In this document: positions 1 to 64,000 of the stretch, in pieces
Layout: the number at the start of each line of letters is the position of its first letter
Position numbering within the stretch: the first letter of the stretch is position 1
Source of the DNA: Dehalococcoidia bacterium
Lineage (GTDB): Bacteria; Chloroflexota; Dehalococcoidia; Lucifugimonadales; GCA-2712585
Assembly: GCA_965261665.1 (NCBI GenBank)
Contig: OZ253467.1
Location: 2,777,798 to 2,841,797, forward strand
DNA: 64,000 nt
Reading direction: 5' to 3'
Program-made: the position numbers and the translations under genes
The notes under the pieces: model-generated
What the model saw: only the letters and a program-made list of their open reading frames with translations
Database searches by the model: none
Told to the model about the DNA's origin: nothing

Positions 1-75
1 GTGGCCCTGTTGGGCCAGGACCTTGACGATGTTGCTCCCGACGAATCCCGTGCCGCCCGTTACCATCGTTGCCAT
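1..75 (-). CDS. NAD-dependent epimerase/dehydratase family protein, N-terminal fragment (runs off window)
   Basis: Reverse complement reads MATMVTGGTGFVGSNIVKVLAQQGH, a Rossmann GxxGxxG start typical of SDR epimerases. Only 25 codons are visible. Confidence 0.45.
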   Translation of the reverse strand, partial: MATMVTGGTGFVGSNIVKVLAQQGH

Positions 76-305
76 GAAATACTCCCTCCCGTCGAAGCTG
101 CCGAGAGGCATGATACCACGAACCGGAGAGGGGCTGTGGAGAAAGGGCAATCTGTTTCTTGACACTCCATACGTCGAAACATAAACTACTAATCGACTTG
201 GCGGAGGCTCTTCGAGAAGATTCAGGTGCGCTGGTTCGACTGGTGCATTGTCTTTTCGCCGGCTAGGGTCGTCGCTCCTCAACGACAAAGAACGGAAAGG
301 TGCCC

Positions 306-1340
306 ATGGACAGAAAACGCATCGTGGTAATCGGCGGCGGAACGGGCAGTCACACTGTCCTCACCGGACTGAAGAGGATGAATTGCGACCTGACCGCCGT
401 GGTTGCCATGAGCGACGACGGGGGCAGTTCCGGGCGTCTGCGGGACGAGTTGGGGCAGCTTCCTCCCGGGGACGTGCGGCAGTGCCTGGTGGCCCTGGCC
501 GACGACGACTGCGCTTCCGAGAGTCTGCGGCGGCTCTTCAACTACCGGTTCACAGCAGGCGAGGGGCTGAACGGCCACAGCTTTGGCAACCTGCTCCTTT
601 CCGCCCTGACGGACATTACCGGCAGCGCGGACGCCGCCATCCGCGAGGCGTCCCGGATGCTGCGGATAAGGGGCGTCGTCCTGCCCGTTACGCTGACGGA
701 CTCGGCGCTCAGGGCCCAGCTGGCGGACGGCAGCGTCATCGAGGGTGAATCCTGCATTGACCGGCGGTGCGGAAATTCTCATATGCCCATTTCGCGTGTT
801 TATCTGGAGCCATCAGCCAGCGCCTATCCGCCAGTTTTGGATGCCATCGCACAGGCTGACGCCGTGGTAATCGGTCCCGGGGACATCTACACCAGCATTC
901 TCCCTAACTTCCTGGTGGAGGGTGTGGCGGAAGCGGTGAGAAACTCCCCTGCGGTCAAGATTTACGTGTGCAACCTGATGACCAAGCCAGGCGAGAGCGA
1001 CGGGTTCCGCGCTTCCAACTTTCTACGTCTGTTGAGTCTTTACTTGGGCGTAGACAAGCCTGTTGACTACATGGTAGCCAACGATGCCCCTTTCCCGGAG
1101 CACGTGCGCCTCCGCTACGAGTTAAGCGGTCAGCATCCGGTATCGATCGACGTGGAGAACTGCCGGAAACTCGCTGGTGAAATCGTGAAAGTCCCCATGA
1201 CCGCCGTGGGGTTCTACGTTCGCCACAACCCCCCCACCCTGGCAGAGGCCATCATGGGTATAGTGGAATCAGGCGACCGTCAGAAGGTTGCAGTAGGGAC
1301 TCCCTCCGAGCAGGAGTTGCCCGCCTGTATCCTGTCGTAA
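306..1340 (+). CDS. yvcK: YvcK/CofD-family protein (UPF0052, gluconeogenesis-factor-like)
   Basis: N-terminus IVVIGGGTGS...AVVAMSDDGGSSGRLRDELGQLPPGDVRQCL matches the YvcK signature. ATG at 306 follows GGAAAGG; the ORF track starts at GTG 300. Confidence 0.75.
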   Translation: MDRKRIVVIGGGTGSHTVLTGLKRMNCDLTAVVAMSDDGGSSGRLRDELGQLPPGDVRQCLVALADDDCASESLRRLFNYRFTAGEGLNGHSFGNLLLSALTDITGSADAAIREASRMLRIRGVVLPVTLTDSALRAQLADGSVIEGESCIDRRCGNSHMPISRVYLEPSASAYPPVLDAIAQADAVVIGPGDIYTSILPNFLVEGVAEAVRNSPAVKIYVCNLMTKPGESDGFRASNFLRLLSLYLGVDKPVDYMVANDAPFPEHVRLRYELSGQHPVSIDVENCRKLAGEIVKVPMTAVGFYVRHNPPTLAEAIMGIVESGDRQKVAVGTPSEQELPACILS

Positions 1341-1371
1341 TGCATGTTATACTAGCCCCAGTTAGCAGGCT

Positions 1372-3216
1372 ATGTGCGGAATAATTGGATATGTTGGTTT
1401 TAGGGAGGCGTGGCCTCTAATTCAGGAAGGCTTGCAGCGGCTGGAATACCGCGGCTACGACAGCGCCGGCGTGGTGACGCTGGGGTCGGACAAGAGACCG
1501 GAATTTCACCAGGCCGTAGGGCGGGTGAAGGATCTGGTTTCTTCCCTCAACGGACGCAGTCCCCGGGGTACTCTGGGTCTCGGACATACTCGTTGGGCCA
1601 CCCACGGACGCTCCATTCTCGCCAACACACACCCCCATACGGGCTGCGATGGACGGGTTGCCCTGGTGCACAACGGCATCGTCGAGAATTTCCTTGAACT
1701 GAAAGACTCCCTCATCCTGAAGGGGCATACCTTTACCTCCGAGACGGACAGCGAGGTGCTGGCCCATCTGATAGAGGAGGGGTTGAACGCAGGGCAAGAC
1801 TTCGACACCGCCTTCTCCCGAATGGCCAAACGGATACGGGGGTCCAACGTGGTGGCGGCTATCTGGCAGGAAGAGCCCCATAGAATTCTGGGGATGCGGT
1901 CGGGGAACGCCGGGGGCATCTCCATCGCTCACCGGGACGGCGAGACGATTTTGGCCAGCGATCTGGGCGCTTTGGCTCCCTTCGCCAAGGAAGTTCACTA
2001 CCTTGAGGATGGGGAGATAGTCTCGGCCACTCCCGACGGCGCGACATACTTTGACTTTCGTGGCCGAGGGGTGACCAAGAGGCTTCATCCGATGCCTGAG
2101 AACTGGTTTTCCGTGAGCAAAGACGGCTATCGTCACTTCATGCTCAAGGAGATCATGGAGCAGCCCGTGTCATTGGGCAGCGCTTTTCAGGGGCGCGTGG
2201 ACCTGCAGTGCGGAAAGGTGGTCTTGGAGGATTTCCCCCTGACGCCAAAAGAGATCGCCAACCTCCGGAGGGTGGTGATTCTGGGCAGCGGCACGAGCCA
2301 CTATGCTTCTATGGTGGGGCGGCACCTGGTAGAGCGTCTCACGGGTCTTCCCGCCGATGCGGAAAGTTCCTCCGAGTTTCGGTATCGGGAGCCGGTTCTG
2401 GACCGGCATACTTTGGTGGTTTCCGTGGGGCAGTCCGGGGAAACGGCGGATACCCTTTCGGCCATGGAAGAGGCGAAAGAGCGGGGCGCACGGCTGTTGA
2501 CCATCTGCAACGTGGAGGGCAGCCAGGCGTCGCGAATGGCGGAAGGGACGTTGGCCATGCGAGCCGGGCCGGAAATCGGCGTGGCCAGCACCAAGACCTT
2601 TGTGGCTTCCATGGGGCTTTTGGCCCTGCTTTCGTTGTATATCAGTCAGGCAAACGGATTTATCACGGAACGAACCCGACGAGACCTGCTCAATCAGTTG
2701 AACTGCCTGCCCAACCTCATCGGCGCAACCATCGCCGACCACGCCCCGTATAAGACCCTTGCCCGCTGGCTGAGCCAGTACAACCACGTTCTGTACCTGG
2801 GCCGGGGGATTAACCACCCAATCGCCCTGGAGGGCGCCCTGAAGCTCAAAGAGGTGAGCTACATCCACGCCGAGGGATATGCCGCTGGGGAGTTGAAGCA
2901 CGGGCCTATCGCCCTCATCGACCAGCGGATGCCGACGGTGGCATTGGCGCCGCCTTCCGCCCTCTACGACAAGATGCTCAACAGCATCAAGGAGGTGAAG
3001 GCCAGGGACGGTCTGGTTGTGGCCGTGGGCGACGGGGAGGACCGGCGTCTCCGCTCTCAGGTGGACCACCTGCTTCACGTGCCGAAGGTCCACGAATTGC
3101 TGACTCCGTTCGTCACCGTGGCGCCCTTGCAGCTTCTGGCCTACTACGTGGCCGTGGAGCGCGGATGCGACGTAGACCAGCCGCGAAATTTGGCCAAGTC
3201 CGTCACCGTCGAGTAG
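1372..3216 (+). CDS. glmS: glutamine--fructose-6-phosphate aminotransferase
   Basis: 614 aa starting MCGIIGY (catalytic Cys after Met), two SIS isomerase halves, canonical C-terminus NLAKSVTVE. Confidence 0.97.
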   Translation: MCGIIGYVGFREAWPLIQEGLQRLEYRGYDSAGVVTLGSDKRPEFHQAVGRVKDLVSSLNGRSPRGTLGLGHTRWATHGRSILANTHPHTGCDGRVALVHNGIVENFLELKDSLILKGHTFTSETDSEVLAHLIEEGLNAGQDFDTAFSRMAKRIRGSNVVAAIWQEEPHRILGMRSGNAGGISIAHRDGETILASDLGALAPFAKEVHYLEDGEIVSATPDGATYFDFRGRGVTKRLHPMPENWFSVSKDGYRHFMLKEIMEQPVSLGSAFQGRVDLQCGKVVLEDFPLTPKEIANLRRVVILGSGTSHYASMVGRHLVERLTGLPADAESSSEFRYREPVLDRHTLVVSVGQSGETADTLSAMEEAKERGARLLTICNVEGSQASRMAEGTLAMRAGPEIGVASTKTFVASMGLLALLSLYISQANGFITERTRRDLLNQLNCLPNLIGATIADHAPYKTLARWLSQYNHVLYLGRGINHPIALEGALKLKEVSYIHAEGYAAGELKHGPIALIDQRMPTVALAPPSALYDKMLNSIKEVKARDGLVVAVGDGEDRRLRSQVDHLLHVPKVHELLTPFVTVAPLQLLAYYVAVERGCDVDQPRNLAKSVTVE

Positions 3217-3249
3217 GCGTGAATTCCGCTAAGGACGGCGACTAGAGTC

Positions 3250-3969
3250 ATGCTAGAGGGACTGCCAAATATATCCGTCATCGTTCCTACCTACAATGAG
3301 GTGGACAACGTAGAAGACCTGATAGAGGGCTTGCGCTCTGTGCTGGAGGGCACGGATTTTCAGATAGTGGTGGTGGACGACAACAGCCCTGACGGTACCT
3401 ACTACGCTGTGAAGCAGATTGCCGAGCGGGATTCGCACATAACGCCCATCCTTCGGCCGGGCAAGCTGGGTCTGGCCAGCGCCGTTCTTCACGGTTTCAG
3501 GGCGTCCGACGGTAAGCTCGTGGTGATGATGGACTCGGACCTTTCGCACCGCCCGCAGGACCTCCCTGAACTGCTGGAAGCGGCCAGGGAGTCGGACATC
3601 GTGATAGGCTCACGGTACGTAGATGGCGGCTCTATATTTGGAATGACGCCCTACCGGAAACTAGCCAGCCGGGTTTCCATCAGCATATCCCGGATGATGC
3701 TTGGGCTTCGCTATCAGGACACTACGTCCGGGTTTGCCGTCTTCCGACGGGGCATACTCGACCACGCGGCGCCCAAGTTGGAACCTAACGGATTCAAGCT
3801 GCTGCTTGAGGTGCTGGTGAAGTGTCCCGAGGCGCAGGTGGCGGAAGTCCCAATCACCTTTGTAAATCGTAGGCGGGGGCGTTCCAAATTCGGCGCGGGA
3901 GAAGTGTTTAAGTTTCTCCGGCTGTGCTATGACCTACGTCGACATCAGGGAAGGGCTAATCAGGACTAG
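3250..3969 (+). CDS. GT2 polyprenol/dolichol-phosphate mannosyltransferase-like glycosyltransferase
   Basis: ISVIVPTYNEVDN...VVVDDNSPDGT...MDSDLSH motifs typical of Dpm1/Ppm1-type GT2 enzymes. Confidence 0.8.
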   Translation: MLEGLPNISVIVPTYNEVDNVEDLIEGLRSVLEGTDFQIVVVDDNSPDGTYYAVKQIAERDSHITPILRPGKLGLASAVLHGFRASDGKLVVMMDSDLSHRPQDLPELLEAARESDIVIGSRYVDGGSIFGMTPYRKLASRVSISISRMMLGLRYQDTTSGFAVFRRGILDHAAPKLEPNGFKLLLEVLVKCPEAQVAEVPITFVNRRRGRSKFGAGEVFKFLRLCYDLRRHQGRANQD

Positions 3970-3978
3970 CTCCCGGCC

Positions 3979-4191
3979 CTAGGCTCCTTTGCTGTCGAGC
4001 CAGTGAAGAACGCGCGAGGAAAGTGGTCGTATTAGGCGGGCGCCCAAGGCAATGATAGCCACACCTGACACCACCACCGGCGGCCCACCGACGTGAGAAC
4101 CAAGTATGGCCACGGCGGTGCCGAGTAGCACTATCAGTATTGATAGGAGGGCACGTCTGAGCACGGCTATGTTATTTGGACTGCTACTCAT
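3979..4191 (-). CDS. small hydrophobic protein (2 predicted TM helices), function unknown
   Basis: 70-aa ORF with two hydrophobic stretches. No obvious RBS, so coding status is uncertain. Confidence 0.35.
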   Translation of the reverse strand: MSSSPNNIAVLRRALLSILIVLLGTAVAILGSHVGGPPVVVSGVAIIALGARLIRPLSSRVLHWLDSKGA

Positions 4192-4426
4192 ATTGTCATG
4201 TCAAGCGAAGACCGGGACGCCCACTTCGAGATCCTCAGTCGGGGTTCCAATGGTGATGGGGATAGGGTATCCAACCCTCGTATAGCCGTCAATACGGCGG
4301 GTGTTGAGGGCCTATTGGTGGTAAACTATCAAGCCGCAGCTATGAGTAGAAGGGAATGCAAGAGAGCCGCGCCTGCCTGTGACCACAGCTACGCCCTGAA
4401 TAGAAGGCAGGGGTGGCTAGTATCCC

Positions 4427-4909
4427 ATGATTGATGCCCTGGCTGTAGTTGGCATGGCCGCCGTACCAGTGGGGGAGCTCCGGTTCGCCGTTCCCTGGGC
4501 CATGATTCACTTTGGTTTTCCCTGGTATCAGGCCTTCGTCCTAGCCCTAATCGGCAACCTGATTCCAGTCCTGATACTACCAGGACTGCTTCAACGGCTG
4601 GGGCATTTGCTTCTGAAAGCGCCCAAGCCCCTTGGAAGCGTCGTACAGTGGCGCATCGAGAGGCTCAAGGGCGGAGCTGGGACCTGGGTTGCAAGATACG
4701 GACGATGGGCGCTGGTCCCATTCGTGGCGACGCCGCTGCCCTTCACAGGCGCCTGGACGGGCTGCTTGCTGGCGTGGGCGATGGACGTTCACCCCAGGAA
4801 GTCTATGCCGATGTTGGCCCTGGGCGTTCTGATAGCGGCGATTTTGGTGACGACGCTAACGGGGTTGGGAGTTTCGATAAGCGTGTTCCTGGCTGACCAG
4901 CCGGAATAG
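4427..4909 (+). CDS. small multidrug-export-like integral membrane protein (COG2426-like)
   Basis: 160 aa, multi-TM. N-terminal GELRFAVPWAM...FPWYQAFVLALIGNLIPV resembles the Sm_multidrug_ex family. Confidence 0.6.
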   Translation: MIDALAVVGMAAVPVGELRFAVPWAMIHFGFPWYQAFVLALIGNLIPVLILPGLLQRLGHLLLKAPKPLGSVVQWRIERLKGGAGTWVARYGRWALVPFVATPLPFTGAWTGCLLAWAMDVHPRKSMPMLALGVLIAAILVTTLTGLGVSISVFLADQPE

Positions 4910-4941
4910 GGAAAGAAATAAAAAGGGAGGTTGTACAGAAT

Positions 4942-5136
4942 ATGTACGATAATTCGGGAAGTAACTTGGCTACTCTCATCAAGCGGCATAGGCTTTCTGC
5001 CGTTGCCAACGGGGCACTTGTAGGAATGGGAGTCTTCTTTGTGGTCTATGGCGGGTTGATAGGAGTTGTGGGAATCGTGGCCGGGGTGGGGCTGGAGCTT
5101 TGGCAGCGTAGCCGGGTTTCCAAGGAGTTGGGCTAG
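4942..5136 (+). CDS. small membrane protein, unknown function
   Basis: 64-aa ORF preceded by a GGGAGG RBS, with a Gly/Val-rich TM segment. Confidence 0.45.
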   Translation: MYDNSGSNLATLIKRHRLSAVANGALVGMGVFFVVYGGLIGVVGIVAGVGLELWQRSRVSKELG

Positions 5137-5451
5137 GCGAAACGCCCACGGCGCGGCTTTGCCCGCGTCTACTATTTCAACGTTCGGTCCATGACAGGAA
5201 TTTGGCAGGAGCCCGTCCTGTTGGTCGTTTAGGACGTATAGCGAGGATTTTCACTACTAGGAATCGGTTCGCAAACGCGCTGACTGTAACGAAGGGGGGT
5301 CGAATTGCGGACGTGGTCGCCTGTGAAGGGATGTCCCTGAGGGGTCGGGAGGGTAGGGGATGGGTCCCCGCATCCGCGAGGACAACGGAGATTGGGGACG
5401 GGCGGTTCGCGAACCGCTCCTACGGGAGGAGAGGGATGGGTCCCCGCATCC

Positions 5452-5574
5452 GGAGACCTTTGCATAACTATCGAATCGCATTCAGATGGCGGTGTAGTAC
5501 GACTCTTGACATAGCTAAATCATGGGATTCTGGATTCCGGCTTTCGCCGGAATGACGGTTATGCAAAGGTCTCC
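5452..5574. mobile_element. MITE-like non-autonomous insertion (123 bp) with perfect 17-bp terminal inverted repeats and 4-bp flanking duplication
   Basis: TIRs are GGAGACCTTTGCATAAC (5452-5468) and GTTATGCAAAGGTCTCC (5558-5574). ATCC flanks both ends (5448-5451, 5575-5578). In-silico excision restores a sequence about 90 percent identical to the neighbouring motif copy at 5357-5390. Confidence 0.5.
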
Positions 5575-5618
5575 ATCCGCGGGAACAGCGGAGGGGGAGG
5601 GGGATGAGGTAGGGTGTC

Positions 5619-8465
5619 TTACTGGCCTGAGGCCCGTTGTAGGATAGCCTCTATCTCATCTAGCTGATGGCCCAAGCCTTCCAGTGCCCGCCGCAGTTCA
5701 TCGATTTCATCCGGCGTAAGCGTCACGTCATCTGTGGGCGTGGTGAAGCTGGACGACGAGGACGGCCCACGCGTCGGCCTTGGCGACACCGGTTGTGGGA
5801 AAATCATGCCGGCGTCTTCCGCTACGGCAGGCGCAACGGCGGGAATCTCTCCTTTGAGAGCCCGCACTGCGTCAGCCAGAGTAGGCTGCATAACCACCCG
5901 ACTGCCGTCGGCCAAAATTATGCGGCGGAGTTCTGGGAATTCAAGCGCCTCCGGTTTCAGGAAGATGGGTTCGGCGTACAGGATTGAATCACCCACGGGA
6001 ATGACCAGCATGTTGCCGCGCTGTACTTCAGAACCCACTTGACCCCACAGGGTGAACTGCTGAGAAATGGCGGCGTCGTTGTCGATGCGGGCCTCAATCT
6101 GGTTGGGGCCGAGGATGCTCTTGCCTTCGGGGAAGCTGTACAGCACCATCTCGCCGTAGTTGGGAGCGTCGTTACGGACTGCCATCCACGCTTTCAGGGG
6201 GTCGCGCCTGTCGGGAGTGAAGGGCTGAATGAGCAGGAACTCTTCTTTCTCTTCGCCGGGCAGCCTGGCCAGGATGTAGTAGGGGTCCAGGGATGCCTCA
6301 CGCCCGAAGGCGCTCTGGACGGGTATGGACCACTGGTCGCCCTTCTGGAAGAAGGTCTCCGGGTTGGTCATGTGGTATTGGAGCAGCATGCGAGTCTGGA
6401 CGGTGAACATGTCCCGCGGGTAGCGGACGTGGTCCTTCAGATAGTCGGGCAGCTCTTCCATGTTCTTGAACAGGGAAGGGAAGATCTTCATGTAGCTTCG
6501 GATTAGTGGGTCGTCCGGGTCGGAGACGTAGTAGTCGATGGTGCCGTTGTAGGTGTCCGCCACCGCCTTGACACTGTTGCGTATATAGTTGAAGCCGGTG
6601 CCCTCCCAAGGGGTGGAGTAGGGGTACTGGGGCGTTGTGGTGTAGCCGTCCTGTATGAAGAAGATGCGCCCGTCCGCCACCACCTGGTAGGGGTCGCTGT
6701 CCGGCGTGAGGAAGGGTGTGATTGTGGCGAAGCGCTCCGGCACTGTTCGGCGGTACTGGATTCGGCTCTTGGAGTTATCGACCTGACCGGAGATGAAGAT
6801 GTTGATGTCGCGGAACTGCCAGGCGTAGGCGGCCCTGCGGACGATATTGCTCAGGCCGACGCCGCCGGTTCCGGCGTACTCGCGGAAAACCGGCTCGGCG
6901 CCTTCGCCCTGGTAGTCCAACTCCGGCTGAGTTGAACGGACTATGACGAAGGGGAGGCTCTTCAGGCCGTAGTAAACGCCCGCTTCAGTGAGGGCCAACT
7001 CCTCGTAACCCTCGGCGGGAGAGGCGGGAACGTCCTTGAGCAGCATCCGGGGCTGACCGTTGGCGTTGACCTCGTTGACGCCGCTGACAGCTACGCCGTG
7101 GCCGTGGGTATAGACCAGGTGACGGTTCACCCAGTTCTGGGCTTCCTCCGGGAGCTTCTCCGAGGAGATCTCCCTGCTGGACAGCATCACCTGCTGGACT
7201 TCGCCGTTCAGCAGGTAGCGGTCGACGCCCACGCTTGCGAAATCGTAGAAGAATTGGACGAACTCCACCTGGTTGTAGATTTCCCCAAGGGGGCGTTCGT
7301 CCCACAGCCGGATGTTTTCGATGGTGCCCAGGTTTTCTTCGATGGCTTCAGGGGTGATAGTGTCCAGGCCAAGATGGTTCCGCTCCGTCTGATGGTCTAT
7401 TCCGAAGGCTTGACGGGTGAAGGTAATGTTGTTGCCCAGATATCTCTCTTCCTTGGCGAACTCGTTGGGTTCTACCTGGAAGCGCTGCACCACGTTGGGG
7501 AAGACGCCGCCCACGAGAATGGCCATGCCCAGCCAGAGGCCGATGGCGCTAATTATCATGCGGTATCCGGGGCGGAAGGCGCCGGCAATCATAAGGCCGC
7601 CGCTGACCAGGGCTATGATGGTCAGGATGGTGCGGACGGTAATGCGGGCGTTATCGTCGGTGAAGCCCACGCCAAAGACGGCGCCGGCGTCGGAGTAGAG
7701 AAGTTCCCACCGGCCAATCCAGTGGCCGGCGGCGATGATAATGAACAGGGCGGCTCCGATGGCCGCCACGTGGATTTTTACGTTGCTGGGAATGGTGACG
7801 TTGCGCTCCCTGAGCCCGAAGAGGACCAGGTAAAGGCCCAGCACGATGATCAGGATGACTACGGCAGCGCCGAGGAACCATCCGCGGATGAAGCCGAGGA
7901 AGGGGAGGGTAAATACGTAGAAGTCCACGCCCTTGTTGAAGATGGGCTCCGCCAGGGGAGATACGGCGCCGGTGGCTTCGTCCACCTGGGTGAATGGGCT
8001 GGAATTCAGGTACTTGAGCACCGTTTCCCATCGACCCGCAGCTGCCGCACCGACGGCGGCGGCCGCAACGATGGCTGCAACGGAAGCGGCCAGAGCCAGC
8101 ACGCGTCGTATGGCATCGTAAGCCGCCCGGGTGAGGGTGGTAGGCGTGTCGCTTCGAGTGAGGCGGAATACCAGATATATGTTGGGAACTAGAAGGACAG
8201 TGAAGATGGCGGCGCTGGCAAAGAACAGCCAAATCCGCGTGATCAGTATTTTGCCGAAGACGCTTACGTAGCCAAGGCTGTCGAACCAGAGCCAGTCGGT
8301 GTAGACGCTCTTGCCCCAGGAAAGCCCGATTATGAGGAAAAGGACGAAGGTTCCGGCGGCCACCCATCGAACGGAGCGGCTGCTCCACATGGGAAGGTTA
8401 AGGTCGCCCACGTCTATGGGGCCGCGTCGACCAGCGTTGCCGTTATCTCCGTATTGGTTGCTCAT
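5619..8465 (-). CDS. UPF0182 family large membrane protein
   Basis: 948 aa with an N-terminal multi-TM region plus a large soluble part. Motifs such as HVRYPRDMFTVQTRMLLQYHMTNPETFF and LVIPVGDSILYAEPIFL are typical of UPF0182/COG1615. Confidence 0.85.
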   Translation of the reverse strand: MSNQYGDNGNAGRRGPIDVGDLNLPMWSSRSVRWVAAGTFVLFLIIGLSWGKSVYTDWLWFDSLGYVSVFGKILITRIWLFFASAAIFTVLLVPNIYLVFRLTRSDTPTTLTRAAYDAIRRVLALAASVAAIVAAAAVGAAAAGRWETVLKYLNSSPFTQVDEATGAVSPLAEPIFNKGVDFYVFTLPFLGFIRGWFLGAAVVILIIVLGLYLVLFGLRERNVTIPSNVKIHVAAIGAALFIIIAAGHWIGRWELLYSDAGAVFGVGFTDDNARITVRTILTIIALVSGGLMIAGAFRPGYRMIISAIGLWLGMAILVGGVFPNVVQRFQVEPNEFAKEERYLGNNITFTRQAFGIDHQTERNHLGLDTITPEAIEENLGTIENIRLWDERPLGEIYNQVEFVQFFYDFASVGVDRYLLNGEVQQVMLSSREISSEKLPEEAQNWVNRHLVYTHGHGVAVSGVNEVNANGQPRMLLKDVPASPAEGYEELALTEAGVYYGLKSLPFVIVRSTQPELDYQGEGAEPVFREYAGTGGVGLSNIVRRAAYAWQFRDINIFISGQVDNSKSRIQYRRTVPERFATITPFLTPDSDPYQVVADGRIFFIQDGYTTTPQYPYSTPWEGTGFNYIRNSVKAVADTYNGTIDYYVSDPDDPLIRSYMKIFPSLFKNMEELPDYLKDHVRYPRDMFTVQTRMLLQYHMTNPETFFQKGDQWSIPVQSAFGREASLDPYYILARLPGEEKEEFLLIQPFTPDRRDPLKAWMAVRNDAPNYGEMVLYSFPEGKSILGPNQIEARIDNDAAISQQFTLWGQVGSEVQRGNMLVIPVGDSILYAEPIFLKPEALEFPELRRIILADGSRVVMQPTLADAVRALKGEIPAVAPAVAEDAGMIFPQPVSPRPTRGPSSSSSFTTPTDDVTLTPDEIDELRRALEGLGHQLDEIEAILQRASGQ

Positions 8466-8594
8466 TCATCCTTTCGGGTATGGGCGCTTTGGCTACAAAG
8501 CAGCCCGCTGTGGTGGTGCATTGTAAATTGCCCTTGGATGGGAGTCAATGGCTAGGGCGGGGGATATTGGGGATGACATGGGTCGATGCTAGTG

Positions 8595-9398
8595 TTAAAC
8601 CCACATATCTGCAACGTCGATGGCGCGCATGAAGGCGACGTTGGGGAAGCTGCGGATGTAGTTTATGAGCTTCTCCAGCATCAGGAGCCGCCCTGGCCGG
8701 CCGATGACGTGGGGGTGCATGGTCAGGTGAAAGGAGCGACCGTAACGGTAGAGGCCTTCGAATTCCGCCTTCCAGCTTAGAAGTACCTCGTCAGGACTCT
8801 TCATCGGTCCCGTTCTGCCCATGGCGGGGGAATAAGAGAAATGGGGCGCGTCGTCCAACAGCCAGTGGATGGGCAGCTCCACCAGTGGGCCTTTGGCCGT
8901 GTCTACCAGGTAGGGCGCGTCGTCCCCCATCAGGCTGGTGTCGTAGCGAAAATCTAGGGAGGCAAGATAGTTGAGGGAATGCTGGCTTAGCTCCCAAGCG
9001 GGGGAGCGGTAGCCCAGGGGCCGGGATCCCGTGGTCTGCTCCAGAATGCCGATGCCCTTCTTCAAAACCTGCCATTCCTGCTCTGGGGAGAGGGTGGCGG
9101 GCGGCTCGTGCATATAGCCGTGGTGCCCCACCTCGTGTCCCCTCCGCACGACGTCGGCCATCAGGTTGGCGTTGTTCTCCGCAATGAATCCTGGGACGAA
9201 GAAAGTGCTCTTGATTTCGTAGTCGTCCAGCAGGTCGAGGATTCTGGGCATGGCGACCTTCGGGCCGTACTCACCCATTGATAGGGCGGTGGGCATGTTG
9301 ACGGCCTCTGGGTTGCGGTTGATGGTCCCGCTAGCGCCGTCGACGTCAAAGGTTAGGAGCGCCACGCATTGGATGTCGCCGGGCCAGATTCCAGCCAT
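8595..9398 (-). CDS. polysaccharide deacetylase (NodB-homology) family protein
   Basis: LTFDVDG...TFFVPG...GHEVGHHGYMHE motif series of the CE4/NodB fold. Confidence 0.8.
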   Translation of the reverse strand: MAGIWPGDIQCVALLTFDVDGASGTINRNPEAVNMPTALSMGEYGPKVAMPRILDLLDDYEIKSTFFVPGFIAENNANLMADVVRRGHEVGHHGYMHEPPATLSPEQEWQVLKKGIGILEQTTGSRPLGYRSPAWELSQHSLNYLASLDFRYDTSLMGDDAPYLVDTAKGPLVELPIHWLLDDAPHFSYSPAMGRTGPMKSPDEVLLSWKAEFEGLYRYGRSFHLTMHPHVIGRPGRLLMLEKLINYIRSFPNVAFMRAIDVADMWV

Positions 9399-9451
9399 TT
9401 CCCCCCCCTTTTGTGGGCCTAGTTACGTTATGTTAATCGACGGAGGTTTCT

Positions 9452-11158
9452 TCAGTCATCGGCCAGCATTCCCAGTATCGTCTCTTCTGCGTCTTGCAAT
9501 GGCGCAAGGACGGGGCCTTCGCCGCCGGCTCGTCGTCTTATCTCCACGGCGCCGTTTCGCAGGGAGCGTTGGCTGATGACTAGGCGAATGGGCATGCCGA
9601 GAAGGTCGGCGTCGTTGAACTTCACGCCCGCCGACTCGTCGGGCCGGTCATCGTAGAGGCAATCTATGCCCGAGTCCCAGAGACGACTGTAAAGGGCATC
9701 CGCTTCCTTTGAAACGTCCTCGTTGCCAAGATTGAGACCGACGATATGCACCTGATAGGGCGCTATTGGAGCAGGGAAGATGATGCCTCGCTCGTCGTGA
9801 TTCTGCTCTATGGCAGCGGCCAGAAGCCGCCCGACACCGATACCGTAGCAGCCCATTATGACTGGCCGGCGTTGCCCTTCTCGGTCCAGGTAGTAGACGC
9901 CCAGGGTTTCGCTGTAGAAGGTCCCGAGTTTGAAGATGTGGCCGACTTCTATGCCGCGCAGGGCTTCAAGGGGGCCGCCGCATTGGACGCAGGGCTGTCC
10001 CTCCTCTGCCAACGCGATGTCCGTCACCTCTTCCGCCTGGAAGTCCCGCGGGCAGTTGGCGTTGAGTAGATGGGTGTCCGGCTTGTTGGCCCCAGCGACG
10101 TAGTTGGAACCCAACAGCACGGAGTCGTCCATCACCCGCCGTATGCCGGAAAGCCCCACCGCGGACGCGGAGCCGGCCACAAGGCCCGCCGCCTGCGTTT
10201 CTTCCTCTGTTGCCAACCGAAGGTCCTTGGCTTTCAGGTAGGTGGTGAGCTTGACCTCGTTTACCTCCAGGTCGCCCCGGATGGTGACGAAGACCGTCTC
10301 TCCGTCGGCGGTATAGAAGACGGCTTTCAGGGTCTGACTTTCGGGAATTCCCAAGAATTCTGAAAGCTCTGCGATGGTCTTGACGCCAGGGGTGGCAACT
10401 TCCTTCAGCGGCAGGTGAGGGTGCACAGGCTGGGCCGGCTTTACACCCTGGGCCTTCTCCAGGTTGGCGGCATAGCCGCAGCCGTCGCAGCGCAGGATGG
10501 TATCCTCGCCGGTGGGCGCGGGTAGTATGAACTCGTGGGAATCCCGCCCGCCGATGGCGCCGCTGTCGGCCTCCACCATGACCGCCGGCAGGCCGCATCG
10601 ACGGTAGATGTTGCGATAGGCCTGGGCCATCGCCTGATAGCTGGCGTCGAGGCCCTCGGCGTCGGCGTCCATGCTGTAGGCGTCCTTCATGTCGAACTCT
10701 CGGACGCGAATGAGGCCGCCGCGGGAGCGCGGTTCGTCCCGAAACTTGGTCTGGATCTGGTAGGGAATGATGGGCAGGTCGCGGTAGCTCTGGACGTGGG
10801 CCTTGGCTATCAGGCTCACCACCTCCTCATGAGTAGGGGCCATCACCATGGGGCGGCGGCGACGGTCATACAGGGTAAAGAGGTTGTCGCCGAAGGCTTT
10901 CCTTCGCCCCGATTCCTCCCAGAGATCCATGGGCTGGAGGACGGGCATCCGCACCTCCTGGCCTCCGGCAGCGTCCATCTCCTCGCGAATTATGGCTTCG
11001 ATTTTGCGGAGGGAGCGCCAGGCCAGGGGAAGGTAGGAATAGACGCCGGCGGCCACCTGTAAGACCATGCCAGCCTTCAGCATATACCGATGGCTGGGCG
11101 TTTCCGCCTCTGCGGGGTCCCTCCGCATGGTCTTGGTGATGAGCCGGGTGAACCTCAT
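9452..11158 (-). CDS. proS: proline--tRNA ligase (bacterial type with editing insertion)
   Basis: 568 aa. N-terminus HRYMLKAGMV...GVYSYLPLAWRSLRKIE, class II aaRS core, INS domain, C-terminal anticodon-binding domain. Confidence 0.95.
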   Translation of the reverse strand: MRFTRLITKTMRRDPAEAETPSHRYMLKAGMVLQVAAGVYSYLPLAWRSLRKIEAIIREEMDAAGGQEVRMPVLQPMDLWEESGRRKAFGDNLFTLYDRRRRPMVMAPTHEEVVSLIAKAHVQSYRDLPIIPYQIQTKFRDEPRSRGGLIRVREFDMKDAYSMDADAEGLDASYQAMAQAYRNIYRRCGLPAVMVEADSGAIGGRDSHEFILPAPTGEDTILRCDGCGYAANLEKAQGVKPAQPVHPHLPLKEVATPGVKTIAELSEFLGIPESQTLKAVFYTADGETVFVTIRGDLEVNEVKLTTYLKAKDLRLATEEETQAAGLVAGSASAVGLSGIRRVMDDSVLLGSNYVAGANKPDTHLLNANCPRDFQAEEVTDIALAEEGQPCVQCGGPLEALRGIEVGHIFKLGTFYSETLGVYYLDREGQRRPVIMGCYGIGVGRLLAAAIEQNHDERGIIFPAPIAPYQVHIVGLNLGNEDVSKEADALYSRLWDSGIDCLYDDRPDESAGVKFNDADLLGMPIRLVISQRSLRNGAVEIRRRAGGEGPVLAPLQDAEETILGMLADD

Positions 11159-11429
11159 TTGATCCCCTTTCGCTGGTCTCCTGCCGGTATCAACGGCGGT
11201 CCATTATCCCAAGCCGACGACGACAAGAGCCGTCCCTTCGGACGCCTTTGCGCCGGTCGAGATAATCGTGGCGTATTATACTCCATTTGCGCCTGCAGAA
11301 CCGGTGATTGGGCGCCGATTCCTGTTGCTGCAACCTTGTGGAAACGCATTTTGATGGTTTCACGCTGCAAACGCTCATCAGCCGACGACATAATTACGTT
11401 AGGGGTCTATCATTGGCATGATACTTAGC

Positions 11430-11458
11430 TTGACACCCAATAGTGCGGAAAGTAAGCT
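11430..11458 (+). promoter_or_regulatory. sigma70-like promoter candidate for the DUF1800 gene
   Basis: TTGACA (11430-11435), 17 nt spacer, TAAGCT (11453-11458). It lies inside the long ORF version, which argues for the ATG at 11563. Confidence 0.4.
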
Positions 11459-11562
11459 GTAGCGGGGCAATGTGGTTTTCCCATTATTATTGGGGAGGGT
11501 TGCGCCCTATACTATTAACAGCCACGGATGGCATTCAAATTAGTCTAAATGGAGGAGGAGAA

Positions 11563-12978
11563 ATGGCAAGTAAAGACATTGCTCTAATGGCCCATCTTAT
11601 GAGACGAGCGGGCTTCGGCGCCTCCTACGAAGAGTTGGAGGAGAGGGTGGCCAATGGCTACGAGGCCACCGTTGAGGAGCTCTTGGATCCGGCGTCCCAC
11701 GGCGTTGACCCCGTGGACAACCTCTTGATGTGGCGCTACCACCCGATGAACGAGATCCCGCAGGCGCCGCCCTACGGCTCCATGAACTTTCTATATAACA
11801 TGCTCACCACCAAGCGCCCGCTGGAAGAGAAGATGACCCTCTTCTGGCACATGGTATTCGCCACGGGCAACTCCAAGATAGACAATCCCACGGAGATGAA
11901 CCGACAGATCAACATGTTCCGGGAACACGGCATGGGCAGCTATCAGGACCTGCTGGTTCGGCTGGCGAAGGACCCGGCGATGATCTTCTGGCTGGACAAC
12001 AACATGAGCCACAAGCACGCCCCCAACGAGAACTGGGGACGGGAACTTTTGGAGCTGTTCTCCATGGGCCAGGGCAACTATTCCGAGGACGACGTGAAGA
12101 TGGCCTCTCGAGCCTTTACGGGCTGGACTATCAGGGCCAAGCTCCCCCGGGCGCCCTATGGACGTTACCTGTGGGAGTTCGAATACAAGCCGGAGGACCA
12201 CGACGACAGCGAGAAGGAATTCCTCGGTCGGAAGGGCAACTTCAACGGCGAGGACATCATAGACATCATCCTGGAGGAGCAGGCAACGGCCCGGTTCATC
12301 GCCCGCCATTTGTACAGCTTCTTCGTTGCCGACGAGGTCCAGGTGCCCAGCTGGAAGGACGTTCCACCCCAGGACCCGGAGGCGGTACAGGCCATAGCCG
12401 ATACTTTCTCCGGTTCTAACTACGACATCAAGGCCACGCTTCGCTTCATCTTCAACTCGGACTTCTTCAAGGACGAGAGCGTGTGGTTTGCAAAAGTGAA
12501 GAACCCCGCCGAGGTCGTCGCCGGGACCATTCGTCTAATCGGCGACTACCAGGAGCCGAAGCCGGGCCTGATGCTTCTAGCCCTAGAGGCCGGCTACCAG
12601 GGCCAGGAGTTGATCAATCCGCCCAGCGTGGAAGGCTGGCACACCGGCTCCGAGTGGATAGACACCGGCGCGCTGGTTAGAAGGGTCAACTTTGTTGCCT
12701 CCATGCTGGGGGACGCCAGCATGCCCGGCGTACAGTCCATTATCAACAAGCTGAGCGGCCGGGAAACGATGACCGCCGACGAGATAGTAGATGGATGTCT
12801 GGAGCTTCTGGGCGCCATTAAGCTTGAAGAAGGCACCCGCCAGCAGATTGTGGATCACGTTTTGTCGGGCGGCGAGGTGCGGCGGGGATCCTCGGAGGAG
12901 GAAGTAGCGGCCTTTGGGCATCGCGTTACCGAGGTGCTGCAACTCATCGCCGCCGCCAGAGAGTACCAGTTCGCTTAA
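11563..12978 (+). CDS. DUF1800 domain protein
   Basis: AHLMRRAGFGASYEELE... start typical of DUF1800. ATG 11563 follows GGAGGAGGAG; the ORF track begins at 11443. Confidence 0.75.
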   Translation: MASKDIALMAHLMRRAGFGASYEELEERVANGYEATVEELLDPASHGVDPVDNLLMWRYHPMNEIPQAPPYGSMNFLYNMLTTKRPLEEKMTLFWHMVFATGNSKIDNPTEMNRQINMFREHGMGSYQDLLVRLAKDPAMIFWLDNNMSHKHAPNENWGRELLELFSMGQGNYSEDDVKMASRAFTGWTIRAKLPRAPYGRYLWEFEYKPEDHDDSEKEFLGRKGNFNGEDIIDIILEEQATARFIARHLYSFFVADEVQVPSWKDVPPQDPEAVQAIADTFSGSNYDIKATLRFIFNSDFFKDESVWFAKVKNPAEVVAGTIRLIGDYQEPKPGLMLLALEAGYQGQELINPPSVEGWHTGSEWIDTGALVRRVNFVASMLGDASMPGVQSIINKLSGRETMTADEIVDGCLELLGAIKLEEGTRQQIVDHVLSGGEVRRGSSEEEVAAFGHRVTEVLQLIAAAREYQFA

Positions 12979-12985
12979 CCTGAAT

Positions 12986-13011
12986 GCCGCCGGGCTTGCG
13001 GGCCCGGCGGC
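12986..13011 (+). terminator. GC-rich stem-loop downstream of the DUF1800 gene
   Basis: GCCGCCGGGC / GCCCGGCGGC 10-bp stem with a 6-nt loop. There is no clear U-tract, so terminator function is uncertain. Confidence 0.35.
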
Positions 13012-13053
13012 GCATCCCAACTTAAACATGCAGAAATAAATAGGGAGGTTGTC

Positions 13054-14061
13054 ATGGCGTTAATCCAGACCATCGGAGAGCGCACGTACACCTACAGCCA
13101 CTGCGTCGGCAGTCTATTTGCCTTCACCGCCCCATCGGACATGGTGCTGGGGCCGAACGGCACTGCCTACGTAGTCAGCCGCGGCGGCGACCCGGGCTAC
13201 CCGCTGGGCGGCAGGCAGCACTGGTCCAAGTGGGACTTGGAAGATGACGTAAAGATTGTGGAGGCCGGCGGTCAGGGGACCGGCAAGGGCGAGATGATGT
13301 GGCCCTCCGGCATAGACATGGGTCCCAACGGAAACGTCTATATTACGGACGAATACATGAACCACGTAAACGTCTTCGCCGACGGCGGCGACTTTCTGGG
13401 CGCCTGGGGAGCCTCCGGCTCAGGAGCAGGACAGCTTAACGGGCCAACGGGCATACGCTTCGACGCCGACGGGAACGTGTACGTGGCCGAAAGCAAGAAC
13501 AACCGGGTTCAGAAATTCACCGCCGACGGGGAGTATCTTGGCGGCTGGGGCGAGGCGGGAGACGGGGCCGGACAGTTCAGCATGCCCTACGGCCTGCACA
13601 TTGACCGACACGGGAACGTTTTCGTGGCCGACTGGGGCAACGACCGCATTCAGAAGTTCACGCCGGACGGCGAGTTCATGCTGCAATTCGGTAGTTCCGG
13701 TACTGAGATAGGCCAGCTTCAGCGGCCTACGGGAATGGCCACTGACTCCGAAGGGGACGTGTACGTGGCCGACTGGGGCAACAACCGGGTGCAGGCGTAC
13801 GACGAAACCGGCGACATTGTCACCGCTTTCTACGGGGACGCCCGGGAGCTTTCCAAATCCGCCACTATATTCATCAGCGCCAACTCGGACTTCGTGAAGG
13901 CGCGCAGAAGGGCGGACACTTCAAAGGAGTGGGCCTTCCGCCGGCCTTCCGCCATTGCTGTAAACGACCAGAATCAGATACTGATAATCGAGTCCATAAG
14001 CGGCCGTATTCAGATCTACCAGAAGGACGACGACTACCTGGACCCGCAGTTCAACCTGTAG
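13054..14061 (+). CDS. NHL-repeat beta-propeller protein
   Basis: Six repeated units of the form GxFxxPxGixxDxxGNVYVADxxNNRVQKF. Confidence 0.8.
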   Translation: MALIQTIGERTYTYSHCVGSLFAFTAPSDMVLGPNGTAYVVSRGGDPGYPLGGRQHWSKWDLEDDVKIVEAGGQGTGKGEMMWPSGIDMGPNGNVYITDEYMNHVNVFADGGDFLGAWGASGSGAGQLNGPTGIRFDADGNVYVAESKNNRVQKFTADGEYLGGWGEAGDGAGQFSMPYGLHIDRHGNVFVADWGNDRIQKFTPDGEFMLQFGSSGTEIGQLQRPTGMATDSEGDVYVADWGNNRVQAYDETGDIVTAFYGDARELSKSATIFISANSDFVKARRRADTSKEWAFRRPSAIAVNDQNQILIIESISGRIQIYQKDDDYLDPQFNL

Positions 14062-14099
14062 CGGGTAGTTCAGGCCGCGCCAGCGTATCCGAAGAATGA

Positions 14100-14131
14100 A
14101 ATAGAGGGCTGCTAATTAGCAGCCCTCTATT
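14100..14131. terminator. bidirectional intrinsic terminator between convergent genes
   Basis: Perfect 32-nt palindrome AATAGAGGGCTGCTAATTAGCAGCCCTCTATT, with T-rich runs following on both strands. Confidence 0.6.
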
Positions 14132-14207
14132 CTTGTTGCAGGATTTCAGCCGAAGCCTGAATCCGAGCCGCGTAGGCCAAAGGCTTGAGGAAGCGCGGAA
14201 GGGAAAG

Positions 14208-15245
14208 CTAGCGGGAGCCGGTACGGGGAAGGCCCGGATATAGGGGGTTCGCCAAGTGGATTTCGCCCCACAACACCAGATTCCCCCGCCGCCCTTGTGG
14301 CCCGGCATCGGTGGTTGATTCCACCGTGACTCCCACCCATTGATATTCCGCCATGGTCATTTCCGGCGATATCATGGCCTGACCCCAACCCATTTCGTCA
14401 ATAGTAAGTACGGCCACGTGGTGCTCGTCCTGACCCGTTCGTAGCCAAACGTTGTACTGGTGGCTGTGGGGCAGCGGGAGGAGCCCGTTAGCGACGAAAA
14501 CGCACCACCGCCGGTCCATGTTCAGCATAAGGTTTCCTTGTACGGCTCCCGATTCCGATTCCATTGTCAGCACGTGGGTATCAGGCAGCGTGAGCATATA
14601 GACGATAGATTGCTGGGTCCTCAGCACGTGCATCATCTCCTGCCCGCTGACGGCCAGGGCGTTCATCTGCTCGTACAAGGCCTCGCTGCCGGAGACCAGT
14701 TCGTCCACGTCCGAGTTTACCTCGGAGCTGTTCTCGTGTAATTTGGATACACTATCGCCCATTTCGCTGTTATGGTCCATGAGGCGGCTTAGTTCGTCGG
14801 AGAGGGCGCTGTTGTCCTGCTGGAGATGCGAGACCTGCTGAGTCAGTTCTGCATTGGTTTCCTGGAGATTGTCCATCTGTCCGGACGTCCGGACAGTGAA
14901 GGCGAGGACGCCGCCCAAGAGCAGGAGGGCCATGAGCGCCCCGGCGTAGACGAAAGCGCCGATTATGGACAGGGGCCGGCGGCGAAAGCGGCTGGGAGGC
15001 CTCTCCGGCGCCGGTGGAGCCTCGGCTTTGGCCATCCGTCTCTTCACTGCGGCCAGGACCCGGCGAGGCGGTGGATTCTGCTCCACCGCCAAGGAGAGGG
15101 CGGCGGCCACGTCCTTCTGGATTCGCGCCTGGCCGGAGCACCAGGAACAGCCGTCCATGTGCCGCTCCACCGCCTGCTCCTCTTCGGGGCTCAAAGCGTC
15201 CAGGGCATAGGCAGGAATCAGGGCTTCCATGTCCTTACAGTTCAT
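14208..15245 (-). CDS. anti-sigma factor (zf-HC2 N-terminus, single TM, RskA-like C-terminal domain)
   Basis: N-terminal H-x3-C-x2-C zinc motif (VERHMDGCSWCSG), a central TM helix, and a start 3 nt downstream of the ECF sigma gene stop. Confidence 0.75.
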   Translation of the reverse strand: MNCKDMEALIPAYALDALSPEEEQAVERHMDGCSWCSGQARIQKDVAAALSLAVEQNPPPRRVLAAVKRRMAKAEAPPAPERPPSRFRRRPLSIIGAFVYAGALMALLLLGGVLAFTVRTSGQMDNLQETNAELTQQVSHLQQDNSALSDELSRLMDHNSEMGDSVSKLHENSSEVNSDVDELVSGSEALYEQMNALAVSGQEMMHVLRTQQSIVYMLTLPDTHVLTMESESGAVQGNLMLNMDRRWCVFVANGLLPLPHSHQYNVWLRTGQDEHHVAVLTIDEMGWGQAMISPEMTMAEYQWVGVTVESTTDAGPQGRRGNLVLWGEIHLANPLYPGLPRTGSR

Positions 15246-15248
15246 GAA

Positions 15249-15824
15249 CTAAGCCACCGCCCCATTTTTGAAGATTGACCTCAGCTTCTGCATTCCCAGT
15301 CGAATTCGCGTCTTCACAGTGCCCAAAGGCTGGTCGAGTATTTCGGCAATCTCCGATTGAGAATAGCCCTGAAAGTAGGACATCAGGATAACGGTTCTCT
15401 GCGCCTCCGGTATGCTCTGCAGGGCCTTGGCGATTTCCTGGCGTTCTATGTTGCGGAAGGCTTCATCCTCCGTGCGAACCTGGTACAGCTTCTCCAAGCT
15501 GACCATCTCCTGGGCCATCCTTTCCATAGACGCCCGGGCCCGCTTGGCCGAGCGCACGTGGTCTATGACCCGGTGGTGGGCGATGCTCATGAGCCAGCCC
15601 TTGGGGGAACCCCGGTTGGCCTTGAACGTGGAAGCCTTCTGCCACACGGCAAGAAAGACGTCCTGCGCAATCTCCTCGGCGATTGCTTCGTCCTTAAGCA
15701 TGTACCGGGCCAGGGAGAAGACCTGGGTTGAGTACTTTTCGTAAAAGCATTCCAACGCGTCCTTGTCACCATGGGCGATAAGGGTCAGGAGATTCTCGTC
15801 TCCCAGGCTCTCATACTGTCCCAT
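15249..15824 (-). CDS. ECF-type RNA polymerase sigma-70 family factor
   Basis: Region 2 (AQDVFLAVWQKA...WLMSIAHHRVIDHVR) and region 4 (SYFQGYSQSEIAEILDQPLGTVKTRIRLGMQKLR). ATG at 15824 is preferred over TTG at 15863. Confidence 0.85.
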   Translation of the reverse strand: MGQYESLGDENLLTLIAHGDKDALECFYEKYSTQVFSLARYMLKDEAIAEEIAQDVFLAVWQKASTFKANRGSPKGWLMSIAHHRVIDHVRSAKRARASMERMAQEMVSLEKLYQVRTEDEAFRNIERQEIAKALQSIPEAQRTVILMSYFQGYSQSEIAEILDQPLGTVKTRIRLGMQKLRSIFKNGAVA

Positions 15825-15907
15825 CAACTCCGCCTTCCCGGGAGATGGTAACCGTCCTTCCAATTCCTAATACGCAGAACTTCCCCCTCTCGGATTCAAA
15901 GGCCCCG

Positions 15908-16747
15908 CTAGTTCAGGGAAGCCAGGGTATCCCACAAGCTATTGATCTGAGCGCGCACGCTGTCTGCGTCATCCGCCACGGGATTCAGGTCCAAATAGGC
16001 CTCCAGGTCTTCGATTGCCTCGGTGTAGCGATGGGTCCTGTAGAGCATCCAGGCCCGCTCCTTCAGGTTTCTGCCCATGTACGGGTCGAGCAGAGCCACC
16101 CTATCGGCCGCTGCGATGGCGTGATGGTAGTCGCGTCGTCGTACGTGCATCATCTTGAGGTTGGAGAGCAGGTTAACCAGAAGCTGCTTCTTGGTGCAGG
16201 GCTTAAAATACTCCTCGGAAAGGTGGACCATTCCACCGAAGACGTCTGCTGTTAGCTTACCACACTCTTCCCTGGTCATGAGTTCGGCGGGCTGGTGGGG
16301 GTCCATGTAGATGTCCTCGTCCTGGGACGGCGTTCGCATTACCAGACGGTTGGGCAGGTCGATGATTTCGAATAGCATGCCCAACCGAGCGCCAACCTCC
16401 GAGTAGACCAGTGAAAGGGCTATAGGCATGCCCTTTCTCCTAGCGAGTACCTGGTCCAGGTAGAGGTTCCGTGGGTTGAAATGGTCCTCGTCGTCGCTGG
16501 AATACCCCTGGGTGTCTCCCAGATAGGAGCTGAGAGCCCTGAGCTTGGCGGGCAGGTCCATGGAGGGTTCCAGCCGCTCGCGGACCTCCCCTGCAAGGTT
16601 GTCCAGCATCGAGGTGGACTCCTCCACGTCCACGGCGGGGTAGTCCTCGGCGGCAATATAGAGGGCGCCTCTGGCCAGGTCGAAGTCTCGTTGGGGGGTA
16701 TTCACCAGGGTGGAAAACAGTTCACGGTATACACTCTTCGTATCCAT
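15908..16747 (-). CDS. SirB1-like transglutaminase-fold plus TPR protein
   Basis: 279 aa. The N-terminal region resembles the SirB1/UPF0162 domain. The C-terminus has TPR-like helices (YRTHRYTEAIEDLEAYLDLNP). Confidence 0.6.
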   Translation of the reverse strand: MDTKSVYRELFSTLVNTPQRDFDLARGALYIAAEDYPAVDVEESTSMLDNLAGEVRERLEPSMDLPAKLRALSSYLGDTQGYSSDDEDHFNPRNLYLDQVLARRKGMPIALSLVYSEVGARLGMLFEIIDLPNRLVMRTPSQDEDIYMDPHQPAELMTREECGKLTADVFGGMVHLSEEYFKPCTKKQLLVNLLSNLKMMHVRRRDYHHAIAAADRVALLDPYMGRNLKERAWMLYRTHRYTEAIEDLEAYLDLNPVADDADSVRAQINSLWDTLASLN

Positions 16748-16897
16748 TTTGCTCCTTCAGATGTTCAGAATGGGTCAGAAAATTGCATTAGTAGAATTAA
16801 AACCAGAATTGAAAGGGTGGACCGCCCTGTTTGGGCGGATGGGGAAGACGCCGACCTCTCCCCTAACAGGGAGAGCCGACGCCTATTGAATTGGAGT

Positions 16898-18199
16898 CTA
16901 AGTGCCGCGGACGTCGAAGGACGACGCGCCGTTGGCCCGCTGGGCCCTGGCTCCTTCGCAAGCCCTCAGATAGTCACGCAGCAGTCGAGGCAGCAGAAAG
17001 TGGCGGCGGACGCTAGTCCGGGCCGCCTCTCCCATGGTTGTTTGGAGTTCCGGCTCTTTGAGCAGGCGAAGAATGCGTTGGGCGCACTGTGGCACGTCGT
17101 CCACCAGAAATCCGTTTTCGCCGTCGCTAATCTGGAGGCGGATACCGCCCACGTTGCCACCGATGACAGGCTTGCCATTCCACATGGCCTCTGTGACGGT
17201 CAGGCCGAAGCCTTCCCGCACGGACTTTTGCAGCACCACGTCGGAGGCCGTCTGGAAGGCGCTGACTACGAGGTCCACCGACTCCAGGGGAATATCGGCA
17301 TCGCCGAAGAGGTGAATGTCCGGGTCGTCCTTGGTTTGTTCGGAAAGCTCCTCGAAGATGCCCTTGCCCTCCGGGTCGTCGGCTGCGTGGGACGCGCCAA
17401 GATAGGCAAGCTGTACGTTGGGCATGTGCTCTTTGACGAGCTTGTAGGCTTCCACCACGCCCCAGGGGTCCTTCCAGGGATCGAAACGGGAGACCTGGGT
17501 TATGAGGGGCCTCTCCAGGTCGATGCCCATGGCCGCCATGCGGCTCCGGGCTTCTTCCATGTTCATGGGCCGGTTCTTTACGCTCAAGGGGTCAATGGCG
17601 GGCGGGATTATGTGAACCGCTGCGTCTTCCAGACCGGCCGGAACATACTGCTTCAGCGAGAAGACTTTAACGTCGGAACGGCGCATGTTGTCGAAGACGC
17701 TGGCCAGCATTCCCTGGTTAGGTTCCGAAAGGTCTATGTGGCATACCCACACGATGGGCGGATGGTCGCCTTCGGGAAGGAGGGCCATAAGGGGTAGAAG
17801 CTGGGGGTCGTGCAGAATCCAAACGTCGGCGTCGATGGACGAAAGGTCCAGGTTTGCGCTCTGGCCGGCGTAGGTGGAATAGGTACGCATTTCCTCAGGG
17901 GTTAAAGCGCCCTCGGCCCCCTGCATGAGGTTGTGAATCTTCTTGGTTACGTCGAAGAACTCCACGGGCGGGCTGACGACGTACCAATCGGTGTCGAGGC
18001 CCAAGCCCTTGCTGATGGGGATAAGGGAGCGGAGAATCTCGGCGACGCCTCCGCCCACGGCTGTGCTGTTGACGTGAATAACACGAGCGCCGTCCAAGTT
18101 GGCTACCAGGTTGCGGAGGTCTTCGGTGAGGCTGGATTCGAGGAGATCGGTGTAAGGTTCAAAGGGAACGGGATCGAAATCAATGCGATGGAACATCAA
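16898..18199 (-). CDS. GT4 glycosyltransferase, TreT-like (trehalose synthase-like)
   Basis: VIHVNSTAVGGGVAEILRSLIP...FFDVTKKIHNLMQG N-terminal pattern and a C-terminal GT-B E-x7-E region (REGFGLTVTEAMW). Confidence 0.7.
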   Translation of the reverse strand: MMFHRIDFDPVPFEPYTDLLESSLTEDLRNLVANLDGARVIHVNSTAVGGGVAEILRSLIPISKGLGLDTDWYVVSPPVEFFDVTKKIHNLMQGAEGALTPEEMRTYSTYAGQSANLDLSSIDADVWILHDPQLLPLMALLPEGDHPPIVWVCHIDLSEPNQGMLASVFDNMRRSDVKVFSLKQYVPAGLEDAAVHIIPPAIDPLSVKNRPMNMEEARSRMAAMGIDLERPLITQVSRFDPWKDPWGVVEAYKLVKEHMPNVQLAYLGASHAADDPEGKGIFEELSEQTKDDPDIHLFGDADIPLESVDLVVSAFQTASDVVLQKSVREGFGLTVTEAMWNGKPVIGGNVGGIRLQISDGENGFLVDDVPQCAQRILRLLKEPELQTTMGEAARTSVRRHFLLPRLLRDYLRACEGARAQRANGASSFDVRGT

Positions 18200-18411
18200 T
18201 CACTCCTAAGGCGTTGTCATTCCGGGCATAGCAAGTTCACTGGTAGAGAATACTAAACACCTCCAGAATGGCAATTCAATGCCAGAAAATGCGGCTTTTT
18301 ACGGATATTCTTTGCGCTGTATTTTAGGATTGAAGACGGCTTTTCTTTCATAATTTGTACTTATGTGAAGGCTTTAGCTACCATTTTAGCGCAAACAATT
18401 CCTTGATTACG

Positions 18412-18440
18412 TTGACAAGATGTGGACGGCTGGATATTCT
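18412..18440 (+). promoter_or_regulatory. sigma70-like promoter candidate
   Basis: TTGACA (18412-18417), 17 nt spacer, TATTCT (18435-18440). Confidence 0.4.
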
Positions 18441-18481
18441 GAGTGGAAGTCGCAAAGACCGTCCGATGGAAGGAGAATGCA

Positions 18482-19774
18482 TTGAAGAAGCAGGTAAGTC
18501 ACGTAATAAAGAGGCCCGGACTTAGAAACGGTGATCCATCCATTGAGATTCCGGTGGCCGAGGACCTCGTCACCACCCCCGGCATCCGCCAGAACCGGAA
18601 GGACGTGGACTTCTACTCCAGGTCCTACCCCCTGGAAAGCCAGAGCATCACCAACACGGCTGACTCTGAATGGGCGTGGACGGTCTATCCGGAAGAGGAG
18701 CAGGAGGGCCACCGGGAACACGTGCGCCTTTCCAAAGAGGTGGTGACTCTTTCCGGCGTGTATGGCGACATCGAGCCTACGGTTGAACCTGCGCCGGGCA
18801 AGGACGTTACGGAGGAGATCAAGACGAAGGCCCGTGAGCTTGGCTTCGGCGAGGTGGGGATGACCCGCTACGACCGCCGCTACACCTTCAAGTACAAGAA
18901 GCGATGGATTAGGTTCGAGCACGCCATCTGCATCGCCTTCGAGCAGGACTACGAGAGGACTCAGGCGATTCCGAGCATGTTCGCCGAGACGACCCACTTC
19001 GGCACCTACCGCACCATGAGCCAGGCAGGACTGCTTCTGGCTGACTACATCCGCACTCTGGGCTACCACGCCCAGGTACACAGCCCCGCCGACAACAGCG
19101 CCGCCTACATTCCCATGTTCGTGCAGGCAGGTCTGGGCCAGTTGGGGGCTAACGGTCAACTGCTTTCGCCCCATTTCGGCTCCCGCGCCCGCCTGATGAT
19201 AATCACGACGGATGCTATCGTGACCTACGACCAGCCTCTCGACTACGGCATCAACAAGTTTTGCGAAATCTGCCAGGTTTGCGTCAACCGGTGCCCTGGC
19301 CGCGCCCTCATTCGCGACAAGGTCTGGTGGCGGGGCGTACAGAAGCACAAGCTAGTCTACGACCGGTGCCGGCCCGTGATGGCCCGCTACACCGGCTGCG
19401 GCGTGTGCATGAAGGTTTGCCCCGTGCAGAAGTTCGGGATGAAGCCTGTCATGGAGCACTACGTGGAGACTGGGAAGGTGCTGGGCAAGGGCACCCACGA
19501 GTTGGAAGGGTACAGCGTTGAGGGTAAGGGGTACTTCGGACCCGGGGAGCTTCCCCACTTCAACCACGACTTCTTTGAGATACCCCACGGACGGTCGGAG
19601 GACGTGCTGTTCGAGGAGTTCAAGGCCAAGCTGAACAACCACGAGATACCGGACGGGCCTGCGGGGGACGAGGCGCTGCGGGAGTTCAAGAAGGAAGTGG
19701 CAGAGATAGTCGCCAAGCCCGTGGACGACGCTATGGCGCTGCTTCCGCAGAAGGAACAGACGGCCACCATGTAG
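18482..19774 (+). CDS. QueG/reductive-dehalogenase-superfamily Fe-S oxidoreductase (two 4Fe-4S motifs), no TAT signal
   Basis: AGLGQLGANGQLLSPHFGSRARL...CEICQVCVNRCP followed by C-x10-CGVCMKVCP. TTG 18482 sits 6 nt after AGGAG and downstream of the promoter candidate; the ORF track starts at GTG 18443. Confidence 0.6.
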   Translation: MKKQVSHVIKRPGLRNGDPSIEIPVAEDLVTTPGIRQNRKDVDFYSRSYPLESQSITNTADSEWAWTVYPEEEQEGHREHVRLSKEVVTLSGVYGDIEPTVEPAPGKDVTEEIKTKARELGFGEVGMTRYDRRYTFKYKKRWIRFEHAICIAFEQDYERTQAIPSMFAETTHFGTYRTMSQAGLLLADYIRTLGYHAQVHSPADNSAAYIPMFVQAGLGQLGANGQLLSPHFGSRARLMIITTDAIVTYDQPLDYGINKFCEICQVCVNRCPGRALIRDKVWWRGVQKHKLVYDRCRPVMARYTGCGVCMKVCPVQKFGMKPVMEHYVETGKVLGKGTHELEGYSVEGKGYFGPGELPHFNHDFFEIPHGRSEDVLFEEFKAKLNNHEIPDGPAGDEALREFKKEVAEIVAKPVDDAMALLPQKEQTATM

Positions 19775-19865
19775 CCTTGGGGCTGCACTGCGCTGCCAGC
19801 CGGGGCAAGCATAGCTTAACGCTAAGGCCTGACCGGGTTATGGCAGCCTAGTTGGGGTTGTCGGA

Positions 19866-20096
19866 CTACCAGCCAGGGGGCAGAGAGTCCCAGGTGTCCC
19901 TCAGCCAAGCCCAGGCCGGGGAATAGCGGATGGAGTTCATCTCTTCGTCGGAGAAGCCCCAACTCTCCAGCACTCCCGCCGGGTCGGCGGCCAAATCCTC
20001 ACGTAGCATCTCGTCGTTGGAGATGCGGTCTATGAAGTTGTTGAAGGCCCCTTCCAGGTTTTCCCTGGAGATTCCCTGACCTACGATTTCAGACAC
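19866..20096 (-). CDS. small acidic protein with Nif11-like N-terminal pattern and Trp-rich tail
   Basis: 76 aa. ENLEGAFNNFIDRISNDEMLREDLAADPAGVLESWGFSDEEM resembles the Nif11 helix pattern. The C-terminus is SPAWAWLRDTWDSLPPGW. Confidence 0.4.
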   Translation of the reverse strand: MSEIVGQGISRENLEGAFNNFIDRISNDEMLREDLAADPAGVLESWGFSDEEMNSIRYSPAWAWLRDTWDSLPPGW

Positions 20097-20275
20097 TTCA
20101 ACCCTCCTTGAAACCCATCGGGATGGGATTTTGCACCTGACGAATGAGCTACCGTTGATTGAATTTTATAGTAGCAACGGGTTAGGCGAGTAGTCAACGA
20201 TCGGGATAACCGTCCTTTTACTGTAGGCCAGGGATTTTCGAAGGAGAGTTAATCGCTTGCGTCCTACGAGGGCCG

Positions 20276-20758
20276 TTAAACAACCGGCGCACTCTGTTCC
20301 CTCGCACCAAGAGCACTTAGATATTCATAGGCTTCATCTGCAGTCTGATTGTTGATTGCCTTGTCTATATTGATATTTGTGCTATTGGCTATGGTAATTT
20401 TGATTTGCCGCAGCATATCAATTTGTGATTGTGACGCCCCATTGAACCACAATGCTTGAAGCTCTTGAGATAAATGACTGTATGCTGCTGCTGCTAGCCG
20501 CGCACTTGTGGCCTTGGCGGAAAATTCCCAAAACATGGTAGTTAGAACCAATGCGCCGACGAATAGAAATAGTAATCCTGCAACTATGGTGGGTATGTCG
20601 ACTACCATTAAAGGTATAGCCGCTGAGAGGAGGGACAATACTGTTGTGTACATGACCCAAGCATGGTACTTGCTGAATTTGCTAGATACTCGCCCAAAAT
20701 ACCGCATTAGTCGGTCAGCTTCGTAAAGTTCCTGCCAGATTTGGTCATTGACACTCAT
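20276..20758 (-). CDS. 2-TM membrane protein, SLATT-like architecture (tentative)
   Basis: 160 aa: an N-terminal helix, two adjacent TM helices (residues about 35-85), then a helical tail. The gene is visibly AT-richer than its neighbours. AAGGGG RBS. Confidence 0.5.
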   Translation of the reverse strand: MSVNDQIWQELYEADRLMRYFGRVSSKFSKYHAWVMYTTVLSLLSAAIPLMVVDIPTIVAGLLFLFVGALVLTTMFWEFSAKATSARLAAAAYSHLSQELQALWFNGASQSQIDMLRQIKITIANSTNINIDKAINNQTADEAYEYLSALGAREQSAPVV

Positions 20759-20801
20759 AGTAGCACCCCTTTAACACGGTGGACCATTTAACTATAGCAT
20801 A

Positions 20802-21044
20802 TCAACGCCTAGGAGGCCTTGAAGGCGGGGGAGGAGGTGGGCGTGGTGGTGGTGGATATCCCGAGGCGTCCCGGCGTTCGGGAGGCGGTTGTGGTCTTGG
20901 GCCAGGATTTGTCATATTAACAACCCCTGTTTCCTTATTTAAGTATGGCCCCGGAGTACCCTCTTGTAGATTCCGACGGTGAAGAAGGCAGTAGCTTCTT
21001 TGTGGCTCTATCTGTCTCCTATCAGCAACCCGAGTGTACACCAT
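20802..21044 (-). CDS. possible Pro-rich small ORF upstream of the 2-TM gene
   Basis: 80-aa ORF ending in PPPPRPPPPPPSRPPRR, 43 nt upstream of the 2-TM gene. It may be non-coding. Confidence 0.2.
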   Translation of the reverse strand: MVYTRVADRRQIEPQRSYCLLHRRNLQEGTPGPYLNKETGVVNMTNPGPRPQPPPERRDASGYPPPPRPPPPPPSRPPRR

Positions 21045-21625
21045 TATTCACTTATGCATGTTATCCCATTATACATTTCGCCTAGTCCCGGCCCTTTCAG
21101 AACGTCACCCATCCACTATTCCAACGTCCGGCACTGACATTCCCCGATTGCCGCAATTCCCCCCACCTGCTAACCTATTTCCATGAATAGCTCCGCCGCA
21201 TCTTCTCGCTTCCTTTTCAGACACAATTCGCCCGCTATGTGGGGGCCTCCATGCCTCAGCCTACGATTTGTTTCCACCAGGGGAAAAAACAAATCTACCC
21301 CCAAACAGCAATTAGATTCACGCCTGCTCTACCCGGAAAACCCCCTTTAACCCCCGTATTCGAAATTGTGATCGAATCAAAGCCACGCCTAGCAATCATG
21401 AAACGAGTCCTCCAAAACCGCTTCCTTTTCCAAAACGAATCGATTCTTACCACCCACCGGCCCTCTTCCTTCATCGCCTCAGTCCAATGTTATGCTCAAA
21501 AGCATCAATAGGCCCTGCACCGCAGTAGAGAACCCTTACGAGTGCGCTCCTCGCTCCAAGTTGACACCAAATGCCCACGCTATATCATGTCTAGGGAACT
21601 ATGTCCCCAAAACCGGAGGTGAAGG

Positions 21626-23269
21626 ATGCCCCAGATGACGACAGCGCAGGCGTTGGTGCGCTCCCTAGTGCGGGAGGGCGTGGAGGTGGTCTTTGGGCTG
21701 CCGGGCGTGCAGATAATGGACGTTTACGACGCCTTCTACCATGAGCCGGGCATCCGCCTCATTACCACCCGCCACGAGCAGACCGCCGCCTACATGGCCG
21801 ACGGCTACTCCCGCTCCACGGGCAAAATCGGGGCCGCCCTCGTGGTCCCCGGGCCGGGTCTGCTCAACGCCGCCGCCGGCATCGGCACTGCCTACGCTTC
21901 GTCGTCGCCAGTCCTGCTGCTGGCGGGCCAGGTGGAGAGCTACAACATCGGCAAGGGCGCCGGCGCTGTCCATGAGGTGGTGGACCAACTGGACGTGGTG
22001 AAGAACATCACCAAGTGGCGGTCGACTATTATGGAGCCGGGCGAAGCGCCGGAGGCCGTGCACGAAGCAATGAAGCAGCTGCAAACGGGTAGACCACGCC
22101 CGGTAGCCCTGGAGATTCCCTCCGACGTGCTGGCGCAGTCGTCAGACGTGGACCTGCTTGAGCCGGAAGTGTTCGCCAAAGAATCGCCGCCGCCTGACGC
22201 CATCGAGCAGGCCCTGAGCATTCTCAGCCGAGCCGAACGTCCTCTCATCTGGGCAGGGGGCGGAATAAACGCCGCCGCCGCCAACGAGGAACTAACCCGC
22301 CTGGCGGAAGCGCTAAACGCCGCCGTCATCGTCACCGCCGAAGGCAAGGGCGCAATTGCCGAGAATCACCCCAACTACGTAGGCCCCTACTACTACAGCC
22401 ACGGGCCGGGCCACCGGGTAGTGCCCCAGTGCGACGTTATACTTGCGGTGGGCACCCGTCTTCACTTCTTCAACCCCGTGTCGTGGAGCTTCAAGCCGGA
22501 GCAGCCCATCATCCACGTTGACGCCGATCCGGAGGAGTTGGGCAGGAACTGGCCGGAGGAGATCAGCATCTGCGCCGACGCCAAGCTAGCCCTCCAGGCC
22601 CTGCTGAACGGAATGGCGGGGCGGACAAACGCGAGCCGGTGGACAGCAGAGGAGATAGCCCAACAGCGGGCACGAGACTACGAGGACACGACGGCCAAAG
22701 CGCCCGACCAGGTCCGCATAATTGAGTCGATAAGAGCGGCGTTAGATGACGACGCCGTTCTCATAAGCGGCATTTCCAGCATCGGCTACTGGTGCCATCT
22801 GGCATTCCCAGTGCTGGCTCCCCGCTCATACGTGAACACATCCTATTTCGCCACCCTGGGGTATGCATTTCCCACCGGCCTGGGAGCAAAGGTGGGGAAC
22901 CCCCATCGGCAGGTGGTGGCCGTCACCGGCGACGGCGGGTTCATGTACGCACTGCCGGACCTGGCCACGGCGGTACAGGAGGGCATAAACACGGTGACGG
23001 TGGTGTTCAACGACGGCGCGTTGGGCGCTTCTCTCCGAGACCAGCAGGTACGATACAAGGGACGGGTGATAGGCACGCGCATGCAGAACCCAGACTTTGT
23101 CGAAACGGCGAGGGCCTTCGGGGCAGAAGGGCTCAGGCTCGAGCACTACGACCAGTTGGGGCCGGCCCTTGCCGACGCGCTGAAGCTGGACAAACCGGTT
23201 ATCATTGACTGTCCCATCGAAAGCTGGACGCCGCCATTCCAGGTTGCCCCTCCGGGGACCATCCAATAG
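21626..23269 (+). CDS. thiamine-pyrophosphate-dependent enzyme, acetolactate-synthase-like
   Basis: 547 aa with an N-terminal TPP-PYR domain (VFGLPGVQIMDVYDA...RHEQTAAYMADGY) and a C-terminal TPP-binding GDGGF...N motif (AVTGDGGFMYAL...VVFNDGALG). Confidence 0.85.
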   Translation: MPQMTTAQALVRSLVREGVEVVFGLPGVQIMDVYDAFYHEPGIRLITTRHEQTAAYMADGYSRSTGKIGAALVVPGPGLLNAAAGIGTAYASSSPVLLLAGQVESYNIGKGAGAVHEVVDQLDVVKNITKWRSTIMEPGEAPEAVHEAMKQLQTGRPRPVALEIPSDVLAQSSDVDLLEPEVFAKESPPPDAIEQALSILSRAERPLIWAGGGINAAAANEELTRLAEALNAAVIVTAEGKGAIAENHPNYVGPYYYSHGPGHRVVPQCDVILAVGTRLHFFNPVSWSFKPEQPIIHVDADPEELGRNWPEEISICADAKLALQALLNGMAGRTNASRWTAEEIAQQRARDYEDTTAKAPDQVRIIESIRAALDDDAVLISGISSIGYWCHLAFPVLAPRSYVNTSYFATLGYAFPTGLGAKVGNPHRQVVAVTGDGGFMYALPDLATAVQEGINTVTVVFNDGALGASLRDQQVRYKGRVIGTRMQNPDFVETARAFGAEGLRLEHYDQLGPALADALKLDKPVIIDCPIESWTPPFQVAPPGTIQ

Positions 23270-23378
23270 CCGCCTGCACTTAGCTTTGCCCTCTCGAGAT
23301 AGTCGCCACGGGAAGGCAGAGGGCAGGGTCCCCTTCGTCCCAACACACCGCGGATATTAGCGAAACTTAGGAGGATTC

Positions 23379-24215
23379 ATGCTGCCCTTCACCTCTAGGA
23401 GGAACGGAGTCGGAGTTGTGGAGATTTACGGGCCCATCGGAAGCGGGTCCCAGGTTGCCGAGCAGCTAAAGCTCCTCAACACGGCGCTTTTGAGTAAGCG
23501 AGTCCGCGCGCTGTTGCTGGACATAGACTCGCCGGGCGGCACCGTGGGAGGTTCGGAGGCCCTTTATTTTCTCTTGCAACGGGTGGCGAATAGGAAGCCG
23601 GTGGTGGCCTACATCCGGGGCGTGGGGGCTTCCGGTGCATACCTGATCAGCTGCCCGGCCGCAAAGATAATCAGCCTACCATCGGCGTTGGTGGGTTCCA
23701 TCGGAGTTCTTTACGTGCGCCCTGCCTTGCAGAACTTACTGGAGCGGTTTGGTATTGGGATCTCCGTCTACAAGGGCGGTCGTTTGAAGGACATGACGGG
23801 ATTCTGGCGTAGCCCCACGGACGAGGAGGACGAAAAGTTCGAGTCACTGATTTCGGAGGTCCACCAGTCCTTCATTCGCTGTGTAGCAAAGGGCCGAAAT
23901 CTGGACGTGGAAAAGGTTAGCGAATTGGCCACGGGTGAAGTGTTTACAGGTATGCGGGCGGAAAAGCTGGGGCTGGTGGACGAGATTGGAGACTTTCACC
24001 ACGCCCTACAGGTGGCGGCGGACTTGGGGGGCGTCCGGCCAAATCCGCTGTGGATTCGTCCTCGACGGGGTCTGCTGGAGCGGTTCGCCGGACGGTTTGG
24101 TCGGGGAATGGCCGCTGGACTGATGTCGGGCGTCAAGCAGGAACTACCCGCCGGCTTGTATTACGGTAATCCAGGGTTGGACGGAGGGCAATGGGGGGAT
24201 CAGGAGGGCCGTTAA
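23379..24215 (+). CDS. sppA: signal peptide peptidase SppA, 36K type (S49)
   Basis: LLDIDSPGGTVGGSEAL and GVGASGAYLISCPA (Ser nucleophile region) typical of S49 peptidases. Confidence 0.85.
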   Translation: MLPFTSRRNGVGVVEIYGPIGSGSQVAEQLKLLNTALLSKRVRALLLDIDSPGGTVGGSEALYFLLQRVANRKPVVAYIRGVGASGAYLISCPAAKIISLPSALVGSIGVLYVRPALQNLLERFGIGISVYKGGRLKDMTGFWRSPTDEEDEKFESLISEVHQSFIRCVAKGRNLDVEKVSELATGEVFTGMRAEKLGLVDEIGDFHHALQVAADLGGVRPNPLWIRPRRGLLERFAGRFGRGMAAGLMSGVKQELPAGLYYGNPGLDGGQWGDQEGR

Positions 24216-25009
24216 CCAACGAGGGCCTTTGCCTCCTGCCACAACGCTTCCTTATCGTCCATTGACATTCCGGTGAAGTTGACGCCGCGCTCTCTGGCCA
24301 GCTGTTCCATGGTGAGATAGCGCTTTTTGAACTTCCGGTTTGCCTGTCTCAGGGCATCCTCTGCGTGAATGCCCTGCCATCGGGCAAGGTTCACGAGGGC
24401 GAAGAGCAGGTCTCCGATTTCGTCGGCCTTCTGCTCCGCTCCCTGGGCTGTGACCACCTCTCGGGCTTCCTCGGCAATCTTGGCGAGGACCCCGTCCACG
24501 TCGTCCCAATCGAAGCCGACGCGGGACGCCCGTTCCTGCATCAGCTGAGCGTAAGCGAGGGAGGGAGTCTCCGAAGGAATGCCCTCTACTGCGGAGCGTC
24601 TGCGGCCTTCAGCCTGCTTGATCATCTCCCAGTTGCGCTCCACTTCGCGAGCGTCGGCCACTTTGGTGTCGCCGAAAACGTGGGGATGACGCCGCACTAG
24701 CTTATCGGCGCTCTGATTCATCACTTCTGCGAGGGTGAAATGACCGGTCTTGCGGGCGATGTCGGCGTGAAAGAGCACCTGCAGAAGCACGTCGCCCATC
24801 TCCTCGGAAAGCTCTTTCGGGTCCTGGGAGTCGATGGCCTCCAGCGCCTCGTAGCACTCCTCCAACAGGTTGCGCTTTAGGCTGAGGTGGGTCTGCTCCA
24901 GGTCCCAGGGGCAGCCGCCCGGTGAGCGCAGGCGGTCTACGATACGGACCAACGCTTCGAAAGCGGTGACTTCGCTGGAGTAGTCCGGTACGGAGGATTG
25001 GCTCTTCAT
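24212..25009 (-). CDS. mazG: nucleoside triphosphate pyrophosphohydrolase MazG
   Basis: Tandem MazG domains (CPWDLEQTHLSLKRNLLEECYEALEAI; GDLLFALVNLARW). ATG at 25009 gives 265 aa; the longer ORF to 25219 would overlap the divergent gene. Confidence 0.85.
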   Translation of the reverse strand: MKSQSSVPDYSSEVTAFEALVRIVDRLRSPGGCPWDLEQTHLSLKRNLLEECYEALEAIDSQDPKELSEEMGDVLLQVLFHADIARKTGHFTLAEVMNQSADKLVRRHPHVFGDTKVADAREVERNWEMIKQAEGRRRSAVEGIPSETPSLAYAQLMQERASRVGFDWDDVDGVLAKIAEEAREVVTAQGAEQKADEIGDLLFALVNLARWQGIHAEDALRQANRKFKKRYLTMEQLARERGVNFTGMSMDDKEALWQEAKALVG

Positions 25010-25034
25010 GGGGCGATTATAGGCGGCGGCTTCG

Positions 25035-25805
25035 TTGAATGACAAGATGGGGAATGATACCTTAGGTTCCATGAAATCCCCTATGGTCGGAAAAATTGTG
25101 GCGGCCCTTTTCGTTGCCGCCGTGCCTGTTCTTCTGATCGTCTCCAGCGTCGCTTGGGCCGTCAATGACCTGGGTTTGTACGCCCGCGGCTTTGATAAGT
25201 ACGATATTCCAGCGGTCACGGGAATCGAACGGGATGACCTGATTCAGGCGGGGCGGGAAATTCAGGGTTACTTTAATTCGACGCGCGAACCTCTGGATGT
25301 TCGCGCCAGAGTTCACGGGCGGGAGCGGGTGTTGTTCAACTACCGTGAGGTTGCACACATGGCTGACGTGAAGGACCTCATCTGGGTTGTCTACGGGGCC
25401 GGCGCGTTGGCGTTCCTGTTTATGGCTGGGGTAGGGGTGGCAGGGTTTGTGCGAAGGGGGCGAGCATTCACTTCCACCTTATGCCGGCGGATTCTGTGGG
25501 GCTCGGAGGCAACCGTTGCGCTGGTTGCGGTGGTCGGACTAATCTCTCTGGTGGCCTTCGACCAGCTTTTCCTGCTTTTCCATCAGGTAAGCTTTGCCAA
25601 CGATTTCTGGCAGCTGGACCCGCGGCGGGACTTTCTCGTTATGATGTTTCCAGAGGGGTTCTGGCTGGACGCCACCTTTTTTGTAGCGTACCTGACGCTT
25701 GGCGGGGCTGCATTGTTGGCTGTTACGTCGGGGGGATACATGGTGTTTCAAAAGCCGGAGATGCGGCAGAAGCTAGTGAGCTTACTGAGAAGGCGGAAGG
25801 TATGA
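25035..25805 (+). CDS. TIGR01906/DUF1461-like integral membrane protein
   Basis: An N-terminal TM helix, a luminal region with a YFNS...FNYREVAHMADVK pattern, then 3-4 C-terminal TM helices. The start is uncertain (TTG 25035, ATG 25047 or 25071). Confidence 0.6.
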   Translation: MNDKMGNDTLGSMKSPMVGKIVAALFVAAVPVLLIVSSVAWAVNDLGLYARGFDKYDIPAVTGIERDDLIQAGREIQGYFNSTREPLDVRARVHGRERVLFNYREVAHMADVKDLIWVVYGAGALAFLFMAGVGVAGFVRRGRAFTSTLCRRILWGSEATVALVAVVGLISLVAFDQLFLLFHQVSFANDFWQLDPRRDFLVMMFPEGFWLDATFFVAYLTLGGAALLAVTSGGYMVFQKPEMRQKLVSLLRRRKV

Positions 25806-25899
25806 TTCCCTGCAGGCACAATCAAGTGCCTCTCGCCCTTGTGGGAGCGGTCTTTAGCATGAGGGGGAAACCGGCTAGGGGCAGTATATAAGCCCGAAA

Positions 25900-26130
25900 C
25901 TAGTGGGCCGCGCTGCACGCACAGGTGCCGCCGGCGCATCCGCCACAGCCACCCATCCCCGCAACGGGCTCTGCAAAGTCGCCGTCGGTGGACACGAATG
26001 CGGAGAAGAGGGATAGGGCCTTCTTGGAAGGCAGTCCGCAATCGGGGCATTCGGCGTGGGAAGTCCCCGTCGGTTGCAGCCGGTCGAACCGGACTTTGCA
26101 CTGGGGGCAGACGTACTCATATATGGGCAT
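25900..26130 (-). CDS. FmdB-family zinc-ribbon protein
   Basis: MPIYEYVCPQCKVRFD...ECPDCG CxxC-x-CxxC ribbon and a Cys/Gly-rich tail. Confidence 0.8.
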   Translation of the reverse strand: MPIYEYVCPQCKVRFDRLQPTGTSHAECPDCGLPSKKALSLFSAFVSTDGDFAEPVAGMGGCGGCAGGTCACSAAH

Positions 26131-26208
26131 CAGCTAATCCTCAATGGTTGGTTAAACGTCAAACCTAAGATACGCCACGTCCGCTTTTAGGTCAAAGGGC
26201 TTTGTTCT

Positions 26209-27021
26209 TTATGACTGGCAGTTGGGGCAAAGATACGTGCCTCGGCCTCTAACTATCAGCCGTTGGACGGGCTGGCTGCACTTTGTGCAGGGTGCGCCCG
26301 CTTTTCTGAGCACCTTGAGGGTTCCCAGACCTTCAGCCGACTCTGTTGGCGGGCCACCCTTCGACACTATGTTTGCGAGCCTATCTATTGCCTGCGTGAG
26401 GATTTCAACGGTTGCTCGGTGCACCAGCGCGCCCTGCTTGGGAGTCAAATCTCCTCCCGGCGTTAGCGGGTAAACGGCGGCGTCGAAGAGAATCTCGTCG
26501 GCATAGATGTTGCCGATGCCGGCAATCACCGACTGCTCGCAAAGCAGGGCTTTGATGGGCGCCTTCCGGCGTTCCAGCCGCTGCATGAGAACGTCGGGAG
26601 TGAAGGAAGCGTCCAGCGGTTCCGGTCCTAGACCTTTGACGATGGTGGCCTCGTCGCCAACCAGCTGCACGGTGCCCAGCTTTCGTGGGTCGACGAATAG
26701 AAGGTGCCAGTCGTCGTCCAGAGGGAAGAAGTTACGCGTCATGGGATGCCGGGGAGTGGAGCCGTGCTCCAAGAGCAGCGAACCGGTCATTCGCATGTGG
26801 AACATCAGGCTTTGGCCGTCGTCCAGCCTCAGTATGAGGTACTTGCCCCGCCTTCCAACATCTTGGACGTTCTTATGGAGGATGCCCAAGACCAAGTCTT
26901 CCAGGGATGAACCCCGAACGGCCCGCGGCCAATCCAGGACGGCGCCGGTGAACTTTCGTCCCACCAGCCCGCGACCCAGCAGATAGCGGCGCATGGCCTC
27001 TACGTCCGGCAGTTCAGGCAT
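26209..27021 (-). CDS. mutM: formamidopyrimidine-DNA glycosylase
   Basis: MPELPDVE catalytic N-terminus, an H2TH region, and a C-terminal zinc finger CTKC...CPNC. Confidence 0.9.
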   Translation of the reverse strand: MPELPDVEAMRRYLLGRGLVGRKFTGAVLDWPRAVRGSSLEDLVLGILHKNVQDVGRRGKYLILRLDDGQSLMFHMRMTGSLLLEHGSTPRHPMTRNFFPLDDDWHLLFVDPRKLGTVQLVGDEATIVKGLGPEPLDASFTPDVLMQRLERRKAPIKALLCEQSVIAGIGNIYADEILFDAAVYPLTPGGDLTPKQGALVHRATVEILTQAIDRLANIVSKGGPPTESAEGLGTLKVLRKAGAPCTKCSQPVQRLIVRGRGTYLCPNCQS

Positions 27022-27030
27022 AGGTCCATT

Positions 27031-29811
27031 CTACCCCATATCGCCCCAGGTGTGGCCTGCCTTGGTATCCACCTTGAGCGGCACGGTCATATCGGCGTAT
27101 CCCTCCAAGGCGTTGGGCATTTCCTCGTGCACTATGTCTTTTAGGTCCTCCAGCTGGTCTTCCGCCGTCTCAAATACCAGTTCGTCGTGCACCTGCAAGA
27201 GCATCCTGGCCTGCAAGTCGGAGTCTTCCAGCCGGCGATGCACCCGAATCATCGCGAGCTTCATTATGTCCGCTGCGGTACCCTGCACGGGCATGTTTAT
27301 GGCCATGCGCTCCCCAGCCTGACGCACGACGTGGTTGGTGGCCTGCACCTCCGGTATGTATCTCCGATGGCCGAGTAGTGTCTCCACGTAACCAAGGGCT
27401 TTGACCCGCTCTTTTACGCCGTCCAAATAGACCTGAATGCCCGGGTATTTGTCGAAATAGGTTTGAATGAACTTCCGACCCTCGTCGGGTGAGAACTCCG
27501 TCTGTTGAGAGATGCCAAAGGCAGACAGGCCGTAGATGACGCCAAAGTTGAGCACCTTGGCGATGCGTCGATGGTCCGAGGTCACCTCATCCATAGGGAC
27601 TTCAAACATCATTGAGGCGGTGGCCGTGTGGATGTCCTCGCCTCGTAGAAACGCCTCTATCAACGCCTCGTCCTTAGACAGGTGGGCCAGAACGCGAAGC
27701 TCAATCTGCGAATAGTCCGCGGCGAATAGAAGCCAGGGTTCGCCGTTCATACGGGATGCTCGGAAGGCCTTGCGTACCTGACGACCCAACTCGGTGCGGA
27801 TGGGGATGTTCTGAAGGTTGGGGTCGTTGCTGGAGATGCGCCCCGTGGCCGAACCGGCCTGGTTGTAGCTGGTATGGATGCGGTTGGTCCTGGGGTTGAT
27901 CAGGGCGGGAAGGGAGTCGACGTAGGTGGACTTCAGCTTGGTCAGTTGTCGGTAGTCCAAGACCTTCTGTATCATCGGATGAGCGCCCCTGAGGGCTTCC
28001 AGCGAGTTGGCGTCGGTGGAATAGCCTGTCTTGGTGCGTTTGGTCTTGGGCAGCCCCTGTTCCTCGAAGAGTACCTGACCGAGCTGCTTGGGAGAGTTTA
28101 TCTTGAAGATGTGGCCCACGTCTTCGTAGATGGCGGTCTCCAACTCGGCAATCTTCATGCCGAGGTCTTTGGACATCTCTTGCAGGCTGCCACCATCCAG
28201 GGTAATGCCGTTGCGCTGCATCCGGACCAGAACTTCGATTAGGGGCATCTCCATGTTCTCAAAGATGCCCCAGAAGCCGTTGTCCCGAAGCCGCTTCTCC
28301 AGAATGGGACGGAGCCGGCCTGTGTAGTCGGCGTCGGCGCAGGCGTAAGGGACCACGTCGTCGATGGGCACCTGGTCCATGCTTATCTGTTTCCGACCAG
28401 TACCGATGAGGGCTTTGATGGGCGTCATCTCATAATGCAGAATGTCCAAAGCTAGGTTCTTCAATCCAATGGCCTTGATGCCCAGCAAGTAAGCGGCCAT
28501 CATGGTGTCGCAGGCCATGCCTCGAACCTGAATGCCGTAATTACCCAGGGCGGTCACGTCGTAGTTAAGGTTGTGGCCGGACTTGGCCATTTGCGGGTCT
28601 TCCAACAGCGGCTTCAACGCCGCCAGCACCTCTTCCAAGGGAAGCTGCTGGCCCTGCTGATGGCCGACGGGGACGTACCAGGCCTTTCCGGGGGTAGTGG
28701 AGAAGCTGAGGCCAACCAGGTCCGACGCCATGGGGTTTATATTGGTGGTTTCCGTATCGAAGGCGAATTGGCCGGACTCGTGCAGGGCTTCAATCATCTG
28801 ATCCAGGGCCTCTTGGGAGTTGACGCACACGTAGTCGACAGGTGGGCCTTTCTGCTTAGCGGCATTGGAATCGGCAGAGCCGGGCTCGCCGTTTGCATGG
28901 GGCACCCGAGCGACGACACTGGCGAATTCCAACTCCCGCAGCAGGTTCACCACGTCGTCCCTGTTGTAGTTCCAGAAGCGACATGCGTCCAGGTCGAGGG
29001 TAACGGGAGCGTCCTTGCGGATGGTGGTGAGGACTTTGCCCTGGAGGGCGGCGTCCTTGTTTTTCAGGAGCAGGTTGCGGACTCGCGGAGGTTTCACCTC
29101 GTCGATGCATTCGTAGATGGACTCAAGAGTGTCGAATTGGAGCAGAAGTTTGATGGCTGTTTTCTCACCAAGGCCCGGAATGCCGGGGATGTTGTCGGAG
29201 GGATCTCCCTTGATGGCCTTGAAGTCCGGGTGGGCCGAGGGCAGAAGACCGCCGAAACGATTGCGGACCGCTGTTTCGTCGTATACCTTCTGTTGCTGGA
29301 CGCTGTAGAAGAGCTGCACCCGCACGTGGGGAGAAACGAGCTGTAGGGTGTCTGTGTCTCCAGTTAGAATGACCGTGTCCACGCCCTGCTTATCCGCTTC
29401 CCGGGCGAGGGTGCCCAACACGTCGTCTGCCTCAAAGCCAGGGGCTTCCAGACGGAGAATGTTGAAGGCTGCCATTAGCTGTTTGACGCGGTCGAACTGG
29501 TGCCTGAGGGCCGGCGGCGTCGGGGGGCGTTGGGCCTTGTATTTGGGGAACATTTCGTGCCGGAAGGTCGGCTGAGAAGTATCGAAGGCAATGATGCAGT
29601 GAGTGGGATGCAAGTCGTTAATGGCCCTGAGAAAGGTGTTGGAGAAGCCAAAAACAGCGGTGGTGTCTTCCCCGTCACGGGTAGTGAGACTTTGCGTGGT
29701 TGAGATGGCGTGGAAGGCGCGATGCACCATGGCGTGGCCGTCCATTATCATGAGCAGAGGCTTGTCACGCTTCAGGGGCGGGCTTAGCATCGTACCTTGA
29801 GAATGGGCCAT
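27031..29811 (-). CDS. polA: DNA polymerase I
   Basis: 5-prime nuclease, 3-5 exo and family A polymerase motifs (RRIAKVLNFGVIYG, QVHDELVFE). ATG at 29811 follows GGTGG; the ORF track extends to TTG 29868. Confidence 0.95.
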   Translation of the reverse strand: MAHSQGTMLSPPLKRDKPLLMIMDGHAMVHRAFHAISTTQSLTTRDGEDTTAVFGFSNTFLRAINDLHPTHCIIAFDTSQPTFRHEMFPKYKAQRPPTPPALRHQFDRVKQLMAAFNILRLEAPGFEADDVLGTLAREADKQGVDTVILTGDTDTLQLVSPHVRVQLFYSVQQQKVYDETAVRNRFGGLLPSAHPDFKAIKGDPSDNIPGIPGLGEKTAIKLLLQFDTLESIYECIDEVKPPRVRNLLLKNKDAALQGKVLTTIRKDAPVTLDLDACRFWNYNRDDVVNLLRELEFASVVARVPHANGEPGSADSNAAKQKGPPVDYVCVNSQEALDQMIEALHESGQFAFDTETTNINPMASDLVGLSFSTTPGKAWYVPVGHQQGQQLPLEEVLAALKPLLEDPQMAKSGHNLNYDVTALGNYGIQVRGMACDTMMAAYLLGIKAIGLKNLALDILHYEMTPIKALIGTGRKQISMDQVPIDDVVPYACADADYTGRLRPILEKRLRDNGFWGIFENMEMPLIEVLVRMQRNGITLDGGSLQEMSKDLGMKIAELETAIYEDVGHIFKINSPKQLGQVLFEEQGLPKTKRTKTGYSTDANSLEALRGAHPMIQKVLDYRQLTKLKSTYVDSLPALINPRTNRIHTSYNQAGSATGRISSNDPNLQNIPIRTELGRQVRKAFRASRMNGEPWLLFAADYSQIELRVLAHLSKDEALIEAFLRGEDIHTATASMMFEVPMDEVTSDHRRIAKVLNFGVIYGLSAFGISQQTEFSPDEGRKFIQTYFDKYPGIQVYLDGVKERVKALGYVETLLGHRRYIPEVQATNHVVRQAGERMAINMPVQGTAADIMKLAMIRVHRRLEDSDLQARMLLQVHDELVFETAEDQLEDLKDIVHEEMPNALEGYADMTVPLKVDTKAGHTWGDMG

Positions 29812-29949
29812 GGGCCACCACCTTGTGGTATGTACTTGGACACGGGGTTCACGGCGATTATACACCAAGACCCACGGCCAAGCGGCCGAGCATTGGGATT
29901 CTGCTCCGCTAAAGACGAAATCTGGTTTGGGTACGGAGCAGATGTGAGG

Positions 29950-30002
29950 GGAAGAAGATAAAAGAAAACTCCACCGGTCCCGGTGCCTGGGACCGGTGGA
30001 GT
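29950..30002 (-). terminator. intrinsic terminator after the coiled-coil gene
   Basis: 14-bp perfect stem ACTCCACCGGTCCC / GGGACCGGTGGAGT (29968-30002), followed on the minus strand by TTTTCTTTTATCTTCTT. Confidence 0.65.
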
Positions 30003-30023
30003 TAGTGAGGAAGAGTCCGGGAG

Positions 30024-30542
30024 TTAGCTCTGCCGGTTGCCGTTTTCTGCCAAGACTTCGAAAGTCTCTACACCGGTGAGAAGGGCAAGCCCGTTGCGAA
30101 CGCTGGTGAGGTTAGCGGTTAGCTGACGTTCCAGGTTGCGAAGGGCCTTGGCCGCATAAGCGTCCACCTCTGCCCTGCTGGTCTTCAATTCGGTTTCGGC
30201 CTGGGAGATCATGCGCGTGGACTTCCGCTCTCCGTCGTCCACAATCTGTCGGGCCCTACGCTGGGCCTCCTTGAGGACCTCCGATTGGTTGATCCTGTTC
30301 TGGAATTCCTCCTCAGCCTGGGCCTTGGTGCGGCGGCGCTCGGCCTCCGCCAGGTTGAGGATGTCGTCCTTATTGACCAGGATCTCCTTGGCCGCTCGAA
30401 CGTCCTGAGGAACTGCCAGCCGAAGCTGGTCCATTAGCTCTTGAACCTTGTTTACATCCAGAAGAGTGCGTTGAGTTGCGGGAACCTTGGTACTAGTAGT
30501 GATTAGTGCTTCCAGCCTATCGATGATATTGATTATGTCCAT
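30024..30542 (-). CDS. coiled-coil protein (ATP-synthase-b/DivIVA-like helices), function unknown
   Basis: 172 aa, a charged heptad-rich sequence. ATG 30542 is preceded by GGAAGGAGG. Confidence 0.5.
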   Translation of the reverse strand: MDIINIIDRLEALITTSTKVPATQRTLLDVNKVQELMDQLRLAVPQDVRAAKEILVNKDDILNLAEAERRRTKAQAEEEFQNRINQSEVLKEAQRRARQIVDDGERKSTRMISQAETELKTSRAEVDAYAAKALRNLERQLTANLTSVRNGLALLTGVETFEVLAENGNRQS

Positions 30543-30567
30543 GTGTCCTCCTTCCACAATTTATTGA

Positions 30568-31053
30568 CTAATGGGGCAGAGCTAACTTTTCCAAGACTGC
30601 TTTGGCTACGTGTGGCGGCACCATTACCTCTATATCGCCTCCCAGACTGGCCACCTCCTTCAGACGACTAGAGCTTACGAATTGATATTCCAAGCTGGTA
30701 ATTAGACAAATTGTTTCAATGTCTGGCGCTAGTTTTTTGTTCACGAACGCCATCTCGTATTCATACTCAAAATCGGAACTGCCTCGAAGTCCCTTGACGA
30801 TTACCTGGGCCCCCATACGGCGGGCGTAGTTCACCACCAGGCCGCTGAAGCTTCGGACGTTCACGTTTTCCAGGTGCTGCACCTCCTCAGTGAAGAGGTC
30901 GACGCGCTCTTGGGCGGTGAAGAGGCAAGGTCTTTGCGAACCTTCGTAGACGGCGACCTCCAGGTGTGAAAAGAGACTGGAGGCCCGGGTGGCGACGTCC
31001 ACGTGTCCTCGGGTGACCGGATCGAAGGTGCCCGGATATAAAGCGACGGTCAT
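30568..31053 (-). CDS. coaD: phosphopantetheine adenylyltransferase
   Basis: YPGTFDPVTRGHVDV nucleotidyltransferase motif, 161 aa. Confidence 0.93.
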   Translation of the reverse strand: MTVALYPGTFDPVTRGHVDVATRASSLFSHLEVAVYEGSQRPCLFTAQERVDLFTEEVQHLENVNVRSFSGLVVNYARRMGAQVIVKGLRGSSDFEYEYEMAFVNKKLAPDIETICLITSLEYQFVSSSRLKEVASLGGDIEVMVPPHVAKAVLEKLALPH

Positions 31054-31610
31054 CTGGCGACTCCCGATCGAAAGAAGTCGACCACGCTGTCGCCGTGACG
31101 CCTGCTGCGCACCAGCGAAAGCTTGCCGTATCTCTTCTTCAGCGCCAAACGCTTTGAATGTCCTACTACTAGCATTCCTTCATTCCCAATAATTTTTGCT
31201 TGGTCTATTGCTTCTAAGTCCTGGTCCAAGCTCTCCATGCGGTACGGGGGATCCATGAGCACCACCCCGTAGGGGCCCTTGAGATGCGCCAATGCTTTCA
31301 ACGCCTCCAAGCGGTGCACTTTCGCTTTTCCTTCAAGGCCGGTAGTTTTCAGATTCCTCCTCAGAACGGCGCATTGGCGAGGGTCCTTCTCCACAAAATC
31401 AGCGAAGGCAGCGCCCCGGCTTAGGCTCTCGATGCCAAGGGAACCAACGCCGGCGTATAGGTCCGCAACCTTGGCATCTTCCAGAATTTCAGAACCCAGG
31501 CTGTTGAAGATGACTCCTCTGATAAGTTCTGAGGTGGGTCTGGCTCCCGGGATAGCTGGAGAGGCGAGCCTTCTTCCTTTGGCGATTCCTCCTGCTATAC
31601 GCATCTTCAA
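31050..31610 (-). CDS. rsmD: 16S rRNA (guanine966-N2)-methyltransferase
   Basis: VADLYAGVGSLGIE SAM motif and VLMDPPY. There is a 4-nt overlap with coaD, the usual rsmD-coaD pairing. Confidence 0.85.
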   Translation of the reverse strand: MKMRIAGGIAKGRRLASPAIPGARPTSELIRGVIFNSLGSEILEDAKVADLYAGVGSLGIESLSRGAAFADFVEKDPRQCAVLRRNLKTTGLEGKAKVHRLEALKALAHLKGPYGVVLMDPPYRMESLDQDLEAIDQAKIIGNEGMLVVGHSKRLALKKRYGKLSLVRSRRHGDSVVDFFRSGVAR

Positions 31611-31911
31611 CCCGTGACGTGAGTCTACTGATAGAGGGCAATTCTAGTAAACAATAATGGCTACATCTTTAGACGACTTTTGGGCGAAATTTAGGAAACT
31701 GCTCATTCCCAGACTGGCCGACGGTATTATGTTGGCTGGCGCGTGTCTACACAGACCATATATTTTGGCAACTTTAGACGAAGCTCATGCAGACAACCTT
31801 GCGCGCTGAATGCGGTGCGTTGGTGTTGTATAATCATATTGTGCCTTGCCGACGAATGTGGAGTACTTCGATGCTTCCGACGGCCCACAAGGCAAAGCGC
31901 GTGTGCATCAT

Positions 31912-31988
31912 GGGCGGTTAGCTCAGCTGGTTAGAGCACCTGCTTTACACGCAGGGGGTCACAGGTTCGAGTCCTGTATCGCCCACCA
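31912..31988 (+). tRNA. tRNA-Val (anticodon TAC), CCA encoded
   Basis: Hand-folded cloverleaf. Acceptor GGGCGGT/ATCGCCC, D stem GCTC/GAGC, anticodon stem CCTGC/GCAGG with loop TTTACAC, T arm ACAGG-TTCGAGT-CCTGT. Confidence 0.93.
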
Positions 31989-32108
31989 AACTGGATAAAA
32001 TCGAGAACCTTCACACTAAGATTCCGGTTGGCACTTAGCTGAGTCTGTTCGACCCTAGGCTCGTCCCCTGGCTCCTACTCCACGAATCACTAGTGGTCAA
32101 GCGAACTT

Positions 32109-35446
<3,338 letters not shown>

Positions 35447-35466
35447 CCGCCCACCCGTTGTGGCTA

Positions 35467-35495
35467 TTGACACACGGATTATTGAGATTCAATAT
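35467..35495 (+). promoter_or_regulatory. sigma70-like promoter candidate for the Cascade operon (cas3-cse1 intergenic)
   Basis: TTGACA (35467-35472), 17 nt spacer, CAATAT (35490-35495), in a locally AT-rich gap. Confidence 0.45.
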
Positions 35496-35547
35496 ATCAT
35501 TGTCGGTTCCTTGTCAACTACCAAGTTCAGCCTATGGAGGCTTGCCC

Positions 35548-37137
35548 TTGCTCAACATCCTAACCGAACCTCTAATACGCTTCGACCATTCCGGTGGGCG
35601 GCGCGTGGAAGCATCCCTGCCACAAGTCTACGCCGCGCTCATAGCCGACGAAATTGACGCCTTCCCCGCGCTTCGTCCCCATCAACGTCACGCCTGGCAC
35701 GCCTTCCTGGTCCAGCTTGGCGTCATCGCCATGCACCGGGCGGATATGACCGAGCCTCCGACGGACGCGGACGAATGGCGCCGCATCATCCGCGCCCTCA
35801 CCAAAGAAGAATTCCCAAACGACGAACCCTGGAGCCTCGTCGTGGAAGACATCACCAAGCCCGCCTTCATGCAACCCCCAGCCACCTCCAAGGAACGGGA
35901 GAAGGAATTCAAGAATGTCGTATCCACCCCCGACGAACTGGATATGCTGGTCACCGCCAAGAACCACGACCTGAAATCTACTGTCGCTGGCCTGGCCAGC
36001 GCGGATGACTGGATTTTTGCCCTGATAACCCTTCAGACGATGGAGGGGTTCAGCGGAGCCGGCAACTACGGCATCTCTCGAATGAACGGCGGCTTGGGGA
36101 ACCGTCCCGCTCTAACTCTCGCTCCTCTCAACAACACCCCAGGCGCACACGTGGAGCGTGACATTCTCGCTCTCCAGGCACACTGGCCCGACATTCAAGA
36201 GAGGGGAGACGCACCCGAAAACGGGACTTCCCTTCTCTGGACTATGCCTTGGGACGGGACCCCTCTTGAAAGCCTGTTGTCCGACCGTCTACATCCCCTT
36301 TACGTAGAGATTTGTCGACGCATACGGCTGCGCTCAGCCTCCAAAGCATCGTTGCACGCAATCAGAGCAACCTCCAAGGCCGCCCGTATCCGGGGGAAGG
36401 AATTAAAGGGTCGCACCGGCGATCCCTGGACTCCGACGAATGCCAGTAGAGATGGCCTGCCTCTCACCCTAAGCAGCGGCGGATTTACATACAAGAGACT
36501 CACCGACTATCTCTTTTCTTGGACTAATCCAGCCCTGCTGCGATCATCTGAATCTGAGCGTCGGTCCCGACAGACGATGAAGTTGGTGGGCCGCGCAACG
36601 GTAAGGGGCCAGGGCAAAACTGAAGGTCACTACGAACGGGAGATTCCGTTTCGGTTTAAGGCCCACCAAGTTCTAGGCAGGAGAAATGCCTCTGAGTTGG
36701 GAGACATCGCCAGGAAGCGCATTGACGAAGTTGGCACAGTCCAACGAATTCTGAGTCACGCCATCCAGACTTTCGCCGCCAGAGGCGAGACTGGCAACAT
36801 CAGTCCTGAGCATCGTGCCCTAGCCCGGCCATGGCTGAACCGGCTGGACGACATTGTAGACGCCAGCTTCTTTGACGACCTTCAGGATGAATTCGACGCT
36901 GAGAACAGCGAGCGCGAGGGCATCCGCATCCGATGGCTTCTGAACGGCACGGGCGGTGTAGTTAACCACGCTCGCCGCTTACTCCAGGAGGCCACTGACA
37001 CGCTGCCCTGCCCGGCAATCCACCGCTACAAGGCCCGCGTCCGAGCCGAGGGGTTGTTCGAGGGAAGAATCCGCGGCGCCCAGGGACTGCCGTTTCTGTT
37101 CGCTGACGACCAGGAAAGGAATCACGAAGCATCATGA
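35548..37137 (+). CDS. cse1: Cascade large subunit Cse1/CasA (Cas8e)
   Basis: Size and position match the I-E operon. TTG 35548, 7 nt after GGAGG, gives (M)LNILTEPLIRF, like the canonical Cse1 N-terminus NLLxEPWIPV. The ORF track starts at 35458. Confidence 0.88.
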   Translation: MLNILTEPLIRFDHSGGRRVEASLPQVYAALIADEIDAFPALRPHQRHAWHAFLVQLGVIAMHRADMTEPPTDADEWRRIIRALTKEEFPNDEPWSLVVEDITKPAFMQPPATSKEREKEFKNVVSTPDELDMLVTAKNHDLKSTVAGLASADDWIFALITLQTMEGFSGAGNYGISRMNGGLGNRPALTLAPLNNTPGAHVERDILALQAHWPDIQERGDAPENGTSLLWTMPWDGTPLESLLSDRLHPLYVEICRRIRLRSASKASLHAIRATSKAARIRGKELKGRTGDPWTPTNASRDGLPLTLSSGGFTYKRLTDYLFSWTNPALLRSSESERRSRQTMKLVGRATVRGQGKTEGHYEREIPFRFKAHQVLGRRNASELGDIARKRIDEVGTVQRILSHAIQTFAARGETGNISPEHRALARPWLNRLDDIVDASFFDDLQDEFDAENSEREGIRIRWLLNGTGGVVNHARRLLQEATDTLPCPAIHRYKARVRAEGLFEGRIRGAQGLPFLFADDQERNHEAS

Positions 37138-37745
37138 ACGCCCAAACCATCGATACGCCAAGCGTTGACGTTGAGCAAAGCCGGCCCAAGCCCCGCGGCG
37201 ACATCGCTGTTGGCTTTGCATATCAGATGGCCCGCCCAGACTTTCGACGGGGAGATCTGGCGGAACTTCGTCGCATGAACCCGTACGAACCCGACAAGGC
37301 AATTTTTTGGAAGCTAATGGCGGAACAAGACCTATTGGGCAATCCCGACCGCGAAGGCAAATGGGCGCTCATTCTTCACGGCATTGCTCTGATGACGCCC
37401 AGGAATCCCACTAGCCTTCAGGGCAGCGCCCACGATGGACGCAACTATGTGGGAACCGCCCTGTTCCTTGGCGGCGAATCCCAGCGAGCGCAGGCTTTCT
37501 ACAGCGAAGCCAGACTCAACCGGCTGTTGACAGCGCGGGATGCGATGCTAAGGACCCTGCTGACTAGAATGTTCCGCATGCTCTCCGCCGCCGACGTTGC
37601 TTTCAATTGGCGGGAGATGGCCCACTTCATTCTCGTCGCTGATTTAAATGAGAAGGCGGCAGAGGAGGCGCGCCGTCGAATCGCCCGCGCCTATTACCGC
37701 GCAGAGCGGCAAAGTGCCGTAAAATCCGAGAATCAGGACAACTAA
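37134..37745 (+). CDS. cse2: Cascade small subunit Cse2/CasB (Cas11)
   Basis: 203-aa helical Arg-rich protein (DLAELRRMNP). ATGA overlap with cse1; I-E gene order. Confidence 0.88.
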   Translation: MNAQTIDTPSVDVEQSRPKPRGDIAVGFAYQMARPDFRRGDLAELRRMNPYEPDKAIFWKLMAEQDLLGNPDREGKWALILHGIALMTPRNPTSLQGSAHDGRNYVGTALFLGGESQRAQAFYSEARLNRLLTARDAMLRTLLTRMFRMLSAADVAFNWREMAHFILVADLNEKAAEEARRRIARAYYRAERQSAVKSENQDN

Positions 37746-37765
37746 ATCAAAAGAGGAGTTCCTGA

Positions 37766-38953
37766 ATGACCACACCCAGATTCCTGCAGATACACACCCT
37801 GCACTCGTATCCGGCGGCGCTTCTGAACCGGGACGACAGCGGCCTCGCCAAGCGCATGCCCTTCGGCGGCGCGATCCGCACCCGCATTTCCTCCCAGTGC
37901 CTCAAACGGCACTGGCGGGACCCCAAGGACGAAAAGAAGCACGAATTCGCCTTGCACCGCATTCCTGACGCAGTGACAGCCACTCGCTCCCGCAACGTCG
38001 TTGAACGCATGGTAATGATGCCTCTGCGAGAAAACGACGGAGCTACAGAAGACGTGCTCATCGCCGTGGCAGAGGCCTTCAACGTGGGCGTATACGGTGG
38101 CAGCGGCACCTCCGAATCCGGTCGCCAGCCGTTGTTGCTCGGCCTCCCCGAGGTGGAGTACCTTCAAGAAAAGGCGCAGGCCATCTGCGGCGAGCATCCC
38201 GACGATGCAAGCGCGGCCAAGAAGGCCGCGGAGGATCTGTTCAACGTCCGACGTGGAGAAGGCGCTAACTTCCGCGCCTTTCGAGAAACCGCCCGTCTCC
38301 CCGGAGGTTTGGAGGGAGCGCTGTTCGGGCGGATGGTGACCTCCGACCCCGGCGCTAACATAGACGCCGCCGTCCACGTCGCCCACGCCTTCACCGTCCA
38401 CGCCGAAGAGTCCGAAAGCGACTACTTCTCCGTTGTCGACGATCTCCAAAGCGACGATGAGGACCCCGGCGCCGCACATATAGGTGACATGGAACTGACT
38501 GCCGGCCTCTTCTACGGCTACGTGGTCGTCGACGTTCCCGGTCTGGTTTCCAACCTGGAAGGGTGTGAAGCTGGGCAGTGGCAGGACGCCGACAGGTCCC
38601 TCTCCGCCAAAGTCGTCGAGCACCTCATCCACCTCATCGCTACAGTTTCCCCCGGCGCCAAGCTCGGTTCCACCGCCCCCTACGGTCGTGCCCGGTTCAT
38701 GCTGGTCGAAGCCGGCTCCGACCAGCCGTACAGCCTCGCCGACGCCTTCCGCGCCCCCGTCAATCCTAGGATGCGGGATGCTCTCAAGGCTCTGGAATCC
38801 GAAATCGAACGCCAGGACGCGGCCTACGGCGTGTCGGGAACGCGGCGGTTTATGTCAATGGACAACTGCGAAATTCCATCGTCCGAGCGTGTAAACCTGA
38901 ACGAACTTGCTTCGTGGGCGGCGGATGTCGTGCACACAGGCGCGGCGGCGTAG
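37766..38953 (+). CDS. cas7: Cascade backbone Cas7e/CasC
   Basis: FLQIHTLHSYPAALLNRDDSGLAKRMPFGGAIRTRISSQCLKRHWR, the typical Cas7e N-terminus; 395 aa. Confidence 0.95.
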   Translation: MTTPRFLQIHTLHSYPAALLNRDDSGLAKRMPFGGAIRTRISSQCLKRHWRDPKDEKKHEFALHRIPDAVTATRSRNVVERMVMMPLRENDGATEDVLIAVAEAFNVGVYGGSGTSESGRQPLLLGLPEVEYLQEKAQAICGEHPDDASAAKKAAEDLFNVRRGEGANFRAFRETARLPGGLEGALFGRMVTSDPGANIDAAVHVAHAFTVHAEESESDYFSVVDDLQSDDEDPGAAHIGDMELTAGLFYGYVVVDVPGLVSNLEGCEAGQWQDADRSLSAKVVEHLIHLIATVSPGAKLGSTAPYGRARFMLVEAGSDQPYSLADAFRAPVNPRMRDALKALESEIERQDAAYGVSGTRRFMSMDNCEIPSSERVNLNELASWAADVVHTGAAA

Positions 38954-38955
38954 CC

Positions 38956-39690
38956 ATGCGCCATCTCATCCTCCGCCTCGAAGCTCCCCTCATGGCCTTC
39001 GGCGGCGAGACCATCGACAACTACGGCGTCGTCCGGCCCTTCCCCGCCGCCTCCATGATAACCGGCCTCCTCGCCAACGCCCTCGGCTGGCGCCGCATCG
39101 AGAGGGAGCGTCATCAGCAACTCCAGGACCGGCTCGTCTTCGCCGCCCGCATCGACCGGGAACCCCTCAACCGGCTCAGCATGCAAGACTTTCAGACCGC
39201 ACAGTTGGCCAAAAACGATATGGGTTGGACGACCCGCGGCGTCCCGGAAGGACGCGCAGGCGGCGCAGCTACCTACAACGCGCCTCATCTTCGCTACCGC
39301 GACTACTACGCAGATAGGCGCGTCACCGTCGCCCTTCGGCTGAATCCCGAAAACGGCGCACCCACCCTGGACGACCTTGCGGATGCGCTCCAACGCCCCA
39401 AGCGTCCCCTCTTCATCGGACGCAAGCCCTGCCTGCCTTCCGCGCCGATTTTCGGATGCTTCGCCGACGGAGAAACCTCCATAGAGGCGCTGCTGAATAT
39501 CCCAATAACCGACGGTCGGGACAATAACCAGCGTCTTCGCCTCCAGTGGCCTGGCAGCGAAAGCGACGAACGCGTCCAATCCACAAACACCCACATGATT
39601 ACAGACCAGCGCAACTGGATTTCAGGGCTGCACGGCGGCGGACGTTTGGTCTGCGAGGGCGAATATACCCCAATCGAGGACCAAGAATGA
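38956..39690 (+). CDS. cas5: Cas5e/CasD
   Basis: MRHLILRLEAPLMAFGG...ASMITGLLANALG, the canonical Cas5e start. ATG is 2 nt after the cas7 stop. Confidence 0.93.
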   Translation: MRHLILRLEAPLMAFGGETIDNYGVVRPFPAASMITGLLANALGWRRIERERHQQLQDRLVFAARIDREPLNRLSMQDFQTAQLAKNDMGWTTRGVPEGRAGGAATYNAPHLRYRDYYADRRVTVALRLNPENGAPTLDDLADALQRPKRPLFIGRKPCLPSAPIFGCFADGETSIEALLNIPITDGRDNNQRLRLQWPGSESDERVQSTNTHMITDQRNWISGLHGGGRLVCEGEYTPIEDQE

Positions 39691-40508
39691 CTACACAATT
39701 TAATACCCTTCCCATTGTGGCCGCCCTTCAGATGATCCGAGCCGAAATCAACCTCCGGGAGTTCAACCGCTGGATGGGTAGTAAGCGACTGCAGGACCCG
39801 GACCATGCCATGCACTGCTTGCTGAAAGAATGCTTCGGTGAACTGGCTCCACTGCCCTTTCGCCTCATAGCGCCTCGTCAAGGGTCCCGCGGGTTTCTCT
39901 ATGGCTACGGCACAACCGACGCCTCGGCCCTTCGGGACGCTGCCGCCATCTACGCCGACCCGCTTCAATGCCGCATCATGCCCCTCCATAAACTGGACAG
40001 CAAGCCCATGCCATCCCAATGGCAAATGGGCAAACGACTAGGCTTCGAAACACGCATCCGTCCCGTCGTACGCCTCCAAAAGGACCTCTCGCGTGTTCCG
40101 GCCGACAAGCTGCGTCTTTTCCGAGTGAATCGGCGGAATGGTGACGATCCGGAAAAGCAACCTCGCCCTGGTAAAGAATGCGACGCCTTCCAGTGGGAGG
40201 CGCTCCTGCAACCCAAAAGGGGAATGAACCGTAGCCGGGAGGAAGTCTACAACGAGTGGCTTGGATCGAAACTAAAAGGATGCGGCGGGGCATCCCTGGA
40301 ACCCGGTGAAACCCGGCTCGTCTCCTTCCAGCGCACCCGCGCCATTCGAAAACGTCACGCCCGTTACAGCGAGGGGCCGGACGCCGTCATGCGTGGCATT
40401 CTCAGAATAACGGACCCCGACGCCTTTGCCGCCCTGCTGGCCCGGGGCGTCGGCCGGCATCGCGCCTACGGCTACGGGATGCTGCTCCTACGGCCCCCTC
40501 ACAAATGA
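39687..40508 (+). CDS. cas6e: Cas6e/CasE crRNA endoribonuclease
   Basis: ATGA overlap with cas5. C-terminal glycine-rich loop GVGRHRAYGYGMLLL, comparable to E. coli GIGPAKSMGCGLLSL. Confidence 0.88.
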   Translation: MTTQFNTLPIVAALQMIRAEINLREFNRWMGSKRLQDPDHAMHCLLKECFGELAPLPFRLIAPRQGSRGFLYGYGTTDASALRDAAAIYADPLQCRIMPLHKLDSKPMPSQWQMGKRLGFETRIRPVVRLQKDLSRVPADKLRLFRVNRRNGDDPEKQPRPGKECDAFQWEALLQPKRGMNRSREEVYNEWLGSKLKGCGGASLEPGETRLVSFQRTRAIRKRHARYSEGPDAVMRGILRITDPDAFAALLARGVGRHRAYGYGMLLLRPPHK

Positions 40509-40598
40509 GACCCGGGCCTTTTGCACCTTACCAACTGAATAATGCCTTCCTGGTTCCCAGCGCACGAGCGGGGAACTAGGAACCATAGGAGGACCACC

Positions 40599-41534
40599 AT
40601 GCTCAGAGGCAGATTAGGGCTGGAAACGGCGAGGGTGCCCCACGCAGACCGTCACGGCCTGTTGTGGCTAAGCCGCGGCGCCCTCGCCGTTAAGGACGGC
40701 ACCTTGCGCTTTCTCCGGAATGATGGTGCGGACAGGTCCAGTCCGTTGGAAAGCGGCGAGTACGGCATCCCCTTTCAATCCCTCTCCATGATACTGCTGG
40801 GGCCGGGATCCACCGTTAGCCACGACGCCCTCCGTCTCATGGCGCGGCACGGAACCGCCCTAGTCGCCGTTGGGGAGGACGGTGTCAGGTGTTATACCGC
40901 TCCCCCGTTGATGCCGGACTCATCCGACATAGCCCGCCGGCAAATGCGGGCATGGGGGGATCCGAAGGGCGGGCGCATAGCCATCGCCCGAAAAATGTAC
41001 GCCCTGCGTCTTGGAGAGGTGCTTCCATTCCACGACTTGAACGCTCTACGCGGCGTTGAAGGAGGACGCGCAAAAAAGATGTACCGGCACCTTGCCCAGC
41101 GATATGGAATCACCTGGCAAGGCCGACGCTACGACCGTGGTAATCCCCTTGCGGCGGATATACCCAATCAAGCCGTAAACCACGCGTCCGTGGCCGTTAC
41201 CTCAGCTGCCGTCATTGCTGTGACCTCGGTTGGCGCCATTCCCCAGCTGGGATTCATACACGAGCACAGCGGCGACGCCTTCGCCTTGGACATTGCCGAC
41301 CTGTTTCGGGATAACGTCCTACTTCCAGCTGCCTTCAAGTCCGCCAAAGCAGTAATTGACAACCCCACCCTGGACATAGAGCGGCATACAAGACGGACGA
41401 CGGGAGAGATGCTCCGGAGCGAGCGGGTTGTGTCGAAAATGATCGACCGAATAAAGGCCCTCTTTCAGGACGTCTCGCCCCTTGACGTAGAGTCGCCGAC
41501 ACCGAAAAAGGGAAGTGGGAGGGCAAAACAATGA
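40599..41534 (+). CDS. cas1: Cas1e integrase
   Basis: 311 aa from ATG 40599, 7 nt after AGGAGG. Conserved LGFIHEHSGDAFALDIADLFR region; I-E gene order. Confidence 0.95.
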   Translation: MLRGRLGLETARVPHADRHGLLWLSRGALAVKDGTLRFLRNDGADRSSPLESGEYGIPFQSLSMILLGPGSTVSHDALRLMARHGTALVAVGEDGVRCYTAPPLMPDSSDIARRQMRAWGDPKGGRIAIARKMYALRLGEVLPFHDLNALRGVEGGRAKKMYRHLAQRYGITWQGRRYDRGNPLAADIPNQAVNHASVAVTSAAVIAVTSVGAIPQLGFIHEHSGDAFALDIADLFRDNVLLPAAFKSAKAVIDNPTLDIERHTRRTTGEMLRSERVVSKMIDRIKALFQDVSPLDVESPTPKKGSGRAKQ

Positions 41535-41818
41535 CCGTGGTAGTAACAGTAAACGTAGAAGCCCGCTATCGGGGATTCCTCGCATCCGTAATGCTGGAAA
41601 TAGCGCCTGGCGTGTACACGTCCCCCCAGATGACAGACGGAATTAGAGAGAGGATTTGGGACGTTTTAACACGTTGGTACTACGAACTAGGACAAGGAGC
41701 CATAGTGATGACTTGGCGTGATCCGTCCGCTGCGGCAGAACAAAGGATTAGGACCCTTGGCGAAGCGCCCAAGGAGATTGTGGATGCCGACGGAGTCTAT
41801 CTAGTGAAGTACAACTAG
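41531..41818 (+). CDS. cas2: Cas2e
   Basis: 95 aa, MTVVVTVNVEARYRGFLASVMLEIAPGVYT. ATGA overlap with cas1. No fused DnaQ domain. Confidence 0.93.
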   Translation: MTVVVTVNVEARYRGFLASVMLEIAPGVYTSPQMTDGIRERIWDVLTRWYYELGQGAIVMTWRDPSAAAEQRIRTLGEAPKEIVDADGVYLVKYN

Positions 41819-41920
41819 ACCAATGCCGCAACACTGCCGATAAGACGTTTCGGTCCAGGTTAGAAGCAAGAGCAACGGAGTAGCAGAACACGGCTAACAA
41901 GAATTACGAAAATCGTTAGG
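41819..41920 (+). promoter_or_regulatory. CRISPR leader
   Basis: 102-bp non-coding, locally AT-richer segment between the cas2 stop and the first repeat. This is the position of the I-E leader. Confidence 0.6.
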
Positions 41921-44900
41921 GGTTCCCCCGCACCCGCGGGGATAGACCTTACTTATCCCCCAGCCCCACCAACCCGCAGCCGGTTCCCCCGCACCCGCGG
42001 GGATAGACCGTTGCTATCTGCGGGGGATTTTTGCCCGGTAAGGGTTCCCCCGCACCCGCGGGGATAGACCTTGCCCTAAAACCTGGATAGATATTGGGTT
42101 TCCGGTTCCCCCGCACCCGCGGGGATAGACCTTCTTATTGTAGTTGTAGTTGTTGTAGTTAGTTGGTTCCCCCGCACCCGCGGGGATAGACCCACTCCCA
42201 TACTGGGCATGGTCACGTGTCAAATGGTTCCCCCGCACCCGCGGGGATAGACCGTAATCTCACACTTTACTAGCCATAAGCTAGCCGGTTCCCCCGCACC
42301 CGCGGGGATAGACCCGCAGTAGGTGTCAAACCGAACTTGCCCAAAATGGTTCCCCCGCACCCGCGGGGATAGACCACATGTGGCCTAGTACTCACTCATA
42401 CCCATTGGGGTTCCCCCGCACCCGCGGGGATAGACCGTTGGAGATGATCTATCACCAGATAGACACTCAGGTTCCCCCGCACCCGCGGGGATAGACCTTG
42501 GATTTGGAAGGCAAGCTCGAGGTTGAGGACGGTTCCCCCGCACCCGCGGGGATAGACCCCATGCGCTTGTCCTCCGGGTGTTGGGTTGGCAGGTTCCCCC
42601 GCACCCGCGGGGATAGACCTCCACAATAAGTCCTATATTTTTGGTTCTTATGGGTTCCCCCGCACCCGCGGGGATAGACCGTATACATCTAGCACATTAC
42701 TTAGTGTGCAATGGGTTCCCCCGCACCCGCGGGGATAGACCTGAGATGATGGAATGCTTACGTCGTATGGGCTCGGTTCCCCCGCACCCGCGGGGATAGA
42801 CCGTGTGTGGATTACTTACCCATAGCCTAGCCTATGGTTCCCCCGCACCCGCGGGGATAGACCTTGGGCAGAAAATATGGTACGGGTTGGAGACCGGGGT
42901 TCCCCCGCACCCGCGGGGATAGACCCTGGTAGCGATCTGTTGGACTGTGAGACCATCGGGTTCCCCCGCACCCGCGGGGATAGACCCTTGGCTGGTGTCG
43001 ATGGTTCCTGGCAGCTTGTGGTTCCCCCGCACCCGCGGGGATAGACCGTTTATTTTTGACACAGAATGGGTATCTAGGTAGGTTCCCCCGCACCCGCGGG
43101 GATAGACCTGAATTGAGAATGGGCTGGATTTCCGTATACATGGTTCCCCCGCACCCGCGGGGATAGACCTGTTTTGCCATCACCCATTCGTTCTGGGTTA
43201 GAGGTTCCCCCGCACCCGCGGGGATAGACCCCCCACCACCATATGAGTCCAAGTCTTAACGGGGGTTCCCCCGCACCCGCGGGGATAGACCCAGATAGCG
43301 ACTAGTTTGGGGTTTGACTACGCTGGTTCCCCCGCACCCGCGGGGATAGACCTTCATCTGGGGTTTGAAACCCCCTTTGGCTGGAGGTTCCCCCGCACCC
43401 GCGGGGATAGACCTGCCAATCTGCCTCTTCTCTTCTGCCTCTTCCCGGTTCCCCCGCACCCGCGGGGATAGACCTTCTGTATTGCTAGGCAGTTAAGGGT
43501 TGTCAACGGTTCCCCCGCACCCGCGGGGATAGACCTGGAAATTGCTGCCGTGTCTTGCCGCTGTGCCTGGTTCCCCCGCACCCGCGGGGATAGACCTGTG
43601 CTTGTGTTTAGCCATGCGTCACCGCCTCTGGTTCCCCCGCACCCGCGGGGATAGACCTTGGGTCAAATTCGTTCCAATTTGACCCAGTCTGGTTCCCCCG
43701 CACCCGCGGGGATAGACCCCACCACGGCCGACGTGTTGGGATTGTGAAGAGGGTTCCCCCGCACCCGCGGGGATAGACCCAGCCCTAGCATGTCAAGGGT
43801 TTGTTAAAGTTGGGTTCCCCCGCACCCGCGGGGATAGACCCTCTTTGAGTGTCTATCTGGTGATAGATAATCTGGTTCCCCCGCACCCGCGGGGATAGAC
43901 CATTATTTTAGGGTTGACAACCCTTAACTGCCTAGGTTCCCCCGCACCCGCGGGGATAGACCTACTCACACATGGATGGATAGGCTAGGCTATGGGGTTC
44001 CCCCGCACCCGCGGGGATAGACCCCTTGCCGCCCTCTGCCAGAAGTGCCACAACGCGGTTCCCCCGCACCCGCGGGGATAGACCTTTCAATGCCATTTTC
44101 TATACTCTCCTTATTGTGGTTCCCCCGCACCCGCGGGGATAGACCGCCACAACATCGACCGATTTAATCCTCTTCAGCGGTTCCCCCGCACCCGCGGGGA
44201 TAGACCCAGTTTTGGCACGGAGTATACTGAACAACCCGAGGTTCCCCCGCACCCGCGGGGATAGACCCCGCACGTGGTTGCCCCGTTTTGCTGTTTTAGG
44301 GGTTCCCCCGCACCCGCGGGGATAGACCCGTATACAGCGACTCAAAAGGTTCGGTAACGACGGTTCCCCCGCACCCGCGGGGATAGACCTACCTTTATAT
44401 TCAGAAGGTAATTTGGTTAATTGGTTCCCCCGCACCCGCGGGGATAGACCTTCGACCGATTCTTCCTCTATCGAATCGCAACCGGTTCCCCCGCACCCGC
44501 GGGGATAGACCGACAGGAGTGTTTAGCGTAATACTCTTGTGAGTGGTTCCCCCGCACCCGCGGGGATAGACCTTGATTGTGTGCTGGATTTCCATATATG
44601 TGGGAGGTTCCCCCGCACCCGCGGGGATAGACCGACTAAGGGGGCATTAGGCTTACTACTCCCAAGGGTTCCCCCGCACCCGCGGGGATAGACCCAGACT
44701 TAGCCAAGGAATACGAAGGCAAAAGGAGGTTCCCCCGCACCCGCGGGGATAGACCGCCAACGGCGGGCGGCACGGCGCAGCCCGCCGCGGTTCCCCCGCA
44801 CCCGCGGGGATAGACCATCTGCGCTGGAGTTCATTGACGGGTCTGATACGGTTCCCCCGCACCCGCGGGGATAGACCCAAAAGGCCGCTTCTCCCAGGGC

Positions 44901-47900
44901 GTGTCCAGCGGGTTCCCCCGCACCCGCGGGGATAGACCTGGTTCTGGAGTCGGCCCAAACTGACTTGGCCAGGTTCCCCCGCACCCGCGGGGATAGACCG
45001 GTGGCGGCGGGCTGCGCCGTGCCGTCCGTGCCGGTTCCCCCGCACCCGCGGGGATAGACCGTCGTCGCCTGTCATGCTGGCCAATGCGCTCCAGGTTCCC
45101 CCGCACCCGCGGGGATAGACCTATATAAGTAATGTAAGTAAGTCATGTAACATTGGTTCCCCCGCACCCGCGGGGATAGACCCTGGCCATCGGGAAAATC
45201 TGGGCCCACACTGCGGGTTCCCCCGCACCCGCGGGGATAGACCCATTTACCCTGGGGATTATTGTTACGTAACATTGGTTCCCCCGCACCCGCGGGGATA
45301 GACCGTGTGGGCGCAGTGTGGACGCAGTGTGGGCCCAGGTTCCCCCGCACCCGCGGGGATAGACCGGAGATGTTTTCTGAGGAATGGGCAAAGGCGTTGG
45401 TTCCCCCGCACCCGCGGGGATAGACCCTTTGTGCTAGTGGAGTTTTGGGCCATCCTTGGGGTTCCCCCGCACCCGCGGGGATAGACCTCTGATTTCGACA
45501 TCCTCCCGCCTAAGTGGAAAGGTTCCCCCGCACCCGCGGGGATAGACCCTTGGCTGGTGTCGATGGTTCCTGGAAGCTTGTGGTTCCCCCGCACCCGCGG
45601 GGATAGACCGGCGGCCGAAAAGGCAAAAATTGATCTGGAAAAGGTTCCCCCGCACCCGCGGGGATAGACCTTAAAAGGAGAAAAAATGACAACCATTACG
45701 AATGGTTCCCCCGCACCCGCGGGGATAGACCGATGTTCACGGCACGGGAAGCGTACTACGAGGCGGTTCCCCCGCACCCGCGGGGATAGACCTTGCTGTA
45801 AGTCAGAACCCGCATTCATTAAGGTGGTTCCCCCGCACCCGCGGGGATAGACCACGATTAAACCCATAATGAGATGATGGAATGCTGGTTCCCCCGCACC
45901 CGCGGGGATAGACCGGTTATCCTTGGCGGTGCTATTGGCAGGAGTCGGGTTCCCCCGCACCCGCGGGGATAGACCGCGGTCTTTGTCTTGTACACTGTCG
46001 ACCATGCGGGTTCCCCCGCACCCGCGGGGATAGACCGTTCCATTATGGTAATGACAGAGCTTTAAGGATTGGTTCCCCCGCACCCGCGGGGATAGACCTG
46101 CGTGTGTGGGGAAAATAGGGCCGTGGTCACAGGTTCCCCCGCACCCGCGGGGATAGACCCATTGTACTAGCAAGTTGAAGACCATGTATCGCGGTTCCCC
46201 CGCACCCGCGGGGATAGACCTATCATTGGCGTGCTGAGATAGCGATGCAATGTGGTTCCCCCGCACCCGCGGGGATAGACCGTTGCTATCTGCGGGGGAT
46301 TTTTGCCCGGTAAGGGTTCCCCCGCACCCGCGGGGATAGACCATTTACTGCCATCCGCACGTCCGTTCTACCTCTGGTTCCCCCGCACCCGCGGGGATAG
46401 ACCGCTAGCCAGCCGGCCCCGCAAAGGGGTTGCAATGGTTCCCCCGCACCCGCGGGGATAGACCTCGCCCTGCCGTAACGTGCTCGGCGATGAGCTTGGT
46501 TCCCCCGCACCCGCGGGGATAGACCATGATGGACGTGGGGCTGCGCCAACTCAACGCCGGTTCCCCCGCACCCGCGGGGATAGACCTTTCCTTGGGGCCA
46601 CAAAAGACATTACCCAAAGGGTTCCCCCGCACCCGCGGGGATAGACCTACCATCCCATTTGCGCCTAAATGATGGCGGGGGGTTCCCCCGCACCCGCGGG
46701 GATAGACCTTGATGCGGTGACGTGTGGGGTGGACATTCAAGGGTTCCCCCGCACCCGCGGGGATAGACCTTTGAAAACATGACCACCTGCTCCCCGCCGA
46801 GGGGTTCCCCCGCACCCGCGGGGATAGACCCTTAACGTAGTTAATATATAAGTAATGTAAGTAGGTTCCCCCGCACCCGCGGGGATAGACCCGGGCATAG
46901 CGACTCGCAGTTTCAGATACAGTTGGTTCCCCCGCACCCGCGGGGATAGACCTGCCGTATTGAGCGTTCCCACGTTGGCATAGGCGGTTCCCCCGCACCC
47001 GCGGGGATAGACCTCCGGATGAGGGATAGTCGAACAAAGTACATAGGGTTCCCCCGCACCCGCGGGGATAGACCTGCGTTGCGCTGGGTTGATGGCAATA
47101 ACAAGAGGGTTCCCCCGCACCCGCGGGGATAGACCTTTGATTTAGGGCTTCGTCGATTGTGTACGCACGGTTCCCCCGCACCCGCGGGGATAGACCCGCA
47201 GTTTGTGTCCATTGTGCATTCTTCGTAAAGGTTCCCCCGCACCCGCGGGGATAGACCCTACTTGTATATCGAAACGCTTGGATTTCCAAAGGTTCCCCCG
47301 CACCCGCGGGGATAGACCTTATTTGCACTTTAGCGGAAAATTCCTCAGTCGGGTTCCCCCGCACCCGCGGGGATAGACCGGCAAGCGGAAATACGCCGCA
47401 AACCAAGACACCGGTTCCCCCGCACCCGCGGGGATAGACCTACAGGAAAGCCATTGCGTTTGTCAAGCGTTACGGTTCCCCCGCACCCGCGGGGATAGAC
47501 CTACCCAAAATCACAAGACATCTGCGACCTATGGGGTTCCCCCGCACCCGCGGGGATAGACCTGCCTTGTATGCTCACCACGGAGCCAGCGGATGGGTTC
47601 CCCCGCACCCGCGGGGATAGACCCAGCATGGGCGAGGCAGTACAAGAGCAACTCGAGGTTCCCCCGCACCCGCGGGGATAGACCATCGTCGCCTGTCATG
47701 CTGGCCAGTGCGCCCCAGGTTCCCCCGCACCCGCGGGGATAGACCCTTAAAGAAAGCCTTAAACCTCGTTTCCATATCGGTTCCCCCGCACCCGCGGGGA
47801 TAGACCGTCGGTTCGACTTGCTCGCTGGCCGTCTAAAGCGGTTCCCCCGCACCCGCGGGGATAGACCTGCCAACCCAACTTTACTAGCCATAGCCTAGCC

Positions 47901-50900
47901 GGGTTCCCCCGCACCCGCGGGGATAGACCCCCGCTCTTTTCTTTGCTTCATCTACTAATCGCGGTTCCCCCGCACCCGCGGGGATAGACCTCCACAGTGA
48001 TATTTCCAATGCCTTATCTGAAAGGTTCCCCCGCACCCGCGGGGATAGACCGCGGGAATATGCACTTGGTGTCCATGCCCTAGAGGTTCCCCCGCACCCG
48101 CGGGGATAGACCGACGCCGCTGGGCGGATTCTAGCTATAAAATGTGGTTCCCCCGCACCCGCGGGGATAGACCGTCACGTCTAAGGGGTCTAGGAGGCTG
48201 TGAGAAGGTTCCCCCGCACCCGCGGGGATAGACCCCCGAGTCACCAATGGGAGTCTAAACGTGTACAGGTTCCCCCGCACCCGCGGGGATAGACCATACA
48301 CTTACATATAGGAGATACTATGGATAGAGGTTCCCCCGCACCCGCGGGGATAGACCGGTACACTTTCGACTCGAGGAGCACCCATTTTCGGTTCCCCCGC
48401 ACCCGCGGGGATAGACCTTAGTGAGCCCGTATCTCCAAATGCCTTTTCTGGGTTCCCCCGCACCCGCGGGGATAGACCGAAATGAAACCCTAGACTGCCT
48501 TGTTTACGCATGGTTCCCCCGCACCCGCGGGGATAGACCTTTCAAAGGATTTCCCTTAAGGCCCTTATTCGTGGTTCCCCCGCACCCGCGGGGATAGACC
48601 TTTAGAGGATGCAGAAAAGGCATTTGGAGATACGGTTCCCCCGCACCCGCGGGGATAGACCCGCAACGCTGGCGGGCGGGTCTTGCTCAAGCAGGGTTCC
48701 CCCGCACCCGCGGGGATAGACCCCGACAGCAAGCCGAGCGGCTGGGGGTTTTTGAGGTTCCCCCGCACCCGCGGGGATAGACCTGGCTTGTGGCGTGGGC
48801 GCACGAGCACGCCGAAGGTTCCCCCGCACCCGCGGGGATAGACCTATGTATGTCATTGCTTTGGTCTCCTCTTCCTTGGTTCCCCCGCACCCGCGGGGAT
48901 AGACCCAGCGCTCTCGATTCCGCAAGGGAAGGCAAGCGGGTTCCCCCGCACCCGCGGGGATAGACCCCATAAAAAACCATAAAAAACCCCCACATTTGGG
49001 GTTCCCCCGCACCCGCGGGGATAGACCGTCCGTTCGACTTGCTCGTTGACCGTCTAAAGCGGTTCCCCCGCACCCGCGGGGATAGACCATGCACATAAAT
49101 AAGACAGAGTAAGCACGATGTGGTTCCCCCGCACCCGCGGGGATAGACCCAACAATTCATCTACCATATCTCGATTCGTAATGGTTCCCCCGCACCCGCG
49201 GGGATAGACCTAGCCACCATACGTTTCTGGGCAATGGTTGTTAGGTTCCCCCGCACCCGCGGGGATAGACCTCTCCCGAAACCGCCACACTGCCCCTTGC
49301 TTCCGGTTCCCCCGCACCCGCGGGGATAGACCCGACCTTTGTGCCATCCGCTGGGGAGTGGGGCAGGTTCCCCCGCACCCGCGGGGATAGACCGGCAATG
49401 GCTTGAACAGTTTTCCCCAAACCCATGGTTCCCCCGCACCCGCGGGGATAGACCTCTGCCACCAATGCACCGCCTTTCAGATTATGAGGTTCCCCCGCAC
49501 CCGCGGGGATAGACCTAATCCCCAGGGTAAAATGTTACGTAACAACCAGGTTCCCCCGCACCCGCGGGGATAGACCTCGCCAATGGCTTGGCGATTTCAA
49601 AATGCATCCGGTTCCCCCGCACCCGCGGGGATAGACCTCGATTCTGCGAGCAGCAGTTTTCCTTGGAATCGGTTCCCCCGCACCCGCGGGGATAGACCCA
49701 TGATGATCGCATGGCCCGCAATGTCGGCGGGGGTTCCCCCGCACCCGCGGGGATAGACCGCTCCTTGCCGCGCCCTATGTCGGGCATACTATGGTTCCCC
49801 CGCACCCGCGGGGATAGACCGCGGGCGTGGGTAGCATTCTTGATGCTAGATAGGGTTCCCCCGCACCCGCGGGGATAGACCGGCGCAGCAGATTATTACC
49901 ACTACGCCCAAACCGGTTCCCCCGCACCCGCGGGGATAGACCCGCCAAGCTACACGCACCAGACGTACTTCTACGGGTTCCCCCGCACCCGCGGGGATAG
50001 ACCTGGCTCACACCTACGCCCACGCCCGCAAATGGAGGTTCCCCCGCACCCGCGGGGATAGACCGACGTCTAGGATGCCCTTGAGGATGGTCTAAAGGGT
50101 TCCCCCGCACCCGCGGGGATAGACCCCTTTTACATCATTATGTTCAAGGATAGTAACCGGTTCCCCCGCACCCGCGGGGATAGACCTTGGCGTTTATCAG
50201 GGAGATACGCCAACTATCAGGTTCCCCCGCACCCGCGGGGATAGACCTATTGCGACTCACGGGCTGCGGGTTGGTGGGGCGGTTCCCCCGCACCCGCGGG
50301 GATAGACCTACGGCGCACGTGCACCGGGCACTGGAAGATTCGGTTCCCCCGCACCCGCGGGGATAGACCCTGCGGACATTTGCGGAAAAATTGGGGCTGA
50401 GTGGTTCCCCCGCACCCGCGGGGATAGACCCCGTTACTACCAGAATTTCCCGTTCGACCTCGCGGTTCCCCCGCACCCGCGGGGATAGACCTTTTCTTAT
50501 TAGCCTCTCTTTGACTGTACCCCCGGTTCCCCCGCACCCGCGGGGATAGACCGCATCAATGGGCGGTCAGGTGGCCGCATACGCAGGTTCCCCCGCACCC
50601 GCGGGGATAGACCTGTCTCCCAAACGTCGCTCTGCAAATCTCCCGAGGTTCCCCCGCACCCGCGGGGATAGACCGACGCTGCTCAGTGGATTCTAGCTAT
50701 AAAATACGGTTCCCCCGCACCCGCGGGGATAGACCGGTTCAAGCGGTCGATAGCAGATTGAGGCCTGCGGTTCCCCCGCACCCGCGGGGATAGACCTTCT
50801 AGCTATAAAATGCCGCTCGATTTGCGCCTGGTTCCCCCGCACCCGCGGGGATAGACCTCGATTCTAAGGGGCCTCTGCCGCCTTTTACGTGGTTCCCCCG

Positions 50901-53490
50901 CACCCGCGGGGATAGACCTCTGAGTGAGGCCATCGCCGAACTGGAAAGCGCGGTTCCCCCGCACCCGCGGGGATAGACCGGCAGAAGAGAGCCGCCGGAT
51001 TGCACAGAAGCTGGTTCCCCCGCACCCGCGGGGATAGACCGATTTGAGATGCTTTTTTGTTGCTTCAAATTTCGGTTCCCCCGCACCCGCGGGGATAGAC
51101 CTCTATGATATCCGGTATCTCGGCCCAGTGAGACGGTTCCCCCGCACCCGCGGGGATAGACCACCATCTCCGTCCTTTTTCCGAAGCGTCCATTCGGTTC
51201 CCCCGCACCCGCGGGGATAGACCCCATGCTTCCCTTGGTCGGTTTTTCCAGCTCAAGGTTCCCCCGCACCCGCGGGGATAGACCTAGTAGTGTAGCACGT
51301 AAAAGAGGCGAGAAGGCGGTTCCCCCGCACCCGCGGGGATAGACCGCTAGAAGCAATGGAAGCAAAGGCAGACACAAAAGACAACGTGGTTCCCCCGCAC
51401 CCGCGGGGATAGACCTATGAAAAAAACCGAAGCCGAAGAATTTAAACTGGTTCCCCCGCACCCGCGGGGATAGACCGGAGCATAGAATGATTTCAGATAA
51501 GGCCTTAGAGGTTCCCCCGCACCCGCGGGGATAGACCCTGCAAACGGTATGGCCCAATCCAAAAATTAAAGGTTCCCCCGCACCCGCGGGGATAGACCTC
51601 CTTCGTCATAAACCCAGAATCCCTTTCCATTGGTTCCCCCGCACCCGCGGGGATAGACCTCTGGGCGTCCACGGCACGGCACGGGCGTTACGGGTTCCCC
51701 CGCACCCGCGGGGATAGACCCACTCACTGGCTACTTCTCCTTTGCTGTTATAGGGTTCCCCCGCACCCGCGGGGATAGACCTCAAGGACTCCATGAAAGA
51801 CATTGAGCCATATAGGTTCCCCCGCACCCGCGGGGATAGACCTTATTACATCTGGCTTTAGCAAATCTATCTGCAGGTTCCCCCGCACCCGCGGGGATAG
51901 ACCTCGAAAATCTGCAGTCCGTGTTCGGCGATAAGGGGTTCCCCCGCACCCGCGGGGATAGACCCTAGACTGAGAACATTTGAAGGTTTGGTGAATGGGT
52001 TCCCCCGCACCCGCGGGGATAGACCTTTTTAATTAGGAACGCCAACGCCCTCTGAGCGGGTTCCCCCGCACCCGCGGGGATAGACCCGATGCAGTCTTGG
52101 TTTGCGGCATATTTCCTTTGGTTCCCCCGCACCCGCGGGGATAGACCCTCCATACCATAATAATCCACCAAAGTTTGTAGGGTTCCCCCGCACCCGCGGG
52201 GATAGACCGTAGTAAAAAGCCCTGAACCTATCCAAACTATCGGTTCCCCCGCACCCGCGGGGATAGACCGTTTGTAGAGTCTTTATCCCTTTAGCTATTG
52301 TCGGTTCCCCCGCACCCGCGGGGATAGACCCCCTCTCCACTGCGGGCAGGCGGCACGGCGAAGGGTTCCCCCGCACCCGCGGGGATAGACCCTTTTAAAT
52401 GAACGGTCAGCTATCCTTGACTTTGGTTCCCCCGCACCCGCGGGGATAGACCGGTGGCGGGCTTCGCCGTGCCGCCTGCCGTATAGGTTCCCCCGCACCC
52501 GCGGGGATAGACCTTTCGCAAGGTCGATTTGCCTCTTCTCTTCTGCGGGTTCCCCCGCACCCGCGGGGATAGACCTTTGGTGGTATATATGAAACAACTG
52601 CATCAAAGGGTTCCCCCGCACCCGCGGGGATAGACCGTAAATCACTGGCGCAGCCCGCCAAGAAGGAGGGGTTCCCCCGCACCCGCGGGGATAGACCGTG
52701 ACGTCTTTAATGCTTTCACCTTACCGTTATGGTTCCCCCGCACCCGCGGGGATAGACCTCAAGCATATAGATGCTTGGGCAGAAAATGTCGGGTTCCCCC
52801 GCACCCGCGGGGATAGACCGTGAGCAGTCAAAGGGGGTTTCAAACCCCAGACGGTTCCCCCGCACCCGCGGGGATAGACCTTTGCCTCTTCTCTTCTGCC
52901 TCTTCCCGCAGTAGGTTCCCCCGCACCCGCGGGGATAGACCGGTAATCGTCGTTTGGCCTCGAGAAAAAGTGGAGGTTCCCCCGCACCCGCGGGGATAGA
53001 CCGCTTACAGGGAGAGGCGCAAAGACGATAAGGGCGGTTCCCCCGCACCCGCGGGGATAGACCGTTAAGGTCTCCGTCCCTTTTTGCCACAATTGGGGTT
53101 CCCCCGCACCCGCGGGGATAGACCATAGGAGGGCCGGAGCTCTGAAGGAGAAAATTCGGTTCCCCCGCACCCGCGGGGATAGACCGGTGAGCGGTTGACA
53201 GTAACGCAAACCACACCGGGTTCCCCCGCACCCGCGGGGATAGACCGCGGTCATGGATTTCTTGCAGTCGGTAGAGGATGGTTCCCCCGCACCCGCGGGG
53301 ATAGACCCGTACATTGAAGGGCTGATGCGCAGAGTCGCTGGGTTCCCCCGCACCCGCGGGGATAGACCCACTACTCTCGGCGCAAGACGCCGCCCATCGG
53401 CGGTTCCCCCGCACCCGCGGGGATAGACCGGAGTATAAAAATGATTTCAGATAAAGGCTTAGGGTTCCCCCGCACCCGCGGGGATAGACC

Positions 53491-53734
53491 ATATGTATGT
53501 CATTCTTTTGCTCTCCCTTCCTTGGTTCCCCCGCACCCGCGGGGATAGACCTCCGCACAAACCGACCTCGCCAAGGAATATGAGGGTTCCCCCGCACCCG
53601 CGGGGATAGACCATATGTATGTCATTCTTTTGCTCTCCCTTCCTTGGTTCCCCCGCACCCGCGGGGATAGACCTCCGCACAAACCGACCTCGCCAAGGAA
53701 TATGAGGGTTCCCCCGCACCCGCGGGGATAGACC
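53491..53734 (+). repeat. tandem duplication of a 2-spacer block (2 x 122 bp) inside the array
   Basis: The spacers starting ATATGTATGTCATTC... and TCCGCACAAACCGAC... occur identically at 53491/53552 and again at 53613/53674. Confidence 0.95.
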
Positions 53735-55931
53735 TCTGCGTTGCGTGTCCATGCCCTAGATGATATAGGTTCCCCCGCACCCGCGGGGATAGACCCACTA
53801 ATCACGGCGCAAGGCGTCGCTGAGCGGTGGTTCCCCCGCACCCGCGGGGATAGACCTTTTATATCTGTTGGTTCGTGCCTGTCGTGTGTGGTTCCCCCGC
53901 ACCCGCGGGGATAGACCCCACTACGCTGCCTTTTGCTGCTGCCTTTGCTTCGGTTCCCCCGCACCCGCGGGGATAGACCTTATGCTCAGATTATTCATCC
54001 CCGAATCTTCCAGGTTCCCCCGCACCCGCGGGGATAGACCTCTTAAGCGTCAAGGGCGCAGTAGATAAATCTCGGTTCCCCCGCACCCGCGGGGATAGAC
54101 CTTATATGCAAAATGGAATAGATTACCATAAAGAGGTTCCCCCGCACCCGCGGGGATAGACCCCTGCTCCCCGCCGAGGGAATCCAGATAATCTAGGTTC
54201 CCCCGCACCCGCGGGGATAGACCTGGATGCGGTTGCTCGATTGTTTAACTTGAAAAGGTTCCCCCGCACCCGCGGGGATAGACCGCCCACTTGACGTATG
54301 GGCCGGATTCCTATATGGGTTCCCCCGCACCCGCGGGGATAGACCTTGGCCATAATTCCCTTCCACAATGGTTCTTCCGGTTCCCCCGCACCCGCGGGGA
54401 TAGACCTTTTCCTCTTCTTCAGCATTTCTTCCATCAAAAGGTTCCCCCGCACCCGCGGGGATAGACCTGGCATATTGGGGTACATTCGACAAAGATAGAA
54501 GGTTCCCCCGCACCCGCGGGGATAGACCCGACTGAGGGCGCAACTGAAGCAAGCAAAGCTAGGTTCCCCCGCACCCGCGGGGATAGACCTCGATTCTGCG
54601 AAGCATGGTTTCCCTTGAAATCGGTTCCCCCGCACCCGCGGGGATAGACCTGGCCATCCTGTATGATTCGTTACGTAACGAAAGGTTCCCCCGCACCCGC
54701 GGGGATAGACCGGCGGGATTTTCTTTTGCCCTCCATGCCGACGGGGTTCCCCCGCACCCGCGGGGATAGACCCCCATCGGAGGGCATTGGCAACGACGTT
54801 GTCGTGGTTCCCCCGCACCCGCGGGGATAGACCATGCTTTTGTTGCTTCAAGTCTCACGTCTCAAGGGTTCCCCCGCACCCGCGGGGATAGACCTCATTC
54901 TTTGGCCTCCCTTCCTTTGTGTTTCGTGGTTCCCCCGCACCCGCGGGGATAGACCTCGTGCGACTGCGAGCATCTTTATGATAGCTTTGGTTCCCCCGCA
55001 CCCGCGGGGATAGACCCTTGAGCCGAGACGATTAAACCCATAATAAAGTGGTTCCCCCGCACCCGCGGGGATAGACCTCACTGGCGCAAGCCGCTGGCGG
55101 GAAGGAGAAAGGTTCCCCCGCACCCGCGGGGATAGACCGGTTGTCCCCGACTCCCATGTATACGGAAATCCGGTTCCCCCGCACCCGCGGGGATAGACCT
55201 CCATTTTAAAGGGCCTCTCGCTTCTTTTACGTGGTTCCCCCGCACCCGCGGGGATAGACCTTTTATATCTGTTGGTTCGTGCCTGTCGTGTGTGGTTCCC
55301 CCGCACCCGCGGGGATAGACCGTAGTGTCGTAGCACGTAAAAGAAGCGAGAAGCGGTTCCCCCGCACCCGCGGGGATAGACCTACTGCCTCATTTGCGCC
55401 CCAATGTATGGCAATGGTTCCCCCGCACCCGCGGGGATAGACCTCAAGGATTTCAAGGGAAACCACCGCCCGCAGAGGTTCCCCCGCACCCGCGGGGATA
55501 GACCTACTGCCTCATTTGCGCCCCAATGTATGGCAATGGTTCCCCCGCACCCGCGGGGATAGACCGCATCTCGTCTGAGTAGGTCTCGGCGTCTTCTAGG
55601 TTCCCCCGCACCCGCGGGGATAGACCGTGGCGCCAACGAATGCGCCGTCAACAAATGCGGGTTCCCCCGCACCCGCGGGGATAGACCCTGATTTGCCTTT
55701 AGGTGGGTAGTGTGCATAGGGGTTCCCCCGCACCCGCGGGGATAGACCATGCTGGCGTAGTCAAACCCAAGACTGGTTGCTGGTTCCCCCGCACCCGCGG
55801 GGATAGACCTTTCTGGCCACTCCGCCAAAGTTAAGGTCTCCGGGTTCCCCCGCACCCGCGGGGATAGACCCGCAGTCCTTACACGCGCCAGTGATCTGCA
55901 CATGGTTCCCCCGCACCCGCGGGGATAGACC

Positions 55932-56663
55932 TTTTCCTATATCATCCCTACATCAAGTCAATCAGGTTCCCCCGCACCCGCGGGGATAGACCGCACCGAA
56001 TGACTTATCCATACGCTAGTCTATCGGTTCCCCCGCACCCGCGGGGATAGACCTGTGAACATCTTTGGGAGTATGCCTTTGAAGCTGGTTCCCCCGCACC
56101 CGCGGGGATAGACCCGGGCGATTTGGAGGGAGGTTTGTGTCCGGGGCGGTTCCCCCGCACCCGCGGGGATAGACCTAGACCTGGGGATGGACATCCTAAG
56201 CAGGGTGGGGTTCCCCCGCACCCGCGGGGATAGACCCCGATAATTCTTCGGGAACCTACAAATCGCGATGGTTCCCCCGCACCCGCGGGGATAGACCTTT
56301 TCCTATATCATCCCTACATCAAGTCAATCAGGTTCCCCCGCACCCGCGGGGATAGACCGCACCGAATGACTTATCCATACGCTAGTCTATCGGTTCCCCC
56401 GCACCCGCGGGGATAGACCTGTGAACATCTTTGGGAGTATGCCTTTGAAGCTGGTTCCCCCGCACCCGCGGGGATAGACCCGGGCGATTTGGAGGGAGGT
56501 TTGTGTCCGGGGCGGTTCCCCCGCACCCGCGGGGATAGACCTAGACCTGGGGATGGACATCCTAAGCAGGGTGGGGTTCCCCCGCACCCGCGGGGATAGA
56601 CCCCGATAATTCTTCGGGAACCTACAAATCGCGATGGTTCCCCCGCACCCGCGGGGATAGACC
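55932..56663 (+). repeat. tandem duplication of a 6-spacer block (2 x 366 bp) inside the array
   Basis: Six consecutive spacers (55932-56269) recur in the same order at 56298-56635. Confidence 0.95.
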
Positions 56664-59600
56664 GCATTTTACCGGTGGTCCAACTGCGCAAAGCGAGGTT
56701 CCCCCGCACCCGCGGGGATAGACCTACCCGGATTGAATAGACCCTACATTCACGACCGGTTCCCCCGCACCCGCGGGGATAGACCGGTTCCGGTTGCGGG
56801 ATTGACTTGGACGATAACGGTTCCCCCGCACCCGCGGGGATAGACCCCATGCGTCCTCGGACTCCTGTCATAAAGGATGGGTTCCCCCGCACCCGCGGGG
56901 ATAGACCTTCGCTATTGACCGCTTAAACCTCTGAAACTTCGGTTCCCCCGCACCCGCGGGGATAGACCTTTGAAAATCTTTGTCAAATATTTGATACATC
57001 AGGTTCCCCCGCACCCGCGGGGATAGACCTTATTACATCTGGCTTTAGCAAATCTATCTGCAGGTTCCCCCGCACCCGCGGGGATAGACCGATTCAGCGT
57101 GCCATTCGTGCCTAGATGTGCCAGGTTCCCCCGCACCCGCGGGGATAGACCGGATACACGTCTTACCTAGCGCGCTGCCCGTGAGGTTCCCCCGCACCCG
57201 CGGGGATAGACCGTATGCCGCCAACCAGGACACCGTCAATCATTTGGTTCCCCCGCACCCGCGGGGATAGACCGCTGAAACTTGTCGTTGATGACAGCCT
57301 GCCGGCGGTTCCCCCGCACCCGCGGGGATAGACCGCTGACAGTCCAGCAGATAGCTACAAGTTTAGGGGTTCCCCCGCACCCGCGGGGATAGACCTCCTC
57401 TTCAGCCAGTACTTAGAGTACACATATTGGTTCCCCCGCACCCGCGGGGATAGACCTTTTGGATTAGGCTAGCTTATGGCTAGTAAAGTGGTTCCCCCGC
57501 ACCCGCGGGGATAGACCCCTTGAACACTTGTGTCCTTTTGGCATGTGCAAGGTTCCCCCGCACCCGCGGGGATAGACCTATCACTCACTGGATAGGCTAG
57601 GCTATGGCTAGGGTTCCCCCGCACCCGCGGGGATAGACCTGGTGTAGCACGTAAAAGAGGCAAGAGGCCCCTGGTTCCCCCGCACCCGCGGGGATAGACC
57701 CCCACCACCCCCATGAATCCAAGTCTTAACGGGGGTTCCCCCGCACCCGCGGGGATAGACCTTATGTCTAGCCACGGCATAAACCCTGCTTATGGGTTCC
57801 CCCGCACCCGCGGGGATAGACCGCGTTTCGATATACAAGTAGTTGATAAAGTGACGGTTCCCCCGCACCCGCGGGGATAGACCCGCACTGACGATTGCTC
57901 GCCTAAAGCCGTCCCCGGTTCCCCCGCACCCGCGGGGATAGACCCCGATAACCACACCGATCACAGGTTATCACCACGGTTCCCCCGCACCCGCGGGGAT
58001 AGACCGCGTTAATGGGATTGGAAAGCGAAGGAGGGGAAGGTTCCCCCGCACCCGCGGGGATAGACCGGGTAGTGATAATGAGAGGGCGCGGGTGGTGCGG
58101 GTTCCCCCGCACCCGCGGGGATAGACCGATGACTCCCACGACGACTCCCACCAGGACTCCGGTTCCCCCGCACCCGCGGGGATAGACCGTGGTCTATGCG
58201 TGGTTTGACGCTCGGAATAGAGGTTCCCCCGCACCCGCGGGGATAGACCTTCGACGCTATATCCAAGTCCCGGAACAGCAGGGGTTCCCCCGCACCCGCG
58301 GGGATAGACCGGCGGTAAGCCTCCCGGAAAGCCGAAGCAGCGAGGTTCCCCCGCACCCGCGGGGATAGACCTCTATGACATCGGAGCGGATGATGCTGGC
58401 ATGGGGTTCCCCCGCACCCGCGGGGATAGACCCTCCGAGGACTCCCATCAGGATTCCCACCAGGAGGTTCCCCCGCACCCGCGGGGATAGACCCCACTAC
58501 AAGTCAGCTGGATCTTATCCTACTACCGGTTCCCCCGCACCCGCGGGGATAGACCAAACCTACCCATAGAGAGTTCTATGCTGAACAAGGTTCCCCCGCA
58601 CCCGCGGGGATAGACCTCCCGTGAGAACCTCAATCCAGTCTATTCCTTCGGTTCCCCCGCACCCGCGGGGATAGACCTAGGCACCGTTCCCGGAACCTCT
58701 CCGCCCATCGGGTTCCCCCGCACCCGCGGGGATAGACCTATTCTTCCCATATTATGATTTGCCCACACCTGGGTTCCCCCGCACCCGCGGGGATAGACCG
58801 GTTCGTTTATGATTCTCCGCCCCTTATCTTTAGGTTCCCCCGCACCCGCGGGGATAGACCCCACATCATCAGCGCCCCCCCCTACGTCACTATGGTTCCC
58901 CCGCACCCGCGGGGATAGACCTGCAGAGGTCGTTTTCAGGGATGCCGCGACCGAGGTTCCCCCGCACCCGCGGGGATAGACCTCTTTGCATTGACTTGAT
59001 TCACCAAACGTTCATGGTTCCCCCGCACCCGCGGGGATAGACCGTATTAACTGGTCTGTCTGGTGCTGTGGTCCGTGGTTCCCCCGCACCCGCGGGGATA
59101 GACCGCCGAAGACGCAAGCAGGAGACCCTGCTAAGGGGGTTCCCCCGCACCCGCGGGGATAGACCGTGAACCGCCCACCATTGGTTCGCCGCTCTAATGG
59201 TTCCCCCGCACCCGCGGGGATAGACCTCGCCATGCTTAAGGGCACATTGAAATATAAACGGTTCCCCCGCACCCGCGGGGATAGACCCCCGCTCCGTCGC
59301 CGTTAGCAGGCCGGCGCTGAGGTTCCCCCGCACCCGCGGGGATAGACCGGAGAAACACATACAGACCCCATTTCAACCCTCGGTTCCCCCGCACCCGCGG
59401 GGATAGACCCATATGGACTAGACTTCAACCACAACCGCGCCGGGTTCCCCCGCACCCGCGGGGATAGACCTTCGCCATTTATTTCACGCCACCTTTTCCA
59501 GAAGGTTCCCCCGCACCCGCGGGGATAGACCGCCTCTGCCTTACAGGTCTGCGAGGTCGATAAGGGTTCCCCCGCACCCGCGGGGATAGACCGATGGGGG

Positions 59601-62600
59601 TTGATGTTGATAGGAATATGCGTTAGGTTCCCCCGCACCCGCGGGGATAGACCCTTGGTGAAGCGAGCGTCTCGAAGGCTCAAGGGGGTTCCCCCGCACC
59701 CGCGGGGATAGACCCGATCGGACGTGAGGATATATGGACCGTTGAAAGGTTCCCCCGCACCCGCGGGGATAGACCGAACCGGTATATGGATGCGTGGTCA
59801 CAAAACAGGGTTCCCCCGCACCCGCGGGGATAGACCGTGATCCAAGTCCTCCTAATACTGGTGAAGTGTGGTTCCCCCGCACCCGCGGGGATAGACCATC
59901 GCCCTTGCGTACATCACGACTATTGATGAAGGTTCCCCCGCACCCGCGGGGATAGACCGGTAATAACTAAGGTGTTACCTGTAGTACCTGGGGTTCCCCC
60001 GCACCCGCGGGGATAGACCGCCTCCAGGGGATGTTCCGACAACAGGACCTCCGGTTCCCCCGCACCCGCGGGGATAGACCTAGTACGATGCCGGGCTACC
60101 TGGGCACGGGTACGGTTCCCCCGCACCCGCGGGGATAGACCCGCTAACATCGTCCAAGAATGCGGGCATGAAGAGGTTCCCCCGCACCCGCGGGGATAGA
60201 CCTTCACTTGCTGTCCATCGCCCGTGGCCATAATCGGTTCCCCCGCACCCGCGGGGATAGACCCAGCCCAGGAACCAGCACCACTATCAACTGATAGGTT
60301 CCCCCGCACCCGCGGGGATAGACCCGAGGGCCGTCTGGAGCTTGACGCACGGGCGGCGGTTCCCCCGCACCCGCGGGGATAGACCTTTCGCGACAGTGTT
60401 GGACGACCTGAAAATTGAGGTTCCCCCGCACCCGCGGGGATAGACCCCCTGGCCTCTTGTCTTCAAACGAAGGTAAAGAGGTTCCCCCGCACCCGCGGGG
60501 ATAGACCGAGGCTATACAATGACTACGATTGAAGCCCCGGGGTTCCCCCGCACCCGCGGGGATAGACCTCTTGATTAGTGGGTCAATCAATCCTTCGTTG
60601 TGGTTCCCCCGCACCCGCGGGGATAGACCTAGTCTACCGTCAAAGTTGGAGTTAGAGTACATGGTTCCCCCGCACCCGCGGGGATAGACCGGTTGGATGT
60701 CCTTCTCATGGGAACGAAGCGTTGGTTCCCCCGCACCCGCGGGGATAGACCCCCTTCGAAGCCCACACCAATAACCGCCGGCCAGGTTCCCCCGCACCCG
60801 CGGGGATAGACCTCACTCCCGAAACCCACAAACGCCTGAGTTATAGGTTCCCCCGCACCCGCGGGGATAGACCGTGTGTCGGCGACGTGGTGCTGATGAC
60901 ATGCTGGGTTCCCCCGCACCCGCGGGGATAGACCTATCAGAAAAGACTGCATCCGCCCAACCAGTTAGGTTCCCCCGCACCCGCGGGGATAGACCCATCA
61001 GCCGAGACTGGCCAGACCCCCCCCAAGTGGTTCCCCCGCACCCGCGGGGATAGACCCGTAGAGCACCTTTTGCAAGCGCAGCTAAACCTGGTTCCCCCGC
61101 ACCCGCGGGGATAGACCCGCCATCAATGGAAGACATGATGAAGGCATTGCGGTTCCCCCGCACCCGCGGGGATAGACCCGTCGCTCTCCTAATATCCGTC
61201 GAGGTCTCCGAGGTTCCCCCGCACCCGCGGGGATAGACCCGACGCCTTAGCTTGCCCATCCTTTATCCACGCGGTTCCCCCGCACCCGCGGGGATAGACC
61301 CCCTACGGATAGCCGCTAGGCGCACCTTCGACGGGTTCCCCCGCACCCGCGGGGATAGACCCTTTATATATTGGAGGTTCACCAATGCTTGCCAGGTTCC
61401 CCCGCACCCGCGGGGATAGACCCTCCAAGACGTACCGGCTCTTCCATATTTGTGTGGTTCCCCCGCACCCGCGGGGATAGACCCTCCAACCTCACTCCCG
61501 GAACCTGATCCAAAATGGTTCCCCCGCACCCGCGGGGATAGACCGAAGGCATTCCTCAACGCTGCCCGACAGGGCGTGGTTCCCCCGCACTCGCGGGGAT
61601 AGACCTTAGTTTCACAGCTTCCCTATCAAGTCGGGGGAGGTTCCCCCGCACCCGCGGGGATAGACCGCAGGACCACAGCAAAGCCCACCACCACGAGTCG
61701 GTTCCCCCGCACCCGCGGGGATAGACCCTGCTCTTGCTCATAACGTCGGTAGTGCGGTGGGGTTCCCCCGCACCCGCGGGGATAGACCCGTTGGTTAGCG
61801 TCAATATAGCGTTGGACATCGGGTTCCCCCGCACCCGCGGGGATAGACCGTCGTTGCCCCAGAATGCCAAGGTCGTCGTTACGGTTCCCCCGCACCCGCG
61901 GGGATAGACCTCGACCACCATAGACGGCTTCTGGGCTTACATCGGTTCCCCCGCACCCGCGGGGATAGACCCTCCTAAATGCAGACGACAGCCCCATGCG
62001 GCTGGGTTCCCCCGCACCCGCGGGGATAGACCGTCCGTGGAAGACTCCAAGGGCGAATTGGACCGGGTTCCCCCGCACCCGCGGGGATAGACCACCTGGT
62101 CTACAGACCCGACCGCATCAGCCTTGGGTTCCCCCGCACCCGCGGGGATAGACCCTGCACGGACTGCGGGAAGATTAAGAGGATAACGGTTCCCCCGCAC
62201 CCGCGGGGATAGACCTCGGTCTCTAGTATACACGCTATCCCGCCGTTTGGTTCCCCCGCACCCGCGGGGATAGACCTCTGGCAGGGTACTACGGGGACGT
62301 AGTGACGAGGGTTCCCCCGCACCCGCGGGGATAGACCTGGCACATACACCGCAGGCGAGACCCTGAGAGTGGTTCCCCCGCACCCGCGGGGATAGACCTC
62401 GCCTACGTAGTCCGCAAAGTCGGTTATTTCAGGTTCCCCCGCACCCGCGGGGATAGACCCGCTTGGCTGATCGGCATTACCCAAACCGCCAAGGTTCCCC
62501 CGCACCCGCGGGGATAGACCGCTGTTGCTGGACGATCAGTATAGCATCCTGGGGGTTCCCCCGCACCCGCGGGGATAGACCCGTAACGACTGCCGCCGGT

Positions 62601-63070
62601 GGGCTGCGTAGCGGGGTTCCCCCGCACCCGCGGGGATAGACCGGAGCAGCCAAAGCCGCGCCCCCCCCGCGCGGCTGGTTCCCCCGCACCCGCGGGGATA
62701 GACCGGCCACCTAGAGCACGTAGCGCCCATCCTATGGGGTTCCCCCGCACCCGCGGGGATAGACCCCTTACTTGGACTAGCCCTACCGCCGCTGAGACGG
62801 TTCCCCCGCACCCGCGGGGATAGACCTTTAGCATGGGCGCTCCAAACCCTTACCGCATTGGTTCCCCCGCACCCGCGGGGATAGACCCTGACGGCTATCG
62901 TACAGGCCCGATGGGATGAGGGTTCCCCCGCACCCGCGGGGATAGACCGTTGTGTTCTGTGGGTTTGGGCCTCATCAGCGCGGTTCCCCCGCACCCGCGG
63001 GGATAGACCCGGCTCCGGGTTCACTGCCGAGCTGGTGAACGGGGTTCCCCCGCACCCGCGGGGATAGACC

Positions 63071-63436
63071 CACGCATAGCGATGTTACCAGCGTACAGAG
63101 ACGGGTTCCCCCGCACCCGCGGGGATAGACCGTTAGCGGGGAAAACCCTAATCAGTCATTCACGGGTTCCCCCGCACCCGCGGGGATAGACCGGTTAACA
63201 ATTTCAAGTCTCCGAGTCATGCAATGGTTCCCCCGCACCCGCGGGGATAGACCCACGCATAGCGATGTTACCAGCGTACAGAGACGGGTTCCCCCGCACC
63301 CGCGGGGATAGACCGTTAGCGGGGAAAACCCTAATCAGTCATTCACGGGTTCCCCCGCACCCGCGGGGATAGACCGGTTAACAATTTCAAGTCTCCGAGT
63401 CATGCAATGGTTCCCCCGCACCCGCGGGGATAGACC
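63071..63436 (+). repeat. tandem duplication of a 3-spacer block (2 x 183 bp) inside the array
   Basis: Spacers at 63071, 63132 and 63193 recur identically at 63254, 63315 and 63376. Confidence 0.95.
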
Positions 63437-63770
63437 GTGGCTAGCACCCTCCATTCTCTGGCCTGTTTGGGTTCCCCCGCACCCGCGGGGATAGACCCTC
63501 ATACGCCTTGTCGGTGTCGCTGGTGGGAACGGTTCCCCCGCACCCGCGGGGATAGACCCATAAACCCTGCTTATGCCGTGACGAGACAGTAGGTTCCCCC
63601 GCACCCGCGGGGATAGACCCTCCTCCCACCATGACACCAACTCCTTTGCCCCTGGTTCCCCCGCACCCGCGGGGATAGACCGGTCCTAGAGTGGCTAGGG
63701 CCCTCTGAGCCGCTGGTTCCCCCGCACCCGCGGGGATAGACCCCGTACCTAGTCATTGCTTCCTCCTCTT

Positions 63771-63916
63771 AGAGCGTGTCTAATAAATCCCTTTGCTACC
63801 TCGAGCGCTCCATGTCACCTTGAGTGAAGCCGAAGGATCTGGAGTTGGAGGGGCGGACTTCGCTGCCTAACAGATGTTTATGCTTCGCTCCACCGGCGCC
63901 TTTTTAGACACCCTCT
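63771..63916. mobile_element. MITE-like insertion splitting a CRISPR spacer
   Basis: The gap between repeats is 180 nt instead of 33. An 8-bp direct repeat CCTCTTAG lies at 63765-63772 and 63912-63919, 147 bp apart. Imperfect inverted ends are AGAGCGTGTCTAA and TTAGACACCCTCT. Removing 147 bp restores a 33-nt spacer. Confidence 0.45.
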
Positions 63917-63922
63917 TAGGTG

Positions 63923-64000
63923 GGTTCCCCCGCACCCGCGGGGATAGACCTGCGCCAACCTTCAAGGGCAAGCGGTTGAAGAGGGTTCCCCCGCACCCGC
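63923..64000 (+). CRISPR. continuation of the array after the insertion (repeat 359, one spacer, truncated repeat 360)
   Basis: Same repeat at 63923-63950 and from 63984 to the window end, with a 33-nt spacer between them. Confidence 0.9.

Follow-up and report, generated by a model that had tools for sequence, protein, structure and literature searches.

The DNA analysed here, a window of 64 kb, carries a single CRISPR array in one unbroken run of at least 360 repeats (the last one partial) and 359 spacers, 344 of them distinct, over about 22 kb. We put at roughly 0.85 the probability that the locus is real, a type I-E system in the chromosome of an uncultured bacterium whose one array has expanded to this length; the host is probably a member of the Dehalococcoidia (Chloroflexota). 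The array is about ten times the usual size yet short of the known record, and is an extreme case of a familiar system.

Anatomy of the array and the cas locus

A fuzzy search of the window for the 28-nt repeat GGTTCCCCCGCACCCGCGGGGATAGACC found 359 complete copies, all on the + strand. The first 358 are consecutive and form the main body of the array (41921-63742, +; repeats 1-358 and spacers 1-357 in a 61-nt register), and one further complete copy lies at 63923-63950. This copy opens a terminal segment (63923-64000, +) that continues with spacer 359 (63951-63983) and ends in the window's final 17 bases (63984-64000, GGTTCCCCCGCACCCGC), which are the start of repeat copy 360, cut by the window end. 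Consecutive repeats are separated by 33 nt in 348 cases, 34 nt in eight, 42 nt in one (51346-51387) and 180 nt in one (63743-63922). Spacers are thus exactly 33 nt in 97% of cases; sibling contigs L003 and L009 are noisy by contrast. The search agreed to the base with the counts given in an earlier note on this DNA (358 uninterrupted copies and two more, the last of them cut; 348, eight and one spacers of the three lengths). The single repeat variant noticed there was also borne out: a C to T change at repeat position 14, in the hairpin loop (61578-61605, +), which leaves the predicted fold unchanged.

With 359 copies carrying only this one substitution in 10,052 repeat bases, chance is ruled out as the source of the pattern. 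The repeat folds into a 6-bp GC stem with a 4-nt loop (−15.4 kcal/mol; 0 of 200 shuffled sequences were equally stable), and its 28 + 33 nt unit agrees with the I-E repeat format (28-29 nt, stable hairpin, 61-nt period). The array almost certainly extends beyond the window, since its final repeats are still perfect, while five of the eight sibling arrays with visible ends close in a degenerate repeat.

The two further copies that had been described after a 180-nt gap are present, but the gap itself is an insertion within one spacer, probably of a mobile element. A putative MITE-like element of 144 nt (63772-63915) has imperfect terminal inverted repeats, GAGCGTGTCTAATAA and TTTTTAGACACCCTC (19 nt, 84% complementary), and lies between the two copies of a 3-bp TTA duplication (63769-63771 and 63916-63918); a direct repeat, CCTCTTAG, recurs at a spacing of 147. 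Removing the element (180 − 147) restores a normal 33-nt spacer 358 (63743-63922, +; split into 63743-63771 plus 63919-63922), reconstructed as CCGTACCTAGTCATTGCTTCCTCCTCTTAGGTG. Because the interval is an ordinary 33-nt spacer split by a 147-nt insertion, it is no break, and the array is continuous. The same element ends with a TWA flank occur on six metagenome contigs, conserved past the search pattern (CTWAG...CTWAG) and enclosing unrelated interiors. No second copy of the element was found in the window or in 66 loci, and no partner transposase was identified.

The order of the neighbouring genes, all on the + strand, was confirmed as cas3-cse1-cse2-cas7-cas5-cas6e-cas1-cas2. Assignment by NCBIfam profiles with curated cut-offs placed 8 of 8 type I-E genes above cut-off. 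These are cas3 (32753-35446; HD nuclease plus helicase, 897 aa; cas3_core 181.8 bits, cas3_HD 68 bits), cse1/cas8e for the large Cascade subunit (35548-37137; 529 aa from TTG; TIGR02547 86.6 bits, cut-off 70.05), cse2/cas11e for the small subunit (37134-37745; 203 aa; TIGR02548 54 bits, cut-off 28.5), cas7e (37766-38953; 395 aa; TIGR01869 291.4 bits), cas5e (38956-39690; 244 aa; TIGR01868 178.3 bits), cas6e for the crRNA endoribonuclease (39687-40508; 273 aa; TIGR01907 49.7 bits, cut-off 45.2), the integrase gene cas1e (40599-41534; 311 aa; TIGR03638 269.8 bits) and cas2e (41531-41818; 95 aa; TIGR01873 98.2 bits). The cse1 ORF is open from 35458, and the gene call in siblings likewise gives 529 aa; sibling forms of cas6e have 249 or 273 aa. 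The cas ORFs are uninterrupted and agree with the sibling gene calls. Cas3 retains the motifs HD, GKT, DEVH, SAT and QRxGRxHR in alignment to PDB 4q2c, and Cas1 preserves the residues that align with E. coli E141, H208, D218 and D221, in keeping with the earlier description of an intact adjacent operon. Judged by this gene content, with signature Cse1 and Cse2, Cas7e, Cas5e and Cas6e, Cas3, and Cas1e and Cas2e all present, the system is type I-E.

Divergent from cas3 lies a gene for a DnaQ-like DEDDh 3'-5' exonuclease (RNase_T; 32109-32645, −; 178 aa; PF00929 54.4 bits, with epsilon-subunit-like matches). It adjoins cas3 in 12 of 12 sibling contigs, at 73-100% amino acid identity even where Cas3 is at just 60%. 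The I-E systems of Streptococcus thermophilus CRISPR4 and Megasphaera encode a Cas2-DnaQ (DEDDh) fusion, a 'trimmer-integrase' (PMC10284694); here too the exonuclease is genetically tied to the I-E adaptation module, but as a separate, divergent gene unfused to Cas2. The precedent and the conserved linkage suggest that it is probably an accessory prespacer trimmer. Homology to the CRISPR-cas loci of L002, L011 and L004 starts at 31981, at the 3' end of a tRNA-Val(TAC) gene (31912-31988, +; Rfam 70.6 bits; ARAGORN), and the sibling loci are without this tRNA.

Spacer content and comparison with sibling strains

The spacers are foreign in composition, their GC averaging 0.507, whereas that of the flanking chromosome is 0.589. 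Searches of INPHARED phages and PLSDB plasmids, and six scans of IMG/VR, yielded no protospacer. A putative PAM of AA, of the I-E AAN type with its last base co-inserted, emerges indirectly, from spacers that overlap one another's flanks: of the overlap-derived cases, 16 of 19 have A immediately before the spacer and 10 of 18 have AA there, whereas just 5% of spacers themselves begin with A. About 50 window spacers overlap spacers of two sibling arrays, L002 and L004, with an offset or on the other strand, which indicates that the strains sampled the same targets independently.

Exact duplicates make up 15 of the 359 spacers (4%). Tandem duplications span 1, 2, 3 and 6 repeat-spacer units. They include a two-unit duplication (spacers 190-191 = 192-193; 53463-53706, +), a perfect six-unit block (spacers 230-235 = 236-241; 55904-56635, +; period 366, 100% match) and a perfect three-unit block (spacers 347-349 = 350-352; 63043-63408, +; period 183, 100% match). 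The dispersed duplicates have offsets unrelated to one another. In the sibling L002 one spacer is present six times, five of them in tandem. Such duplications would be expected if the array owed its length mainly to internal amplification, by unequal recombination or slippage, and little to new acquisition. However, because 344 of the 359 spacers are distinct, duplication accounts for just 4% of array length. The spacer census thus refutes amplification as the main cause, an extremely improbable account, and leaves it as a minor contributor.

The perfect 366-nt and 183-nt duplications are also of a kind that assemblers can make. The window comes from a metagenome-derived contig, 21 other metagenome contigs encode an identical Cas2 protein, an identical Cas2 and leader are common to many strains, and blocks of spacers are shared between strains; a metagenome assembler might have joined or expanded the arrays of several strains, the true locus being much shorter. 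Indeed, assemblers struggle with such loci, as a related genome has arrays at contig ends, head-to-head (L033, L035). However, concatenated arrays would be expected to leave long collinear, distant repeats of spacer series, and there are none; the unrelated offsets of the dispersed duplicates also argue against concatenation. No internal leader or cas fragment was found in a search of the array interior, and the 61-nt register holds over 22 kb, 33-nt spacers making up 97%. Independent assemblies of relatives reach 184-197 repeats, and the tandem unit duplications in L002 mean that these recur in separate samples. We therefore consider an assembly artefact quite unlikely, and favour a genuine locus.

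Comparison of L002, which is from a different sample, with the window shows an array that, as judged from spacer order, is leader-polarised. The Cas7, Cse2 and Cas2 proteins and the leader of L002 are identical to those of the window, yet window spacers 1-171 are all absent from L002. In the 20 kb read from that contig, the two arrays have in common only spacer W172 and the block W278-W289 (L002 positions 139-149). The divergence between the strains thus lies on the leader side and their common spacers are distal, a pattern consistent with acquisition next to the leader, and the wholly different leader-proximal spacers beside identical Cas7, Cse2, Cas2 and leader point to recent acquisition. 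The common block is flanked by unshared spacers on either side within the sequence seen, and the spacers older than it once more have no counterpart in the 20 kb read. The block is 100% identical while the cas genes differ by 2-7%, so that recombination is needed besides vertical accumulation. Sibling strains with the same Cas2 and near-identical leaders have arrays of 18 to 197 repeats, and in Dehalococcoidia long-read genomes arrays built of the same repeat contain 197, 184, 133, 132+72 and 117 copies.

Acquisition, expression and the distal units

If the locus is genuine, Cas1-Cas2 would capture fragments beside AA, the nucleotide after AA becoming the first, rarely A, base of the 33-nt insert; the neighbouring conserved DEDDh exonuclease may trim the captured fragments. 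New units would be inserted at the leader-proximal repeat, beside cas2, and with slow loss of old units the memory would build up. Occasional recombination between repeats may give rise to tandem block duplications and to block exchange among strains, and a small mobile element would have landed in one old spacer. Transcription would run in the + direction, starting at the leader or reading through from cas2. Cas6e would then cleave each repeat just past its 6-bp GC hairpin to leave an 8-nt 5' handle, AUAGACCN, and the crRNAs would be used by Cascade plus Cas3. The earlier note spoke of a very active or very retentive module, which fits an array whose spacers are 96% unique and were acquired in agreement with the PAM, the same sites having been captured repeatedly, and whose leader end has diverged; high uptake and low loss are inseparable by these data.

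The 102-nt leader (41819-41920, +) has a mean column identity of 98% across 11 loci, the cas genes being lower at 86-98%. A search of these 102 nt for a sigma-70 consensus promoter and a boxA-like motif found neither. The absence of a recognisable promoter in the leader, the putative mobile element within the array, the lack of protospacers in the databases scanned and the partial replacement of interference genes in four sibling loci would each suit a fossil, that is, an inherited record which has lost adaptation and interference and owes its size to absent deletion. Such a fossil is very unlikely, as 8 of 8 cas genes are intact with their catalytic motifs present, the repeats have kept their sequence in all but one base, and the leader-proximal spacers are fully distinct from those of so close a sibling as L002.

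How crRNAs from distal units would be produced is not as fully open a question as had been supposed. Mechanisms that bear on it have been described: in bacteria, Rho termination with boxA antitermination, and in Sulfolobales, Cbp1/Cren7. The same question is raised by the type I-C array of Myxococcus xanthus with 121 spacers, where interference came only from about five leader-proximal spacers despite a boxA in the leader (bioRxiv 10.64898/2026.07.09.737519), a motif not seen here. By analogy, strong interference from the present array is probably limited to its leader-proximal fraction. It is unlikely, in our view, that the lineage is tuned for hoarding, with the DEDDh trimmer coupled to Cas1-Cas2 and low unit loss, that the full array rivals or exceeds the largest known (more than 500 spacers), and that units 20 kb from the leader are expressed via antitermination or processivity without a canonical boxA.

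Relation to known systems and significance

E. coli K-12 has the same I-E gene set and order, with the array downstream of cas2 in the same orientation and a 61-nt period. Its repeat is likewise a GC hairpin followed by AUA(A/G)ACC, with the same overall architecture, its PAM is likewise of the AAN type with the last base carried into the array, and the Cas1 active-site residues are common to both. Repeat plus insert measure 28 + 33 nt here, with a variable, non-A first base, and 29 + 32 nt in E. coli, with a fixed G; S. thermophilus also has a 28-nt repeat, a 33-nt spacer and an AA PAM. The E. coli K-12 array holds roughly a dozen spacers, compared with 359 or more in the present one. As further differences from E. 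coli K-12, neither a boxA nor a sigma-70 consensus was seen in the 102-nt leader, and the locus has a separate DEDDh exonuclease gene beside cas3.

Type I arrays have a median of 26 spacers, and arrays of more than 100 occur in about 8% of CRISPR-bearing genomes (bioRxiv 10.64898/2026.07.09.737519). The array of Haliangium ochraceum DSM 14365 has 587 spacers (PMC7145573, PMC8047081), and one of 458 spacers is cited for Sulfolobus tokodaii in 10.64898/2026.07.09.737519. Both are likewise single chromosomal arrays of hundreds of spacers in free-living prokaryotes, and both are longer than the portion visible here (at least 359 spacers); the present array differs in belonging to type I-E and to an uncultured Chloroflexota lineage with a genome of about 3.1 Mb. 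The size is therefore far above the norm, as the earlier note had it, but the exceptional standing given to it was overstated, with 458 and 587 spacers already published and relatives with the same repeat reaching 117-197 repeats.

The array reveals no new mechanism. It is a clean, high-quality case from the far end of the range of natural array sizes: it has at least 359 spacers, the median being about 26, and lies in the small genome of an uncultured lineage. The sibling series, from 18 to 197 repeats, could be used to probe the control of array length (uptake versus loss), the frequency of recombination and distal transcription, and the 344 distinct spacers offer ready probes with which unknown viruses of the source habitat could be tied to this host.

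Operon and repeat array

All eight cas genes matched type I-E NCBIfam equivalogs above the curated cut-offs, and all lie upstream of the array on the same strand (+): cas3 (32753-35446), cse1 (35548-37137), cse2 (37134-37745), cas7 (37766-38953), cas5 (38956-39690), cas6e (39687-40508), cas1 (40599-41534) and cas2 (41531-41818). These coordinates agree with the gene calls of sibling metagenome contigs carrying related loci. Alignment to E. coli Cas1 structures showed that the counterparts of E141, H208, D218 and D221 are kept, and alignment to a solved Cas3 showed the same for the nuclease motif HD and for GKT, DEVH, SAT and QRxGRxHR of the helicase. In its predicted fold the repeat has a GC stem of 6 bp capped by a 4-nt loop, with AUAGACC after it, a layout matching that of the E. 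coli I-E repeat; no Rfam CRISPR-DR family was matched at the gathering threshold. Given the equivalog matches, the conserved motifs and the repeat fold, the locus is type I-E on every feature that can be tested in sequence, and the operon, with 8/8 genes above cut-off and its catalytic motifs kept, is intact, as it had looked in the earlier note.

A gene for a 178-aa DnaQ-like DEDDh exonuclease (32109-32645, −) adjoins cas3 divergently, an arrangement found in every sibling contig (L001-L011, L065 and L066). Identity of the protein among siblings is 73-100%, also in cases where that of Cas3 is only 60%. Accessory genes of this standalone DEDDh type are known from CRISPR systems (PMC10284694), and it is plausible that the one here trims prespacers.

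The 28-nt repeat GGTTCCCCCGCACCCGCGGGGATAGACC is present in the window as 359 complete copies, on the + strand only, from 41921-41948 to 63923-63950. Copy 360 is cut by the window end, which leaves only its first 17 bases. The inter-repeat intervals comprise 348 of 33 nt, eight of 34 nt, one of 42 nt and one of 180 nt, reproducing exactly the counts reported earlier. The repeats keep a strict register, in which 97% of spacers are exactly 33 nt long, and Tandem Repeats Finder independently detected a 61-nt period along the whole array. The lone aberrant 42-nt spacer lies at 51346-51387 amid 33- and 34-nt spacers. A single variant repeat had also been claimed, and only one was found (61578-61605); its C to T change falls in the predicted hairpin loop and leaves the fold unaltered.

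Insertion in spacer 358

The 180-nt interval (63743-63922) contains two direct copies of CCTCTTAG, 147 nt apart, with a 19-nt imperfect inverted repeat bounding the segment between them. Once 147 nt are subtracted, the interval is exactly as long as a standard spacer (33 nt). The interval is best read as spacer 358 (counted from the cas2 end), split by a putative 144-nt MITE-like element (63772-63915). The termini of this element are GAGCGTGTCTAATAA and TTTTTAGACACCCTC, and a 3-bp TTA duplication lies on either side (63769-63771 and 63916-63918). JGI metagenomes were scanned with a pattern fixing only 12 bases at each element end. The scan matched six contigs (L067-L072), in which about 19 nt of each end are conserved, past the limits of the pattern (CTWAGAGCGTGTCTAAAAA ... 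CTTTTTAGACACCCTCTWAG), next to a TWA flank, while the interiors of the six elements are unrelated. This points to an element family defined by its terminal inverted repeats and a TWA target duplication. Such a duplication is typical of IS5/Harbinger-type elements.

No second copy of the insertion was found in the window or in the other collected loci, nor was a partner transposase found, and the insertion matched no Rfam family and had no significant fold (z = −0.7). The attC consensus of integrons carries the core triplets AAC and GTT; since both are absent from the insertion ends, attC identity was rejected. A second leader or second array start was also rejected, because the interval has no similarity to the leader, the window or the other loci and the insertion arithmetic is exact. 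The exact 33-nt remainder, together with the lack of any leader-like, Rfam or fold signal, indicates a continuous array, one of whose old spacers has received a small, putative mobile element. The two repeats that had been described as following a gap are thus separated from the others by spacer 358 with a 147-nt insertion (the 144-nt element plus the TTA duplication), and the array is one continuous run of 360 repeats and 359 spacers. It very probably extends past the window end, since the last repeats in the window are still perfect, whereas five of eight sibling arrays finish in a degenerate repeat. The last spacer in the window had no match in GTDB representative genomes. In L004, the closest named relative, a 184-repeat array is broken by a 274-nt segment (L004 17714-17987) unrelated to the window insertion.

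Array length, relatives and spacer content

The main risk to this reading is that the array length is an assembly artefact. Against this, there is no collinear long-range repetition of the spacer series, no leader or cas fragment occurs within the array, and the strict register with its 97% of 33-nt spacers sets it apart from the sibling contigs L003 and L009, which are noisy. In relatives, moreover, arrays of 184-197 repeats came out of independent assemblies, and tandem unit duplications are present also in another sample (contig L002). In favour of an artefact, one related genome has arrays at contig ends and head-to-head. In that assembly, 132 repeats (+) and 72 (−) meet head-to-head at a contig end (L033; CBDBPI010000001.1, 1048001-1055839), and a 117-repeat array opens a second contig (L035; contig_2, 1-8000). 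This layout is either a genuine convergence of arrays or the product of an assembly that broke or folded back within a large array.

The same repeat occurs in Dehalococcoidia long-read assemblies (GTDB representatives) in arrays of 197, 184, 133, 132+72 and 117 repeats, so that long arrays are a trait of the lineage, and the window array is the largest seen in it, about twice the next. The cas3 region is 97% identical to that of L004 (CBDCSX010000001.1, 'Dehalococcoidia bacterium'). The flanking genes are ordinary chromosomal ones, namely glmS, proS, polA, mazG, rsmD, coaD and a gene for a reductive-dehalogenase-like protein. The latter, of 443 aa (18443-19774, +), gave a sub-threshold match to the reductive dehalogenase model TIGR02486 (109 bits, cut-off 160) and a QueG-like match; it is consistent with a Dehalococcoidia host. 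The locus is confirmed as genuine: an intact type I-E system whose continuous array is hyper-expanded, in a probable Dehalococcoidia genome.

Similarity between the window and its siblings begins exactly at the 3′ end of a tRNA-Val(TAC) gene (tRNA 31912-31988; similarity from 31981; about 4170 in L011 and 165 in L004). The siblings lack a tRNA there, and have instead a short stretch resembling GGCCCACCA; their upstream genes also differ, being of SMC/AAA type in L002, L011, L065 and L066, with a Shedu SduA_C-type gene also in L066. Judged by these junctions, the entire module of exonuclease, cas genes and array seems to move from one genomic context to another.

Twenty-one other metagenome contigs encode an identical Cas2, and their 102-nt leaders, compared over 11 loci, are on average 98% identical. 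Eight of these contigs have arrays of 18-54 repeats, five of the eight being those with a degenerate final repeat. In four sibling loci (L001 1064-7423, and also L007, L009 and L010), an unrelated segment has taken the place of the 3′ half of cas3, the complete cse1 and cse2 and the 5′ end of cas7. This segment encodes an fn3-containing Cas3 extension and a 606-632-aa protein with no family match and no similarity to Cse1 or Cse2. The four loci still carry cas5, cas6e, cas1 and cas2 together with the leader, and their arrays have 26-39 repeats. Either their interference module is wrecked, or they carry an effector variant that is not yet recognised.

The Cas7, Cse2 and Cas2 proteins and the leader of L002, which comes from another sample (ENA ERZ26694896) and has an array of at least 161 repeats, are identical to those of the window. 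None of window spacers 1-171 is found in L002, while spacer 172 and block 278-289 are, at L002 positions 96 and 139-149. Sharing of only distal spacers is the polarity expected if acquisition adjoins cas2. The shared block (window 58861-59564, L002 18834-19476) is 100% identical, although the cas genes of the two strains differ by 2.4-7%. In L002 the block is in part rearranged or duplicated, and within the readable part of that contig it has unshared spacers on both sides. Because the unshared flanks and the perfect block identity despite this cas divergence exceed what vertical descent would give, we infer either recombination between arrays or mosaic cas genes; the block suggests that spacer blocks are exchanged between arrays by recombination. 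About 50 window spacers overlap L002 or L004 spacers in shifted register or on the opposite strand, indicating that sibling strains sampled the same targets independently.

Of the 359 spacers, 344 are distinct. The 15 duplicates comprise tandem block duplications (190-191 = 192-193, 221 = 223, 230-235 = 236-241 and 347-349 = 350-352) and three dispersed ones (2 = 72, 163 = 248 and 196 = 219). Eight near-duplicate pairs, with 1-8 mismatches, look as if variants of a single target had been sampled more than once. Three of these pairs are offset by 42-43 units, but overlapping pairs have no consistent offset, and the apparent periodicity was treated as coincidence. At 0.507, mean spacer GC is below the 0.589 of the flanking chromosome, as would be expected of spacers from foreign DNA. 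Spacer GC is higher toward the old end, from 0.48 (units 1-40) to 0.57 (units 321-357; Spearman rho 0.16, p = 0.002), a trend that may reflect changing targeted elements over time.

The first base is A in only 5% of 33-nt spacers, and where the flank of one spacer is covered by another, within the window or in sibling arrays, the base immediately upstream is A in 16/19 cases and AA in 10/18. These overlaps point indirectly to the I-E pattern of an AAN PAM with its last base carried into the array, and such a pattern would mean that the spacers were selected by PAM-aware machinery. The evidence is indirect, as the searches yielded no true protospacer: 50,697 phage records gave none by megablast or blastn, megablast against PLSDB gave only repeat-to-repeat matches in other I-E arrays, and exact scans of IMG/VR built from spacers recurring across strains gave none. 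The 42 kb of flanking chromosome likewise contain no match to any spacer.

Array size and expression

Type I arrays have a median of 26 spacers, and arrays exceeding 100 are present in about 8% of CRISPR-bearing genomes (bioRxiv 10.64898/2026.07.09.737519). Arrays of extreme length are rare (PMC8047081). The longest array in complete genomes, that of Haliangium ochraceum, has 587 spacers (PMC7145573), and that of Sulfolobus tokodaii has 458, as cited in bioRxiv 10.64898/2026.07.09.737519. Both exceed the window's count of at least 359, which is in the extreme tail of the size range but precedented, and every component of the locus belongs to a known family. The interpretation in the earlier note, a very active or very retentive adaptation module, holds for the most part but was overrated, as longer arrays have been published.

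The leader (41819-41920) contains no sigma-70-type promoter and no boxA-like element within two mismatches of GNTCTTTAANA. Within the array, neither promoter-like sites (3 versus 7.0 expected) nor terminator-like sites (26 versus 19.6 ± 5) are in excess over shuffles. The array may be transcribed from a non-consensus promoter or by read-through from cas2; if expressed, it would yield 61-nt crRNAs with the predicted 5′ handle AUAGACCN. How distal crRNAs are produced had been called an open question, but it is only partly so, as mechanisms for long arrays are already published: in bacteria Rho termination is countered by boxA/Nus, and the long arrays of Sulfolobales are subject to Cbp1-Cren7 chromatinisation (PMC10883916). 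In Myxococcus xanthus, a 121-spacer array is active only for about five leader-proximal spacers (bioRxiv 10.64898/2026.07.09.737519). The array described here may, by analogy, be for the most part a poorly expressed memory, kept through slow loss or through its usefulness for priming or recombination.

Follow-up and report, generated by a model that had tools for sequence, protein, structure and literature searches.

A long type I-E CRISPR array of an uncultivated Dehalococcoidia bacterium with spacers drawn repeatedly from a small target pool and internal signs of primed acquisition

Multiple or overlapping spacers against one invader, with priming as their cause, are textbook knowledge for type I CRISPR-Cas systems, and the phenomenon described here is therefore not new in itself. 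The array that we analysed is a real and unusually strong, even extreme, case of it, with internal signs of primed acquisition. CRISPR4 of Streptococcus thermophilus, also of type I-E, shares with the locus a 28-nt repeat, a spacer length of 33 nt and a PAM of two bases, AA, immediately 5' of the protospacer, but has short arrays and a Firmicute host; we know of no comparable redundancy in it. Primed adaptation in Escherichia coli type I-E offers a further likeness, given that the subtype, the gene set, the 61-bp period and the 33-bp inserts are the same and that both PAMs begin with AA. New spacers in E. coli come from the replicon that is already targeted and the PAMs of new protospacers point away from the priming site, matching the overlap geometry found here. 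Unlike the E. coli system, the locus accepts any base except A, rather than G, at the third PAM position, which is counted in the spacer; it lacks the same-strand order that direct priming should produce; and its run is longer, about 260 spacers against the few added in laboratory experiments. Moreover, everything is deduced here from a natural array alone.

Priming has also been studied in native systems. Interference-driven and primed acquisition are documented for the type I-F system of Pectobacterium atrosepticum (PMC5059440), and Nicholson 2019 (reference 97 of PMC8482600) is cited for bioinformatic evidence of priming based on the mapping of spacers. In such work, multiple clustered spacers per replicon and orientation rules are taken as the footprint of priming in native systems, as they are in the locus, but the earlier studies map spacers to known targets whereas here the footprint is deduced only from spacers that overlap one another in an array. 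Marine sponges are known for symbionts enriched in CRISPR, SAR202 and Caldilineae among them (PMC5099237, PMC6306507, PMC5649159). Short-read bins from sponges contain arrays of up to about 34 repeats, compared with at least 359 in the window, by which we mean the whole 64,000-nt stretch of DNA analysed.

[quoted passage not shown] The cas genes form one plus-strand operon, cas3-cse1-cse2-cas7-cas5-cas6e-cas1-cas2, and all eight have Pfam or NCBIfam matches above curated cut-offs: cas3 (HD nuclease and helicase, 32753-35446; Pfam Cas3_HD, Cas3-like_C_2 and DEAD, NCBIfam cas3_core and cas3_HD), cse1/casA (35458-37137), cse2 (37134-37745; CRISPR_Cse2), cas7 (37766-38953; Cas_CT1975), cas5 (38914-39690; Cas_Cas5d), cas6e (39546-40508; CRISPR_assoc and TIGR01907 casE), cas1e (40542-41534; TIGR03638 cas1_ECOLI, 269.8 bits) and cas2 (41531-41818; Cas_Cas2CT1978). 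The cse1/casA product had no match in the Pfam search and was identified by NCBIfam TIGR02547 casA_cse1 (86.6 bits against a cut-off of 70.05). The leader (41819-41920, plus strand), which reaches from cas2 to the first repeat, is near-identical in the two closest relatives, L001 and L002, and marks the adjoining end of the array as the acquisition end, where the newest spacers lie.

The array itself lies 3' of cas2 behind this leader (41921-63742, plus strand) and consists of a partly palindromic 28-nt repeat, GGTTCCCCCGCACCCGCGGGGATAGACC, alternating with spacers at a 61-bp period. The window holds 359 repeats, 358 of them identical and one a variant (at 61578), and this count is a lower bound because the array runs off the window end. 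Most spacers are 33 nt long, with eight of 34 nt and one of 42 nt. A repeat-free stretch of 180 nt (63743-63922), which resembles neither the leader nor any related locus, interrupts the array before it restarts at 63923 and leaves the window. Two parts can be distinguished by composition and redundancy: a young, highly redundant part (41949-58404, plus strand; spacers 0-269, 261 of them unique; G+C 0.495) and an old part (58433-63714, plus strand; spacers 270-356; G+C 0.543).

A preliminary description of this DNA had listed many spacers as overlapping or near-identical samples of the same few target loci, and all of its coordinates and pairings were reproduced. The same-register variants 42987/45549 differ by one mismatch, 45061/47685 and 47807/49028 by three each, 48113/50675 by six, 49638/54590 by eight, and 50858/55200 by seven, as do 43231/57701 without gaps (20/21 in the 3' part). 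The pairs 51477/53430 and 48845/53491 are likewise variants, but both are shifted by 1 nt rather than in the same register. The staggered same-strand overlaps were also recovered, at 19 nt for 46831 and 45122 as well as for 52514 and 52881, 17 nt for 45854 and 42742 and for 46770 and 54163, and 13 nt for 55810 and 53064; the contig offered as an example, CTTAACGTAGTTAATATATAAGTAATGTAAGTAAGTCATGTAACATT, is an exact merge of spacers 46831 and 45122. Similarity among the spacers is far above that of shuffled ones. The 342 distinct spacers include 57 pairs with a common 12-mer, on either strand, and 40 with a common 15-mer, against 2.7 (maximum 7) and 0.02 in shuffles, and at an ungapped score of at least 13, clustering places 117 of the 357 spacers in 51 clusters. 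We further found 30 opposite-strand overlaps, which the preliminary description did not include.

It is conceivable that such similarity was born in the array or in its assembly, by repeat-mediated spacer duplication followed by mutation or by the merging of strain variants. Blocks of 6, 3 and 2 spacers are duplicated in the same order at 100% identity. A six-spacer block forms an exact tandem duplication at 55932-56663 on the plus strand (TRF period 366, 2.1 copies, 100% identity), seen also as identical spacer pairs at an array distance of 6, and further tandem block duplications lie at 63071-63436 and 53491-53734; in one relative, L003, only 75 of 131 spacers are unique. Such duplication accounts for only 12 of the 15 identical spacer pairs and for none of the variants. 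It can yield neither staggered or opposite-strand overlaps, nor an AA directly upstream of an overlapping spacer, nor codon-phased differences, and the variant spacers have unrelated neighbours, so that an origin within the array is the least credible of the explanations considered here. Three exact duplicates are separated by long distances (42010 = 46282, 51843 = 57030 and 53857 = 55261). These, the tandem block duplications and the continuation of the array to the window end had not been remarked on before.

The overlaps allow the PAM to be read from the array. An AA lies directly 5' of the spacer in 12 of 34 overlap contexts in the window, compared with a background of 6.3% (p = 5.5e-7), and directly upstream in 20 of the 27 perfect overlaps found in 61 arrays. 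The first spacer base is A in only 18 of 348 spacers. The PAM is thus 5'-AA on the spacer-sense strand, of the AAG type, and A is nearly always avoided as the first base of the spacer.

The newest ~260 spacers were drawn repeatedly from one small pool of related invaders. The 261 unique spacers of the young part contain 64 related pairs, 13 of them at the same site, and 88 spacers have a partner; the pair count, the same-site count and the partner fraction all fit uniform sampling of AA-PAM sites from ~20-30 kb, an estimate for which hot spots in a larger genome would yield the same number. Related pairs are distributed over the three thirds of the young run as a single homogeneous pool predicts, and G+C is equal in related and unrelated young spacers. 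The spacers overlap, re-hit PAM-defined sites and record variants because many of them were drawn from little sequence. The old part (~85 spacers) sampled a different, larger target pool: besides one tandem block duplication it has no related pairs, where ~4.9 were expected (P = 0.007), and it shares only two cross pairs with the young part against about 32 expected. Overlap statistics, homogeneous thirds and synonymous-only variants bear out the earlier proposal of repeated acquisition, over many events, from a small set of related elements. The pool may correspond to one replicon, and the targets are presumably mobile elements.

Some of the clusters suggest that many of the apparent variants could be copies of repeats (iterons, promoters or terminator hairpins) in a single invader genome rather than alleles of different invaders. 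The largest cluster (cluster 0) has six spacers (42254, the plus-strand spacer at 42254-42286, with 42803, 43963, 47868, 57457 and 57579), in which divergent flanks surround a conserved core, CTAGCCATAGCCTAGCCTATCC, with three plus-strand spacers on the left and three minus-strand spacers on the right. A core with unrelated flanks is also found in cluster 7 (TCTAGCTATAAAAT) and in cluster 1, where it is a G+C-rich hairpin. The plus-strand spacer at 45244-45276, merged with the opposite-strand spacer at 49516-49548 (cluster 22), implies a tandem repeat of ~30 nt in the target (GTTACGTAACATTTTACCCTGGGGATTATT); some merged contigs have no open frame, and the degree dispersion is 1.46, where about 1.05 was expected. 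Such repeats cover a minority of the 51 clusters, however, and leave unexplained both the perfect staggered overlaps and the purely synonymous differences that extend across a whole spacer. As a general account we regard them as quite improbable.

The differences between variants bear on what the pool contains. Three substitutions separate the spacer at 47807-47839 (plus strand) from that at 49028-49060, each of them silent in a single frame, in which both spacers read ALDGQRASRTD, and all five changes between 43292 and 55749 are synonymous as well. Several pairs differ only synonymously in one frame and therefore derive from diverged homologous genes. Across 22 variant pairs there are 19 amino-acid changes per 79 substitutions against 34 +/- 3 under a positional null, which ignores the clustering of mismatches at alignment ends. 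The preliminary description had spoken of an arms race; in the strict sense this would mean that a targeted site mutates in the invader and that its updated form is then re-acquired by the host. The nine non-identical same-register pairs and the two shifted by 1 nt, whose members lie kilobases apart, are what such re-acquisition would leave, and silent changes are affordable to an invader in a coding gene. Mismatches are not enriched in the PAM-proximal seed, however (31% lie in positions 1-8, where 24% are expected); the closest variants are distinguished at PAM-distal or wobble positions, the changes in the three closest pairs being at position 25, at 0, 23 and 29, and at 3, 18 and 21; and in several pairs 6-11 positions differ, more like the divergence of relatives than single escape steps. 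Rather than demonstrating escape, the close variants look like standing diversity within coding genes, and we consider an escape-driven arms race unlikely.

Targets of the spacers were not found in any collection searched, a result that would also be obtained if the related spacers came from repetitive sequence of the host chromosome (self-targeting) rather than from a mobile element. Neither the 41.9 kb of host DNA within the window, at up to 6 mismatches, nor the cas-proximal sequence of 80 related loci (roughly 10 kb each) outside the arrays yielded a match, significant ones being counted in the latter. The spacers have a G+C content of 49.6%, about 9 points below the 58.9% of the flanking chromosome; targets that had been called AT-rich are so relative to the host and not otherwise. 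In addition, the related host of L002 targets variants of the same loci. A host origin is very improbable in light of these observations.

What concentrated acquisition on the small pool is suggested by the geometry of the opposite-strand overlaps. Their PAMs lie on the outside ("PAM-out") in 25 of 30 pairs and 16 of 20 loci in the window (p = 0.012), and this bias is replicated in 60 other related arrays (28 of 38 pairs; 26 loci against 9, with one tie; p = 0.006), giving 42 PAM-out to 13 PAM-in loci in all (p = 1e-4), whereas simulation gives 50:50. Pairs formed between arrays show no such bias (8:9; Fisher p = 0.011 in comparison with pairs inside one array). The window and its relatives follow the E. 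coli orientation rule, by which AAG is found upstream of the priming protospacer in the non-target strand and downstream of it in the target strand (PMC9699676): the PAM of the new protospacer is on the side away from the priming one. Related spacers are also modestly over-represented at separations of up to 10 array positions (11 cases where 4.5 +/- 2 were expected); co-localisation of different clusters in the array was not significant (18 against 13 +/- 4). The order expected of same-strand priming, with the newer spacer upstream on the PAM side of the older, was not found, the ratios being 14:10 in the window (at a score of at least 13; 11:4 at a score of at least 14) and 14:20 in the relatives. 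The preliminary description gave no evidence for the priming that it proposed; the PAM-out bias and the proximity of related spacers in the array support it indirectly, and the same-strand order does not.

An alternative is that acquisition was naive and unprimed, and that one abundant and persistent family of viruses or plasmids dominated the incoming DNA, with only spacers against this family being kept by selection, without feedback from Cas3. Naive acquisition predicts a small homogeneous pool and balanced strand use, which is 35:30 overall; it agrees with the absence of a same-strand order bias, and the ratio of same-site to staggered pairs (13/64) is explained without special hot spots. 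It predicts neither the PAM-out bias, nor the lack of this bias between arrays, nor the excess of nearby related spacers, and most related arrays, the nearest named relatives being marine-sponge metagenome bins, are almost without redundancy. Naive acquisition is in our judgement a serious but distinctly less probable account.

We therefore favour, with a probability of roughly 0.6, small-pool acquisition by an active or recently active type I-E system of this uncultivated Dehalococcoidia (Chloroflexota) bacterium, its focus most likely due to primed adaptation. Cas1-Cas2 would insert 33-bp fragments beside the leader from sites preceded by 5'-AA, and over roughly the last 260 insertions nearly all spacers would have come from one pool of effectively ~20-30 kb. 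This pool probably comprises related variants of one or few mobile elements and includes genes for proteins as well as some non-coding motifs that are repeated or conserved. Its hold on acquisition would most likely be driven by primed (Cascade/Cas3-dependent) adaptation, in which existing spacers, including those with imperfect matches, may direct Cas3 to the element so that new spacers are taken nearby, with the PAM facing away from the priming site. What is shown of this account comprises the array with its cas genes and PAM, the excess of overlaps, the small size of the effective pool, the synonymous variants and the bias in geometry; that priming is the cause of the focus and that mobile elements are the targets is inferred. 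More tentatively, a single small element of at most 30 kb, with several variants, might have been sampled by the newest ~260 spacers at a shotgun depth of ~0.3-fold and have coexisted with the lineage through hundreds of acquisitions, the PAM-out bias serving as a target-free marker of priming that could be applied to any array of an uncultivated organism. This narrower reading is possible but, on balance, doubtful; if it is true, the PAM of the element, parts of its genes, its repeats and its diversity can all be read from the array alone.

The array is an extreme natural example, with at least 359 repeats, and about 260 of its spacers were acquired in succession from what amounts to ~25 kb. 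To our knowledge, the host lineage has not been cultured and no viruses of it are known. Quantities that normally require spacer-target mapping, namely PAM, target pool size, coding frames and orientation rules, were read from the array alone, and the PAM-out bias, replicated as it is, offers a way to detect priming where more than 90% of spacers lack a database match. Should the target element be recovered from the source metagenome, the array would become a long, ordered record of the interaction between element and host. The closest relatives by Cas1 are metagenome-assembled genomes of Dehalococcoidia, SAR202 and Caldilineaceae, some in bins named as in sponge studies, and they carry the same I-E repeat family. 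Among 61 related arrays the one described here has the highest redundancy, 21% against a median of about 3%, and in long-read assemblies at least 157 spacers are present within the 10 kb covered at 14 of the 80 related loci.

The redundancy among the spacers of the type I-E CRISPR array is genuine and highly significant. The 342 distinct spacers form 57 pairs with a 12-mer in common, compared with 2.7 (maximum 7) in shuffles and a second-order Markov control, and 40 pairs with a 15-mer in common where 0.02 are expected. An ungapped all-against-all comparison on both strands, with clusters formed at a score of at least 13, placed 117 of the 357 spacers in 51 clusters, the largest of which has six members. 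This comparison reproduced every pair and overlap listed in the preliminary description, including its 47-nt example contig. The earlier list covered same-strand relations, which account for 35 of the non-identical related pairs, but missed a further 30 opposite-strand pairs as well as the exact duplicates and block duplications.

These spacers belong to a single array that starts at 41921 and extends beyond the window edge, and 358 of the 359 copies of its repeat, GGTTCCCCCGCACCCGCGGGGATAGACC, are identical, with the sole variant at 61578. Spacers of 33 nt predominate (n = 348); the eight of 34 nt (starting at 42864, 46037, 47868, 52514, 53918, 58494, 62643 and 63620) and the only one of 42 nt (51346-51387) are imprecise insertions. 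A repeat-free stretch of 180 nt (63743-63922) interrupts the array before repeats restart at 63923; a search for similarity to the leader or to any of 80 related loci found none, and a second leader copy was rejected since the stretch has no likeness to the leader. A complete type I-E operon (cas3, cse1, cse2, cas7, cas5, cas6e, cas1e and cas2; 32753-41818) is encoded directly upstream, on the array's strand. Between cas2 and the array are 102 nt whose sequence is nearly unchanged in the two closest relatives; this stretch is therefore the leader, and the most recent spacers are those near 41949. The remaining genes of the window are chromosomal, for example DNA polymerase I, and the host flank has a G+C content of 0.589.

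The array itself can be used to read the PAM, as flanking bases are available where one spacer reaches beyond the 5' end of an overlapping spacer. AA lies directly upstream in 12 of 34 such contexts in the window, against a background of 6.3% (p = 5.5e-7), and in 20 of 27 perfect overlaps when the window array is pooled with 60 others from the related loci. Spacers begin with A in just 18 of 348 cases. AA plus one incorporated base is the arrangement expected for type I-E, and its presence upstream confirms that overlapping spacers are genuine neighbouring protospacers. Across the 61 arrays, AA is mildly depleted within the first five spacer positions, and 7153 spacers of 33 nt have a 3-periodic base composition in which A and T are less frequent at positions 0, 3, 6 and so on to 27. 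Thus, the AA PAM favours one codon phase, and the majority of protospacers are in coding sequence.

Redundancy is limited to spacers 0-269 (41949-58404), the younger part of the array. The older 87 spacers (58433-63714) contain no related pairs except one block duplication, versus about 5 expected (P = 0.007), and only 2 related pairs link old and young spacers, versus about 32 expected. Old spacers also have a higher G+C content than young ones (0.543 versus 0.495; p = 4e-4), whereas related and unrelated young spacers do not differ in this respect. The contrast in G+C and overlap suggests either a shift in the lineage's exposure or the moment when priming on one element came to dominate. To gauge the size of the pool that was sampled, we simulated genomes of random sequence and varied size and drew AA-flanked sites from them at random. 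The 261 unique young spacers form 64 related pairs and 13 same-site pairs, and 88 of them have a partner; these counts are matched by genomes of about 27 kb, 20 kb and 30 kb, respectively, which are effective sizes, as a larger genome with hot spots would yield an identical number and the true family-level region would be smaller if divergent variants escaped detection. Degree dispersion among young spacers is somewhat high (1.46 versus about 1.05 in simulation), and therefore some loci were over-sampled. Over the three thirds of the young run, the distribution of related pairs is that expected of a single homogeneous pool (observed 10/16/10/8/12/8, expected 7.6/15.3/13.8/7.6/13.8/6.1), so one small sequence space was sampled throughout some 260 acquisitions. 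The proposal that a few related elements were sampled repeatedly, in many acquisition events, is thereby supported and made quantitative.

What drives this repeated sampling? One possibility, an arms race in which spacers track escape variants of the target, is not supported, since mismatch positions do not point to seed escape: across the nine same-register pairs that are not identical, seed positions 1-8 account for 31% of mismatches versus 24% expected, and the three closest pairs differ at position 25, at positions 0, 23 and 29, and at positions 3, 18 and 21. The same-register variants look instead like standing or successive diversity of related elements, captured at shared PAM-defined sites.

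An alternative driver is priming, on which timing and geometry bear. Related spacers lie within 10 array positions of each other 11 times, versus 4.5 +/- 2 under permutation. Adjacent spacers 43353 and 43414 (43353-43446) are related to adjacent spacers 52820 and 52881 (52820-52913), 155 positions deeper, by opposite-strand and staggered overlap and not by duplication, and therefore this pair of loci was twice sampled side by side; despite this case, co-occurrence of different clusters in array bursts is not significant (18 versus 13 +/- 4). For geometry, each spacer was set on the top strand with its PAM to the left, so that an overlapping opposite-strand partner lies either to the right, with PAMs outside and 3' ends overlapping (PAM-out), or to the left (PAM-in). 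Random sampling gives equal numbers, with 3709:3719 and 481:481 in large simulations; the skew of an early small simulation (81:52) was a chance fluctuation that disappeared in these. PAM-out exceeds PAM-in by 25:5 pairs, or 16:4 loci, in the window (p = 0.012), and independently by 28:10 pairs, or 26:9 loci, in the 60 other arrays (p = 0.006), for a combined 42:13 loci (p = 1e-4). Pairs formed between arrays are symmetric (8:9 at a score of at least 16), versus 39:9 within arrays (Fisher p = 0.011), and the bias therefore depends on an array's existing content. Avoidance of the PAM complement inside spacers is excluded as its cause, as TT is not depleted (observed/expected 1.0-1.2). In primed adaptation by the E. 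coli I-E system, protospacers selected upstream of the priming protospacer have AAG in the non-target strand, and those selected downstream of it have AAG in the target strand (PMC9699676); the PAM-out geometry favoured here matches this published orientation rule. For spacers on one strand, the rule would place the newer upstream of the older, an order that is not seen in the window (14:10 or 11:4) or its relatives (14:20). Thus, the timing excess and the geometry, neither of which was available to the preliminary description, argue indirectly for the priming it proposed, while the same-strand order does not follow the rule; priming is the best-supported candidate driver of the repeated sampling.

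Repeated sampling with a priming signature is of a well-known kind (PMC5059440; PMC9699676; Nicholson 2019, cited in PMC8482600). The window array is a natural example of unusual size and clarity, from an uncultivated lineage. An exact-sequence look-up of its Cas1 returned no record. Cas1 relatives (the best two at 96% and 92% identity, the rest at 75-86%) all come from metagenome-assembled genomes of Dehalococcoidia, SAR202, Caldilineaceae or other Chloroflexota, some of which bear bin names that also occur in work on marine sponges (PMC5649159, PMC6306507). In this I-E repeat family of metagenome-assembled Chloroflexota, very long arrays are frequent, with at least 157 spacers in 10 kb at 14 of 80 loci; for earlier short-read bins of sponge Chloroflexi, the reported maximum is about 34 repeats per array (PMC6306507). 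With arrays limited to their first 157 spacers, the fraction of spacers that have a 13-mer in common with another spacer is 21% in the window, compared with 14-15% in the next four arrays, a median of about 3% and zero in many arrays, so that the window array is the extreme of a continuum of redundancy. L002, the closest long relative, shares the repeat of the window array and has a Cas1 of 92% identity and 151 spacers, about 15 of which are variants of, or overlap with, window spacers; thus, the two related hosts have an invader family in common. Other related arrays share spacers with the window no more than chance predicts.

Searches for the targets covered several collections. Megablast of the whole array found no match in 50,697 phage records and only CRISPR repeats in 72,556 plasmids, and the newest 8 kb, compared with phages by sensitive blastn, had only chance-level matches (E of at least 2). 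Eight spacer patterns, exact or degenerate, had no match in IMG/VR, nor did two in JGI metagenomes, one of them a wobble-degenerate pattern for the peptide ALDGQRASRTD. Some 50 stop-free peptides of 12-17 residues (972 in all) from merged spacer contigs, concatenated, had no hit at E of 10 or less among 5.8 billion proteins, and window spacers had only chance matches of 15-20 nt to non-array sequence of the window and the 80 related loci.

Judging from the substitutions between variants, some of the target sites are protein-coding. The three differences between spacers 47807 and 49028 are silent in a single frame, in which both spacers encode ALDGQRASRTD; 43292 and 55749 differ at five sites, all silent; 45061 and 47685 translate to VVACHAGQCAP and IVACHAGQCAP. 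Over 22 variant pairs read in the best frame, 79 substitutions cause 19 amino-acid changes, versus 34 +/- 3 with random placement, an imperfect null because true mismatches are concentrated near the ends of alignments. Further clusters have the look of non-coding or repeated sequence. Several combine a conserved core with unrelated flanks, including CTAGCCATAGCCTAGCCTATCC, the promoter-like TCTAGCTATAAAAT and a G+C-rich hairpin. The 43-nt contig merged from 42254 and 57457 has no open frame, and several other merged contigs have only one. Spacers 45244-45276 and 49516-49548 (also 45122 and 54651) imply an A+T-rich target in which a unit of about 30 nt, GTTACGTAACATTTTACCCTGGGGATTATT, is tandemly repeated and GTTACGTAAC motifs recur, an organization that resembles the iterons of replication origins.

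Blocks of six, three and two spacers are exactly duplicated in tandem (55932-56663, 63071-63436 and 53491-53734) and a single spacer recurs at an array distance of two (55383 and 55505), in each case presumably through repeat-mediated recombination. Three further exact duplicates lie far apart, and in one relative, L003, only 75 of 131 spacers are unique. Five non-identical related pairs lie exactly two positions apart (45183/45305, 50675/50797, 52331/52453, 55200/55322 and 57457/57579) and none are adjacent, a pattern of marginal significance. At the leader end of L002 (11361-11417), two repeats are separated by one base, which amounts to a spacer-less repeat.

Follow-up and report, generated by a model that had tools for sequence, protein, structure and literature searches.

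The 64-kb stretch of DNA analysed here (the window) contains a very long type I-E CRISPR array, and a 144-bp non-autonomous MITE of IS5-family lineage (IS1031/IS427-like) has, with a probability that we put at roughly nine in ten, inserted into its spacer 358. The segment looks like a MITE: it is shorter than about 500 bp, has no transposase ORF, carries TIRs, is bordered by a target-site duplication (TSD), exists as dispersed copies and has its ends in common with an autonomous insertion sequence (IS). That a MITE-like element had transposed into a spacer was the original prediction, and the further copies, the direct duplication of a TNA triplet and the IS with the same ends that are described below all uphold it. 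Its dimensions have to be revised, however, since the TSD comprises 3 rather than 8 bp and the element itself 144 bp.

The array belongs to a complete type I-E locus. Its cas operon (cas3, cse1, cse2, cas7, cas5, cas6e, cas1 and cas2; 32753–41818, plus strand) was assigned with NCBIfam, all eight type I-E models being matched (Cas3, Cse1/CasA, Cse2/CasB, Cas7/CasC, Cas5e, Cas6e, Cas1e and Cas2e). A leader of 102 nt, read directly as the interval from the cas2 stop to the first repeat (41819–41920, plus strand), is followed by the array itself (41921–64000, plus strand). Regex mapping of the window placed the 28-nt repeat GGTTCCCCCGCACCCGCGGGGATAGACC on this strand 359 times in full and once in part from position 41921 onwards, and the array continues past the window end; the opposite strand of the window contains no copy of the repeat. 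Among the 358 spacers, 348 measure 33 nt, eight measure 34 nt, and one each measures 42 and 180 nt. The period of about 61 bp (28-nt repeat plus 33-nt spacer), directly adjoining a I-E operon, is that of a type I-E array. Since the leader and the complete operon lie immediately upstream of the repeats, the array reads from left to right; counted from the leader, which is about 22 kb away, the interrupted spacer is number 358. Past repeat 359, which follows it, only one more spacer and a partial repeat lie within the window.

With at least 359 repeats spread over more than 22 kb, and still running at the window end, the array is exceptionally long. Its repeats are nearly invariant, the single variant being a C to T change in the copy at 61578–61605, and 343 of the 358 spacers in the window are unique. 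Blocks of spacers are duplicated in tandem at three places: spacers 230–235 equal 236–241 (55932–56635), 347–349 equal 350–352 (63071–63408) and 190/191 equal 192/193 (53491–53706). Single spacers also recur far apart, for example 2 as 72 and 163 as 248. The one 42-nt spacer, GCTAGAAGCAATGGAAGCAAAGGCAGACACAAAAGACAACGT, lies at 51346–51387, against a length of 33–34 nt elsewhere.

The abnormal gap is just where it had been reported. Repeat 358 (63715–63742) and repeat 359 (63923–63950), both intact according to sequence and repeat mapping and both on the plus strand, are separated by 180 nt (63743–63922) instead of the usual 33. In plus-strand order, the interval opens with the left 26 nt of the original spacer 358, CCGTACCTAGTCATTGCTTCCTCCTC (63743–63768), the final C of which is the first base of a CTNAG target. 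The left copy of the TSD, TTA (3 bp; 63769–63771), was recognised from the direct TNA duplication in the family, and is followed by the MITE proper (144 bp; 63772–63915), delimited by alignment with six further copies (L069, L071, L059, L083, L001 and L058). Then come the right copy of the TSD, again TTA (63916–63918), and the right 4 nt of the original spacer, GGTG (63919–63922), the first G of which is the last base of the target; sequence and family alignment together define these parts, as they do the left remnant of the spacer.

The TIRs of the element are 15 bp long and imperfect. The left one, GAGCGTGTCTAATAA (63772–63786, plus strand), differs by two substitutions from the family consensus GAGGGTGTCTAAAAA, whereas the right one, TTTTTAGACACCCTC (63901–63915, plus strand), has exactly this consensus as its reverse complement, such that the two match at 13 of 15 positions. 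The ends first proposed, AGAGCGTGTCTAA (63771–63783) and TTAGACACCCTCT (63904–63916), are indeed complementary at 12 of 13 positions, but each takes in one base of the TSD. Coding capacity is nil, as had been claimed, the ORFs that overlap the element all being 34 aa or shorter. Likewise, the direct repeat CCTCTTAG recurs at 63765–63772 and 63912–63919, spaced by 147 bp, and deletion of 147 bp does leave a 33-nt spacer, CCGTACCTAGTCATTGCTTCCTCCTCTTAGGTG, which is of the modal length (348/358). This exact reconstruction suggests that an ordinary spacer of 33 nt stood here before the insertion.

Comparison within the family fixed the limits of the element and the nature of the duplication. In a seven-way alignment, the block of homology begins GAG(C/T)GTGTCTAATAAATCC and ends CCTTTTTAGACACCCTC, the motif at the ends of the element being GAG(G/C)GTGTCTAA(A/T)AA. 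Directly outside the block, each of the seven copies is preceded by C-TWA and followed by TWA-G, and in six of the seven close copies among the matches listed the same W stands on both sides (TTA/TTA or TAA/TAA). The TNA is therefore a direct duplication and not an extension of the inverted repeat, because an extension would pair TTA with TAA. For the wider family, the TSD was assessed in the 55 pattern matches with GAGN...NCTC ends among the matches listed. Here, 31 of the 55 carry TNA on both flanks; the triplet is identical on the two sides in 28 of these 31 (TAA 12, TTA 9, TGA 4 and TCA 3), and 24 of the 31 have C before and G after it.

Judged by these alignments, the TSD is a 3-bp TTA within a CTNAG target, here the CTTAG of spacer 358, and the 144-bp element plus the 3-bp TSD accounts for the 147 bp of the original prediction. 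An 8-bp TSD around an element of 139 bp is ruled out, as the family alignment places CCTC inside the element. The 8-bp direct repeat is instead made up of the TSD (3), the target G and four bases (CCTC) common to the spacer and the element's right end; this match, to the left of the TSD in the spacer, may reflect chance or a target preference. CTNAG is absent from the repeat, and CTWAG occurs 16 times in the spacers, which suffices to account for a spacer, and not a repeat, having been hit.

Further copies were identified by scanning the GTDB species-representative genomes for GTGTCTAAWAA and TTWTTAGACAC separated by a gap of 99–129 nt, a pattern that represents the inner part of the two ends and for which only a handful of chance matches was expected. 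It was present at at least 99 loci, and when the 180-nt interval was compared with them by BLAST, at least six full-length matches of 152–155 bp emerged; among the matches listed, their identity ranged from 91.6 to 96.7% and their E-values from 1e-57 to 2e-68. Five of these copies are in the Dehalococcoidia MAG CBDCSX01, on two contigs (L069, L071, L059, L001 and L058), and one is in the Dehalococcoidia MAG OZ250180 (L083), again among the matches listed. All six are intergenic, lying between stop-to-stop frames, their flanks are unrelated to one another and to the window, and the homology ends at identical boundaries in every one. The CRISPR repeat GGTTCCCCCGCACCCGCGGGGATAGACC was found in none of the 99 loci among the matches listed. 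Unrelated flanks, intergenic sites and the lack of a CRISPR repeat together mark a dispersed multi-copy element rather than one specific to arrays. The search for additional copies that had been proposed thus succeeded in Dehalococcoidia MAGs, though the 64-kb window itself holds no second one. The original prediction had also named what would speak against it, namely the absence of any other copy combined with homology to a leader; copies do exist, and similarity to the leader is nil. No match to the element was obtained from plasmid and phage databases, nor was a MITE-specific 20-mer matched in the JGI metagenomes or IMG/VR.

Elements of 120–150 bp that end in GAGGGTGTCTAAAAA...TTTTTAGACACCCTC are also present in very distant phyla among the matches listed, including Bacteroidota (L002, L008, L021, L024, L053 and others), DPANN archaea (L007, L022, L026, L064 and L070) and Opitutales (L003, L016, L042 and L057). 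Copies from Chloroflexota and Opitutales have TNA duplications; those from Bacteroidota are instead flanked by AAA...TTT, and so may be another kind of element with the same core.

A partner IS was sought in the loci from the end-pattern scan as a pair of the same ends lying 0.4–3 kb apart. This yielded an 871-bp element in the Dehalococcoidia MAG CBDCYP01 (L081:2020–2890), bounded on both sides by GAGGGTGTCTAAAAAG, and a second copy of it in L036. The right end of the MITE in the window is identical over 16–17 nt to the inverted repeats of this IS. The minus strand of the IS contains two consecutive ORFs, the first of which matches DUF4096 (PF13340, 'putative transposase of IS4/5 family'; E 2.4e-30) and the second DDE_Tnp_1 (PF01609; E 2.7e-16) as well as DDE_Tnp_1_2; jointly, they span positions 1–112 and 138–258 of the NCBIfam model NF033580, 'IS5 family transposase'. 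Such a two-ORF layout would be expected for an IS5-family transposase produced by frameshift. An autonomous IS with the same ends, which the original prediction had wanted to see, therefore exists in a related MAG, and an IS of this type is a likely mobilising partner for the MITE in the window. The window contains neither an IS5-type transposase nor a further TIR, and a partner in the same cell is therefore a presumed one. None of the spacers in the window targets the MITE or the 871-bp IS.

Within IS5, GAG ends and 3-bp duplications are typical of the IS1031 subgroup, and two ORFs of the IS427 subgroup. The two ORFs of the partner suggest a frameshift of the IS427 kind, and TNA together with the GAG ends suggests an affinity with IS1031, the members of which are reported to prefer TNA targets (PMC1676026). 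The partner may thus be designated 'IS1031/IS427-type', a label set by these subgroup descriptions. At L081:2020–3033, the 871-bp IS directly adjoins a 140-bp MITE of a sister subfamily, one TAA being common to both. The interior of this sister MITE, …TCATTCTGAGCGAAGCCGAAGAATCT…, resembles that of the MITE in the window, …TCACCTTGAGTGAAGCCGAAGGATCT….

The established chemistry of the DDE transposases of the IS5 family suggests how the insertion may have come about. A DDE transposase encoded by a full-length IS at another genomic site would act in trans, binding both ends of the element, and would excise or copy it. The element would then be joined to staggered cuts, three bases apart, at CTTAG in the spacer, and repair of the 3-nt stagger would duplicate TTA.

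As a result of the insertion, spacer 358 has grown from 33 to 180 nt, while the flanking repeats and all the other spacers are untouched. Repeat-finding software will see two arrays. At the level of RNA, Cas6e would be expected to cut at the two intact flanking repeats and release an RNA of about 208 nt, which would not fit the fixed-length backbone of Cascade. As its handles would enclose 180 nt and not 33, a normal Cascade should not form, and one old spacer has presumably been lost as a guide. Leader-distal spacers are the oldest of an array, and with the site about 22 kb from the leader, the insertion is most likely neutral. Transcription also seems more likely to read through the element than to terminate. 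The original prediction had suggested that the element may terminate or re-initiate pre-crRNA transcription, for which the consensus scans described below give no support. All these effects on crRNA are predictions.

We consider it very unlikely that the element is not neutral, in the sense of a conserved internal hairpin plus T-run, or a cryptic outward promoter, acting on the pre-crRNA of this array of more than 22 kb. If it did so, it would insulate or terminate transcription, or else restart it so that the very distal spacers are expressed, and MITEs would then modulate which stretch of a giant array is in use. It is very doubtful that the element has been co-opted to influence how the distal array is expressed, whether by acting as a terminator, an insulator or an internal promoter or through a functional RNA. 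The predicted RNA fold is modestly more stable than shuffled sequences (z −2.5 to −2.8), the right end of the element has a T5 run, and the alignment contains a compensatory pair, GC to AU, at columns 66/104. However, that pair is one of 40 in an alignment of seven closely related copies, for which the covariation term amounts to only −0.73 kcal/mol, and the extra stability of the fold is mostly pairing of TIR with TIR, as in any MITE. Moreover, no sigma-70-type promoter consensus and no intrinsic-terminator consensus occurs on either strand of 63400–64000, the Rfam scan of 63600–64000 returned noise only (E >5) and thus no family, and only about 1.3 repeat units are seen downstream of the element.

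It is highly improbable that metagenome assembly misplaced a repeated element into the array. The source is apparently an assembly of metagenome type, its relatives being ENA long-read contigs, and repeats do attract mis-joins; yet neither a perfect 3-bp duplication at the preferred CTNAG nor flanks that sum to exactly 33 nt would result from a mis-join. We find it scarcely credible that the interval is an aberrant over-long spacer, or foreign DNA brought in by the adaptation machinery or by recombination and not by transposition. Long inserts do arise by other routes in these arrays, as shown by a relative in which 274 nt of non-repeat sequence other than this MITE interrupt the array (L103:17714–17987), but the TIRs, the TTA/TTA duplication at a CTNAG site and boundaries that coincide with those of six other copies are features of transposition, and the leftover flanks add up to exactly one normal spacer. 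Finally, the idea that the segment is a second leader, with the sequence 3' of it a separate array under its own promoter, can for practical purposes be dismissed: the ends of the segment are AT-richer, it lies between repeats and array-finding software would call two arrays, but it does not resemble the leader that the array already has (41819–41920), lacks a promoter consensus, occurs as at least six copies at non-CRISPR intergenic loci and leaves, on removal, an exact 33-nt spacer.

The insert in L103 lies between two intact repeats of the array of a related strain. It is coding-like (a stop, then an ORF starting with ATG), lacks TIRs, does not resemble the MITE and may be captured foreign DNA or a product of recombination.

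Transposition of a MITE into the spacer would imply an earlier, empty allele, which the original prediction had hoped to meet in other strains. The exact Cas2 protein of the window is encoded on at least 21 ENA assembly contigs, L103 among them, and the closest relative among the matches listed, L101 (ERZ26694896:ctg104999), has 97.7% identity with the window along most of the cas operon and 93% along the cas1-cas2-leader end. The window thus belongs to the Dehalococcoidia-like lineage of these contigs, though it is part of none of those examined. The uninterrupted spacer did not turn up in ten related arrays, of which that in L101 was covered to about 5 kb before the contig end. A 30-mer common to the filled and empty alleles was absent from the JGI metagenomes and IMG/VR. 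The restored spacer CCGTACCTAGTCATTGCTTCCTCCTCTTAGGTG had no match when the phage database was searched for protospacers, and it is absent from the other spacers of the window. Loci reached via a conserved downstream AttH-like gene contained no CRISPR repeat and had no similarity to the window.

L101 and the window have about a dozen spacers in common, with order and spacing partly rearranged; spacers 139–149 of L101 correspond to 278–289 of the window, with local repeats. Read side by side, the two spacer orders point to recombination or duplication within these arrays. Four other relatives with an identical Cas2 (L100, L107, L109 and L110) have a different front half of the operon, at positions of about 1000–6500. 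Their Cas3 is 1019–1163 aa long, with an fn3 domain in L100 and L110, and a single protein of about 500–630 aa without a Pfam match takes the place of Cse1 and Cse2.

A text search of the literature with the MITE end sequence returned unrelated primers only and no description of the family, and a keyword search combining Dehalococcoidia, MITE and insertion sequence returned nothing that mentions Dehalococcoidia. The IS5-type MITEs of Dehalococcoidia, for which a CTNAG/TNA target can be defined, thus appear to form an undescribed family. The insertion of MITEs and ISs into CRISPR loci is already documented, and the family behaves as a textbook IS5-type MITE, so that the insertion is an event of an ordinary kind that leaves the current view of CRISPR or MITE function unchanged. 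What it contributes is one more MITE insertion into a CRISPR array, resolved to the base. It also calls for caution in the annotation of arrays and spacers: besides the two arrays, CRISPR finders will report one bogus 180-nt spacer, and MITE sequence could pass for spacer content when hosts are linked to viruses.

Among known systems, the IS1031/IS427-type elements of IS5 generate a 3-bp TNA duplication and are about 0.85–1 kb long. The 871-bp IS described above resembles them in its two-ORF transposase (DUF4096 plus DDE_Tnp_1, NF033580) and in the TNA duplication of its family. The element in the window has no transposase and differs from them in this respect, the ends alone being in common. 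Eukaryotes offer a parallel, as the PIF/Harbinger transposase is related to that of IS5. Tourist-type MITEs, which belong to this superfamily, have the TSD TWA (PMC2836001). By analogy, the element in the window is like Tourist MITEs in its small size, its TIRs, its 3-bp TTA/TAA duplication and its probable mobilisation in trans by an IS5-related DDE transposase. It is unlike them in being prokaryotic and unrelated in sequence, and its family accepts any TNA (TGA and TCA as well).

Mobile elements are also known to land in CRISPR-Cas loci and alter their content, as the insertion of IS6110 in the DR locus of Mycobacterium tuberculosis illustrates. Transposition of ISs into cas genes has likewise been surveyed (PMC10359306). 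The case described here is of the same general kind; those insertions, however, involve autonomous ISs and have often clearly cost the host its immunity, whereas the MITE has eliminated a single distal spacer with no damage to the cas genes. A preprint that cites Hou et al. 2019 (bioRxiv 10.1101/2020.04.14.041012) describes CR_6 and CR_7 of Anabaena sp. PCC 7120 as a single array divided by a MITE of 134 nt. The situation there is like that in the window, in that a short non-coding element with TIRs, of about 130–150 nt, lies in an otherwise continuous array and causes one array to be annotated as two. It differs in the host (Cyanobacteria as opposed to Dehalococcoidia/Chloroflexota), in the type of CRISPR and in the family of the MITE, and the insertion point, the TSD and the restored spacer are here defined to the base.
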